From the NCBI GenBank assembly GCA_964057225.1, contig OZ059897.1, positions 9,424,001-9,488,000 of the forward strand: DNA of 64,000 nt, read 5' to 3'. Under the pieces are notes generated by a model. That model was not told the origin of the DNA. It saw only the letters and a list, made by a program, of their open reading frames with translations, and made no database searches. The position numbers and the translations under genes are program-made. Position 1 is the first letter of the stretch; each line of letters opens with the position of its first letter. The DNA is from Auanema rhodensis (lineage: Eukaryota > Animalia > Nematoda). Positions 1 to 64,000 of this stretch are shown in pieces.

Positions 1-51
1 TACGTTATGCTCTGAACATCTAAATGATTCAATACAATATTAGAAATCACA

Positions 52-124
52 GCCCGGTTAGCTCAGTCGGTAGAGCACCAGACTCTTAATCTGGCTGTCG
101 CGGGTTCGAGCCCCGCATCGGGCT
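52..124 (+). tRNA. tRNA-Lys-CTT: tRNA-Lys, anticodon CTT (representative copy of the array)
   Basis: Cloverleaf: acceptor GCCCGGT/ATCGGGC, D stem GCTC/GAGC, anticodon arm CCAGA-CT[CTT]AA-TCTGG (anticodon 85-87), T arm GCGGG-TTCGAGC-CCCGC. A box TAGCTCAGTCGG, B box GGTTCGAGCCC. Very close to the nematode Lys-CTT sequence as I recall it. Confidence 0.98.
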
Positions 125-129
125 TTAAG

Positions 130-144
130 TTTTACCTTTTATTT
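130..144 (+). terminator. Pol III oligo-T terminator downstream of the tRNA (present in every unit)
   Basis: TTTTACCTTTTATTT begins a few nt after the discriminator base. Confidence 0.8.
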
Positions 145-3100
145 GAAATTATAACGTTTATTTTGAAAATTTATTCCTAACCTCTTTCTGATCAGATAGA
201 ATTCTGTAGATGTAACATTGTTTCAGTTCTTAGAACTCTATTTAAGTGTTTTCAAACTTTGTATAGATAACAAGAAAAATAAAATGATAGAGATAGAACA
301 CTTCTAAGATCTTGATCTAAAATTTTTCTGACGGACTGATCCATTAGAACCAAAGATAACAAGAATTATTCTGATTTCACCTGCATAAAGATCCAGTAGA
401 AAATTACGTTATGCTCTGAACATCTAAATGATTCAATACAATATTAGAAATCACAGCCCGGTTAGCTCAGTCGGTAGAGCACCAGACTCTTAATCTGGCT
501 GTCGCGGGTTCGAGCCCCGCATCGGGCTTTAAGTTTTACCTTTCATTTGAAATTATAACGTTTATTTTGAAATTTCATTTCTAACCTCTTTCTGATCAGA
601 TAGAATTCTGTAGATGTAACATTGTTTCAGTTCTTAGAACTCTGTTTAAGTGTTTTCAAACTTTGTATAGATAACAAGAAAAATAAAATGATAGAGATAG
701 AACACTTCTAAGATCTTGATCTAAAATTTTTCTGACGGACTGATCCATTAGAACCAAAGATAACAAGAATTATTCTGATTTCACCTGCATAAAGATCCAG
801 TAGAAAATTACGTTATGCTCTGAACATCTAAATGATTCAATACAATATTAGAAATCACAGCCCGGTTAGCTCAGTCGGTAGAGCACCAGACTCTTAATCT
901 GGCTGTCGCGGGTTCGAGCCCCGCATCGGGCTTTAAGTTTTACCTTTTATTTGAAATTATAACGTTTATTTTGAAAATTTATTCCTAACCTCTTTCTGAT
1001 CAGATAGAATTCTGTAGATGTAACATTGTTTCAGTTCTTAGAACTCTGTTTAAGTGTTTTGAAACTTTGTATAGATAACAAGAAAAATAAAATGATAGAG
1101 ATAGAACACTTCTAAGATCTTGATCTAAAATTTTTCTGACGGACTGATCAATTAGAACCAAAGATAACAAGAATTATTCTGATTTCACCTGCATAAAGAT
1201 CCAGTAGAAAATTACGTTATGCTATGAACATCTAAATGATTCAATACAATATTAGAAATCACAGCCCGGTTAGCTCAGTCGGTAGAGCACCAGACTCTTA
1301 ATCTGGCTGTCGCGGGTTCGAGCCCCGCATCGGGCTTTAAGTTTTACCTTTTATTTGAAATTATAACGTTTATTTTGAAAATTTATTCCTAACCTCTTTC
1401 TGATCAGATAGAATTCTGTAGATGTAACATTGTTTCAGTTCTTAGAACTCTGTTTAAGTGTTTTCAAACTTTGTATAGATAACAAGAAAAATAAAATGAT
1501 AGAGATAGAACACTTCTAAGATCTTGATCTAAAATTTTTCTGACGGACTGATCCATTAGAACCAAAGATAACAAGAATTATTCTGATTTCACCTGCATAA
1601 AGATCCAGTAGAAAATTACGTTATGCTCTGAACATCTAAATGATTCAATACAATATTAGAAATCACAGCCCGGTTAGCTCAGTCGGTAGAGCACCAGACT
1701 CTTAATCTGGCTGTCGCGGGTTCGAGCCCCGCATCGGGCTTTAAGTTTTACCTTTTATTTGAAATTATAACGTTTATTTTGAAAATTTATTCCTAACCTC
1801 TTTCTGATCAGATAGAATTCTGTAGATGTAACATTGTTTCAGTTCTTAGAACTCTGTTTAAGTGTTTTCAAACTTTGTATAGATAACAAGAAAAATAAAA
1901 TGATAGAGATAGAACACTTCTAAGATCTTGATCCAAGGTTTTTCTGACGGACTGATCCATTAGAACCAAAGATAACAAGAATTATTCTGATTTCACCTGC
2001 ATAAAGATCCAGTAGAAAATTACGTTATGCTCTGAACATCTAAATGATTCAATACAATATTAGAAATCACAGCCCGGTTAGCTCAGTCGGTAGAGCACCA
2101 GACTCTTAATCTGGCTGTCGCGGGTTCGAGCCCCGCATCGGGCTTTAAGTTTTACCTTTTATTTGAAATTATAACGTTTATTTTGAAAATTTATTCCTAA
2201 CCTTTTTCTGATCAGATAGAATTCTGTAGATGTAACATTGTTTCAGTTCTTAGAACTCTGTTTAAGTGTTTTCAAACTTTGTATAGATAACAAGAAAAAT
2301 AAAATGATAGAGATAGAACACTTCTAAGATCTTGATCCAAGGTTTTTCTGACGGACTGATCCATTAGAACCAAAGATAACAAGAATTATTCTGATTTCAC
2401 CTGCATAAAGATCCAGTAGAAAATTACGTTATGCTCTGAACATCTAAATGATTCAATACAATATTAGAAATCACAGCCCGGTTAGCTCAGTCGGTAGAGC
2501 ACCAGACTCTTAATCTGGCTGTCGCGGGTTCGAGCCCCGCATCGGGCTTTAAGTTTTACCTTTCATTTGAAATTATAACGTTTATTTTGAAAATTTATTC
2601 CTAACCTCTTTCTGATCAGATAGAATTCTGTAGATGTAACATTGTTTCAGTTCTTAGAACTCTGTTTAAGTGTTTTCAAACTTTGTATAGATAACAAGAA
2701 AAATAAAATGATAGAGATAGAACACTTCTAAGATCTTGATCCAAGGTTTTTCTGACGGACTGATCCATTAGAACCAAAGATAACAAGAATTATTCTGATT
2801 TCACCTGCATAAAGATCCAGTAGAAAATTACGTTATGCTCTGAACATCTAAATGATTCAATACAATATTAGAAATCACAGCCCGGTTAGCTCAGTCGGTA
2901 GAGCACCAGACTCTTAATCTGGCTGTCGCGGGTTCGAGCCCCGCATCGGGCTTTACGTTTTACCTTTTATTTGAAATTATAACGTTTATTTTGAAAATTT
3001 ATTCCTAACCTCTTTCTGATCAGATAGAATTCTGTAGATGTAACATTGTTTCAGTTCTTAGAACTCTGTTTAAGTGTTTTCAAACTTTGTATAGATAACA

Positions 3101-6100
3101 AGAAAAATAAAATGATAGAGATAGAACACTTCTAAGATCTTGATCCAAGGTTTTTCTGACGGACTGATCCATTAGAACCAAAGATAACAAGAATTATTCT
3201 GATTTCACCTGCATAAAGATCCAGTAGAAAATTACGTTATGCTCTGAACATCTAAATGATTCAATACAATATTAGAAATCACAGCCCGGTTAGCTCAGTC
3301 GGTAGAGCACCAGACTCTTAATCTGGCTGTCGCGGGTTCGAGCCCCGCATCGGGCTTTAAGTTTTACCTTTTATTTGAAATTATAACGTTTATTTTGAAA
3401 ATTTATTCCTAACCTCTTTCTGATCAGATAGAATTCTGTAGATGTAACATTGTTTCAGTTCTTAGAACTCTGTTTAAGTGTTTTGAAACTTTGTATAGAT
3501 AACAAGAAAAATAAAATGATAGAGATAGAACACTTCTAAGATCTTGATCTAAAATTTTTCTGACGGACTGATCAATTAGAACCAAAGATAACAAGAATTA
3601 TTCTGATTTCACCTGCATAAAGATCCAGTAGAAAATTACGTTATGCTCTGAACATCTAAATGATTCAATACAATATTAGAAATCACAGCCCGGTTAGCTC
3701 AGTCGGTAGAGCACCAGACTCTTAATCTGGCTGTCGCGGGTTCGAGCCCCGCATCGGGCTTTAAGTTTTACCTTTTATTTGAAATTATAACGTTTATTTT
3801 GAAAATTTATTCCTAACCTCTTTCTGATCAGATAGAATTCTGTAGATGTAACATTGTTTCAGTTCTTAGAACTCTGTTTAAGTGTTTTCAAACTTTGTAT
3901 AGATAACAAGAAAAATAAAATGATAGAGATAGAACACTTCTAAGATCTTGATCTAAAATTTTTCTGACGGACTGATCCATTAGAACCAAAGATAACAAGA
4001 ATTATTCTGATTTCACCTGCATAAAGATCCAGTAGAAAATTACGTTATGCTCTGAACATCTAAATGATTCAATACAATATTAGAAATCACAGCCCGGTTA
4101 GCTCAGTCGGTAGAGCACCAGACTCTTAATCTGGCTGTCGCGGGTTCGAGCCCCGCATCGGGCTTTAAGTTTTACCTTTTATTTGAAATTATAACGTTTA
4201 TTTTGAAAATTTATTCCTAACCTCTTTCTGATCAGATAGAATTCTGTAGATGTAACATTGTTTCAGTTCTTAGAACTCTGTTTAAGTGTTTTCAAACTTT
4301 GTATAGATAACAAGAAAAATAAAATGATAGAGATAGAACACTTCTAAGATCTTGATCCAAGGTTTTTCTGACGGACTGATCCATTAGAACCAAAGATAAC
4401 AAGAATTATTCTGATTTCACCTGCATAAAGATCCAGTAGAAAATTACGTTATGCTCTGAACATCTAAATGATTCAATACAATATTAGAAATCACAGCCCG
4501 GTTAGCTCAGTCGGTAGAGCACCAGACTCTTAATCTGGCTGTCGCGGGTTCGAGCCCCGCATCGGGCTTTAAGTTTTACCTTTTATTTGAAATTATAACG
4601 TTTATTTTGAAAATTTATTCCTAACCTTTTTCTGATCAGATAGAATTCTGTAGATGTAACATTGTTTCAGTTCTTAGAACTCTGTTTAAGTGTTTTCAAA
4701 CTTTGTATAGATAACAAGAAAAATAAAATGATAGAGATAGAACACTTCTAAGATCTTGATCCAAGGTTTTTCTGACGGACTGATCCATTAGAACCAAAGA
4801 TAACAAGAATTATTCTGATTTCACCTGCATAAAGATCCAGTAGAAAATTACGTTATGCTCTGAACATCTAAATGATTCAATACAATATTAGAAATCACAG
4901 CCCGGTTAGCTCAGTCGGTAGAGCACCAGACTCTTAATCTGGCTGTCGCGGGTTCGAGCCCCGCATCGGGCTTTAAGTTTTACCTTTCATTTGAAATTAT
5001 AACGTTTATTTTGAAAATTTATTCCTAACCTCTTTCTGATCAGATAGAATTCTGTAGATGTAACATTGTTTCAGTTCTTAGAACTCTGTTTAAGTGTTTT
5101 CAAACTTTGTATAGATAACAAGAAAAATAAAATGATAGAGATAGAACACTTCTAAGATCTTGATCCAAGGTTTTTCTGACGGACTGATCCATTAGAACCA
5201 AAGATAACAAGAATTATTCTGATTTCACCTGCATAAAGATCCAGTAGAAAATTACGTTATGCTCTGAACATCTAAATGATTCAATACAATATTAGAAATC
5301 ACAGCCCGGTTAGCTCAGTCGGTAGAGCACCAGACTCTTAATCTGGCTGTCGCGGGTTCGAGCCCCGCATCGGGCTTTACGTTTTACCTTTTATTTGAAA
5401 TTATAACGTTTATTTTGAAAATTTATTCCTAACCTCTTTCTGATCAGATAGAATTCTGTAGATGTAACATTGTTTCAGTTCTTAGAACTCTGTTTAAGTG
5501 TTTTCAAACTTTGTATAGATAACAAGAAAAATAAAATGATAGAGATAGAACACTTCTAAGATCTTGATCCAAGGTTTTTCTGACGGACTGATCCATTAGA
5601 ACCAAAGATAACAAGAATTATTCTGATTTCACCTGCATAAAGATCCAGTAGAAAATTACGTTATGCTCTGAACATCTAAATGATTCAATACAATATTAGA
5701 AATCACAGCCCGGTTAGCTCAGTCGGTAGAGCACCAGACTCTTAATCTGGCTGTCGCGGGTTCGAGCCCCGCATCGGGCTTTAAGTTTTACCTTTTATTT
5801 GAAATTATAACGTTTATTTTGAAAATTTATTCCTAACCTCTTTCTGATCAGATAGAATTCTGTAGATGTAACATTGTTTCAGTTCTTAGAACTCTGTTTA
5901 AGTGTTTTGAAACTTTGTATAGATAACAAGAAAAATAAAATGATAGAGATAGAACACTTCTAAGATCTTGATCTAAAATTTTTCTGACGGACTGATCAAT
6001 TAGAACCAAAGATAACAAGAATTATTCTGATTTCACCTGCATAAAGATCCAGTAGAAAATTACGTTATGCTCTGAACATCTAAATGATTCAATACAATAT

Positions 6101-9100
6101 TAGAAATCACAGCCCGGTTAGCTCAGTCGGTAGAGCACCAGACTCTTAATCTGGCTGTCGCGGGTTCGAGCCCCGCATCGGGCTTTAAGTTTTACCTTTT
6201 ATTTGAAATTATAACGTTTATTTTGAAAATTTATTCCTAACCTCTTTCTGATCAGATAGAATTCTGTAGATGTAACATTGTTTCAGTTCTTAGAACTCTA
6301 TTTAAGTGTTTTCAAACTTTGTATAGATAACAAGAAAAATAAAATGATAGAGATAGAACACTTCTAAGATCTTGATCTAAAATTTTTCTGACGGACTGAT
6401 CCATTAGAACCAAAGATAACAAGAATTATTCTGATTTCACCTGCATAAAGATCCAGTAGAAAATTACGTTATGCTCTGAACATCTAAATGATTCAATACA
6501 ATATTAGAAATCACAGCCCGGTTAGCTCAGTCGGTAGAGCACCAGACTCTTAATCTGGCTGTCGCGGGTTCGAGCCCCGCATCGGGCTTTAAGTTTTACC
6601 TTTCATTTGAAATTATAACGTTTATTTTGAAATTTCATTTCTAACCTCTTTCTGATCAGATAGAATTCTGTAGATGTAACATTGTTTCAGTTCTTAGAAC
6701 TCTGTTTAAGTGTTTTCAAACTTTGTATAGATAACAAGAAAAATAAAATGATAGAGATAGAACACTTCTAAGATCTTGATCTAAAATTTTTCTGACGGAC
6801 TGATCCATTAGAACCAAAGATAACAAGAATTATTCTGATTTCACCTGCATAAAGATCCAGTAGAAAATTACGTTATGCTCTGAACATCTAAATGATTCAA
6901 TACAATATTAGAAATCACAGCCCGGTTAGCTCAGTCGGTAGAGCACCAGACTCTTAATCTGGCTGTCGCGGGTTCGAGCCCCGCATCGGGCTTTAAGTTT
7001 TACCTTTTATTTGAAATTATAACGTTTATTTTGAAAATTTATTCCTAACCTCTTTCTGATCAGATAGAATTCTGTAGATGTAACATTGTTTCAGTTCTTA
7101 GAACTCTGTTTAAGTGTTTTGAAACTTTGTATAGATAACAAGAAAAATAAAATGATAGAGATAGAACACTTCTAAGATCTTGATCTAAAATTTTTCTGAC
7201 GGACTGATCAATTAGAACCAAAGATAACAAGAATTATTCTGATTTCACCTGCATAAAGATCCAGTAGAAAATTACGTTATGCTATGAACATCTAAATGAT
7301 TCAATACAATATTAGAAATCACAGCCCGGTTAGCTCAGTCGGTAGAGCACCAGACTCTTAATCTGGCTGTCGCGGGTTCGAGCCCCGCATCGGGCTTTAA
7401 GTTTTACCTTTTATTTGAAATTATAACGTTTATTTTGAAAATTTATTCCTAACCTCTTTCTGATCAGATAGAATTCTGTAGATGTAACATTGTTTCAGTT
7501 CTTAGAACTCTGTTTAAGTGTTTTCAAACTTTGTATAGATAACAAGAAAAATAAAATGATAGAGATAGAACACTTCTAAGATCTTGATCTAAAATTTTTC
7601 TGACGGACTGATCCATTAGAACCAAAGATAACAAGAATTATTCTGATTTCACCTGCATAAAGATCCAGTAGAAAATTACGTTATGCTCTGAACATCTAAA
7701 TGATTCAATACAATATTAGAAATCACAGCCCGGTTAGCTCAGTCGGTAGAGCACCAGACTCTTAATCTGGCTGTCGCGGGTTCGAGCCCCGCATCGGGCT
7801 TTAAGTTTTACCTTTTATTTGAAATTATAACGTTTATTTTGAAAATTTATTCCTAACCTCTTTCTGATCAGATAGAATTCTGTAGATGTAACATTGTTTC
7901 AGTTCTTAGAACTCTGTTTAAGTGTTTTCAAACTTTGTATAGATAACAAGAAAAATAAAATGATAGAGATAGAACACTTCTAAGATCTTGATCCAAGGTT
8001 TTTCTGACGGACTGATCCATTAGAACCAAAGATAACAAGAATTATTCTGATTTCACCTGCATAAAGATCCAGTAGAAAATTACGTTATGCTCTGAACATC
8101 TAAATGATTCAATACAATATTAGAAATCACAGCCCGGTTAGCTCAGTCGGTAGAGCACCAGACTCTTAATCTGGCTGTCGCGGGTTCGAGCCCCGCATCG
8201 GGCTTTAAGTTTTACCTTTTATTTGAAATTATAACGTTTATTTTGAAAATTTATTCCTAACCTTTTTCTGATCAGATAGAATTCTGTAGATGTAACATTG
8301 TTTCAGTTCTTAGAACTCTGTTTAAGTGTTTTCAAACTTTGTATAGATAACAAGAAAAATAAAATGATAGAGATAGAACACTTCTAAGATCTTGATCCAA
8401 GGTTTTTCTGACGGACTGATCCATTAGAACCAAAGATAACAAGAATTATTCTGATTTCACCTGCATAAAGATCCAGTAGAAAATTACGTTATGCTCTGAA
8501 CATCTAAATGATTCAATACAATATTAGAAATCACAGCCCGGTTAGCTCAGTCGGTAGAGCACCAGACTCTTAATCTGGCTGTCGCGGGTTCGAGCCCCGC
8601 ATCGGGCTTTAAGTTTTACCTTTCATTTGAAATTATAACGTTTATTTTGAAAATTTATTCCTAACCTCTTTCTGATCAGATAGAATTCTGTAGATGTAAC
8701 ATTGTTTCAGTTCTTAGAACTCTGTTTAAGTGTTTTCAAACTTTGTATAGATAACAAGAAAAATAAAATGATAGAGATAGAACACTTCTAAGATCTTGAT
8801 CCAAGGTTTTTCTGACGGACTGATCCATTAGAACCAAAGATAACAAGAATTATTCTGATTTCACCTGCATAAAGATCCAGTAGAAAATTACGTTATGCTC
8901 TGAACATCTAAATGATTCAATACAATATTAGAAATCACAGCCCGGTTAGCTCAGTCGGTAGAGCACCAGACTCTTAATCTGGCTGTCGCGGGTTCGAGCC
9001 CCGCATCGGGCTTTACGTTTTACCTTTTATTTGAAATTATAACGTTTATTTTGAAAATTTATTCCTAACCTCTTTCTGATCAGATAGAATTCTGTAGATG

Positions 9101-10959
9101 TAACATTGTTTCAGTTCTTAGAACTCTGTTTAAGTGTTTTCAAACTTTGTATAGATAACAAGAAAAATAAAATGATAGAGATAGAACACTTCTAAGATCT
9201 TGATCCAAGGTTTTTCTGACGGACTGATCCATTAGAACCAAAGATAACAAGAATTATTCTGATTTCACCTGCATAAAGATCCAGTAGAAAATTACGTTAT
9301 GCTCTGAACATCTAAATGATTCAATACAATATTAGAAATCACAGCCCGGTTAGCTCAGTCGGTAGAGCACCAGACTCTTAATCTGGCTGTCGCGGGTTCG
9401 AGCCCCGCATCGGGCTTTAAGTTTTACCTTTTATTTGAAATTATAACGTTTATTTTGAAAATTTATTCCTAACCTCTTTCTGATCAGATAGAATTCTGTA
9501 GATGTAACATTGTTTCAGTTCTTAGAACTCTGTTTAAGTGTTTTGAAACTTTGTATAGATAACAAGAAAAATAAAATGATAGAGATAGAACACTTCTAAG
9601 ATCTTGATCTAAAATTTTTCTGACGGACTGATCAATTAGAACCAAAGATAACAAGAATTATTCTGATTTCACCTGCATAAAGATCCAGTAGAAAATTACG
9701 TTATGCTCTGAACATCTAAATGATTCAATACAATATTAGAAATCACAGCCCGGTTAGCTCAGTCGGTAGAGCACCAGACTCTTAATCTGGCTGTCGCGGG
9801 TTCGAGCCCCGCATCGGGCTTTAAATTTTACCTTTTATTTGAAATTATAACGTTTATTTTGAAAATTTATTCCTAACCTCTTTCTGATCAGATAGAATTC
9901 TGTAGATGTAACATTGTTTCAGTTCTTAGAACTCTATTTAAGTGTTTTCAAACTTTGTATAGATAACAAGAAAAATAAAATGATAGAGATAGAACACTTC
10001 TAAGATCTTGATCTAAAATTTTTCTGACGGACTGATCCATTAGAACCAAAGATAACAAGAATTATTCTGATTTCACCTGCATAAAGATTCAGTAGAAAAT
10101 TACGTTATGCTCTGAACATCTAAATGATTCAATACAATATTAGAAATCACAGCCCGGTTAGCTCAGTCGGTAGAGCACCAGACTCTTAATCTGGCTGTCG
10201 CGGGTTCGAGCCCCGCATCGGGCTTTAAGTTTTACCTTTCATTTGAAATTATAACGTTTATTTTGAAATTTCATTTCTAACCTCTTTCTGATCAGATAGA
10301 ATTCTGTAGATGTAACATTGTTTCAGTTCTTAGAACTCTGTTTAAGTGTTTTCAAACTTTGTATAGATAACAAGAAAAATAAAATGATAGAGATAGAACA
10401 CTTCTAAGATCTTGATCTAAAATTTTTCTGACGGACTGATCCATTAGAACCAAAGATAACAAGAATTATTCTGATTTCACCTGCATAAAGATCCAGTAGA
10501 AAATTACGTTATGCTCTGAACATCTAAATGATTCAATACAATATTAGAAATCACAGCCCGGTTAGCTCAGTCGGTAGAGCACCAGACTCTTAATCTGGCT
10601 GTCGCGGGTTCGAGCCCCGCATCGGGCTTTAAGTTTTACCTTTTATTTGAAATTTGAAAGTTTATTTTGAAAATTCATTTCTAACCTCTTTCTGATCAGA
10701 TAGAATTCTGTAGATGTAACATTGTTTCAGTTCTTAGAACTCTGTTTAAGTGTTTTCAAACTTTGTATAGATAACAAGAAAAATAAAATGATAGAGATAG
10801 AACACTTCTAAGATCTTGATCTAAAATTTTTCTGACGGACTGATCCATTAGAACCAAAGATAACAAGAATTATTCTGATTTCACCTGCATAAAGATCCAG
10901 TAGAAAATTACGTTATGCTCTGAACATCTAAATGATTCAATACAATATTAGAAATCACA

Positions 10960-11032
10960 GCCCGGTTAGCTCAGTCGGTAGTGCACCAGACTCTTAATCT
11001 GGCTGTCGCGGGTTCGAGCCCCGCATCGGGCT
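10960..11032 (+). tRNA. Variant tRNA-Lys(CTT) copy, A23T (D-stem mismatch)
   Basis: GGTAGTGCACC instead of GGTAGAGCACC at 10982. Confidence 0.85.
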
Positions 11033-11363
11033 TTAAGTTTTACCTTTTATTTGAAATTATAACGTTTATTTTGAAAATTTATTCCTAACCTCTTTCTGAT
11101 CAGATAGAATTCTGTAGATGTAACATTGTTTCAGTTCTTAGAACTCTGTTTAAGTGTTTTCAAACTTTGTATAGATAACAAGAAAAATAAAATGATAGAG
11201 ATAGAACACTTCTAAGATCTTGATCTAAAATTTTTCTGACGGACTGATCCATTAGAACCAAAGATAACAAGAATTATTCTGATTTCACCTGCATAAAGAT
11301 CCAGTAGAAAATTACGTTATGCTCTGAACATCTAAATGATTCAATACAATATTAGAAATCACA

Positions 11364-11427
11364 GCCCGGTTAGCTCAGTCGGTAGAGCACCAGACTCTTA
11401 ATCTGGCTGTCGCGGGTTCGAGCCCCG
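11364..11427 (+). pseudogene. 5' part (nt 1-64) of the tRNA-Lys gene disrupted by the BEL/Pao insertion; the 3' remainder is at 24437-24450
   Basis: tRNA sequence stops after GGTTCGAGCCCCG and resumes as CCCCGCATCGGGCT after the element. Confidence 0.95.
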
Positions 11428-11843
11428 TATCGCGAATGCGATTATTCATCATTCAATCGATGCAATCTCATCACGTTGGCTGATGAGATTCACGGGCACT
11501 CTGTTTTTATACCACCGTCGCGGACGGTCGCTTTTCTCTCTCCTCGTTGCTGTCTTTATCTTATGACTCATCTAGTCTGAACCACCGTTTTATCCTTGTC
11601 CTTTAGTAAGACTATCTCTAGTCTCATTAGTGATGTATATCTAGTCTTATTACATTCACTCTAGTCTTCTATGTACTTTATCTAGTCTTATTATATATCT
11701 TCTAGTCCTTATATTCTGTATTATGTATATCTGAATGGCATATGAATGAATCTTCCTTCCTCTAATAGTCTTTTACGTTAACAGGGCATAGAATAGAAAG
11801 TGTGAACCTGGGAGGCTTTTTGAAGAGCCCTCTATCTTGAAAA
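11428..11843 (+). repeat. 5' LTR of the BEL/Pao element (TATCG...TTGAAAA)
   Basis: Direct repeat of 24021-24436, identical by eye except within the last 5 nt; followed directly by the PBS. Confidence 0.95.
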
Positions 11844-11855
11844 TGGTGCATCGGC
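11844..11855 (+). promoter_or_regulatory. Primer-binding site, probably tRNA-Gly(GCC)
   Basis: TGGTGCATCGGC is complementary to ...GCCGATGCA-CCA, a tRNA-Gly(GCC)-type 3' end. Confidence 0.8.
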
Positions 11856-14556
11856 ATCACTTTCTACTCTATGACCTTTCTATTGCGCTACTTTATCTTT
11901 TTTCTTTTTTTTCTTCAAGCCAGTCTGCTCGTTAATAGTGACTCGTTGGATGTCCTTTACAGTATAAGTTCAATGATCTAAATACTCTAAAGGAATCGTA
12001 TGTCAGTACGACATAATTGGTTGTTAAATATTGTCTAGATATCAGTGATAATTAAACATTATTTAAAATTTTGGTTGATACCATATTTTTGTACCACATG
12101 ATTACAGAAAGTAACATAGTGGGTTGTTCGCTATATAAACTCTATTGGATTACCCAATGGCTACTTCCTTTAACTTGCCGGCAGTGACTCAGCTGGGATT
12201 GATCACCCCTTATTATGTTTCACAGTATTTTCCTAGGAAGAATATGCGAGAGTACGAGAAAAATGCAGACAAAGTACCAACAAACACATTTTATGGCGAT
12301 CTTATTTTTACTGACTGAGGACAGTGAGAAACAATGATATGAATTACGCATTAGCAGAGCTACCGTCTAAAAACGCTATTTATTCATTTATTCTTTGATT
12401 TTGAGACCTTTTTATATCTTTTATATTTTACGTAACTTTCAATAATCATTGCAAACAGTTTTGATAGACTTCGAGTGCAAAAGTGATTTTAACAATTGTG
12501 AATCAATTGAATAGGTGACTAAAAGGCATCTTAGACCAATGTCTCCTTGCTATATGAGTAATGCTGTCTGTTTCCTCATCTGTAAAGGAGTCAGTATCTT
12601 AGAGATCAACGATTATTTGTGAACATGTGTGGAAGGAGCCTATCAACAAGGAACGTCTGTTGACCTACTTGTTGATGTTTGTTTGGTACCCTTGCACTCT
12701 CGGTAGGTGTTGTTTATATAAAAATGCGAAAGAGTTCCGAGTTTTTACTATTTACGGCTTGTTTTATAGTTTTTAAATTTCTTTATTCATCCATTGTCTG
12801 TAAATCTATTGTTTCCAACCATATGAGTCATATGTAACGACCAACGGGTCAATGAGAAAGGTCAGAGTCCAAATCATGAAATTCATAAAATTTATATATT
12901 TTATCTTATATAAGATCATCACCCACGTTCTATAGGACAAAATACATTAACTATTTTGTTAAAATCCTACGCAGATGAAAATTTCTGTGAAAAATCACAA
13001 AACATCATAATATCCCATCCTACATAGATGAGATAATAATAAGACACGAAAGAGCTACGAATTATCATCCTACGCATGTTAAAGCATAAAATATAAATCT
13101 CAGCAAAGTTTAAATGAGATATTTTTCCAACATTTTGCACCAAAAAGTCGATTTTAGCAAATATGTTGACAAGATACGCGAAAAAAGACAAAAGAGGTTG
13201 CCATCTGTTCATTGACCTGGTGCGGCGCCATTAGCACCACGCAAACATCTCTCACACATTATCTAGGTCATCATCGAATGACATGGAATATCAAAACATT
13301 TTAAAATGTTATGAGAAGTTAACCCACTCGTTTTGTTTCAAATCCATTAAATTATCTCATTTAATAATCTTACATATACTTTTTGCAGATTAGCTCCTCC
13401 CTATTAACATCCCACACGGCCTAGCTGCCAGACAGGTCATTCATTCCGCCGCTACAACCAGCCACAGCACCCGACGCCATCTGCTAACTTATTCACCAGA
13501 CAAGGACAATCGACATCAAGGATCCTCAAGGAGAATCAAGTTAGTTTTCATTTGTTCGCATTAACACTTTAACCGCTTATTGAATTTGAATTGATACTCT
13601 CTGGTATCCTTTATACATTTACATTAAGTTGGTAAGTTATTTTATAAGTTCAATTTGTTTTATTTTAATTTTATTATTTCACATTTTATATTGTTTATAT
13701 TTCATTCACATCTGTTATCTTATACAATTTCCTTTGTTCATTTGTCCAGAAATAAATCTTTTGTCTCAAAGTACTCATCCTTTTCATACACATACTTTCT
13801 GATCAATCAAACAATAATATTTTGAATACCTTTTGGATATCCTTATTATATTTCAACCAATTAATATTAATATTGATATTATATTTTTTGATAAAAAACA
13901 ACAGCATATTTAGTATCAAATTACTCAGAAAACTTTACTGAATTTATCCAAGCTAGTTTGCTCACATTTTTTGATCGATTTTGGGAAATCAATTTTTCTC
14001 TCTATTTCCTAAAGTAATCTCTCAACTTGAATTGTTCTCTCATCTAGTGAATCATCCAATTTTTCTTTTTTTTAACCAGAGAAAGAAACTTATTGAATTA
14101 TCTTTGCCTGAACAATCTCCATTTTTAAAAAATTTAAAAATATACTAATTTAACTAACAAAAAAAAAAAAAAATTATATATATATTCCTGATAAAAAGAT
14201 AAAACATACACTTTTTTATAAAAGATTTCACACACGTAATTTAACGCAACAGTAACAACTACACGAAAAAACTAACAGTATAACTCTCCAAAGAAAAAAC
14301 TGTTAACAAATATTCAACTAAATATTCATTGTACCTTCTAATAGTGAACTATTTGCTTATCTTATTTGCTTATATTACTTGCATATCTTTTCTTATCTTC
14401 GCATTTTTTTTTCCTATTCATATTATATATTGTTATTCCTTCTATCGACAGCTATTATATTCGGACTTTAATTCAGTTGATTTTAATAATCAATCCACAA
14501 ATTAGCTAGATTAAACACAAAATTAACTTGAACAATAATATTTCTCTTCAAACAAA

Positions 14557-17500
14557 ATGATTATGAGTCCCTCTTCTCCATCGGAAAAGGAAACTCGTAA
14601 CCTGACTGCCTTAGCAAGACAGTTAAGTTGTTTAAAAAGAAATATAACTCACGCGTTGAAGTTGTTCAACACGGTGAAGGAGGACATCCTCCCGTACCAT
14701 CAAGCATTCATCTTCCCCCCGGTTGATGACATTGACAGATGTCGAGAGTTCATACATACGCACAAGCCTAGCTTGATGCGTATATATTATAAAGCCATCC
14801 CGGTTGGGGACGTCTTCCGCTCACTACGAGATCAGTTAGACGAACATCGAGTGATGCTCGAGGAACGCACCCATGTGGACTACCCAGCAACTTGGTTGGA
14901 ATTATACCAAGGTAGCTATAAAAGGATGTTGGCCAAACACCCTCAAGCCCATAAGACCATGAAAGCTCATGAAATCGACCAACTTGTCACCAAAGACATT
15001 GGCGAAGAACATCCGCCCACAGTTGCAAAACTGATCAAGGGCATTTTGGACTATTGTGATGAGAGAGATCTCATGGTGAACACAGGCGAAGTTGAGGAAT
15101 ATACTCAACTTATCCAACTTCGCCGAGATGAACTCGATGACTATCAGAGTTCATTTGACTCTACAGTACATGACTCAACAACATTGCAAAATGACATGAA
15201 CAGAATGAAATACTCCAGAAAAAATTTAGAGATGAGTTTCTTTTCTGGAATACAAAAACATTTGAACATCACACCAGATAGAACACGACGACACAGAACA
15301 CAAAGCACAAGTTCTGATGAAATCGGTTCCACACAAAGACAACCTACTCAAAAACGAGTGTACACTACTCGAGCAAACAATAGTGACGTTATGATCGCAT
15401 CTCCTCAGCACGATATTTTAATGCTTGAACCAAACAGTAACTCCACTCTTTTGAACGATGACCTAATGCCGATATCAGAAAATGATCTTGTTCATTCTTT
15501 TAACAATCTGAGTACTGGTTCTCATAGCTTGGAAAGAGCTAGAGCTGATGCTGACAATGTTGGAACCCCACTTGGAGCAGCTAATAAGCGGAAAGCTCTC
15601 TCACCATTGAGACACGCGCACTACGATTCTCGACCAATTACAGTCGAACAACATACAAACAATGTTCCCGATCATTGGTCAACTATGCAACAGAACATAG
15701 CACGACAATCTTCGATCCCACCTACTGTACAAACATCAATACTCACGCCTCGTCTTCCAACAGTTAAAGTACCACATTTCAACGGTAATCCAGAAGACTT
15801 TCTTGGATTTTGGGAGTTGTTCACAGCAGTTATTGATGTTCAACCCTTGTCAGAGATTGAAAAGTTTTCCATTTTGCTCGACAGACTTTCTGGTCCAGCT
15901 GAAGAATGTTTACTGTGCTTGCCACGCATTGGTGAGAGTTACAGTAAGGCAAAGACCATCCTCATGGAAGAGTACATGAACCCCTCTATGTTAGACTCTA
16001 AACTATACGATTCACTGAGAGCCTTACCGGCAGCACTAGACAATAGTGCTTCGATACTACATACGATCCGCAAAGCTGATCAAATCATATCGATGAGGAT
16101 ACGATACAGTCCTAATGTAGATCACACAGGGCTTCGCGTCATACTCTTCTCAAAATTACCTCGACACATCTATAACAGCATATACAAATCGAAACAACAT
16201 ACTACAATTACGTCAATCATTGAATACATCACGGAAGCCGCAAAAGCATTGCAGCTTGAAGAAGCCGATAAAAATGCAATGAGTCAGAGAAATAGCAATA
16301 CTGTTCATATTGCAGCAGGACAACTACACACTAGTCGGCGAGAACAGTTCAATAACCAGAAATGCAATCTCTGTCTTGGCAATCATTCTCCCACCAAATG
16401 TTATTCTATTCAATCGGTAGAAGAAAGGAAGAAGATAGCTGTATCCAAACAGCTATGCTTCAAATGTTTTTCGAAGACACACTCAGCCATTGGATGTCAC
16501 GCACCGAATTGTCACCGCTGTGACAAAACACATCATGAGTCTCTGTGTCAACGCGATTCTCAATCCCGGAGTAATAGTAGGACTAGAACTCACTCGAAGG
16601 ATAGGATGAATCGGCATCCACCACAAACGCACAGAGGTTTTGAGGCTAATACAAGAAGATCACCTCATCGGAACAACGAAAACAACAGAAAAGACCGCAG
16701 TGCGTCTATGAGACACTCATCGAGAAGCAAATCACCCTCATATTCACGGAGCAGATCACCTTACCCACAACGAAGACAATACAGAGCTCACTCCCCACGC
16801 CAACATATCTCGACTGCTACTGCACTCACTTACCCTTACGACCACATTTCAAATACATCAGGACCAGTCAATGACAAGGCCTTTGAATTCAGAAGAAACC
16901 ACGTCGGAGTAGTCAGTGTGACAGTATTTGATTGCCACGATAATCCACATCATGTATACGCCTTGTTGGATTCGGGTTCACAAGTAGCTATCGTACGTAG
17001 AGAGTTGATCAACCGCTTGGGATTACCATTCGATGAAGATGTACGCATGAGAATGGAAACCGCGGGGGAACAATTTCTTCTTAAAGACACGCAAGCTATT
17101 ATGATCGATCTCTACAATAACGATGGAGAGTGCATATCTGCCCCATGTGTTATAATGGATAAGGTTCTTTCAGCCATACAACCGTTAAGACTGACAAATG
17201 CCGATCAGCGTTTTATACGCCAGAACATTGGCTACTTATCTCGCAAATTGAATGATCCTATAGAGATTGATATCATCTTGGGCATTGCTGAGGTCCATGC
17301 GAGTACCATCTATGATGAACCAATTATGCAATTGCCCGATTGCAATCTAGTCGCTCACCCCACTTTCTTTGGATATACACTATCGGGAAGGTATGACTTA
17401 GATGACAACAACCCCACATACGCGGATAATGTAATCACATGCACAACAAAAATACATGACGATGTTGATCTCACAAAAATGTGGTCCATGGAATCTATTG

Positions 17501-20500
17501 GGATTCGAGACAACATATCAATCGAAGAAGAACAACAAGGGGTACTGAGCCAGTTCAATGAACAAGTAAGAAAGACATGGGAAGGCGTACACGTATCCTT
17601 TCCGTGGAAGGAAAACAAACACGCACTGGCCGATAACTACAGTATCGCATTAGCTAGACTGCGACAACAATTCAATCACGCAAAGAGCAATCCCGAGATG
17701 TGGGCAAAATACAATGAAATTTTTCAACAACAATTGGAGAGTAATATCATTGAAGACGCTCCAATTCACCCTGATAGCTCCCCAACTTATTATATACCGC
17801 ATCAAGCGGTAGTTAAGTTGTCGAGTAACACTACCAAAGTACGTATAGTACTTGATGCATCCTCTCATCGACGAGGAGAACTATCATTGAATGATGTTAT
17901 ACATCAGGGTCCAACAATCTTACCAAATCTAACAGGTCTATTGTTACGATGCAGGTTTGGAAAATACATGATCATCAGTGACGTTGAGAAGGCCTTTCAC
18001 ATGGTACATCTTAATAACACCGAAAAAGACGCCACTCGATTCCTTTGGCTTCACGATCTTTCGTTACCACCTGAACAGGATAATATACGGGTGTTCCGAT
18101 TTAACAGAGTACCATTCGGAGTCAATGCTTCTCCATTCCTCCTCGCTGGCGCAATCCAATTTGGGCTGAAATCCCATTCAGACACACAACTTACGAGTTG
18201 TATCATAGATAATCTTTATGTAGACAATCTCATTCTCACATTTGATGAGACCTCACAGGGAGTAATGTTATACACACAGTGTAAGTCTGCGTTCAACGAT
18301 ATGAAGATGAACTTGAGAGAATTTTGTACTAATGACAAGAACACTATGAAAAGCATTCCAAAACATGACAAAGCAGAGAAGGTACTGCAAAAAGTTTTGG
18401 GAATTTATTGGGACTCACACCTAGACACATTCAGTCTTGCACTTCAAATGGATTATACAGGTGACAGTATAACCAAGCGACTGGTACTCAGTACAGCGCA
18501 CAAAACATTTGATCCAGTAGGATGGTTGAGTCCTTTAATCTTATTATCACGACACTTCTTACAAAAACTGTGGACACTTGGTTACGCATGGGATGAACCA
18601 ATCTCTCCCGACCTTCAACGTGAATGGAAACAGATATGCAGTTCGGTTCATGGATACCGATACCACGTACCTCGAAACATTCGCAATGACCACGTGAACG
18701 AACTCTGCATTTTTGTAGATGCTAGTACTATCGGATACGGTGCGGTAGGATATCTACGTACACTAGACCAAAAATCTCATGTTACCGGAGTACACTTCCT
18801 CATGGCGAAACAGCGATTAGCGCCACAGAACAAAAGCAAATCGCAGAAAACAGATAAAAATAAAAAGCAACCGCTCACTATTCCTAGACTTGAACTACTT
18901 TCATTTTTTATCGGATGTCACATCATTGAGTTTCTGTTACAAGAAAGTAAATTGAACATATCGATCGTACGAATCTTCTCAGATTCGGAAATATCACTTG
19001 CGTGGGTATGCAAACCAAATCCTGATGCAGGAATATTCGTCGATAACCGAGTTAGATCGTGTCGCGTTATCATTGATAAAGTCAAAGACAGTTATAATTT
19101 CTTTATTTACCACGTCGATACAGACCACAACCCAGCTGATCACGCAACGCGTGGACTTACAAGGGAAAACATTGACAAATCCACATGGTTCACAGGACCG
19201 AAATTCTTACAAACGCACGACAAAGAATGGGAGATGACCAGACCCTATACTTATGTAGAGGACGACTCACAAGTACTGATCGCTAGTACCTCCATCACTA
19301 CATTTGTCGACGATCCATCAATTTTCCGATATCAAAGCTCGCGATTAACATGTCTTATACGAACAACCGCATACGTACTTCGGTTTATACAACTCTTACA
19401 ACAACGACGTCTACATCGCATCAACAACGACAACGAGATTGCTCTAAACCCTTCAACAATATCAGCTGACGAATATAAGGAGGCAGAGAGAGTTACTTAT
19501 ATTGATGTACAGAGTACAGTAGATATAGAAGACAAGAGATGGAAACACCTTGGCCTCTATCACGATGAAATGGGTGTTATTCGATGCAAAGGTAGACTGG
19601 AACACATGAAAGCTGAGGAGGATTGTATACATCCTATTTTCATACCGGATAATCACCCATTTGCTTCTATCATGATAAGAGACATGCACACCAAACTTTT
19701 CCACGCCGGTGGTAATCATTTACGTTCCGAAATACGACGACGATTTTGGTTACCAAGACTTCCCCGCAAGGTACAGAACATTTTGAAACAATGCGCGGTT
19801 TGTAAAAAACTTCATGGACGACCATTCAAATACCCCAACATGTCCTCACTTCCTCCTGAGAGAGTACAACGCAGTAACCCCTTTCAAAATTGCGGCATTG
19901 ATCTTGCTGGTCCCTTCAACATACACGATGACACACGTCACATCACAGAGAAAAGATGGATTATGCTTGTCACCTGTATGGCCACACGCGCTATCCATCT
20001 TGAAGTGGTACAAGACCTATCCGCATCCGAAACCTTGTTAGCACTTCGCAGATTCATCTCTCGAAGAGGTTCTCCTGATCTCATCTGGAGCGATAACGGG
20101 TCTAATTTTACCCTCTGTCAGAAAATCTTTGCTCTCATACAAGATCCAAACGTCGACACGTATCTGACGCATCACAAGGTAACTTGGAAGTTCATCACTC
20201 CGTTGGCACCTTGGAAAGGTGGTTTTTACGAGAGGATGGTCGGTATCATGAAATCGGCTCTTAGAACTAGTCTAACAACATCATGTAAAGCCCACATGTT
20301 TTCAACGATTGTGACAGAGATTGAACAAATTGTAAATACTCGACCATTAACATACACCTTTAATACCACAACCGATCTATCTCCCATTCGACCGATCGAC
20401 TTTCTACAAACGAACACATCAGTTACAATCCCCGACATAGAACTCAGTGAACTGCCCACTCATTTACGATCCAGGCGAGACTGCATAGATCGGTTAAACA

Positions 20501-23430
20501 ACATTCAGAAAACACTTGACAAATTTTGGCAACGATGGCATAATGAATATGTCGTCGCCCTTCGAGCAACACACATGTTGGATCACAAGCAAGGACATTT
20601 CTCCACAGCTACACCAAAAGTAGGCACAGTAGTGCTAATGTCAGATGACAATACGAAACGAAACCAGTGGAAAATGGGTTTAATAACAAGCATACAGAAC
20701 ACGGAATCTGTGAGAGTTGCAGAAGTCCGTACATCTGATGGACACAAACTATTTAGACCCATCAATCGCCTGATTCCCCTTGAAATTCCTTCCGACAACG
20801 AGCATCATACGGAAAACAGGCATACGCAGTCCCCACACAAATCAGACAAAACTGTCACGTTTAAAGAACCTCCAGAGGTCATTTTACTCGATAACGAAGT
20901 ATCCACCGTTGTGGAAACCAGCACATCGACCGGACCCAATACAACTGAAAACGTGATAGACCCAAACGTTATCACTATCAACGATGATGATGACATCGAA
21001 GTGATCACCATTGCAGATGATGAAGGTGAAAATGAACCACAACCTCGAAAACGACGACGTCTCCCCAGTTACACACATTTTTTCATAGCCATGATACTGG
21101 GTATTCTCGTCAATCCAATGTCCGCAACCAACATCTGCCAGTTCTCTTGCATCAAAGGAGGAGTAGGCATATCAAACTGCGGTACTGGACATCCCATCCG
21201 AGTTTGTGCCCGGGAAACATGTGTAGAGTACACCCCAAATACTCCCAACTTCACCATAGTATTTCCGGCTCATGTTGTATTGCATGACCACACATTCATC
21301 TCACGACATATTATCGATAAAAATGACACATTTGCATTGCATCAACTTGATTGTCCAGCAACTCCGTTTTGCGATATGATTCAATGTCTGTTCTGTCTTG
21401 AACTACTCCACAACCCATCTTGTTTCCCATACGCAGCACTCTCGGCGACCGCACTCATCATATGGCTCATTCTATTTAGCATTCTTTTAAGCATCATAGT
21501 CATTCGAATTTGTTCTAAAAAATTTGTTCATATTGCACAATACACCCTTTTTTCCGTTTGGCGTATGATCACTCAATGTCTCCCCTCTCATATAAGATCT
21601 CATATCTCTATTCAGGAAGAACGATCGGTACTCGAGTACGTCCCGCTCAGTTCTCACAAGCTACCTCGATGGCAGAAGTCTACACCCTCACAACGATCAC
21701 GACAACGTGACCGATTAGTTCACCGAGTCGGGTATCTTTTTGTTGCAATAATCGTCATTTTTTTGATTGAATCTCTTGTAGTTAATGCATGTACTATTGT
21801 TCCTCCGAATATATCACATGTTCCAGGCAACTCCGTCTCGAACTTATCACCTACCCACCAAGTCAACCAAGTCAGCAGCTCCACCACCCTCCATACTTAC
21901 GATAATGAGGTATGTTTTACAACTTCACATTCAAACCGATCATACGCCAATCCCCTCACGAACTCACACCTGCGCATCAAACTTATGTATACACGTATAC
22001 TGTGCACGAAAGTATCCTTATTTTTTACACGTCACACCATCGTAAAAACTGAATCCGCAAAACGGTGTCCCCATATGGGCTCTTGTGTAGGATCGTTTTG
22101 TGCGAACGTTCGACCCAATACATCAATCTCAGAACTCTCATTAGCCAACCAATATCCAGGTACCAGCTATTGTTCAGAAAGCTGTGGATTTCTATCATGC
22201 GGTTGTGCGTTGCCAACTTCTGGTTGTCTCTTCTATCGCAACTTTCATGTTCCCAATGACAATATCACCCACGAAGTTTTCTACTGCTCACGATGGACAC
22301 CTAGGGTTTTTCTCCAGATTAGCATCCATACAGCTATTGCGAACAAAACTGAAACGATCTCGCACGTCCCCTTTTTACCACACTCTACAAAAGTCATTAA
22401 CGGGTACCATATTACTCTTGGGAGAATAACATATTCTGATAATGAAATCCTCCATAGAAGATACATTACTTCCAACTCGAGAATTGCAGTTTTACCTCAC
22501 TCTGCTACATTTTCATACTCGTGCGGAAAAGTTAAAACCGCTGACCCATTCTCCGAATGTACTGCAACAGACACATGTTCATGCAGACCAGCCGAAACAG
22601 TCGAAAATTGCTATTGTCAGGACAACAATCCTAACAAGCTCTATACTAATAACTACACCCTACCATTATCTCTTCCATCTCTGACCATGATCCCAAAAAA
22701 CAATCTCATTTTTGCTCATCCCATAAGCGCTGTTGACATTAAAATGTGGACAAATATCTCAGATGTCACTTATGAATACGACAATAGTCCTACTATTTGC
22801 GAGCTAAAATCCAAAGACCTAGTTGGATGTTTTGACTGTGTTACTGGAGCAACAACAATCATTACTTGCATCAGTACATCATTCCACATTCGAATTTCGT
22901 GCGACGATGAAGAATTTCTGCTTACATGCAATTCTCAGGGTTACAACAACTCTATTCGCATACAGAGCAATTTTTCAACACCGTCTATAACGTGTACTCA
23001 TCCGTGCACTTCCGCCACATTACATCTCAAAGGCAACTTGTACTACGTGAACGAATACATAGGTTTTGAACAGTCCACTCATCAGATTACAAACAGTTCA
23101 TTCAGTCTCCTGAACGTCGAGTTTACCATACCGAGCTTTTTTGTACCCACTCACTTAATCAACTCACTTGTTTCGTTTTACTCGGACTACCTTAAAACGA
23201 TTGTAATACTATTGAGTGTTTTGATCACAGTACTCGGCTTTGTAACCGCCGTAATTGACCGCGTCTTCCAGTTGTCAAGTACACCCGCTCTCTTAGCATA
23301 TTTACCCATACAAATACTTATTATCTTCGCAATTCCTTTTCGCATCATTTTTTTCACAATTCATTTGTTGTTCAAGATTGTAGTTCGAGCCAGTCATAGC
23401 GCAGTGGCTAAAGGTACACACTCTCAGTGA
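14557..23430 (+). CDS. BEL/Pao Gag-PR-RT-RNaseH-IN-Env polyprotein (2957 aa)
   Basis: Gag RLPTVKVPHFNG..F..FW (~15751); three Cys/His knuckles (16363-16550); protease LLDSGS (~16963); RT SDVEKAF and YVDN (~17977, 18217); RNase H FVDAS and TIPRLEL; IN HHCC, GIDLAGP, SDNGSNF, GGFYERMV; FWQRWHNEY motif; then Env. Confidence 0.97.
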   Translation: MIMSPSSPSEKETRNLTALARQLSCLKRNITHALKLFNTVKEDILPYHQAFIFPPVDDIDRCREFIHTHKPSLMRIYYKAIPVGDVFRSLRDQLDEHRVMLEERTHVDYPATWLELYQGSYKRMLAKHPQAHKTMKAHEIDQLVTKDIGEEHPPTVAKLIKGILDYCDERDLMVNTGEVEEYTQLIQLRRDELDDYQSSFDSTVHDSTTLQNDMNRMKYSRKNLEMSFFSGIQKHLNITPDRTRRHRTQSTSSDEIGSTQRQPTQKRVYTTRANNSDVMIASPQHDILMLEPNSNSTLLNDDLMPISENDLVHSFNNLSTGSHSLERARADADNVGTPLGAANKRKALSPLRHAHYDSRPITVEQHTNNVPDHWSTMQQNIARQSSIPPTVQTSILTPRLPTVKVPHFNGNPEDFLGFWELFTAVIDVQPLSEIEKFSILLDRLSGPAEECLLCLPRIGESYSKAKTILMEEYMNPSMLDSKLYDSLRALPAALDNSASILHTIRKADQIISMRIRYSPNVDHTGLRVILFSKLPRHIYNSIYKSKQHTTITSIIEYITEAAKALQLEEADKNAMSQRNSNTVHIAAGQLHTSRREQFNNQKCNLCLGNHSPTKCYSIQSVEERKKIAVSKQLCFKCFSKTHSAIGCHAPNCHRCDKTHHESLCQRDSQSRSNSRTRTHSKDRMNRHPPQTHRGFEANTRRSPHRNNENNRKDRSASMRHSSRSKSPSYSRSRSPYPQRRQYRAHSPRQHISTATALTYPYDHISNTSGPVNDKAFEFRRNHVGVVSVTVFDCHDNPHHVYALLDSGSQVAIVRRELINRLGLPFDEDVRMRMETAGEQFLLKDTQAIMIDLYNNDGECISAPCVIMDKVLSAIQPLRLTNADQRFIRQNIGYLSRKLNDPIEIDIILGIAEVHASTIYDEPIMQLPDCNLVAHPTFFGYTLSGRYDLDDNNPTYADNVITCTTKIHDDVDLTKMWSMESIGIRDNISIEEEQQGVLSQFNEQVRKTWEGVHVSFPWKENKHALADNYSIALARLRQQFNHAKSNPEMWAKYNEIFQQQLESNIIEDAPIHPDSSPTYYIPHQAVVKLSSNTTKVRIVLDASSHRRGELSLNDVIHQGPTILPNLTGLLLRCRFGKYMIISDVEKAFHMVHLNNTEKDATRFLWLHDLSLPPEQDNIRVFRFNRVPFGVNASPFLLAGAIQFGLKSHSDTQLTSCIIDNLYVDNLILTFDETSQGVMLYTQCKSAFNDMKMNLREFCTNDKNTMKSIPKHDKAEKVLQKVLGIYWDSHLDTFSLALQMDYTGDSITKRLVLSTAHKTFDPVGWLSPLILLSRHFLQKLWTLGYAWDEPISPDLQREWKQICSSVHGYRYHVPRNIRNDHVNELCIFVDASTIGYGAVGYLRTLDQKSHVTGVHFLMAKQRLAPQNKSKSQKTDKNKKQPLTIPRLELLSFFIGCHIIEFLLQESKLNISIVRIFSDSEISLAWVCKPNPDAGIFVDNRVRSCRVIIDKVKDSYNFFIYHVDTDHNPADHATRGLTRENIDKSTWFTGPKFLQTHDKEWEMTRPYTYVEDDSQVLIASTSITTFVDDPSIFRYQSSRLTCLIRTTAYVLRFIQLLQQRRLHRINNDNEIALNPSTISADEYKEAERVTYIDVQSTVDIEDKRWKHLGLYHDEMGVIRCKGRLEHMKAEEDCIHPIFIPDNHPFASIMIRDMHTKLFHAGGNHLRSEIRRRFWLPRLPRKVQNILKQCAVCKKLHGRPFKYPNMSSLPPERVQRSNPFQNCGIDLAGPFNIHDDTRHITEKRWIMLVTCMATRAIHLEVVQDLSASETLLALRRFISRRGSPDLIWSDNGSNFTLCQKIFALIQDPNVDTYLTHHKVTWKFITPLAPWKGGFYERMVGIMKSALRTSLTTSCKAHMFSTIVTEIEQIVNTRPLTYTFNTTTDLSPIRPIDFLQTNTSVTIPDIELSELPTHLRSRRDCIDRLNNIQKTLDKFWQRWHNEYVVALRATHMLDHKQGHFSTATPKVGTVVLMSDDNTKRNQWKMGLITSIQNTESVRVAEVRTSDGHKLFRPINRLIPLEIPSDNEHHTENRHTQSPHKSDKTVTFKEPPEVILLDNEVSTVVETSTSTGPNTTENVIDPNVITINDDDDIEVITIADDEGENEPQPRKRRRLPSYTHFFIAMILGILVNPMSATNICQFSCIKGGVGISNCGTGHPIRVCARETCVEYTPNTPNFTIVFPAHVVLHDHTFISRHIIDKNDTFALHQLDCPATPFCDMIQCLFCLELLHNPSCFPYAALSATALIIWLILFSILLSIIVIRICSKKFVHIAQYTLFSVWRMITQCLPSHIRSHISIQEERSVLEYVPLSSHKLPRWQKSTPSQRSRQRDRLVHRVGYLFVAIIVIFLIESLVVNACTIVPPNISHVPGNSVSNLSPTHQVNQVSSSTTLHTYDNEVCFTTSHSNRSYANPLTNSHLRIKLMYTRILCTKVSLFFTRHTIVKTESAKRCPHMGSCVGSFCANVRPNTSISELSLANQYPGTSYCSESCGFLSCGCALPTSGCLFYRNFHVPNDNITHEVFYCSRWTPRVFLQISIHTAIANKTETISHVPFLPHSTKVINGYHITLGRITYSDNEILHRRYITSNSRIAVLPHSATFSYSCGKVKTADPFSECTATDTCSCRPAETVENCYCQDNNPNKLYTNNYTLPLSLPSLTMIPKNNLIFAHPISAVDIKMWTNISDVTYEYDNSPTICELKSKDLVGCFDCVTGATTIITCISTSFHIRISCDDEEFLLTCNSQGYNNSIRIQSNFSTPSITCTHPCTSATLHLKGNLYYVNEYIGFEQSTHQITNSSFSLLNVEFTIPSFFVPTHLINSLVSFYSDYLKTIVILLSVLITVLGFVTAVIDRVFQLSSTPALLAYLPIQILIIFAIPFRIIFFTIHLLFKIVVRASHSAVAKGTHSQ
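21076..23430 (+). other. Env region of the polyprotein: phlebovirus-like Gn + Gc (class II fusion protein)
   Basis: Signal peptide HFFIAMILGILVNPMSA, Cys-rich Gn, TM, second signal ending VVNA|C (Gc starts ~21790), KRCPHMGSC and CSESCGFLSCGC...GCLFYR fusion-loop-like motifs, GCFDC motif, C-terminal hydrophobic segments. Confidence 0.9.
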
Positions 23431-23472
23431 TTGATGACGGGTTCAATACCCAGTGAGTCCTCGATTTATTTT
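23390..23472 (+). ncRNA. Putative tRNA-like Pol III unit embedded at the env 3' end
   Basis: A box TAGCGCAGTGG (23397-23407) and B box GGTTCAATACC (23440-23450) at tRNA spacing; CT-CTC-AG loop at the anticodon position; TTTT at 23469-23472; stems degenerate. Confidence 0.5.
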
Positions 23473-23567
23473 CTCGATTTCTTAGTTCCCTATCATAGCA
23501 AACGATTGTTCAATTTGATTTACACCAATCCTACACAATTTATCATTTCGCCGGGGGGAGGTATACT

Positions 23568-23987
23568 ATGTATAAAAACCTTCATTATTTCAGTCTTGAT
23601 AACATCAAAGAATGGAGCGATTCCCTTGATCAACTCCAGGATAACGGCAACGCAAAGATGCCTAACAAAAGTCAGAATATGTCTGCACCAAAAAAGCAGA
23701 ACAACTCTAAAGTGAAGTACAGAAAAATGGAAGAAGACATGAAATGTCAACTCTGTTGGAAGAAGGGCCACACCATGGGAAAATGCACAGTCTACAAGAC
23801 TGCAGCACAACGCGTCAAGCGTTGCAAGTTGATCAACATGTGCTTGAAGTGTTTGCGGAACCACTTTGGAAAACCGTGTGTGGAGAAGATGAAGAAAATA
23901 TGTCATGTGTGCAAAGGAAGCGGACTGGACCACGATCATCCTGGTGTATTATGCAAGCTGCAGTTTGCGGAGGAATTAGCAGAATGA
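23568..23987 (+). CDS. Accessory 139-aa basic protein with three zinc-knuckle motifs (nucleocapsid-like)
   Basis: CQLCWKKGHTMGKC, CLKCLRNHFGKPC and CHVC..H.H...LC; same arrangement as the BEL Gag triad; ATG start; ends shortly before the 3' LTR. Confidence 0.8.
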   Translation: MYKNLHYFSLDNIKEWSDSLDQLQDNGNAKMPNKSQNMSAPKKQNNSKVKYRKMEEDMKCQLCWKKGHTMGKCTVYKTAAQRVKRCKLINMCLKCLRNHFGKPCVEKMKKICHVCKGSGLDHDHPGVLCKLQFAEELAE

Positions 23988-24020
23988 AATCAGTTCTGAT
24001 TTCTCTCTCCTGGCCCGGAA

Positions 24021-24436
24021 TATCGCGAATGCGATTATTCATCATTCAATCGATGCAATCTCATCACGTTGGCTGATGAGATTCACGGGCACTCTGTTTT
24101 TATACCACCGTCGCGGACGGTCGCTTTTCTCTCTCCTCGTTGCTGTCTTTATCTTATGACTCATCTAGTCTGAACCACCGTTTTATCCTTGTCCTTTAGT
24201 AAGACTATCTCTAGTCTCATTAGTGATGTATATCTAGTCTTATTACATTCACTCTAGTCTTCTATGTACTTTATCTAGTCTTATTATATATCTTCTAGTC
24301 CTTATATTCTGTATTATGTATATCTGAATGGCATATGAATGAATCTTCCTTCCTCTAATAGTCTTTTACGTTAACAGGGCATAGAATAGAAAGTGTGAAC
24401 CTGGGAGGCTTTTTGAAGAGCCCTCTATCTTCGAAA
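24021..24436 (+). repeat. 3' LTR of the BEL/Pao element (TATCG...TTCGAAA)
   Basis: Repeat of 11428-11843, preceded by GGCCCGGAA and followed by TSD CCCCG. Confidence 0.95.
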
Positions 24437-27353
24437 CCCCGCATCGGGCTTTAAGTTTTACCTTTTATTTGAAATTATAACGTTTATTTTGAAAATTTAT
24501 TCCTAACCTCTTTCTGATCAGATAGAATTCTGTAGATGTAACATTGTTTCAGTTCTTAGAACTCTGTTTAAGTGTTTTCAAACTTTGTATAGATACCAAG
24601 AAAAATGAAATGATAGAGATAGAACACTTCTAAGATCTTGATCTAAAATTTTTCTGACGGACTGATCCATTAGAACCAAAGATTACAAGAACTATTCTGA
24701 TTTCACCTGCATGAAGATCCAGTAGAAAATTACCTTTTGCTCTGAACATCTAAATGATTCAATAGAATATCAGAAATCACAGCCCGGTTAGCTCAGTCGG
24801 TAGAGCACCAGACTCTTAATCTGGCTGTCGCGGGTTCGAGCCCCGCATCGGGCTTTAAGTTTTACCTTTTATTTGAAATTATAACGTTTATTTTGAAAAT
24901 TTATTCCTAACCTCTTTCTGATCAGATAGAATTCTGTAGATGTAACATTGTTTCAGTTCTTAGAACTCTGTTTAAGTGTTTTCAAACTTTGTATAGATAA
25001 CAAGAAAAATAAAATGATAGAGATAGAACACTTCTAAGATCTTGATCTAAAATTTTTCTGACGGACTGATCCATTAGAACCAAAGATAACAAGAATTATT
25101 CTGATTTCACCTGCATAAAGATCCAGTAGAAAATTACGTTATGCTCTGAACATCTAAATGATTCAATACAATATTAGAAATCACAGCCCGGTTAGCTCAG
25201 TCGGTAGAGCACCAGACTCTTAATCTGGCTGTCGCGGGTTCGAGCCCCGCATCGGGCTTTAAGTTTTACCTTTTATTAGAAATTATAACGTTTATTTTGA
25301 AAATTTATTCCTAACCTCTTTCTGATCAGATAGAATTCTGTAGATGTAACATTGTTTCAGTTCTTAGAACTCTGTTTAAGTGTTTTCAAACTTTGTATAG
25401 ATAACAAGAAAAATAAAATGATAGAGATAGAACACTTCTAAGATCTTGATCTAAAATTTTTCTGACGGACTGATCCATTAGAACCAAAGATAACAAGAAT
25501 TATTCTGATTTCACCTGCATAAAGATCCAGTAGAAAATTACGTTATGCTCTGAACATCTAAATGATTCAATACAATATTAGAAATCACAGCCCGGTTAGC
25601 TCAGTCGGTAGAGCACCAGACTCTTAATCTGGCTGTCGCGGGTTCGAGCCCCGCATCGGGCTTTAAGTTTTACCTTTTATTTGAAATTATAACGTTTATT
25701 TTGAAAATTTATTCCTAACCTCTTTCTGATCAGATAGAATTCTGTAGATGTAACATTGTTTCAGTTCTTAGAACTCTGTTTAAGTGTTTTCAAACTTTGT
25801 ATAGATAACAAGAAAAATAAAATGATAGAGATAGAACACTTCTAAGATCTTGATCTAAAATTTTTCTGACGGACTGATCCATTAGAACCAAAGATAACAA
25901 GAATTATTCTGATTTCACCTGCATAAAGATCCAGTAGAAAATTACGTTATGCTCTGAACATCTAAATGATTCAATACAATATTAGAAATCACAGCCCGGT
26001 TAGCTCAGTCGGTAGAGCACCAGACTCTTAATCTGGCTGTCGCGGGTTCGAGCCCCGCATCGGGCTTTAAGTTTTACCTTTTATTTGAAATTATAACGTT
26101 TATTTTGAAAATTTATTCCTAACCTCTTTCTGATCAGATAGAATTCTGTAGATGTAACATTGTTTCAGTTCTTAGAACTCTGTTTAAGTGTTTTCAAACT
26201 TTGTATAGATAACAAGAAAAATAAAATGATAGAGATAGAACACTTCTAAGATCTTGATCTAAAATTTTTCTGACGGACTGATCCATTAGAACCAAAGATA
26301 ACAAGAATTATTCTGATTTCACCTGCATAAAGATCCAGTAGAAAATTACGTTATGCTCTGAACATCTAAATGATTCAATACAATATTAGAAATCACAGCC
26401 CGGTTAGCTCAGTCGGTAGAGCACCAGACTCTTAATCTGGCTGTCGCGGGTTCGAGCCCCGCATCGGGCTTTAAGTTTTACCTTTTATTTGAAATTTGAA
26501 AGTTTATTTTGAAAATTCATTTCTAACCTCTTTCTGATCAGATAGAATTCTGTAGATGTAACATTGTTTCAGTTCTTAGAACTCTGTTTAAGTGTTTTCA
26601 AACTTTGTATAGATAACAAGAAAAATAAAATGATAGAGATAGAACACTTCTAAGATCTTGATCTAAAATTTTTCTGACGGACTGATCCATTAGAACCAAA
26701 GATAACAAGAATTATTCTGATTTCACCTGCATAAAGATCCAGTAGAAAATTACGTTATGCTCTGAACATCTAAATGATTCAATACAATATTAGAAATCAC
26801 AGCCCGGTTAGCTCAGTCGGTAGAGCACCAGACTCTTAATCTGGCTGTCGCGGGTTCGAGCCCCGCATCGGGCTTTAAGTTTTACCTTTTATTTGAAATT
26901 TGAAAGTTTATTTTGAAAATTCATTTCTAACCTCTTTCTGATCAGATAGAATTCTGTAGATGTAACATTGTTTCAGTTCTTAGAACTCTGTTTAAGTGTT
27001 TTCAAACTTTGTATAGATAACAAGAAAAATAAAATGATAGAGATAGAACACTTCTAAGATCTTGATCTAAAATTTTTCTGACGGACTGATCCGTTAGAAC
27101 CAAAGATAACTAGAATTATTCTGATTTCACCTGCATAAAGATCCAGTAGAAAATTACGTTATGCTCTGAACATCTAAATGATTCAATACAATATTAGAAA
27201 TCACAGCCCGGTTAGCTCAGTCGGTAGAGCACCAGACTCTTAATCTGGCTGTCGCGGGTTCGAGCCCCGCATCGGGCTTTAAGTTTTACCTTTTATTTGA
27301 AATTTGAAAGTTTATTTTGAAAATTCATTTCTAACCTCTTTCTGATCAGATAG

Positions 27354-27719
27354 CGTTCCATTCGGAGACTCTATATATGTAACTGCAGGGTTAGAGCCAG
27401 ACCGACTAGAGGAATGTGGAATGGCACCGCCTTCCCTCATGCCCCTATTCGGGAGTTCGCCCCTTTGCAAGCCCATGGACGGTTTGCATCTAACTTAGTT
27501 AATCTTATATATTAGTCTTTGTCTTGTAAGTGTAGTTTACTTTATCCTTGTGTTATTGTATTGTAATGATATTGTATTGTGTATAATAAACCTATATATT
27601 TCCTTATCTTATGTAATCCTTATGCTCTGTTTCCATACCGCTACACTTATGGAATACTATACGCGTAGTTGAGCAGACTACAATGGTCTGTTCAATATAC
27701 GTAGGAGCATAATGGAACG
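27354..27719 (+). mobile_element. 366-bp insertion, most likely a solo LTR of a Ty3/gypsy family with CG...CG ends
   Basis: TSD ATAG (27350-27353 and 27720-27723); 9-bp terminal inverted repeat CGTTCCATT/AATGGAACG; AATAAA at 27585; right end AATGGAACG is identical to the end of the gypsy LTR at 35024. A 5-bp TSD reading (GATAG) is also possible. Confidence 0.8.
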
Positions 27720-28383
27720 ATAGTATTCTGTAGATGTAACATTGTTTCAGTTCTTAGAACTTTGTTTAAGTGTTTTCAAACTTTGTATAGATAACAAGAA
27801 AAATAAAATGATAGAGATAGAACACTTCTAAGATCTTGATCTAAAATTTTTCTGACGGACTGATCCGTTAGAACCAAAGATAACTAGAATTATTCTGATT
27901 TCACCTGCATAAAGATCCAGTAGAAAATTACGTTATGCTCTGAACATCTAAATGATTCAATACAATATTAGAAATCACAGCCCGGTTAGCTCAGTCGGTA
28001 GAGCACCAGACTCTTAATCTGGCTGTCGCGGGTTCGAGCCCCGCATCGGGCTTTAAGTTTTACCTTTTATTTGAAATTTGAAAGTTTATTTTGAAAATTC
28101 ATTTCTAACCTCTTTCTGATCAGATAGAATTCTGTGCATGTAACATTGCTTCTGCCCTTTGAACTTTGTTTAAGTGTTTTCAAACTTGGTTTAGATAACA
28201 AGAAAAATAAAATGATAGAGATAGAACACTTCTAAGATCTCGATCCAAAATATTCCCGACGGACTGAGCCATTAGAACCAAAGATTACAAGAATTATTCT
28301 GATTTCACCTGCATAAAGATCCAGTAGAAAATTACGTTATGCTCTGAACATCTAAATGATTCAATACAATATTAGAAATCACA

Positions 28384-28456
28384 GCCCGGTTAGCTCAGTC
28401 GGTAGAGCACCAGACTCTTAATCTGGCTGTCGCGGGTTCGAGCCCCGTATCGGGCT
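28384..28456 (+). tRNA. Variant tRNA-Lys(CTT) copy, C65T (G-U wobble in T stem)
   Basis: CCCCGTATCGGGCT, change at 28448. Confidence 0.85.
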
Positions 28457-31400
28457 TTAAGTTTTACCTTTTATTTGAAATTATAACGTTTATTTTGAAA
28501 TTTCATTTCTAACCTCTTTCTGATCAGATAGAATTCTGTAGATGTAACATTGTTTCAGTTTTTAGAACTCTGTTTGAGTGTTTTCAAACTTTGTATAGAT
28601 ACCAAGAAAAATAAAATGATAGAGATAGAACACTTCTAAGATCTTGATCCAAGGTTTTTCTGACGGACTGATCCATTAGAACCAAAGATTACAAGAATTA
28701 GTCTGATTTCATCTGCATAAAGATCCAGTAGAAAATTACCTTTTGCTCTGAACATCTAAATGATTCAATACAATATCAGAAATCACAGCCCGGTTAGCTC
28801 AGTCGGTAGAGCACCAGACTCTTAATCTGGCTGTCGCGGGTTCGAGCCCCGCATCGGGCTTTGAGTTTTACCTTTTATTTGAAATTATAACGTTTATTTT
28901 GAAATTTCATTTCTAACCTCTTTCTGATCAGATAGTATTCTGTAGATGTAACATTGTTACAGTTCTTAGAACTCTGTTTAAGTGTTTTCAATCTTTGTAT
29001 AGATAACAAGAAAAATAAAATGATAGAGATAGAACACTTCTAAGATCTTGATCCAAGGTTTTTCTGACGGACTGATTCATTAGAACCAAAGATAACAAGA
29101 ATTATTCTGATTTCACCTGCATAAAGATCCAGTAGAAAATTACGTTATGCTCTGAACATCTAAATGATTCAATACAATATTAGAAATCACAGCCCGGTTA
29201 GCTCAGTCGGTAGAGCACCAGACTCTTAATCTGGCTGTCGCGGGTTCGAGCCCCGCATCGGGCTTTAAGTTTTACCTTTTCTTGAAATTATAACGTTTAT
29301 TTTGAAATTTCATTTCTAACCTCTTTCTGATCAGATAGTATTCTGTAGATGTAACATTGTTTCAGTTCTTAGAACTCTGTTTAAGTGTTTTCAAACTTTG
29401 TATAGATACCAAGAAAAATAAAATGATAGAGATAGAACACTTCTAAGATCTTGATCCAAGGTTTTTCTGACGGACTGATCCATTAGAACCAAAGATTACA
29501 AGAATTATTCTGATTTCATCTGCATAAAGATCCAGTAGAAAATTACCTTTTGCTCTGAACATCTAAATGATTCAATACAATATCAGAAATCACAGCCCGG
29601 TTAGCTCAGTCGGTAGAGCACCAGACTCTTAATCTGGCTGTCGCGGGTTCGAGCCCCGCATCGGGCTTTAAGTTTTACCTTTTCTTGAAATTTTAACGTT
29701 TATTTTGAAAATTTATTCCTAACCTCTTTCTGATCAGATAGAATTCTGTAGATGTAACATTGTTTCAGTTCTTAGAACTCTGTTTAAGTGTTTTCAATCT
29801 TTGTATAGATAACAAGAAAAATAAAATGATAGAGATAGAACACTTCTAAGATCTTGATCCAAGGTTTTTCTGACGGACTGATTCATTAGAACCAAAGATA
29901 ACAAGAATTATTCTGATTTCACCTGCATAAAGATCCAGTAGAAAATTACGTTATGCTCTGAACATCTAAATGATTCAATACAATATTAGAAATCACAGCC
30001 CGGTTAGCTCAGTCGGTAGAGCACCAGACTCTTAATCTGGCTGTCGCGGGTTCGAGCCCCGCATCGGGCTTTGAGTTTTACCTTTTATTTGAAATTATAA
30101 CGTTTATTTTGAAAATTTATTCCTAACCTCTATCTGATCAGATAGAATTCTGTAGATGTAACATTGTTTCAGTTCTTAGAACTCTGTTTAAGTGTTTTCA
30201 ATCTTTGTATAGATAACAAGAAAAATAAAATGATAGAGATAGAACACTTCTAAGATCTTGATCTAAAATATTTCTGACGGACTGATCCATTAGAACCAAA
30301 GATAACAAGAATTATTCTGATTTCACCTGCATAAAGATCCAGTAGAAAATTACGTTATGCTCTGAACATCTAAATGATTCAATACAATATCAGAAATCAC
30401 AGCCCGGTTAGCTCAGTCGGTAGAGCACCAGACTCTTAATCTGGCTGTCGCGGGTTCGAGCCCCGCATCGGGCTTTAAGTTTTACCTTTCATTTGAAATT
30501 ATAACGTTTATTTTGAAATTTCATTTCTAACCTCTTTCTGATCAGATAGAATTCTGTAGCTGTAACATTGTTTCAGTTCTTAGAACTCTGTTTAAGTGTT
30601 TTCAAACTTTGTATAGATAACAAGAAAAATGAAATGATAGAGATAGAACACTTCTAAGATCTTGATCCAAGGTTTTTCTGACGGACTGATCCATTAGAAC
30701 CAAAGATTACAAGAATTATTCTGATTTCATCTGCATAAAGATCCAGTAGAAAATTACCTTTTGCTCTGAACATCTAAATGATTCAATACAATATCAGAAA
30801 TCACAGCCCGGTTAGCTCAGTCGGTAGAGCACCAGACTCTTAATCTGGCTGTCGCGGGTTCGAGCCCCGCATCGGGCTTTAAGTTTTACCTTTCATTTGA
30901 AATTATAACGTTTATTTTGAAATTTCATTTCTAACCTCTTTCTGATCAGATAGAATTCTGTAGATGTAACATTGTTTCAGTTCTTAGAACTCTGTTTAAG
31001 TGTTTTCAAACTTTGTATAGATAACAAGAAAAATGAAATGAGAGAGATAGAACACTTCTAAGATCTTGATCCAAGGTTTTTCTGACGGACTGATCCATTA
31101 GAACCAAAGATTACAAGAATTATTCTGATTTCATCTGCATAAAGATCCAGTAGAAAATTACCTTTTGCTCTGAACATCTAAATGATTCAATACAATATCA
31201 GAAATCACAGCCCGGTTAGCTCAGTCGGTAGAGCACCAGACTCTTAATCTGGCTGTCGCGGGTTCGAGCCCCGCATCGGGCTTTAAGTTTTACCTTTCAT
31301 TTGAAATTATAACGTTTATTTTGAAATTTCATTTCTAACCTCTTTCTGATCAGATAGAATTCTGTAGATGTAACATTGTTTCAGTTCTTAGAACTCTGTT

Positions 31401-32421
31401 TAAGTGTTTTCAAACTTTGTATAGATAACAAGAAAAATGAAATGAGAGAGATAGAACACTTCTAAGATCTTGATCTAAAATTTTTCTGACGGACTGATCC
31501 ATTAGAACCAAAGATAACAAGAATTATTCTGATTTCACCTGCATAAAGATCCAGTAGAAAATTACGTTATGCTCTGAACATCTAAATGATTCAATACAAT
31601 ATTAGAAATCACAGCCCGGTTAGCTCAGTCGGTAGAGCACCAGACTCTTAATCTGGCTGTCGCGGGTTCGAGCCCCGCATCGGGCTTTAAGTTTTACATT
31701 TTATTTGAAATTATAACGTTTATTTTGAAATTTCATTTGTAACCTCTTTCTGATCAGATAGAATTCTGTAGATGTAACATTGTTTCAGTTCTTAGAACTC
31801 TGTTTAAGTGTTTTCAAACTTTGTATAGATAACAAGAAAAATGAAATGAGAGAGATAGAACACTTCTAAGATCTTGATCTAAAATTTTTCTGACGGACTG
31901 ATCCATTAGAACCAAAGATAACAAGAATTATTCTGATTTCACCTGCATAAAGATCCAGTAGAAAATTACGTTATGCTCTGAACATCTAAATGATTCAAAA
32001 CAATATTAGAAATCACAGCCCGGTTAGCTCAGTCGGTAGAGCACCAGACTCTTAATCTGGCTGTCGCGGGTTCGAGCCCCGCATCGGGCTTTAAGTTTTA
32101 CCTTTTATTTGAAATTATAACGTTTATTTTGAAATTTCATTTCTAACCTCTTTCTGATCAGATAGTATTCTGTAGATGTAACATTGTTTCAGTTCTTAGA
32201 ACTCTGTTTAAGTGTTTTCAAACTTTGTATAGATAACAAGAAAAATAAAATGATAGAGATAGAACACTTCTAAGATCTTGATCTAAAATTTTTCTGACGG
32301 ACTGATCCATTAGAACCAAAGATAACAAGAATTATTCTGATTTCACCTGCATAAAGATCCAGTAGAAAATTACGTTATGCTCTGAACATCTAAATGATTC
32401 AATACAATATTAGAAATCACA

Positions 32422-32494
32422 GCCCGGTTAGCTCAGTCGGTAGAGCACCAGACTCTTAATCTGGCTGTCGCGGTTTCGAGCCCCGCATCGGGCT
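32422..32494 (+). pseudogene. tRNA-Lys copy with G53T B-box mutation, probably poorly transcribed
   Basis: GCGGTTTCGAG instead of GCGGGTTCGAG at 32474; G53 is invariant in B boxes and pairs with C61. Confidence 0.65.
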
Positions 32495-34607
32495 TTAAGT
32501 TTTACCTTTTATTTGAAATTTGAAAGTTTATTTTGAAAATTCATTTCTAACCTCTTTCTGATCAGATAGAATTCTGTAGATGTAACATTGTTTCAGTTCT
32601 TAGAACTCTGTTTAAGTGTTTTCAAACTTTGTATAGATAACAAGAAAAATGAAATGATAGAGATAGAACACTTCTGAGATCTTGATCCAAGGTTTTTCTG
32701 ACGGACTGATCCATTAGAACCAAAGATTACAAGAATTATTCTGATTTCATCTGCATAAAAATCCAGTAGAAAATTACCTTTTGCTCTGAACATCTAAATG
32801 ATTCAATACAATATCAGAAATCACAGCCCGGTTAGCTCAGTCGGTAGAGCACCAGACTCTTAATCTGGCTGTCGCGGGTTCGAGCCCCGCATCGGGCTTT
32901 GAGTTTTACCTTTTATTTGAAATTATAACGTTTATTTTGAAAATTTATTCCTAACCTCTATCTGATCAGATAGAATTCTGTAGCTGTAACATTGTTTCAG
33001 TTCTTAGAACTCTGTTTAAGTGTTTTCAAACTTTGTATAGATAACAAGAAAAATGAAATGATAGAGATAGAACACTTCTGAGATCTTGATCCAAGGTTTT
33101 TCTGACGGACTGATCCATTAGAACCAAAGATTACAAGAATTATTCTGATTTCATCTGCATAAAAATCCAGTAGAAAATTACCTTTTGCTCTGAACATCTA
33201 AATGATTCAATACAATTTTAGAAATCACAGCCCGGTTAGCTCAGTCGGTAGAGCACCAGACTCTTAATCTGGCTGTCGCGGGTTCGAGCCCCGCATCGGG
33301 CTTTAAGTTTTACCTTTTATTTGAAATTATAACGTTTATTTTGAAATTTCATTTCTAACCTCTTTCTGATCAGATAGTATTCTGTAGCTGTAACATTGTT
33401 TCAGTTCTTAGAACTCTGTTTAAGTGTTTTCAAACTTTGTATAGATAACAAGAAAAATAAAATGATAGAGATAGAACACTTCTAAGATCTTGATCTAAAA
33501 TTTTTCTGACGGACTGATCCATTAGAACCAAAGATAACAAGAATTATTCTGATTTCACCTGCATAAAGATCCAGTAGAAAATTACGTTAAGCTCTGAACA
33601 TCTAAATGATTCAATACAATATTAGAAATCACAGCCCGGTTAGCTCAGTCGGTAGAGCACCAGACTCTTAATCTGGCTGTCGCGGGTTCGAGCCCCGCAT
33701 CGGGCTTTAAGCTTTACCTTTTATTTGAAATTTGAAAGTTTATTTTGAAAATTCATTTCTAACCTCTTTCTGATCAGATAGAATTCTGTAGCTGTAACAT
33801 TGTTTCAGTTCTTAGAACTCTGTTTAAGTGTTTTCAAACTTTGTATAGATAACAAGAAAAATGAAATGATAGAGATAGAACACTTCTGAGATCTTGATCC
33901 AAGGTTTTTCTGACGGACTGATCCATTAGAACCAAAGATTACAAGAATTATTCTGATTTCATCTGCATAAAGATCCAGTAGAAAATTACCTTTTGCTCTG
34001 AACATCTAAATGATTCAATACAATATCAGAAATCACAGCCCGGTTAGCTCAGTCGGTAGAGCACCAGACTCTTAATCTGGCTGTCGCGGGTTCGAGCCCC
34101 GCATCGGGCTTTGAGTTTTACCTTTTATTTGAAATTATAACGTTTATTTTGAAAATTTATTCCTAACCTCTATCTGATCAGATAGAATTCTGTAGCTGTA
34201 ACATTGTTTCAGTTCTTAGAACTCTGTTTAAGTGTTTTCAAACTTTGTATAGATAACAAGAAAAATGAAATGATAGAGATAGAACACTTCTGAGATCTTG
34301 ATCCAAGGTTTTTCTGACGGACTGATCCATTAGAACCAAAGATTACAAGAATTATTCTGATTTCATCTGCATAAAGATCCAGTAGAAAATTACCTTTTCC
34401 TCTGAACATCTAAATGATTCAATACAATTTTAGAAATCACAGCCCGGTTAGCTCAGTCGGTAGAGCACCAGACTCTTAATCTGGCTGTCGCGGGTTCGAG
34501 CCCCGCATCGGGCTTTAAGTTTTACCTTTTATTTGAAATTATAACGTTTATTTTGAAAATTTATTCCTAACCTCTTTCTGATCAGATAGATTTCTGTAGA
34601 TGTAACA

Positions 34608-35024
34608 TGTTACATACATATCTCAAAGGAAAGCAGCTGACCATGGCAGCTGCTATTATTAAACTAATGCAGATAGTTTTTAAGCAATTCTGAGAATATT
34701 CTAGATGCACTTTTTATAAGCTTTGTAACAATTTGTGTAAACTGAGTAGGAGTTGTATGGATATATAAACCTGAGTCCTCAAGACTCAGGCATCTCATTA
34801 TCTCATTATCTTACTTTCTCTTTATCTTCTTTATATTCTCTTTCTTAACTCTAGCTTAAATCTTTGTATAATTATATTATAATGCGAACAATAAACCTTT
34901 ATACATTTCATCTTTTGTTTCTTATTTCACCTTACATTACACACTTATATTTAAAATCATACTCATCGTCTCATAGTCTGTTTGGATATCTCAACTTGGA
35001 ACCATTGAGAATCTAAATGGAACG
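34608..35024 (+). repeat. 5' LTR of the gypsy element (TGTTAC...GGAACG)
   Basis: Repeat of 46511-46927; TATATAAA at 34762-34769, hairpin CCTGAGTC/GACTCAGG at 34770-34790, AATAAA at 34890-34895. Confidence 0.96.
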
Positions 35025-35042
35025 TGGAGGTTCCGCCGAGAT
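35025..35042 (+). promoter_or_regulatory. Primer-binding site, tRNA-Gln
   Basis: TGGAGGTTCCGCCGAGAT is complementary (one G-U) to the tRNA-Gln 3' end ATCTCGGTGGAACCT-CCA. Confidence 0.88.
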
Positions 35043-36281
35043 CCTTCCTTTTGGACAGGATCTCGTAAAGGAACTCAAGCGCTACCGTCTACATCTCTTA
35101 TTCAATTAAAAATCTTATCTCTCTCTTAAAGTTAGCTTATAATATTTTCTTAAAAACTCTAAAACTTTTCTATTAAAAATTATATCCAAAAACTCTTTAC
35201 AAAAACTCAGTTTTCCATTCATTATATTCTCATAAATCATTTTCAATTATTCATAAGAGTACTTATATCATTTATCATTCTCTCTATCCAAAATCCTATA
35301 TACGAAAATTATTCAAATTCAATAATTAACTTTTCTAAGAATTATAAGTTTATTTTCACATTTTTTGAACAAAAATAGTTAAGTTCTTTATAAAATTAAT
35401 TTAGAATTAAGAAATAAAAAAAGAATATTGCTTCTATACCTCTCAATCTTAATCATCTTATCATATTATCTGAATCTTCATCTTATCATACTATCTTAAT
35501 CATCCTATCATACCATATTTTTTTTATTTTCTTTATGTTCGTTTATAAAACTATTATTCGTATGCTACTACACTGTATTCTCATAAACCCACCCCTCCCC
35601 CCCCCCCCCCCGTAATTTCATAAACAAGAAATCCCGTGTTAAACACGACAGTAAAAATATTTATTAGGCGCAGCGTATCCAAATTCCGATTACCTTAGCA
35701 CCTGAAAATACGAAAAATAATTAAATTAATCAATAAGTTTTAACTCATACGCAAAAACCATCCCCCCTCGTTAAGAATAATGCCAGACACTCAAGAGACT
35801 CGAGCGGAGGCCGACACTCAGGATAAGACGTACGCCCCATGAAATAATTAGAGAATTTTTGAATTGAAATCTGCCCCACATTGATATAAATAATAAGAGT
35901 GGTCTCGCCATCATAGAGTCAGGGAGCAGGATGCAGAAGGCAGCTGACATACCTGTGACTCAGATAGGTTAATGAGGTCTGGGAAAATGAAATGATTGCG
36001 AAAATTCTATTTTTGTATCCTTGTCCCAAAAGACTGGCGAACTATTAACTTTCATTTCATGCCTTTTTCACAATATAGAACTTGTCCCTTCGAAAAGGCA
36101 CACTAGTTTCAAACCTGTGTTAGACCCGGACGAGCTATATTGGTAAAGAGATTACTTGCAAGACTAGCTACCTTCATAAGAATCGCGCACACAAACCCAA
36201 CATTATTCTTTACGTTTTTCTATATATAAAATTATTTTGGCACACGTTGGATATAACAAATTTCCTTACAGGATACCAACG

Positions 36282-39200
36282 ATGCTGCCCAATACTGGTC
36301 CAAAACCTCCGCTGGACCCTGCTGCCACTTCAAATATTATAAGAAGAAAAAGACAACCGCCCGCAACATATTCTCCCCCCTCTGCAAAACAAGCAAAGTT
36401 AAGCATTAAAACAAAGTCAATGGTAATACATACCCCAAGACATCGCGGCATTCAAAAACAATTCACCAATCCCAAATCACATGAAAAAACGAAGAAACAA
36501 AAAACAGACATAGTCGAAAGAAACACCTTAGAAAAGAAAATTATCCCAAACATTAAACCTATTCCTAAAAACATAGCAAGCAAAGGGAACCCTCAAAACC
36601 CCCCAACCAACACCATACCAAATACAATCAACCCAATCAATCCTTTAATAGCCACCCCTAGAAGAAGCAATACACCAACCACACAAAAATCACCTACGCC
36701 CGCACTTTCTTCAACCACACCCGCAGTAAGCTCATCCCCACCTCTACGAAACTCACCTTCATCCATTGATCATTCTACATCCGGGCATTCTCTATCTCCG
36801 TCTCTTCCATCGCAAACTAATCAAGCAAATACTTTTGTTGCAGAAAACAAGAGAATTAACCCAAGAATGGACCCAATGGACGAAGGCGCACCACTTACGC
36901 AAACCTCGGGAAGGGCACCTGTTCCAACAACTACAATCATCCCTCAACCAGCAGCGATTCCGTCCGCCATACGCGATATAAAAGCTCCACGCTACGATGG
37001 AAAAACACCATTCAACCGCTATCTACTATACCTAGATGAACACTTCAACGCTACAAGAACAACTATGCCCGAACGTCTTCAAAGCATACAATTACTGCTA
37101 GAAGATGATCGAGCAAGAGAAGCGTACAGAAAACTCACAACCGAAGATAAGCGACTTGGATGGGACCATGTCAAGAAGCGACTCTCAGAAATGATCACAC
37201 CGAAAAAACAGAGAGAACGAGCAATGCACCGCCTACATGGCTTGAAACAGTTACCAACGGAATCGGTACAAAGCTTTGCAACAAGATGTTCTAACGAAGC
37301 CTACTCGGCTATGGACATGAACAACGAAAGTGAGCTTAACATGCTCCGATCCACCTTCACCTGGGGACTAAGACCCGAAATAAGCGAACACGTTAGTCGT
37401 CTAGACCCACCAAACTTTGAGGAAGCTTACGAAATGGCCTTACGAGAAGAACTCTTTATACAAAATAGACCAACATCGTTTGTCAACAATATAGAGAGGT
37501 CGTTCAACAACCTCAACATTCGAGACTCGAAGAACAACAATCAATACCAGAGAAACGAATCTAAGGATTTCAAAGGAACCAAACCGATGTATAATGGCAA
37601 TGGCAAACCACACAACCGATATCCGGACAGATACAACAACCAATATCGGCCTCATCAACACCAATACAGGAACCATAACTCACGATTCTCTCAAAATAAG
37701 GGATCAAGACAAAACTACTTTGACAGATCACGGAACAGAAGCCAAGAAAGACCATACTATCGAAACCGCGACCAAAACTATAGCGGACACAACAACCGGC
37801 GACAATCAAATAATCACGAACAATACCCCTCTCAATACAATCGAAGCCAATACAACAATTATAGAAGTCGCCCGCGCAGCACCTCCAATGGACCGGAACG
37901 GTATAGAGAACGCACACAGAGCCCAGGAGTACGTTTTCAAGTCAACAACGTCACGGAAAACGAAGTACCGAACAACAAAAGAAAATCAACACCATTCCTA
38001 CCCCTCTTTATCACAATTATCGCACTCATTATAAACACATGCAGTGCAGAAACAACGTACCAGTTATGCACAGGAAACAGAGGAGGAATATATGTCGAGC
38101 CGCCATCTCCAACAGCTTGCCGATTCATCGCACCAACTAATAACCATATCCAGAAGACTACAGCAGAATTGTTCATCCAAAACCTACAACCAAAAGAATG
38201 GGAAGCATGGAAATGTGCAATTGAAACTTACCAACTCTGCATTCACGACGTTTTCTTCATCAGAGAAACTAATGTCTCACTAGCAAAAGTTTCACCAACA
38301 ACACTGCAAGAATGTTCGTCAGCTATTAAAGAAAGAATATTCAACGGTACCAACCTTCAAAGAGAAGCACCAGGACTCTATGGAACTCCATTCCCACATA
38401 CAACTATTACTAATGGTATATGGAAACAGGAATGCGAACAACGTACCAGATTCATAGCTGAACGAGGACACATGACCAGCCTACAAGACAATACAGTACT
38501 CTCAGATATATTCATAAACGACAACGGATGCACCAGTGACAAAGGACAATGCCTAACCAACAACGCTCTCATCATATGGACCCCACCATCAGAAAAACAT
38601 AGTTGCTCGTACACTTCATTAGGCTCTCACGAAGTTTTTATATCAGAAGACACCATATTGATTCCCGGAATTCAAAGTGCTTTTATTCTAAACAATAAAA
38701 CACCGGAAAAAGAAGCCTCCTCATGCTTACAAAAAGAGATATTTACTACAAATAGCGGAACTCTAATCTCCTTCAACTCAACCTCAAGCTTAGGACGATC
38801 AAGAAGACACGCAATCACGGAATACCCTAAAGGATTCTTGACAGTTCATCAATACCCCTCGCTAAGATATTCAGCCAGCAAAACCGGAACTATTCTACTA
38901 TATACAACCTATATTCAACGGAAAAGACTTGACATCCATTACAATCTCAATAACATAACAAATATGTTACCTAAGTATATCGCAATCTTCAAACACCTAG
39001 GTATAAATTTTGATGTTATCAAAAATCGTCTTATATGGCACAAATATGAAGACGTCAACATAGCCATTCTACACGCCCTAGGAGAAGCAGAAATAAGAGA
39101 AGCAACAAAAATCGCGATCGATAATCTATCGTATAAGGAACTTACGCATAAACTTAGCAAACGGATCACAATTAAGGATTTTAAGAAGATACTACCAACC

Positions 39201-42200
39201 AAAACAGGAGACTACTATGAAATCGCGAAAGAAATTGCTTACTCACTTGCGGAAATACCTACTACGTTAGCTACAGGAGAAACAACACCATCTTTAGAAG
39301 AATACTTATATCAACTCATGCCACCAAGAAAACCAAGACTCACCAAGACACGAAACGATTTAGAACTGTACGAACAACTAGCACAAGCAAAAATTATCCT
39401 GAACGCAATAAATAATCCGAAGAAGCTACATTCAAAAGAAGAATACGAAGCAGAAATGAAGAAATGGATCAAATATGAAAAAGAACTGAACTTACCACCA
39501 TTACAACTGCCAAACTACACAGTTATCTTCGATGGCGACGATATATTCTACGGCTTCCGGAAAAGAAATCCTACAAATTATAGCATTACACAAGAGGATA
39601 GTGAAAAATTTTATAATCATTATCTACCCCTTATCAGTACTCCCGGAACACGACCTTTTGCAACCACAATTAGAAGCACTTCGACCCCCCTACAAACTAC
39701 TACTACAACCACTACCACGACCCCTAAGCCTACAACCATAAGGAACGTCATCACTTCGACAATCACACCCAAAACACATATATCCACAACAACTAGACCC
39801 AAACCAACAATACCCACGTCTTCATCAACTACTACTACTACTACCACTACTACTACTACTACTTCTACTACTGCTAGACCCAGATCAACAACAACCACAA
39901 CACCTACAACAACCACAACTATATTCACCACTCATCGACCAACACAATCATTCTCCACCCCCCAATCTACATTCAATATTACTACAAACCCAATCACAAT
40001 CACCTCAAGCCAGGAATACAATAGGAAAGAATCACTCACCAAGTCACCGCCTCCAAGAACTACAAAAAGATCTATCACTACCACTCGCAGCACACCTGAA
40101 GAAATATCATCACATATTGGTAAGAAAGCTCACGTAGACTACCTTAAAGCTAAGAACGATATCGTCCAAAAATGGAATGAACATCTTCATCAACAAGAAA
40201 CGCAATCTCATCTACAATATGCCACTACCAATCTGGAAGATGATATCATACGTACGTTCACAACAAACAGAAACAACATCTGCCACGTACAAAATAAACA
40301 ACTACTTACCTGGTGGGCTATTCTTCAAATAAATCCTACTATAGGGATGCGTACAATGCTACGACGACAGGATATATCTGCAAGATTCATAAATGATAAA
40401 CTAATTTATGTAATGCCATGCACACCAATTCAAATTACAAAAACATACCGTGATCACAAAGTCAACAGCACGTGTTTTCTGGAAACCCCAGTCGAAACGG
40501 AACATCACGGCCAACTGTTCATCCTACCAGGTACAAGAGACCTCACACCGATGGCACATGCCATACCATGCGGATTCACAATCAAGGATCCCTGGAAAGA
40601 AAACGATCAATGGACTAATAATAACCAATCAATAAATGTAACATCACCAGCATACATCGACGAGTTAGGATCAATCAACCTAGAACATATCAAGTTTAAT
40701 GGAAGCAACATTTTCAACAATCTAACAGAATCAACGTTTTCTATGGCACTAGCAATATCATATGGATCCAGCTTAGCAACGCTACAGGCTACTTTACCAG
40801 GAAGAATAAAACCTGTAATCAAACAAAGATTAATTCCTAACATGAACCCTGTTACCCTAACAGCAGGAGCAGCCAGCAGCTTACTACTCAGCTACGAACA
40901 TACAAAAGAAGCTATAACTTGGAAAATGTTTGACTTTCTGTCACCAATATGGGAAAAGATTCAAACCTGGACACTACGCGTACTTGCTATCATTGGATCA
41001 ATCATCATAACAATTGGCATAATCACACTCGCCACCTGGATAATAAAAATATACGCATGTAGCTCAAGGATACCCATCAACAATGTCAAATGGGAAGCAG
41101 AATACTTACAACCACTATCAACTGAGAACACAAGAACAGAAACATCTCATCCTTCTCCGTCCGCTCCATACGTCGACAACCATCACAACAGCTGTCAACT
41201 CACATTGTATGATCCTTCAGCACCAATTCCTGAACACATTTATGAAGCTTATTTCCCTACAAGCATGAAGAAAGAAAACATAAACTACGTAGGAGGATCA
41301 CAATTACCGTTTGTCCCGATTTCAATCCACAATCACATTTTTAAGGCACTATGGGACACGGGAGCATCAGCATCATACATGCGAGAATCCACCTTCAAAC
41401 AACTGCCCGCTGCAACGATGGTACTAAAACAAACAACAGCGATAGTCGCGAATAAATCTAAATTCTCATTTATGGGATACACAAGGATCCTCATAACAAT
41501 AGGAACAACAGAAACAGAACACAAATTTTATGTAGCAGAAGATAACTACTGTCCAGCACCAGTGTTACTTGGAATAGACTTCATGGAAGCATTACATCAA
41601 CAAGGAATTTACACCTCACTTCGACCGCTGGATAAAACAATTGTTATCGGCACAACACATGTTCCACTAGCACGAGAAACATCTCCGTGGGAACACCAGA
41701 CCACAAAAGCATATGTGGTTAGCTTAGAAAACAAAACGCTAAGACCAGGAGAAACAAGAACGCTCACGCTAGAAGTACACGATCCAGAAAGCTATGAACA
41801 GGCGTTTCTAGATTGTAAGAAACCAGGCAACAAACTCTCTTTCACGCCTACTATATTTACGCCCACTGGATACGGAGTACAAATTTACGCGACGAACATA
41901 TGCAAACAGCCACTCGAAATTCAAATGAACCAAGAAATAGGGATAGCAGAAGCGATACCAAAGGACAACCAAGAAAAATACGAAGGACAATACATACCTC
42001 CGGAAGCTCGATGGGAAGAGCAACTGCCATATTTTCCAGACAATTTCATCAATGAGCTTGACCTTTCAGAAGCCTGCTTCTCACAAATCGAACAACAGCA
42101 ACTGAAAGAAATAATTTTACTACATAAACAAGCGTTTCTCAACGAAGATAGAAATATCGGACTCTTCCTAGGACCAATTGAACACTCCATTCCAATCATG

Positions 42201-45200
42201 CCAGGAAAAACACCATCATTCAAAATTACTTATCGTATACCACTCTCCCAACAAGAAGAAGTGGAGAAACAAATAGAAGAAATGCTACAACAAAGAATCA
42301 TTGAACCATCAAACTCAATGACAACTAGTCCAGTAATTTTGGTGAAGAAGAAAGACAAAACTTATAGATTTGTAACGGACTTTCGAGCTCTGAATGCAAT
42401 CACTCAGAAACAAGTATATGTCATATCAAACATACAGGACATCCTAGATTTGGCCGCTGGAGCAAGGATCTTCAGCAACTTTGATTTAGTATCTGGATTT
42501 TTCCAAATACCTCTTAAGAAAGAAGATCGTCATCTTACAGCTTTCACAACAACAAGTGGAACTTATCAATATTGTCGAATGCCGATGGGATTATGTGGAT
42601 CACCCCATACTTTTCAAAACGCAGTACGATACCTGCAATCAATGGTTAAATGCAAGCTATTCGTATATCTAGATGATTTACTGTTAATCTCTGAATCTAC
42701 GACAGCACATTTAAAAGATATTGAAGAAGTTTTGGAAGCAGTAACTCAAATAGGATTCAAAATAAAACTGAAGAAATGCGCATTCGCAAGAAAGGAAGTA
42801 AAATTTCTAGGATACATAGTTGGACAAGAAGGAATTAAACCGGACCCACATAAAATCAAGGCAATACAAGATTATCCCCAACCAAAATCAACAACAGGAG
42901 TAAGAGCTTTCATGGGAGTAGTAAACTACTTCAGAAGGTTCATAAAGAACGCTGCAGGAATAGCAACACCACTCTACAACCTCACTCGGAAAGACACTCC
43001 GTTCAAATGGACAGAAGAAGAAGAAATTGCTTTTAATACTTTGAAGAAAACATTGACTCAAGCACCTGTGTTACAAGCACCAATCCCGAAACGACCATAT
43101 GTTATTGAAAGTGATGGAAGTATGATAGCAGTTGGCGCTGTACTACTTCAAGCGAAAGACGATCAAGAACCATTACATCCAATAGCTTTTGCTAGTCGGA
43201 AACTCAACAAAGCTGAAAGGAATTATCCACCAATAGAAGTAGAAGCATTAGCTCTTACATTCGCCGTCAAACAATTTCGCACCTACATACTAGGAACAGC
43301 AACCAAAATTATCACGGATCATAGACCACTTACTAGTTTAATGACTAGAAAGGATTTAATAGGTCGTTTAGCAAAATTTCAAATTGTTTTACAAGAATAC
43401 GATATTGAAATTATCTACAGACCAGGAAAATTAAACAGTGTATGTGACGCATTATCACGATATTTTGAAGATGAAATCAACGAAGCAAAACCACCAGCAA
43501 AGAAGAAAAACGAAAGAAAAACGACGGAAGATACTATTCATCAGATAAACACCTTCACGATAGCAGATATTCGATCAGTTCAGAATCAATCAAATTGGAT
43601 AAAAGAAACTATGGATAAAATAAAGAATAATACAGCTGGACGACAACTGACGGACAGATATATTGTGTACAACGATGTACTATACTCAAAACCAAAAAGA
43701 AGCCTACAAGTACCACGAACAATTTTACCACGAGAAGAGCACATAATTAATCCAATTATGAAGAAATTTCATGAAGATCCGACACTCGGAGCTCATCTAG
43801 GAATAAACAAAACAATGGACTCAATATCAAGACGATTTACATGGACTGGAATGCAAGAAGACATTACAAACTACATCAACAGATGTCTTGCTTGTGCGAA
43901 AAGAAAGAACAACCCTCACGAAGCAACGGTGGAACCAATGAAAAATTTTCCAACATCAACAAAACCATGGCAAAGAGTACACATGGATATACTCGGACCA
44001 TTACCTAGGACAGAACAAGAAAACAGATATGTTCTTTCAATTCAAGATTCTTTTTCAAAATGGATAATCGCAATTCCGCTAATCAGACAAACATCAGAAG
44101 AAATTATATCAGCTATCGAAAAATATCTCTTCTATGTTTTTGGACCACCTGTTACTATCATCACAGACAATGGATCTAATTTTATTTCAAACGATTTCAC
44201 TACTATGTGCAGTAATTTTGGAACTACACACCACACTACTATGCCGTATTACAAAAACGCTAACGGACAAGTAGAAAGATTGCATCGGACGATCGAAGAA
44301 GCATTAACAGCCTACGTTAACGACGAACAAAACGATTGGGATAAAATACTTCCGAAGATTATTTTTACACTCAACAGATTACCAAACGCCACCACTAAAA
44401 CATCACCATACGAATGTTTGTTTGGACAAGTAGCACGTCTACCCATTGACAAAAACTTGGAAACACCGGAAGAACAAAATATCACGGATCAGCTCAAAAA
44501 CTTAAGAGATATTCAAGAAAAAGTCAAGGAAAAGATTGCCACCAACGAAGAAAGAATGAAGCAGAAATACGATCAAGCACATAGGACAAAAGAAAGAATA
44601 TTAGATATAGGAGATCGAGTATTTGTACAAAGAGCGAACCCAAGCAACAAATTACAAATACGAAGAGATGGACCTTACCGGATAGTGACAATTGAAGGAA
44701 ACAACATCAGCATAACGGACCAAGATGGAAATATTATAAAAGCTCACAAAAATAACATACGTTATTTTCCACCAGACGATAATCTTATATCAACAAGAAA
44801 TAATGAAGAAGAGGAAGAAGAGGACCAAGACATAGCAAACGAAGAAGAAGAAGAAGAAGAAACAAGTTGGAATAATCTGGATGAATGGGAACAAACCAAT
44901 AATACGGAAAATAACAACAACTGTTACCCAACAGGCAGTCCAGATACTCTCGCGCAACTGTTACCTATCACAGGGAATAACAGAGGAGTAAACGAAGAAG
45001 AAATTGAACATAATTCAGAAACACCTGACGACCTTGCTACAGCAAGAAGAATAACAAATTCTAATATACAATTAGAAAATGAATCAACAACAATCGACAG
45101 AATTCAAGAGGACCTCAGACAGCTGACACCTTTCTCTCAAGAAGAAGGTCCTAATCAAAACGATATAGAAGATAATAACGCAAAAACATACGAAAAGCTA

Positions 45201-45482
45201 CGAGATCAATTCAAGAATGAAAACAGAAAGGAGCTATTTGAGGACAGAAACAGAAACTCACCAGCAATCAAAAATTGGAACACTACACTTGCCGCAGCAC
45301 TAGGAATAGGAAATGAAAACTCACGCCCGTATCATGTTAAACTACAACCCAAAAGAAAAACACAAGACGAAGAAATCAGAAGTAATGGAGAATTGGAACT
45401 ACATGGAAAAGCGGATCAAAGCAAAAAGCAGCAGAATAAATCTCCAACGCAAAACAAAGGAGAACAAGTACGAAATTTTTAA
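36282..45482 (+). CDS. Gag-Env-PR-RT-RNaseH-IN polyprotein (ORF track starts at TTG 36237; first ATG is 36282)
   Basis: Retrotransposon Gag (PRYDG, LKQLPTESVQSF, FTWGL); internal signal peptide; Env; TM; protease LWDTGA (D at 41355); RT SPVILVKKKD, RMPMGL, YLDD (42666); RNase H ESDGS, TDHRPL; IN HHCC, MDILGP, TDNGS, VERL; GPY motif. Confidence 0.96.
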   Translation: MLPNTGPKPPLDPAATSNIIRRKRQPPATYSPPSAKQAKLSIKTKSMVIHTPRHRGIQKQFTNPKSHEKTKKQKTDIVERNTLEKKIIPNIKPIPKNIASKGNPQNPPTNTIPNTINPINPLIATPRRSNTPTTQKSPTPALSSTTPAVSSSPPLRNSPSSIDHSTSGHSLSPSLPSQTNQANTFVAENKRINPRMDPMDEGAPLTQTSGRAPVPTTTIIPQPAAIPSAIRDIKAPRYDGKTPFNRYLLYLDEHFNATRTTMPERLQSIQLLLEDDRAREAYRKLTTEDKRLGWDHVKKRLSEMITPKKQRERAMHRLHGLKQLPTESVQSFATRCSNEAYSAMDMNNESELNMLRSTFTWGLRPEISEHVSRLDPPNFEEAYEMALREELFIQNRPTSFVNNIERSFNNLNIRDSKNNNQYQRNESKDFKGTKPMYNGNGKPHNRYPDRYNNQYRPHQHQYRNHNSRFSQNKGSRQNYFDRSRNRSQERPYYRNRDQNYSGHNNRRQSNNHEQYPSQYNRSQYNNYRSRPRSTSNGPERYRERTQSPGVRFQVNNVTENEVPNNKRKSTPFLPLFITIIALIINTCSAETTYQLCTGNRGGIYVEPPSPTACRFIAPTNNHIQKTTAELFIQNLQPKEWEAWKCAIETYQLCIHDVFFIRETNVSLAKVSPTTLQECSSAIKERIFNGTNLQREAPGLYGTPFPHTTITNGIWKQECEQRTRFIAERGHMTSLQDNTVLSDIFINDNGCTSDKGQCLTNNALIIWTPPSEKHSCSYTSLGSHEVFISEDTILIPGIQSAFILNNKTPEKEASSCLQKEIFTTNSGTLISFNSTSSLGRSRRHAITEYPKGFLTVHQYPSLRYSASKTGTILLYTTYIQRKRLDIHYNLNNITNMLPKYIAIFKHLGINFDVIKNRLIWHKYEDVNIAILHALGEAEIREATKIAIDNLSYKELTHKLSKRITIKDFKKILPTKTGDYYEIAKEIAYSLAEIPTTLATGETTPSLEEYLYQLMPPRKPRLTKTRNDLELYEQLAQAKIILNAINNPKKLHSKEEYEAEMKKWIKYEKELNLPPLQLPNYTVIFDGDDIFYGFRKRNPTNYSITQEDSEKFYNHYLPLISTPGTRPFATTIRSTSTPLQTTTTTTTTTPKPTTIRNVITSTITPKTHISTTTRPKPTIPTSSSTTTTTTTTTTTTSTTARPRSTTTTTPTTTTTIFTTHRPTQSFSTPQSTFNITTNPITITSSQEYNRKESLTKSPPPRTTKRSITTTRSTPEEISSHIGKKAHVDYLKAKNDIVQKWNEHLHQQETQSHLQYATTNLEDDIIRTFTTNRNNICHVQNKQLLTWWAILQINPTIGMRTMLRRQDISARFINDKLIYVMPCTPIQITKTYRDHKVNSTCFLETPVETEHHGQLFILPGTRDLTPMAHAIPCGFTIKDPWKENDQWTNNNQSINVTSPAYIDELGSINLEHIKFNGSNIFNNLTESTFSMALAISYGSSLATLQATLPGRIKPVIKQRLIPNMNPVTLTAGAASSLLLSYEHTKEAITWKMFDFLSPIWEKIQTWTLRVLAIIGSIIITIGIITLATWIIKIYACSSRIPINNVKWEAEYLQPLSTENTRTETSHPSPSAPYVDNHHNSCQLTLYDPSAPIPEHIYEAYFPTSMKKENINYVGGSQLPFVPISIHNHIFKALWDTGASASYMRESTFKQLPAATMVLKQTTAIVANKSKFSFMGYTRILITIGTTETEHKFYVAEDNYCPAPVLLGIDFMEALHQQGIYTSLRPLDKTIVIGTTHVPLARETSPWEHQTTKAYVVSLENKTLRPGETRTLTLEVHDPESYEQAFLDCKKPGNKLSFTPTIFTPTGYGVQIYATNICKQPLEIQMNQEIGIAEAIPKDNQEKYEGQYIPPEARWEEQLPYFPDNFINELDLSEACFSQIEQQQLKEIILLHKQAFLNEDRNIGLFLGPIEHSIPIMPGKTPSFKITYRIPLSQQEEVEKQIEEMLQQRIIEPSNSMTTSPVILVKKKDKTYRFVTDFRALNAITQKQVYVISNIQDILDLAAGARIFSNFDLVSGFFQIPLKKEDRHLTAFTTTSGTYQYCRMPMGLCGSPHTFQNAVRYLQSMVKCKLFVYLDDLLLISESTTAHLKDIEEVLEAVTQIGFKIKLKKCAFARKEVKFLGYIVGQEGIKPDPHKIKAIQDYPQPKSTTGVRAFMGVVNYFRRFIKNAAGIATPLYNLTRKDTPFKWTEEEEIAFNTLKKTLTQAPVLQAPIPKRPYVIESDGSMIAVGAVLLQAKDDQEPLHPIAFASRKLNKAERNYPPIEVEALALTFAVKQFRTYILGTATKIITDHRPLTSLMTRKDLIGRLAKFQIVLQEYDIEIIYRPGKLNSVCDALSRYFEDEINEAKPPAKKKNERKTTEDTIHQINTFTIADIRSVQNQSNWIKETMDKIKNNTAGRQLTDRYIVYNDVLYSKPKRSLQVPRTILPREEHIINPIMKKFHEDPTLGAHLGINKTMDSISRRFTWTGMQEDITNYINRCLACAKRKNNPHEATVEPMKNFPTSTKPWQRVHMDILGPLPRTEQENRYVLSIQDSFSKWIIAIPLIRQTSEEIISAIEKYLFYVFGPPVTIITDNGSNFISNDFTTMCSNFGTTHHTTMPYYKNANGQVERLHRTIEEALTAYVNDEQNDWDKILPKIIFTLNRLPNATTKTSPYECLFGQVARLPIDKNLETPEEQNITDQLKNLRDIQEKVKEKIATNEERMKQKYDQAHRTKERILDIGDRVFVQRANPSNKLQIRRDGPYRIVTIEGNNISITDQDGNIIKAHKNNIRYFPPDDNLISTRNNEEEEEEDQDIANEEEEEEETSWNNLDEWEQTNNTENNNNCYPTGSPDTLAQLLPITGNNRGVNEEEIEHNSETPDDLATARRITNSNIQLENESTTIDRIQEDLRQLTPFSQEEGPNQNDIEDNNAKTYEKLRDQFKNENRKELFEDRNRNSPAIKNWNTTLAAALGIGNENSRPYHVKLQPKRKTQDEEIRSNGELELHGKADQSKKQQNKSPTQNKGEQVRNF
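37992..41058 (+). other. Env region: gB-like class III fusion glycoprotein with furin site and Thr-rich mucin-like insert
   Basis: Signal PFLPLFITIIALIINTCSA|E (mature start ~38049); Cys-rich N-part; RSRR at 38796-38807; Thr-rich ~39660-40090; LQY..C.VQN...W...NP......SAR...D....C segment (40212-40421) resembling the herpesvirus gB central helix; TM ~40980-41058. Confidence 0.8.
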
Positions 45483-45685
45483 TTAACTAACAAAAATCGT
45501 AGAATTGTAAAAATAATTTTTCTTTCTTTCGTATAGTACATTAAACATAAGACATAGATCAAAAACCACCGAAATTCTAATTTCTATCCTTTAATTTTAA
45601 CAAATTGTAACAATCACTGAAAAACAAACTATATAAAGAGAAAATTTTGATAGAGAAAAATTCAATAACACTTTTCTTACTCAAA

Positions 45686-46330
45686 ATGACCTCCTCTCTC
45701 GCCAACGTCACACTCTCTACATTCCTCGCAACTCCAACACCACTGGTCCCTCTAGCGACCACTATTGAACAAGAATGGATAGAGGTAGAAAACCTTCGTG
45801 AAGGTCTTCTACCTATCAACTGCATGAAGCCCAACTTAGGACCAATAATAAGCCTCCAAACGAGCAAATTGGAAAAGAAGACACAGCACATCCTATTTAT
45901 GATGGAACTATTGGAGGAGAAAACCAAAAACTATAAGGAAAACGATCTGAAGGAGCTTCGCCAGCATCAAAAGAAATGGACAGAAGGATGTTCTCTCAGC
46001 CAGAAAGAGAACAGAATCCGACACATAATGCTGGGACAACCCGCCAGAACGCAGACCACAGCTGACATCTACAAAGCAATGCCGACGTGGACAACACAGA
46101 TGACACAACAAGCTGTAGGAAATAGCGGAACCGAAGAAGAAGCATCGTGGATAGAGATAGGGCAAGACCTATCAGTAGTAATCGAAAAACTACTGACAAA
46201 AAGGACTACCAACACGTCCGCATCAAAAAGTAAGGCAAAAGCAGTTAGCCAAACCATCAGAACAATGGAGCTGCTTGGACTAGCATCAATGACGGAAATG
46301 ATCCAGGAAATTGACCAACTGGCGGATTAA
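45686..46330 (+). CDS. Orphan accessory ORF (214 aa from ATG 45686) between pol and the 3' LTR
   Basis: Long open frame with A-rich composition like the main ORF, flanked by AT-rich spacers, AAAATG context; no recognised domain. Confidence 0.7.
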   Translation: MTSSLANVTLSTFLATPTPLVPLATTIEQEWIEVENLREGLLPINCMKPNLGPIISLQTSKLEKKTQHILFMMELLEEKTKNYKENDLKELRQHQKKWTEGCSLSQKENRIRHIMLGQPARTQTTADIYKAMPTWTTQMTQQAVGNSGTEEEASWIEIGQDLSVVIEKLLTKRTTNTSASKSKAKAVSQTIRTMELLGLASMTEMIQEIDQLAD

Positions 46331-46510
46331 AGAAGAGAGGAAAGGTTTAAATCATTTATAAAATTCTATCTCTTAAAATTTTTCTCTTTATCAATAGTTT
46401 GTTGAAAAATTTGCTTTATCTCATGCCATTTTTTTTAATTTTTATTTTTCTCTCTTAATTATTATTTGCATATAACAGCTGAGGTCAGCTGACTTGTATC
46501 CGTTGGGGCA

Positions 46511-46927
46511 TGTTACATACATATCTCAAAGGAAAGCAGCTGACCATGGCAGCTGCTATTATTAAACTAATGCAGATAGTTTTTAAGCAATTCTGAGAAT
46601 ATTCTAGATGCACTTTTTATAAGCTTTGTAACAATTTGTGTAAACTGAGTAGGAGTTGTATGGATATATAAACCTGAGTCCTCAAGACTCAGGCATCTCA
46701 TTATCTCATTATCTTACTTTCTCTTTATCTTCTTTATATTCTCTTTCTTAACTCTAGCTTAAATCTTTGTATAATTATATTATAATGCGAACAATAAACC
46801 TTTATACATTTCATCTTTTGTTTCTTATTTCACCTTACATTACACACTTATATTTAAAATCATACTCATCGTCTCATAGTCTGTTTGGATATCTCAACTT
46901 GGAACCATTGAGAATCTAAATGGAACG
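46511..46927 (+). repeat. 3' LTR of the gypsy element
   Basis: Repeat of 34608-35024, preceded by a short purine run GGGGCA and followed by TSD AACA. Confidence 0.96.
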
Positions 46928-49900
46928 AACATTGTTTCAGTTCTTAGAACTCTGTTTAAGTGTTTTCAAACTTTGTATAGATAACAAGAAAAATGAAATG
47001 ATAGAGATAGAACACTTCTAAGATCTCGATCCAAGGTTTTTCTGACGGACTGATCCATTAGAACCAAAGATTACAAGAATTATTCTGATTTCACCTGCAT
47101 AAAGATCCAGTAGAAAATTACCTTTTGCTCTGAACATCTAAATGATTCAATACAATATCAGAAATCACAGCCCGGTTAGCTCAGTCGGTAGAGCACCAGA
47201 CTCTTAATCTGGCTGTCGCGGGTTCGAGCCCCGCATCGGGCTTTAAGTTTTACCTTTTATTTGAAATTATAACGTTTATTTTGAAAATTTATTCCTAACC
47301 TCTTTCTGATCAGATAGAATTCTGTAGATGTAACATTGTTTCAGTTCTTAGAACTCTGTTTAAGTGTTTTCAAACTTTGTAAAGATACCAAGAAAAATGA
47401 AATGATAGAGATAGAACACTTCTAAGATCTTGATCCAAGGTTTTTCTGACGGACTGATCCATTAGAACCAAAGATTACAAGAATTATTCTGATTTCACCT
47501 GCATAAAGATCCAGTAGAAAATTACCTTTTGCTCTGAACATCTAAATGATTCAATACAATATCAGAAATCACAGCCCGGTTAGCTCAGTCGGTAGAGCAC
47601 CAGACTCTTAATCTGGCTGTCGCGGGTTCGAGCCCCGCATCGGGCTTTAAGTTTTACCTTTTATTTGAAATTATAACGTTTATTTTGAAAATTTATTCCT
47701 AACCTCTTTCTGATCAGATAGAATTCTGTAGATGTAACATTGTTTTAGTTCTTAGAACTCTGTTTAAGTGTTTTCAAACTTTGTATAGATAACAAGAAAA
47801 ATGAAATGATAGAGATAGAACACTTCTGAGATCTTGATCCAAGGTTTTTCTGACGGACTGATCCATTAGAACCAAAGATTACAAGAATTATTCTGATTTC
47901 ATCTGCATAAAGATCCAGTAGAAAATTACCTTTTGCTCTGAACATCTAAATGATTCAATACAATATCAGAAATCACAGCCCGGTTAGCTCAGTCGGTAGA
48001 GCACCAGACTCTTAATCTGGCTGTCGCGGGTTCGAGCCCCGCATCGGGCTTTGAGTTTTACCTTTTATTTGAAATTATAACGTTTATTTTGAAAATTTAT
48101 TCCTAACCTCTATCTGATCAGATAGAATTCTGTAGCTGTAACATTGTTTCAGTTCTTAGAACTCTGTTTAAGTGTTTTCAAACTTTGTATAGATAACAAG
48201 AAAAATGAAATGATAGAGATTGAACACTTCTGAGATCTTGATCCAAGGTTTTTCTGACGGACTGATCCATTAGAACCAAAGATTACAAGAATTATTCTGA
48301 TTTCATCTGCATAAAGATCCAGTAGAAAATTACCTTTTGCTCTGAACATCTAAATGATTCAATACAATATCAGAAATCACAGCCCGGTTAGCTCAGTCGG
48401 TAGAGCACCAGACTCTTAATCTGGCTGTCGCGGGTTCGAGCCCCGCATCGGGCTTTGAGTTTTACCTTTTATTTGAAATTATAACGTTTATTTTGAAAAT
48501 TTATTCCTAACCTCTATCTGATCAGATAGAATTCTGTAGCTGTAACATTGTTTCAGTTCTTAGAACTCTGTTTAAGTGTTTTCAAACTTTGTATAGATAA
48601 CAAGAAAAATGAAATGATAGAGATAGAACACTTCTGAGATCTTGATCCAAGGTTTTTCTGACGGACTGATCCATTAGAACCAAAGATTACAAGAATTATT
48701 CTGATTTCATCTGCATAAAAATCCAGTAGAAAATTACCTTTTGCTCTGAACATCTAAATGATTCAATACAATTTTAGAAATCACAGCCCGGTTAGCTCAG
48801 TCGGTAGAGCACCAGACTCTTAATCTGGCTGTCGCGGGTTCGAGCCCCGCATCGGGCTTTAAGTTTTACCTTTTATTTGAAATTATAACGTTTATTTTGA
48901 AATTTCATTTCTAACCTCTTTCTGATCAGATAGTATTCTGTAGCTGTAACATTGTTTCAGTTCTTAGAACTCTGTTTAAGTGTTTTCAAACTTTGTATAG
49001 ATAACAAGAAAAATAAAATGATAGAGATAGAACACTTCTAAGATCTTGATCTAAAATTTTTCTGACGGACTGATCCATTAGAACCAAAGATAACAAGAAT
49101 TATTCTGATTTCACCTGCATAAAGATCCAGTAGAAAATTACGTTAAGCTCTGAACATCTAAATGATTCAATACAATATTAGAAATCACAGCCCGGTTAGC
49201 TCAGTCGGTAGAGCACCAGACTCTTAATCTGGCTGTCGCGGGTTCGAGCCCCGCATCGGGCTTTAAGCTTTACCTTTTATTTGAAATTTGAAAGTTTATT
49301 TTGAAAATTCATTTCTAACCTCTTTCTGATCAGATAGAATTCTGTAGCTGTAACATTGTTTCAGTTCTTAGAACTCTGTTTAAGTGTTTTCAAACTTTGT
49401 ATAGATAACAAGAAAAATGAAATGATAGAGATAGAACACTTCTGAGATCTTGATCCAAGGTTTTTCTGACGGACTGATCCATTAGAACCAAAGATTACAA
49501 GAATTATTCTGATTTCATCTGCATAAAGATCCAGTAGAAAATTACCTTTTGCTCTGAACATCTAAATGATTCAATACAATATCAGAAATCACAGCCCGGT
49601 TAGCTCAGTCGGTAGAGCACCAGACTCTTAATCTGGCTGTCGCGGGTTCGAGCCCCGCATCGGGCTTTGAGTTTTACCTTTTATTTGAAATTATAACGTT
49701 TATTTTGAAAATTTATTCCTAACCTCTTTCTGATCAGATAGATTTCTGTAGATGTAACATTGTTTCAGTTCTTAGAACTCTGTTTAAGTGTTTTCAAACT
49801 TTGTATAGATAACAAGAAAAATGAAATGATAGAGATAGAACACTTCTAAGATCTCGATCCAAGGTTTTTCTGACGGACTGATCCATTAGAACCAAAGATT

Positions 49901-52329
49901 ACAAGAATTATTCTGATTTCACCTGCATAAAGATCCAGTAGAAAATTACCTTTTGCTCTGAACATCTAAATGATTCAATACAATATCAGAAATCACAGCC
50001 CGGTTAGCTCAGTCGGTAGAGCACCAGACTCTTAATCTGGCTGTCGCGGGTTCGAGCCCCGCATCGGGCTTTAAGTTTTACCTTTTATTTGAAATTATAA
50101 CGTTTATTTTGAAAATTTATTCCTAACCTCTTTCTGATCAGATAGAATTCTGTAGATGTAACATTGTTTCAGTTCTTAGAACTCTGTTTAAGTGTTTTCA
50201 AACTTTGTAAAGATACCAAGAAAAATGAAATGATAGAGATAGAACACTTCTAAGATCTTGATCCAAGGTTTTTCTGACGGACTGATCCATTAGAACCAAA
50301 GATTACAAGAATTATTCTGATTTCACCTGCATAAAGATCCAGTAGAAAATTACCTTTTGCTCTGAACATCTAAATGATTCAATACAATATCAGAAATCAC
50401 AGCCCGGTTAGCTCAGTCGGTAGAGCACCAGACTCTTAATCTGGCTGTCGCGGGTTCGAGCCCCGCATCGGGCTTTAAGTTTTACCTTTTATTTGAAATT
50501 ATAACGTTTATTTTGAAAATTTATTCCTAACCTCTTTCTGATCAGATAGAATTCTGTAGATGTAACATTGTTTTAGTTCTTAGAACTCTGTTTAAGTGTT
50601 TTCAAACTTTGTATAGATAACAAGAAAAATGAAATGATAGAGATAGAACACTTCTGAGATCTTGATCCAAGGTTTTTCTGACGGACTGATCCATTAGAAC
50701 CAAAGATTACAAGAATTATTCTGATTTCATCTGCATAAAGATCCAGTAGAAAATTACCTTTTGCTCTGAACATCTAAATGATTCAATACAATATCAGAAA
50801 TCACAGCCCGGTTAGCTCAGTCGGTAGAGCACCAGACTCTTAATCTGGCTGTCGCGGGTTCGAGCCCCGCATCGGGCTTTGAGTTTTACCTTTTATTTGA
50901 AATTATAACGTTTATTTTGAAAATTTATTCCTAACCTCTATCTGATCAGATAGAATTCTGTAGCTGTAACATTGTTTCAGTTCTTAGAACTCTGTTTAAG
51001 TGTTTTCAAACTTTGTATAGATAACAAGAAAAATGAAATGATAGAGATTGAACACTTCTGAGATCTTGATCCAAGGTTTTTCTGACGGACTGATCCATTA
51101 GAACCAAAGATTACAAGAATTATTCTGATTTCATCTGCATAAAGATCCAGTAGAAAATTACCTTTTGCTCTGAACATCTAAATGATTCAATACAATATCA
51201 GAAATCACAGCCCGGTTAGCTCAGTCGGTAGAGCACCAGACTCTTAATCTGGCTGTCGCGGGTTCGAGCCCCGCATCGGGCTTTGAGTTTTACCTTTTAT
51301 TTGAAATTATAACGTTTATTTTGAAAATTTATTCCTAACCTCTATCTGATCAGATAGAATTCTGTAGCTGTAACATTGTTTCAGTTCTTAGAACTCTGTT
51401 TAAGTGTTTTCAAACTTTGTATAGATAACAAGAAAAATGAAATGATAGAGATTGAACACTTCTGAGATCTTGATCCAAGGTTTTTCTGACGGACTGATCC
51501 ATTAGAACCAAAGATTACAAGAATTATTCTGATTTCATCTGCATAAAGATCCAGTAGAAAATTACCTTTTGCTCTGAACATCTAAATGATTCAATACAAT
51601 ATCAGAAATCACAGCCCGGTTAGCTCAGTCGGTAGAGCACCAGACTCTTAATCTGGCTGTCGCGGGTTCGAGCCCCGCATCGGGCTTTGAGTTTTACCTT
51701 TTATTTGAAATTATAACGTTTATTTTGAAAATTTATTCCTAACCTCTATCTGATCAGATAGAATTCTGTAGATGTAACATTGTTTCAGTTCTTAGAACTC
51801 TGTTTAAGTGTTTTCAAACTTTGTATAGATAACAAGAAAAATGAAATGATAGAGATAGAACACTTCTGAGATCTTGATCCAAGGTTTTTCTGACGGACTG
51901 ATCCATTAGAACCAAAGATTACAAGAATTATTCTGATTTCATCTGCATAAAGATCCAGTAGAAAATTACCTTTTGCTCTGAACATCTAAATGATTCAATA
52001 CAATATCAGAAATCACAGCCCGGTTAGCTCAGTCGGTAGAGCACCAGACTCTTAATCTGGCTGTCGCGGGTTCGAGCCCCGCATCGGGCTTTAAGTTTTA
52101 CCTTTTATTTGAAATTATAACGTTTATTTTGAAAATTTATTCCTAACCTCTTTCTGATCAGATAGAATTCTGTAGATGTAACATTGTTTTAGTTCTTAGA
52201 ACTCTGTTTAAGTGTTTTCAAACTTTGTATAGATAACAAGAAAAATGAAATGATAGAGATAGAACACTTCTGAGATCTTGATCCAAGGTTTTTCTGACGG
52301 ACTGATCCATTAGAACCAAAGATTACAAG
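46928..52329 (+). repeat. tRNA-Lys(CTT) array, block 3 (13 copies, 47170 to 52018)
   Basis: 404-bp periodicity. Confidence 0.98.
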
Positions 52330-55062
52330 TGTCACATCTGCAAGCACATGGTAAACATGTGCGCGCTATTCAAATAGCGGGAGCCTGAACAAGCCCCGCC
52401 TACAACATGGGACACACATGGCACTCTTGCTTCTGGCCTAACCCAGATAGGTTGTCTTATAGCCATGTGAGTCTCATCTCTATATCATCTATATCTATAC
52501 TCTATTTAATACTTTATTATATCTCTTTATATTCTTTCTTAATGTAATTCTTATATTGTATTTTCTTGTTATCTGATAATGAATCCTTTTCTCTTTAAGT
52601 ATTTGTCTTAATAAGGAAATCGGGGCGTTCGGGTCTGCCTACCTAAGGAACAAGGTAGAAGTACATATATCTTCCGACCATGAAAAGACGGGAAGAAACA
52701 ATATGTAACGTGGAGGTTCCACCTTGCTTACTTTACTGTTAATTTATTGACATCAAGTACGAGACTTTTGGACTTAATTACCCAACAGTGAGGAGTAACC
52801 GAGCCGTGCACCATGATTTCCCCAAAAATTATTTTGGCTACCACTTCTCCTCCGCTCAACGAAAACTGGGAGGTGTCTGAGACGTTTGGGGAAACTATCA
52901 GACAATAGTTTTGACGAGCGTTACCTTTTTGTTATGCACGCGCGTGCTATTTTGATTCATTACTTTATGATGTGAATGTCCAGTGTGGCAACAGAGCTCA
53001 CTTTTTAGCTGAGTTGTTTGGAAGCTGGAGGCTGTTGGGATAATTTTATTTACGATTTTTTGATTTTGATTCACATCCAAGGGTTCATCAGGGTTCTACT
53101 CCTGTTAACTCTTTTCTTATTAGTTCAGAGATAATAAGAATATTTAAATTCCTACCCACCCAAGTCCACTCTACGTCTGCCAACGTTTCCTTTTTCCTAT
53201 ATTATTGACAGATTACTGAATTTAAATTCCTATATCAATCTTAAATTACCTTCTAAATCTTTTGAAATTAAATTAAAAATTATCTTAATTAAGATTTATT
53301 TTGAAATTCTTTCTACAAATCTTAATAAACTTTATAAAATTGAACTTAATATACGAGATGAGACATTTTTGTTTACTTTAAGCTTACTCACATTCAAATA
53401 GTTGGCCCACGCGTACCAGCTGTTCGGCATGTGTAGTCAATAACAGCTGTTAAAATTCAAAAGTTTTCAAACAGGCTTAAGGCACCATCTGTGATTCCTA
53501 ATTTGTCTCTAAGCTGACATTAGTGATTATAATATTCAAATATCACGACAGACGGTCAATGGTTGTTTACCATAAGCGCTAACATCTGGTGTCGTGACAC
53601 ATGGCTGGAGGCGGAGCTTGAAGCTTCAACGATCCTCCTTCATCAGACGCCATTGTCACAAACGTTTTTACTGGAGTCTAGTTGCTTCCAGTACGCGCTC
53701 TTATATTCATCTAACTGTATTCACCAGCCACCATGTCGGACTCGGACATCAGCGAGGACAACAAAGATTAGGAACAAGGATCACCAGAGCCATACCTTTT
53801 GTATGTCACACAACAACAAAGAAGAATGAACAACGGTACAATACACGAAATAGAACACAAAATAAAGAAATTCAGGTTAATGACTTAGTTATGATAAAAG
53901 TGAATTCTACTCGAAACAAACTAACACCTTCATTCGAAGGGCCTTATTTAGTTACAGCAGTTCAAAGATCTTTCGTCGTGGTTCAAACAGATAAAGGAAA
54001 AAGCAGAAGAGTACACAAGGACTTTGTCAAACCTTACCAACGGACAACATCTATTCCGGTTATCACAATTTCTTGAAGGTAGTTTTTTTTTTAACAAAAT
54101 CAAATTGTTGAAATTTTTTTTTTATTTTATTTTGTGCCATTTCTGATTGTACCACTTCTTTGTTGTTGATTGATTTTCTCTGAGAAGTCTGCTATTGTTT
54201 TACAAAAGTTTGTTTTATTACTCCAACTCTCATTGAGTAGATTTTTTTTTTCAACTCTTGTGAATCTTGCTAATTTTTTATGCTTAATCATTACTTGTAT
54301 TCACCTTATGGACATTAGTCATACGGGTTAAACGAGTTTTCATTTTTTTGTACAGAACGGGCTCGACCTATTCTCAGGGTAACACCGTACCTGTACAACT
54401 CAAGAAAATGAACGACTATATCACAGTCGAATGGTTTAGAAGCAAAGCTCTCGTTTGCAAGCATTTCACTACTCAAGTGAATGGAATAGAATCTATTCGA
54501 TACTACATTTTGAATTCAACAAACTTGAAGAGACAATAGCTAAACTTTCAAATCGTATTGTATACATTATTTTTTATCGACTACACCATGATTTTTTTTT
54601 TCCAACATCCAACTATCTTAAAAAGTGAATTAATTTATTTTGTTTTTGAACGAGGACGTTCAACTTTTTAAGGTGGGGGGATGTCACATCTGCAAGCACA
54701 TGGTAAACATGTGCGCGCTATTCAAATAGCGGGAGCCTGAACAAGCCCCGCCTACAACATGGGACACACATGGCACTCTTGCTTCTGGCCTAACCCAGAT
54801 AGGTTGTCTTATAGCCATGTGAGTCTCATCTCTATATCATCTATATCTATACTCTATTTAATACTTTATTATATCTCTTTATATTCTTTCTTAATGTAAT
54901 TCTTATATTGCATTTTCTTGTTATCTGATAATGAATCTTTTTCTCTTTAAGTATTTGTCTTAATAAGGAAATCGGGGCGTTCGGGTCTGCCTACCTAAGG
55001 AACAAGGTAGAAGTACATATATCTTCCGACCATGAAAAGACGGGAAGAAACAATATGTAACG
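52330..55062 (+). mobile_element. Non-autonomous or internally deleted Ty3/gypsy-type LTR element, copy 1 (2733 bp)
   Basis: 381-bp LTRs at 52330-52710 and 54682-55062 (TGTCAC...GTAACG, 2 mismatches), TSD CAAG, PBS TGGAGGTTCCACC (tRNA-Gln) at 52711-52723, PPT AAGGTGGGGGGA at 54670-54681; no gag or RT. Confidence 0.93.
53594..54076 (+). pseudogene. Remnant of gypsy integrase C-terminus (GPY/F domain); only the last ~90 codons are recognisable
   Basis: RYNTRNRTQNKEIQVNDLVMIK...NKLTPSFEGPYLV...RRVHKDFVKPY aligns by eye with KYDQAHRTKERILDIGDRVFVQ...NKLQIRRDGPYRI...KAHKNNIRYF of the intact element. Confidence 0.8.
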
Positions 55063-57086
55063 CAAGAATTATTCTGATTTCATCTGCATAAAGATCCAGT
55101 AGAAAATTACCTTTTGCTCTGAACATCTAAATGATTCAATACAATATCAGAAATCACAGCCCGGTTAGCTCAGTCGGTAGAGCACCAGACTCTTAATCTG
55201 GCTGTCGCGGGTTCGAGCCCCGCATCGGGCTTTGAGTTTTACCTTTTATTTGAAATTATAACGTTTATTTTGAAAATTTATTCCTAACCTCTATCTGATC
55301 AGATAGAATTCTGTAGCTGTAACATTGTTTCAGTTCTTAGAACTCTGTTTAAGTGTTTTCAAACTTTGTATAGATAACAAGAAAAATGAAATGATAGAGA
55401 TTGAACACTTCTGAGATCTTGATCCAAGGTTTTTCTGACGGACTGATCCATTAGAACCAAAGATTACAAGAATTATTCTGATTTCATCTGCATAAAGATC
55501 CAGTAGAAAATTACCTTTTGCTCTGAACATCTAAATGATTCAATACAATATCAGAAATCACAGCCCGGTTAGCTCAGTCGGTAGAGCACCAGACTCTTAA
55601 TCTGGCTGTCGCGGGTTCGAGCCCCGCATCGGGCTTTGAGTTTTACCTTTTATTTGAAATTATAACGTTTATTTTGAAAATTTATTCCTAACCTCTATCT
55701 GATCAGATAGAATTCTGTAGCTGTAACATTGTTTCAGTTCTTAGAACTCTGTTTAAGTGTTTTCAAACTTTGTATAGATAACAAGAAAAATGAAATGATA
55801 GAGATTGAACACTTCTGAGATCTTGATCCAAGGTTTTTCTGACGGACTGATCCATTAGAGCCAAAGATTACAAGAATTATTCTGATTTCATCTGCATAAA
55901 GATCCAGTAGAAAATTACCTTTTGCTCTGAACATCTAAATGATTCAATACAATATCAGAAATCACAGCCCGGTTAGCTCAGTCGGTAGAGCACCAGACTC
56001 TTAATCTGGCTGTCGCGGGTTCGAGCCCCGCATCGGGCTTTGAGTTTTACCTTTTATTTGAAATTATAACGTTTATTTTGAAAATTTATTCCTAACCTCT
56101 ATCTGATCAGATAGAATTCTGTAGATGTAACATTGTTTCAGTTCTTAGAACTCTGTTTAAGTGTTTTCAAACTTTGTATAGATAACAAGAAAAATGAAAT
56201 GATAGAGATAGAACACTTCTGAGATCTTGATCCAAGGTTTTTCTGACGGACTGATCCATTAGAACCAAAGATTACAAGAATTATTCTGATTTCATCTGCA
56301 TAAAGATCCAGTAGAAAATTACCTTTTGCTCTGAACATCTAAATGATTCAATACAATATCAGAAATCACAGCCCGGTTAGCTCAGTCGGTAGAGCACCAG
56401 ACTCTTAATCTGGCTGTCGCGGGTTCGAGCCCCGCATCGGGCTTTGAGTTTTACCTTTTATTTGAAATTATAACGTTTATTTTGAAAATTTATTCCTAAC
56501 CTCTATCTGATCAGATAGAATTCTGTAGCTGTAACATTGTTTCAGTTCTTAGAACTCTGTTTAAGTGTTTTCAAACTTTGTATAGATAACAAGAAAAATG
56601 AAATGATAGAGATAGAACACTTCTGAGATCTTGATCCAAGGTTTTTCTGACGGACTGATCCATTAGAACCAAAGATTACAAGAATTATTCTGATTTCATC
56701 TGCATAAAGATCCAGTAGAAAATTACCTTTTGCTCTGAACATCTAAATGATTCAATACAATATCAGAAATCACAGCCCGGTTAGCTCAGTCGGTAGAGCA
56801 CCAGACTCTTAATCTGGCTGTCGCGGGTTCGAGCCCCGCATCGGGCTTTAAGTTTTACCTTTTATTTGAAATTATAACGTTTATTTTGAAAATTTATTCC
56901 TAACCTCTTTCTGATCAGATAGAATTCTGTAGATGTAACATTGTTTTAGTTCTTAGAACTCTGTTTAAGTGTTTTCAAACTTTGTATAGATAACAAGAAA
57001 AATGAAATGATAGAGATAGAACACTTCTGAGATCTTGATCCAAGGTTTTTCTGACGGACTGATCCATTAGAACCAAAGATTACAAG
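55063..57086 (+). repeat. tRNA-Lys(CTT) array, block 4 (5 copies, 55159 to 56775)
   Basis: 404-bp periodicity. Confidence 0.98.
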
Positions 57087-59819
57087 TGTCACATCTGCAA
57101 GCACATGGTAAACATGTGCGCGCTATTCAAATAGCGGGAGCCTGAACAAGCCCCGCCTACAACATGGGACACACATGGCACTCTTGCTTCTGGCCTAACC
57201 CAGATAGGTTGTCTTATAGCCATGTGAGTCTCATCTCTATATCATCTATATCTATACTCTATTTAATACTTTATTATATCTCTTTATATTCTTTCTTAAT
57301 GTAATTCTTATATTGTATTTTCTTGTTATCTGATAATGAATCCTTTTCTCTTTAAGTATTTGTCTTAATAAGGAAATCGGGGCGTTCGGGTCTGCCTACC
57401 TAAGGAACAAGGTAGAAGTACATATATCTTCCGACCATGAAAAGACGGGAAGAAACAATATGTAACGTGGAGGTTCCACCTTGCTTACTTTACTGTTAAT
57501 TTATTGACATCAAGTACGAGACTTTTGAACTTAATTACCCAACAGTGAGGAGTAACCGAGCCGTGCACCATGATTTCCCCAAAAATTATTTTGGCTACCA
57601 CTTCTCCTCCGCTCAACGAAAACTGGGAGGTGTCTGAGACGTTTGGGGAAACTATCAGACAATAGTTTTGACGAGCGTTACCTTTTTGTTATGCACGCGC
57701 GTGCTATTTTGATTCATTACTTTATGATGTGAATGTCCAGTGTGGCAACAGAGCTCACTTTTTAGCTGAGTTGTTTGGAAGCTGGAGGCTGTTGGGATAA
57801 TTTTATTTACGATTTTTTGATTTTGATTCACATCCAAGGGTTCATCAGGGTTCTACTCCTGTTAACTCTTTTCTTATTAGTTCAGAGATAATAAGAATAT
57901 TTAAATTCCTACCCACCCAAGTCCACTCTACGTCTGCCAACGTTTCCTTTTTCCTATATTATTGACAGATTACTGAATTTAAATTCCTATATCAATCTTA
58001 AATTACCTTCTAAATCTTTTGAAATTAAATTAAAAATTATCTTAATTAAGATTTATTTTGAAATTCTTTCTACAAATCTTAATAAACTTTATAAAATTGA
58101 ACTTAATATACGAGATGAGACATTTTTGTTTACTTTAAGCTTACTCACATTCAAATAGTTGGCCCACGCGTACCAGCTGTTCGGCATGTGTAGTCAATAA
58201 CAGCTGTTAAAATTCAAAAGTTTTCAAACAGGCTTAAGGCACCATCTGTGATTCCTAATTTGTCTCTAAGCTGACATTAGTGATTATAATATTCAAATAT
58301 CACGACAGACGGTCAATGGTTGTTTACCATAAGCGCTAACATCTGGTGTCGTGACACATGGCTGGAGGCGGAGCTTGAAGCTTCAACGATCCTCCTTCAT
58401 CAGACGCCATTGTCACAAACGTTTTTACTGGAGTCTAGTTGCTTCCAGTACGCGCTCTTATATTCATCTAACTGTATTCACCAGCCACCATGTCGGACTC
58501 GGACATCAGCGAGGACAACAAAGATTAGGAACAAGGATCACCAGAGCCATACCTTTTGTATGTCACACAACAACAAAGAAGAATGAACAACGGTACAATA
58601 CACGAAATAGAACACAAAATAAAGAAATTCAGGTTAATGACTTAGTTATGATAAAAGTGAATTCTACTCGAAACAAACTAACACCTTCATTCGAAGGGCC
58701 TTATTTAGTTACAGCAGTTCAAAGATCTTTCGTCGTGGTTCAAACAGATAAAGGAAAAAGCAGAAGAGTACACAAGGACTTTGTCAAACCTTACCAACGG
58801 ACAACATCTATTCCGGTTATCACAATTTCTTGAAGGTAGTTTTTTTTTTAACAAAATCAAATTGTTGAAATTTTTTTTTTATTTTATTTTGTGCCATTTC
58901 TGATTGTACCACTTCTTTGTTGTTGATTGATTTTCTCTGAGAAGTCTGCTATTGTTTTACAAAAGTTTGTTTTATTACTCCAACTCTCATTGAGTAGATT
59001 TTTTTTTTCAACTCTTGTGAATCTTGCTAATTTTTTATGCTTAATCATTACTTGTATTCACCTTATGGACATTAGTCATACGGGTTAAACGAGTTTTCAT
59101 TTTTTTGTACAGAACGGGCTCGACCTATTCTCAGGGTAACACCGTACCTGTACAACTCAAGAAAATGAACGACTATATCACAGTCGAATGGTTTAGAAGC
59201 AAAGCTCTCGTTTGCAAGCATTTCACTACTCAAGTGAATGGAATAGAATCTATTCGATACTACATTTTGAATTCAACAAACTTGAAGAGACAATAGCTAA
59301 ACTTTCAAATCGTATTGTATACATTATTTTTTATCGACTACACCATGATTTTTTTTTTCCAACATCCAACTATCTTAAAAAGTGAATTAATTTATTTTGT
59401 TTTTGAACGAGGACGTTCAACTTTTTAAGGTGGGGGGATGTCACATCTGCAAGCACATGGTAAACATGTGCGCGCTATTCAAATAGCGGGAGCCTGAACA
59501 AGCCCCGCCTACAACATGGGACACACATGGCACTCTTGCTTCTGGCCTAACCCAGATAGGTTGTCTTATAGCCATGTGAGTCTCATCTCTATATCATCTA
59601 TATCTATACTCTATTTAATACTTTATTATATCTCTTTATATTCTTTCTTAATGTAATTCTTATATTGCATTTTCTTGTTATCTGATAATGAATCTTTTTC
59701 TCTTTAAGTATTTGTCTTAATAAGGAAATCGGGGCGTTCGGGTCTGCCTACCTAAGGAACAAGGTAGAAGTACATATATCTTCCGACCATGAAAAGACGG
59801 GAAGAAACAATATGTAACG
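57087..59819 (+). mobile_element. Non-autonomous Ty3/gypsy-type LTR element, copy 2 (segmental duplicate of copy 1, offset 4757 bp)
   Basis: LTRs at 57087-57467 and 59439-59819; same TSD CAAG, same position in the unit, same two inter-LTR mismatches. Confidence 0.93.
58351..58833 (+). pseudogene. Integrase C-terminal remnant, copy 2
   Basis: Translation identical to 53594-54076. Confidence 0.8.
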
Positions 59820-62800
59820 CAAGAATTATTCTGATTTCATCTGCATAAAGATCCAGTAGAAAATTACCTTTTGCTCTGAACATCTAAATGATTCAATACA
59901 ATATCAGAAATCACAGCCCGGTTAGCTCAGTCGGTAGAGCACCAGACTCTTAATCTGGCTGTCGCGGGTTCGAGCCCCGCATCGGGCTTTGAGTTTTACC
60001 TTTTATTTGAAATTATAACGTTTATTTTGAAAATTTATTCCTAACCTCTATCTGATCAGATAGAATTCTGTAGCTGTAACATTGTTTCAGTTCTTAGAAC
60101 TCTGTTTAAGTGTTTTCAAACTTTGTATAGATAACAAGAAAAATGAAATGATAGAGATTGAACACTTCTGAGATCTTGATCCAAGGTTTTTCTGACGGAC
60201 TGATCCATTAGAACCAAAGATTACAAGAATTATTCTGATTTCATCTGCATAAAGATCCAGTAGAAAATTACCTTTTGCTCTGAACATCTAAATGATTCAA
60301 TACAATATCAGAAATCACAGCCCGGTTAGCTCAGTCGGTAGAGCACCAGACTCTTAATCTGGCTGTCGCGGGTTCGAGCCCCGCATCGGGCTTTGAGTTT
60401 TACCTTTTATTTGAAATTATAACGTTTATTTTGAAAATTTATTCCTAACCTCTATCTGATCAGATAGAATTCTGTAGCTGTAACATTGTTTCAGTTCTTA
60501 GAACTCTGTTTAAGTGTTTTCAAACTTTGTATAGATAACAAGAAAAATGAAATGATAGAGATTGAACACTTCTGAGATCTTGATCCAAGGTTTTTCTGAC
60601 GGACTGATCCATTAGAGCCAAAGATTACAAGAATTATTCTGATTTCATCTGCATAAAGATCCAGTAGAAAATTACCTTTTGCTCTGAACATCTAAATGAT
60701 TCAATACAATATCAGAAATCACAGCCCGGTTAGCTCAGTCGGTAGAGCACCAGACTCTTAATCTGGCTGTCGCGGGTTCGAGCCCCGCATCGGGCTTTGA
60801 GTTTTACCTTTTATTTGAAATTATAACGTTTATTTTGAAAATTTATTCCTAACCTCTATCTGATCAGATAGAATTCTGTAGATGTAACATTGTTTCAGTT
60901 CTTAGAACTCTGTTTAAGTGTTTTCAAACTTTGTATAGATAACAAGAAAAATGAAATGATAGAGATAGAACACTTCTGAGATCTTGATCCAAGGTTTTTC
61001 TGACGGACTGATCCATTAGAACCAAAGATTACAAGAATTATTCTGATTTCATCTGCATAAAGATCCAGTAGAAAATTACCTTTTGCTCTGAACATCTAAA
61101 TGATTCAATACAATATCAGAAATCACAGCCCGGTTAGCTCAGTCGGTAGAGCACCAGACTCTTAATCTGGCTGTCGCGGGTTCGAGCCCCGCATCGGGCT
61201 TTGAGTTTTACCTTTTATTTGAAATTATAACGTTTATTTTGAAAATTTATTCCTAACCTCTATCTGATCAGATAGAATTCTGTAGCTGTAACATTGTTTC
61301 AGTTCTTAGAACTCTGTTTAAGTGTTTTCAAACTTTGTATAGATAACAAGAAAAATGAAATGATAGAGATAGAACACTTCTGAGATCTTGATCCAAGGTT
61401 TTTCTGACGGACTGATCCATTAGAACCAAAGATTACAAGAATTATTCTGATTTCATCTGCATAAAGATCCAGTAGAAAATTACCTTTTGCTCTGAACATC
61501 TAAATGATTCAATACAATATCAGAAATCACAGCCCGGTTAGCTCAGTCGGTAGAGCACCAGACTCTTAATCTGGCTGTCGCGGGTTCGAGCCCCGCATCG
61601 GGCTTTGAGTTTTACCTTTTATTTGAAATTATAACGTTTATTTTGAAAATTTATTCCTAACCTCTATCTGATCAGATAGAATTCTGTAGCTGTAACATTG
61701 TTTCAGTTCTTAGAACTCTGTTTAAGTGTTTTCAAACTTTGTATAGATAACAAGAAAAATGAAATGATAGAGATAGAACACTTCTGAGATCTTGATCCAA
61801 GGTTTTTCTGACGGACTGATCCATTAGAACCAAAGATAATAAGAATTATTCTGATTTCACCTGCATAAAGATCCAGTAGAAAATTACCTTTTGCTCTGAA
61901 CATCTAAATGATTCAATACAATATCAGAAATCACAGCCCGGTTAGCTCAGTCGGTAGAGCACCAGACTCTTAATCTGGCTGTCGCGGGTTCGAGCCCCGC
62001 ATCGGGCTTTGAGTTTTACCTTTTATTTGAAATTATAACGTTTATTTTGAAAATTTATTCCTAACCTCTTTCTGATCAGATAGATTTCTGTAGATGTAAC
62101 ATTGTTTCAGTTCTTAGAACTCTGTTTAAGTGTTTTCAAACTTTGTATAGATAACAAGAAAAATGAAATGATAGAGATAGAACACTTCTAAGATCTTGAT
62201 CCAAGGTTTTTCTGACGGACTGATCCATTAGAACCAAAGATTACAAGAATTATTCTGATTTCATCTGCATAAAGATCCAGTAGAAAATTACCTTTTGCTC
62301 TGAACATCTAAATGATTCAATACAATATCAGAAATCACAGCCCGGTTAGCTCAGTCGGTAGAGCACCAGACTCTTAATCTGGCTGTCGCGGGTTCGAGCC
62401 CCGCATCGGGCTTTGAGTTTTACCTTTTATTTGAAATTATAACGTTTATTTTGAAAATTTATTCCTAACCTCTATCTGATCAGATAGAATTCTGTAGATG
62501 TAACATTGTTTCAGTTCTTAGAACTCTGTTTAAGTGTTTTCAAACTTTGTATAGATAACAAGAAAAATGAAATGATAGAGATAGAACACTTCTGAGATCT
62601 TGATCCAAGGTTTTTCTGACGGACTGATCCATTAGAACCAAAGATTACAAGAATTATTCTGATTTCATCTGCATAAAGATCCAGTAGAAAATTACCTTTT
62701 GCTCTGAACATCTAAATGATTCAATACAATATCAGAAATCACAGCCCGGTTAGCTCAGTCGGTAGAGCACCAGACTCTTAATCTGGCTGTCGCGGGTTCG

Positions 62801-64000
62801 AGCCCCGCATCGGGCTTTGAGTTTTACCTTTTATTTGAAATTATAACGTTTATTTTGAAAATTTATTCCTAACCTCTATCTGATCAGATAGAATTCTGTA
62901 GCTGTAACATTGTTTCAGTTCTTAGAACTCTGTTTAAGTGTTTTCAAACTTTGTATAGATAACAAGAAAAATGAAATGATAGAGATAGAACACTTCTGAG
63001 ATCTTGATCCAAGGTTTTTCTGACGGACTGATCCATTAGAACCAAAGATTACAAGAATTATTCTGATTTCATCCGCATAAAGATCCAGTAGAAAATTACC
63101 TTTTGCTCTGAACATCTAAATGATTCAATACAATTTTAGAAATCACAGCCCGGTTAGCTCAGTCGGTAGAGCACCAGACTCTTAATCTGGCTGTCGCGGG
63201 TTCGAGCCCCGCATCGGGCTTTAAGTTTTACCTTTTATTTGAAATTATAACGTTTATTTTGAAAATTTATTCCTAACCTCTATCTGATCAGATAGAATTC
63301 TGTAGCTGTAACATTGTTTCAGTTCTTAGAACTCTGTTTAAGTGTTTTCAAACTTTGTATAGATAACAAGAAAAATGAAATGATAGAGATAGAACACTTC
63401 TGAGATCTTGATCCAAGGTTTTTCTGACGGACTGATCCATTAGAACCAAAGATTACAAGAATTATTCTGATTTCATCTGCATAAAGATCCAGTAGAAAAT
63501 TACCTTTTGCTCTGAACATCTAAATGATTCAATACAATTTTAGAAATCACAGCCCGGTTAGCTCAGTCGGTAGAGCACCAGACTCTTAATCTGGCTGTCG
63601 CGGGTTCGAGCCCCGCATCGGGCTTTAAGTTTTACCTTTTATTTGAAATTATAACGTTTATTTTGAAAATTTATTCCTAACCTCTATCTGATCAGATAGA
63701 ATTCTGTAGCTGTAACATTGTTTCAGTTCTTAGAACTCTGTTTAAGTGTTTTCAAACTTTGTATAGATAACAAGAAAAATGAAATGATAGAGATAGAACA
63801 CTTCTGAGATCTTGATCCAAGGTTTTTCTGACGGACTGATCCATTAGAACCAAAGATTACAAGAATTATTCTGATTTCATCTGCATAAAGATCCAGTAGA
63901 AAATTACCTTTTGCTCTGAACATCTAAATGATTCAATACAATTTTAGAAATCACAGCCCGGTTAGCTCAGTCGGTAGAGCACCAGACTCTTAATCTGGCT
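59820..64000 (+). repeat. tRNA-Lys(CTT) array, block 5 (10 full copies from 59916, plus a copy at 63956 cut by the window end)
   Basis: 404-bp periodicity continues to the window edge. Confidence 0.98.

Follow-up and report, generated by a model that had tools for sequence, protein, structure and literature searches.

Chary & Hayashi (eLife 2026; PMC13524379) describe elements of Nematoda, Bryozoa and Platyhelminthes that carry only an HSV/gB-type ENV and are arranged GAG-ENV-POL, and name those of nematodes 'ancient errantiviruses'. The nematode case is credited there to Sacco et al. 2022 (J Gen Virol, doi 10.1099/jgv.0.001739), whose title, as given in that paper, refers to non-canonical nematode endogenous retroviruses (NERVs) with a flipped env/pol order, a metavirus with a captured RNA-virus glycoprotein. 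Supplementary file 1 contains 36 Nematoda elements, all ENV_HSV, and supplementary file 6 gives counts of ENV-POL regions for two Auanema assemblies; we found no Auanema element among the curated rows (PMC13524379). The terms 'polyprotein', 'fused' and 'single ORF' have 0 matches in the main text, which indicates that processing is undiscussed there, with the figures possibly showing a fused frame or insert, and transmission and entry of gB-carrying elements are stated to be unknown (PMC13524379). In Cer1 of C. elegans, gag runs into pol uninterrupted by a stop (PMC10309623), so that in-frame capture of env would have needed no new translation trick, while for Burro we found no statement on gene order in the accessible text of PMC8532177.

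The stretch of DNA analysed here (the window, positions 1-64000) is a tandem array of a 404-bp repeat with 81 tRNA-Lys(CTT) genes and copies 96-99% alike, and the element lies inside this array, with the following boundaries and non-coding features.

34604..34607, no strand: left target site duplication (TSD) AACA, with the empty-site pattern given by 53 array monomers of the window
34608-46927, + strand: whole element, 12320 bp between the outer LTR ends
34608..35024, + strand: 5' LTR, 417 bp, TG...CG ends
34762-34769, + strand: TATA-like box in the 5' LTR
34890, + strand: AATAAA in the 5' LTR
35025..35036, + strand: primer binding site (PBS), one mismatch from the tRNA-Gln-type PBS of Caenorhabditis GAG-ENV-POL elements in supplementary file 1 of PMC13524379
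35037..36281, + strand: AT-rich leader, 1.25 kb, with 9 upstream ATGs
45686..46330, + strand: extra ORF between pol and the 3' LTR, 214 aa, candidate accessory protein
46505..46510, + strand: short purine tract ahead of the 3' LTR
46511..46927, + strand: 3' LTR, identical to the 5' LTR (417 bp)
46928..46931, no strand: right TSD AACA

Both 417-bp LTRs are identical, the 4-bp TSD is perfect, and the spacing of the host array is interrupted by exactly 12320+4 = 12324 bp. The 3' end of the LTR is CG instead of CA. Target site and LTR start together form a perfect palindrome, TGTAACA then TGTTACA (34601-34614), and a nematode-type 3' splice acceptor motif at 36266-36271, 10 nt ahead of the ATG, could be used in cis- or trans-splicing. 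For the extra ORF, neither Pfam nor Atlas gave a match, which shows neither absence nor novelty.

Several other insertions were seen in the window. An intact BEL/Pao element (~11433-24429, ends approximate; ORF 14539-23430) has identical terminal repeats of ~404 bp, a phlebovirus G2-type envelope after the integrase and a further 162-aa ORF (23499-23987), and resembles Atlas virus. Two near-identical non-autonomous LTR elements of 2733 bp (52330-55062 and 57087-59819), with 381-bp LTRs, a 4-bp TSD CAAG and an integrase C-terminal remnant, occupy the same array position and were likely duplicated together with the array; they have a Gln-type PBS and ...AACG end as in the main element, to which no DNA or protein match was found. 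A 366-bp solo-LTR-like insert (27354-27719) has a perfect terminal inverted repeat, CGTTCCA...TGGAACG, a 4-bp TSD ATAG, and the same right end as the LTR of the main element. The spacing gives no support to precise tRNA targeting of the Ty3 kind: related insertions lie 75, ~92 and 239 nt after a tRNA gene.

Examination of the coding region showed that a stop-free frame runs on the + strand from 36180 to 45482, encoding 3066 aa from the ATG at 36282.

36282..45482, + strand: Gag-Env-PR-RT-RH-IN in a single frame, 3066 aa
36282..37991, + strand: Gag, with a basic low-complexity N-terminus, a capsid domain (aa 275-364) and an R/N/Q/Y-rich NC-like region without zinc knuckle
37992..38048, + strand: internal signal sequence, predicted from hydropathy (aa 571-589), with basic residues upstream
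40980..41060, + strand: transmembrane (TM) helix, predicted from hydropathy (aa 1567-1585 = 40980-41036)
41316..41588, + strand: aspartic protease (PR), DTG at aa 1692
42342..43400, + strand: reverse transcriptase (RT; YLDD) and RNase H (RH)
43746..44700, + strand: integrase (IN), with H2C2 zinc finger, rve core and GPY motif at aa 2797, then an acidic tail to aa 3066

Pfam placed Retrotrans_gag at aa 275-364, Glycoprotein_B at 1308-1386, protease at 1679-1769, RT at 2021-2180, RNase H at 2243-2373 and integrase at 2489-2657, and Gag scanned alone matched PF03732 with 27.1 bits, above the cut-off of 24.1. No match to Peptidase_A17 or DUF1759 was obtained in the Pfam scan of the element, in contrast to its BEL/Pao neighbour. 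Using a Kyte-Doolittle scan (19-aa windows, mean cut-off 1.7), only two spans of the polyprotein exceeded the cut-off, aa 571-589 and aa 1567-1585, and these, together with their conservation in relatives, would place Gag in the cytosol, Env in the lumen and Pol in the cytosol. The order PR-RT-RH-IN, the gypsy-type domains, LTRs, PBS and TSD identify the locus as a Ty3/gypsy LTR element, intact and, given the identical LTRs, TSD and open frame, recently inserted. These results agree with a first-pass annotation made from the sequence alone, which had proposed a recently inserted Ty3/gypsy element with Gag-Env-Pol in one stop-free frame, a signal at 37992-38048 and a TM helix at ~40980. It had also described a ~1000-aa ectodomain rich in Cys and N-glycosylation sequons; the ectodomain has 977 aa, with 14 Cys and 14 sequons, and is only moderately Cys-rich.

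We assessed how widely this order is shared using a phmmer search against 1.84 billion representatives, which gave 249 matches at E up to 0.001 (best 150 of 249 listed), and a set of 153 collected proteins. Env precedes Pol in one chain in all 41 gypsy-type relatives that contain parts of both (42 with the query), some of which are predicted gene models in which splicing may be hidden, while in 8 BEL/Pao chains of the set Env follows Pol. A hydrophobic stretch resembling the internal signal was seen in 29/33 chains, and Env remains intact and in frame in relatives of ~17-44% identity. The closest database proteins are from Auanema sp. JU1783 (P0003, P0004), Caenorhabditis auriculariae (P0001) and C. 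japonica (P0008), all unnamed annotations and from other species and copies than the element; P0003 is 56% identical to it over 1350 aa. In an RT-RH tree of 18 rows (17 relatives and the query), built without outgroup and without the published GAG-ENV-POL sequences, the element was sister to P0003 with support 100/99, in a clade that also holds proteins of C. auriculariae and C. japonica. Every named closest relative comes from a rhabditid nematode, and the intron sizes described below fit a nematode host; the element is likely of nematode origin. In P0002 (Aphelenchus avenae), another Gag-Env-Pol relative, three protease-like domains lie in a row after the TM helix.

The element stretch is present in 15 public runs from 4 studies. 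Among the 40 of 78 differences from the window that were listed, 23/33 in the ORF are synonymous (0.33 expected) and none creates a stop; env has 2 synonymous and 3 non-synonymous differences, too few to show selection. A fused frame that arose by accident of assembly or annotation, or by one-off insertion of an unrelated glycoprotein, is refuted by bridging contigs and by the shared order of the relatives, and we give it practically no credence: env and PR are joined in a DNA contig from another sample (38126-41809), gag and env in an RNA-type contig, and the order is common to dozens of relatives, which also answers the doubt in the first-pass annotation that the envelope might be a one-off.

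We next compared the envelope with known fusion proteins. Its ectodomain falls into two halves around an insert.

38049..38795, + strand: Env N-half, class III fusion-module domains, 10 Cys
38796..38807, + strand: furin-type site RSRR, aa 839-842
38859..39641, + strand: inserted helical domain, ~aa 860-1120
39672..40121, + strand: mucin-like stalk rich in Thr/Ser (T+S 54-72% over aa 1131-1230), modelled as disordered
40122..40979, + strand: Env C-half, with long central helix, beta-domain, C-terminal arm and membrane-proximal helix

The C-half matched PF24664 (Monjiviricetes_fusion) with 46.9 bits against a cut-off of 27. A word-index search with the N-half found nothing, and a single-sequence search of the ectodomain against the PDB gave no significant match. 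An Env profile of 85 sequences, consisting of the query and 84 of the 153 collected relatives picked as short chains with one or both halves, matched herpesvirus gB chains with E down to 5.5e-19, and through the N-half it also matched four entries titled simply 'Glycoprotein' (E 1.6e-4 to 4.6e-4), which we take to be rabies G. A first model from a 4-sequence alignment (pLDDT 36.6) was set aside, and the AlphaFold model from the 85-sequence alignment reached a mean pLDDT of 69.5, with core blocks mostly at 80-98. Using VIA-align, gB ranked first (prefusion HSV-1 gB: Z 10.0, rmsd 6.0, 380 residues aligned across both halves, model range 1-875), followed by Chandipura G and the Bourbon and Thogoto glycoproteins, and the top two BFVD matches were a rhabdo-like virus glycoprotein and a nyavirus (nyamivirus) glycoprotein. 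Against gB, Foldseek gave low TM-scores (0.16-0.17 normalised by query length, rmsd ~26), which the large insert in a monomeric model would lead one to expect. Pfam, profile search and predicted fold thus support Env as a gB-like class III fusion protein, and the gB-like envelope of the first-pass annotation is borne out both in the profile search and in the fold comparison that it had proposed.

The insert takes up ~465 of the 977 residues and comprises the furin-type site, the helical domain and the mucin-like stalk. A similar furin-type site was seen in 21/33 Gag-Env-Pol-type chains, and the gap between the fusogen halves ranges from 16 to 503 aa in these chains, exceeding 100 aa in 18/33 (query included), whereas it is never >100 aa in the 8 BEL/Pao chains. 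The helical domain has no Pfam match and strong matches in only 3 of the 153 collected relatives, including two Auanema sp. JU1783 proteins; P0003 has both the helical domain and the mucin stalk in common with the element. Domain and stalk together may form an attachment or shielding module, and the insert is a candidate answer to how a gB could function without gD/gH/gL.

A motif of the form [VI]N-x-[VIL] recurs at the junctions of the polyprotein, with four candidate protease sites in the element.

37941..37952, + strand: VNNV, aa 554-557, ahead of the signal
41076..41087, + strand: INNV, aa 1599-1602, just past the TM helix
41280-41291, + strand: INYV, aa 1667-1670, ahead of PR
43545-43556, + strand: INTF, aa 2422-2425, between RNase H and integrase

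The motif was first noticed in the query, P0001 and P0002, and these three are left out of the statistics. It occurs before the signal in 10/30 relatives (background 0.059), after the TM helix in 13/29 (0.079), before PR in 10/29 (0.033; P0017 is scored as negative, since there the window runs into the motif after the TM helix) and in 7/16 between RNase H and IN (0.122). Binomial p values range from 2e-8 to 2e-3 and are overstated because the relatives are not independent, and at each junction the motif is missing from ~55-65% of relatives. Ty1 is cleaved between PR and IN at PTIN*NVHT, where P2 and P2' are Val/Ile (PMC6952103), although the Ty1 protease is a copia enzyme and the element is Ty3/gypsy. 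Presence of the motif at the PR and IN boundaries and at both edges of Env, and its likeness to the Ty1 site, suggest that these are sites of the element's own protease. It is therefore likely, on sequence grounds, that PR releases both Gag and Pol from the membrane anchors predicted for them, which makes the release of Pol by PR that had been proposed from the first inspection plausible.

These motifs are also compatible with a PR that cuts early, on the ER, so that Gag and Pol would form cytosolic particles for intracellular retrotransposition and Env would travel alone, in cell-cell fusion or receptor blocking, or matter only occasionally. The single frame of Cer1 gives rise to cytoplasmic Gag particles (PMC10309623), and the transmission route is given as unknown outside Drosophila (PMC13524379), both of which fit early cleavage. 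However, the intact, in-frame Env of the relatives does not, and an Env placed between Gag and PR would force a co-location that would be useful only with membrane assembly; overall we find early cleavage unlikely. The reading that we favour, and hold to be probable, is an intact Gag-Env-Pol element with membrane assembly and late maturation, in which PR frees membrane-tied Gag and Pol. Gag would be made in the cytosol, the internal signal would direct the ectodomain into the ER, and signal peptidase would cut after the signal, leaving Gag tied to the membrane via the signal stub, while the TM helix would bring Pol back to the cytosol as the tail of Env and furin would cleave between the two halves of the fusogen, at RSRR. 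Gag, Env and Pol, made 1:1:1, would gather on one membrane, and their clustering would allow PR to dimerise and cut the [VI]N-x-[VI] sites on either side of Env, ahead of the signal and past the TM helix, as well as those before PR and before IN. The particle produced would be enveloped, would mature once assembled, and would enter germ cells through fusion driven by Env.

We finally assessed RNA-type contigs from three public runs (X9, X12 and X14), all from one study and of guessed RNA nature, for splicing of the element.

38184..42510, - strand: region covered by 15 GT-AG introns in RNA-type contigs of closely related copies; the RNA is antisense and non-coding

There were 18 joints in these contigs, and all 15 joints listed are GT..AG on the minus strand, so that the only strand-resolved RNA of the element is antisense. 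The introns are mostly 41-78 nt, with others of 469, 588 and 1015 nt, and one donor joins two acceptors. Donors have A at +3 in 10/14 (background 0.25) and G at +5 in 9/14 (0.21), and acceptors have TT at -6,-5 in 11/15 (0.14). None of the joints was present in the DNA run used for comparison (X4), which has another organism label than the RNA-type runs, and a DNA copy of the joined sequence in the organism of the RNA-type runs could also account for them. The 5' leader is without RNA-type contig cover, which we do not take as evidence.

The same contigs bear on whether a sense splice drops Env from most messages, giving a normal Gag-Pol and leaving the fused frame as a minor, Env-making message. 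Donor-like motifs at 37478 and 37929 would serve such a splice. However, the + strand has no TTNYAG-type acceptor over 39578-41806, hence none ahead of PR, and one RNA-type contig, of undefined strand, is unspliced over 36290-39571, across the Gag-Env junction. The Env-skipping splice that the first-pass annotation had raised for checking was not among the 15 listed joints (of 18), 0 of which are on the sense strand, although contigs cannot prove its absence; taken together, we consider this route highly improbable.

An antisense protein-coding gene was rejected, as the longest stop-free stretch is 88 aa along one exon path (14/15 introns) and all frames are closed. Likewise, selection for antisense splice sites was not evident in comparison with codon shuffles: minus-strand acceptors number 39 vs 45+/-5, with no enrichment, and where donors are in excess (70 vs 54+/-6), the plus strand has an excess too (14 vs 7+/-2). 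With U making up 40% of the minus strand and no clear selection of splice sites, passive (cryptic) splicing of an antisense transcript is most likely. Since the public runs differ from the window at scattered sites, the antisense RNA may stem from another copy or strain. Once spliced it may feed host silencing, which makes it a lead on host control, as the tRNA-array location is a lead on target choice. Judged by its listings, a literature search turned up no work on either a spliced antisense RNA or insertion into a tRNA array for such elements.

A broader reading joins these parts. Gag-Env-Pol elements would be obligately enveloped through a flavivirus-like assembly, with Gag on the signal stub, Pol on the Env tail and PR cutting conserved sites in the budded particle; in this lineage a gB-like protein with its own attachment module, a helical domain on a mucin stalk, would replace partner glycoproteins; and a heavily spliced antisense RNA would regulate or silence the element. 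We put this combination forward tentatively, as possible and on balance somewhat doubtful.

Compared with known systems, the predicted class III fold is common to Env, herpesvirus gB and the glycoproteins of Monjiviricetes (rhabdo-, nyami- and chu-like), which also have a furin-type site in the linker before the central helix, as here, whereas in the element Env has an insert of ~465 aa and forms the central part of the polyprotein of a retroelement, where Pol is its tail. The NERVs reportedly have small extra ORF(s) and a gag-env-pro-pol frame that is continuous and includes a nyamivirus-like Env, all of which match the element, a likeness drawn by description only. As in the nematode GAG-ENV-POL elements, env lies between gag and pol and its class III ectodomain is flanked by a predicted signal and TM helix; the separate F-type env ORF 3' of pol that marks Drosophila-type errantiviruses was not found, nor were the peptidase A17/DUF1759 domains and env after IN of BEL/Pao. 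The catalogued nematode elements share the Ty3/gypsy pol with a gB-type Env between gag and pol, LTRs ~10-13 kb apart and, in 8/36 Nematoda rows, a tRNA-Gln-type PBS (supplementary material of PMC13524379). A single-frame polyprotein is also the strategy of Cer1, treated as an LTR retrotransposon without Env in the accessible text of PMC10309623, and of Atlas-type belpaoviruses, in which the BEL/Pao env sits after IN. The novelty implied by the first-pass annotation does not stand, since Gag-Env-Pol gypsy elements with a gB-type Env are already catalogued (PMC13524379): the architecture is already published, and the element is a further member of a described class. As such it offers a clean, complete example in which to ask how one Gag-Env-Pol chain is threaded, cut and packaged, with exact candidate processing sites supplied by the junction motifs. 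In the accessible parts of PMC13524379 we saw no mention of the insert, the antisense RNA or the tRNA-array site, and what this locus adds to the known class is the protease motifs at the junctions, the ~465-aa insert, the spliced antisense RNA and the site in a tRNA-Lys array.
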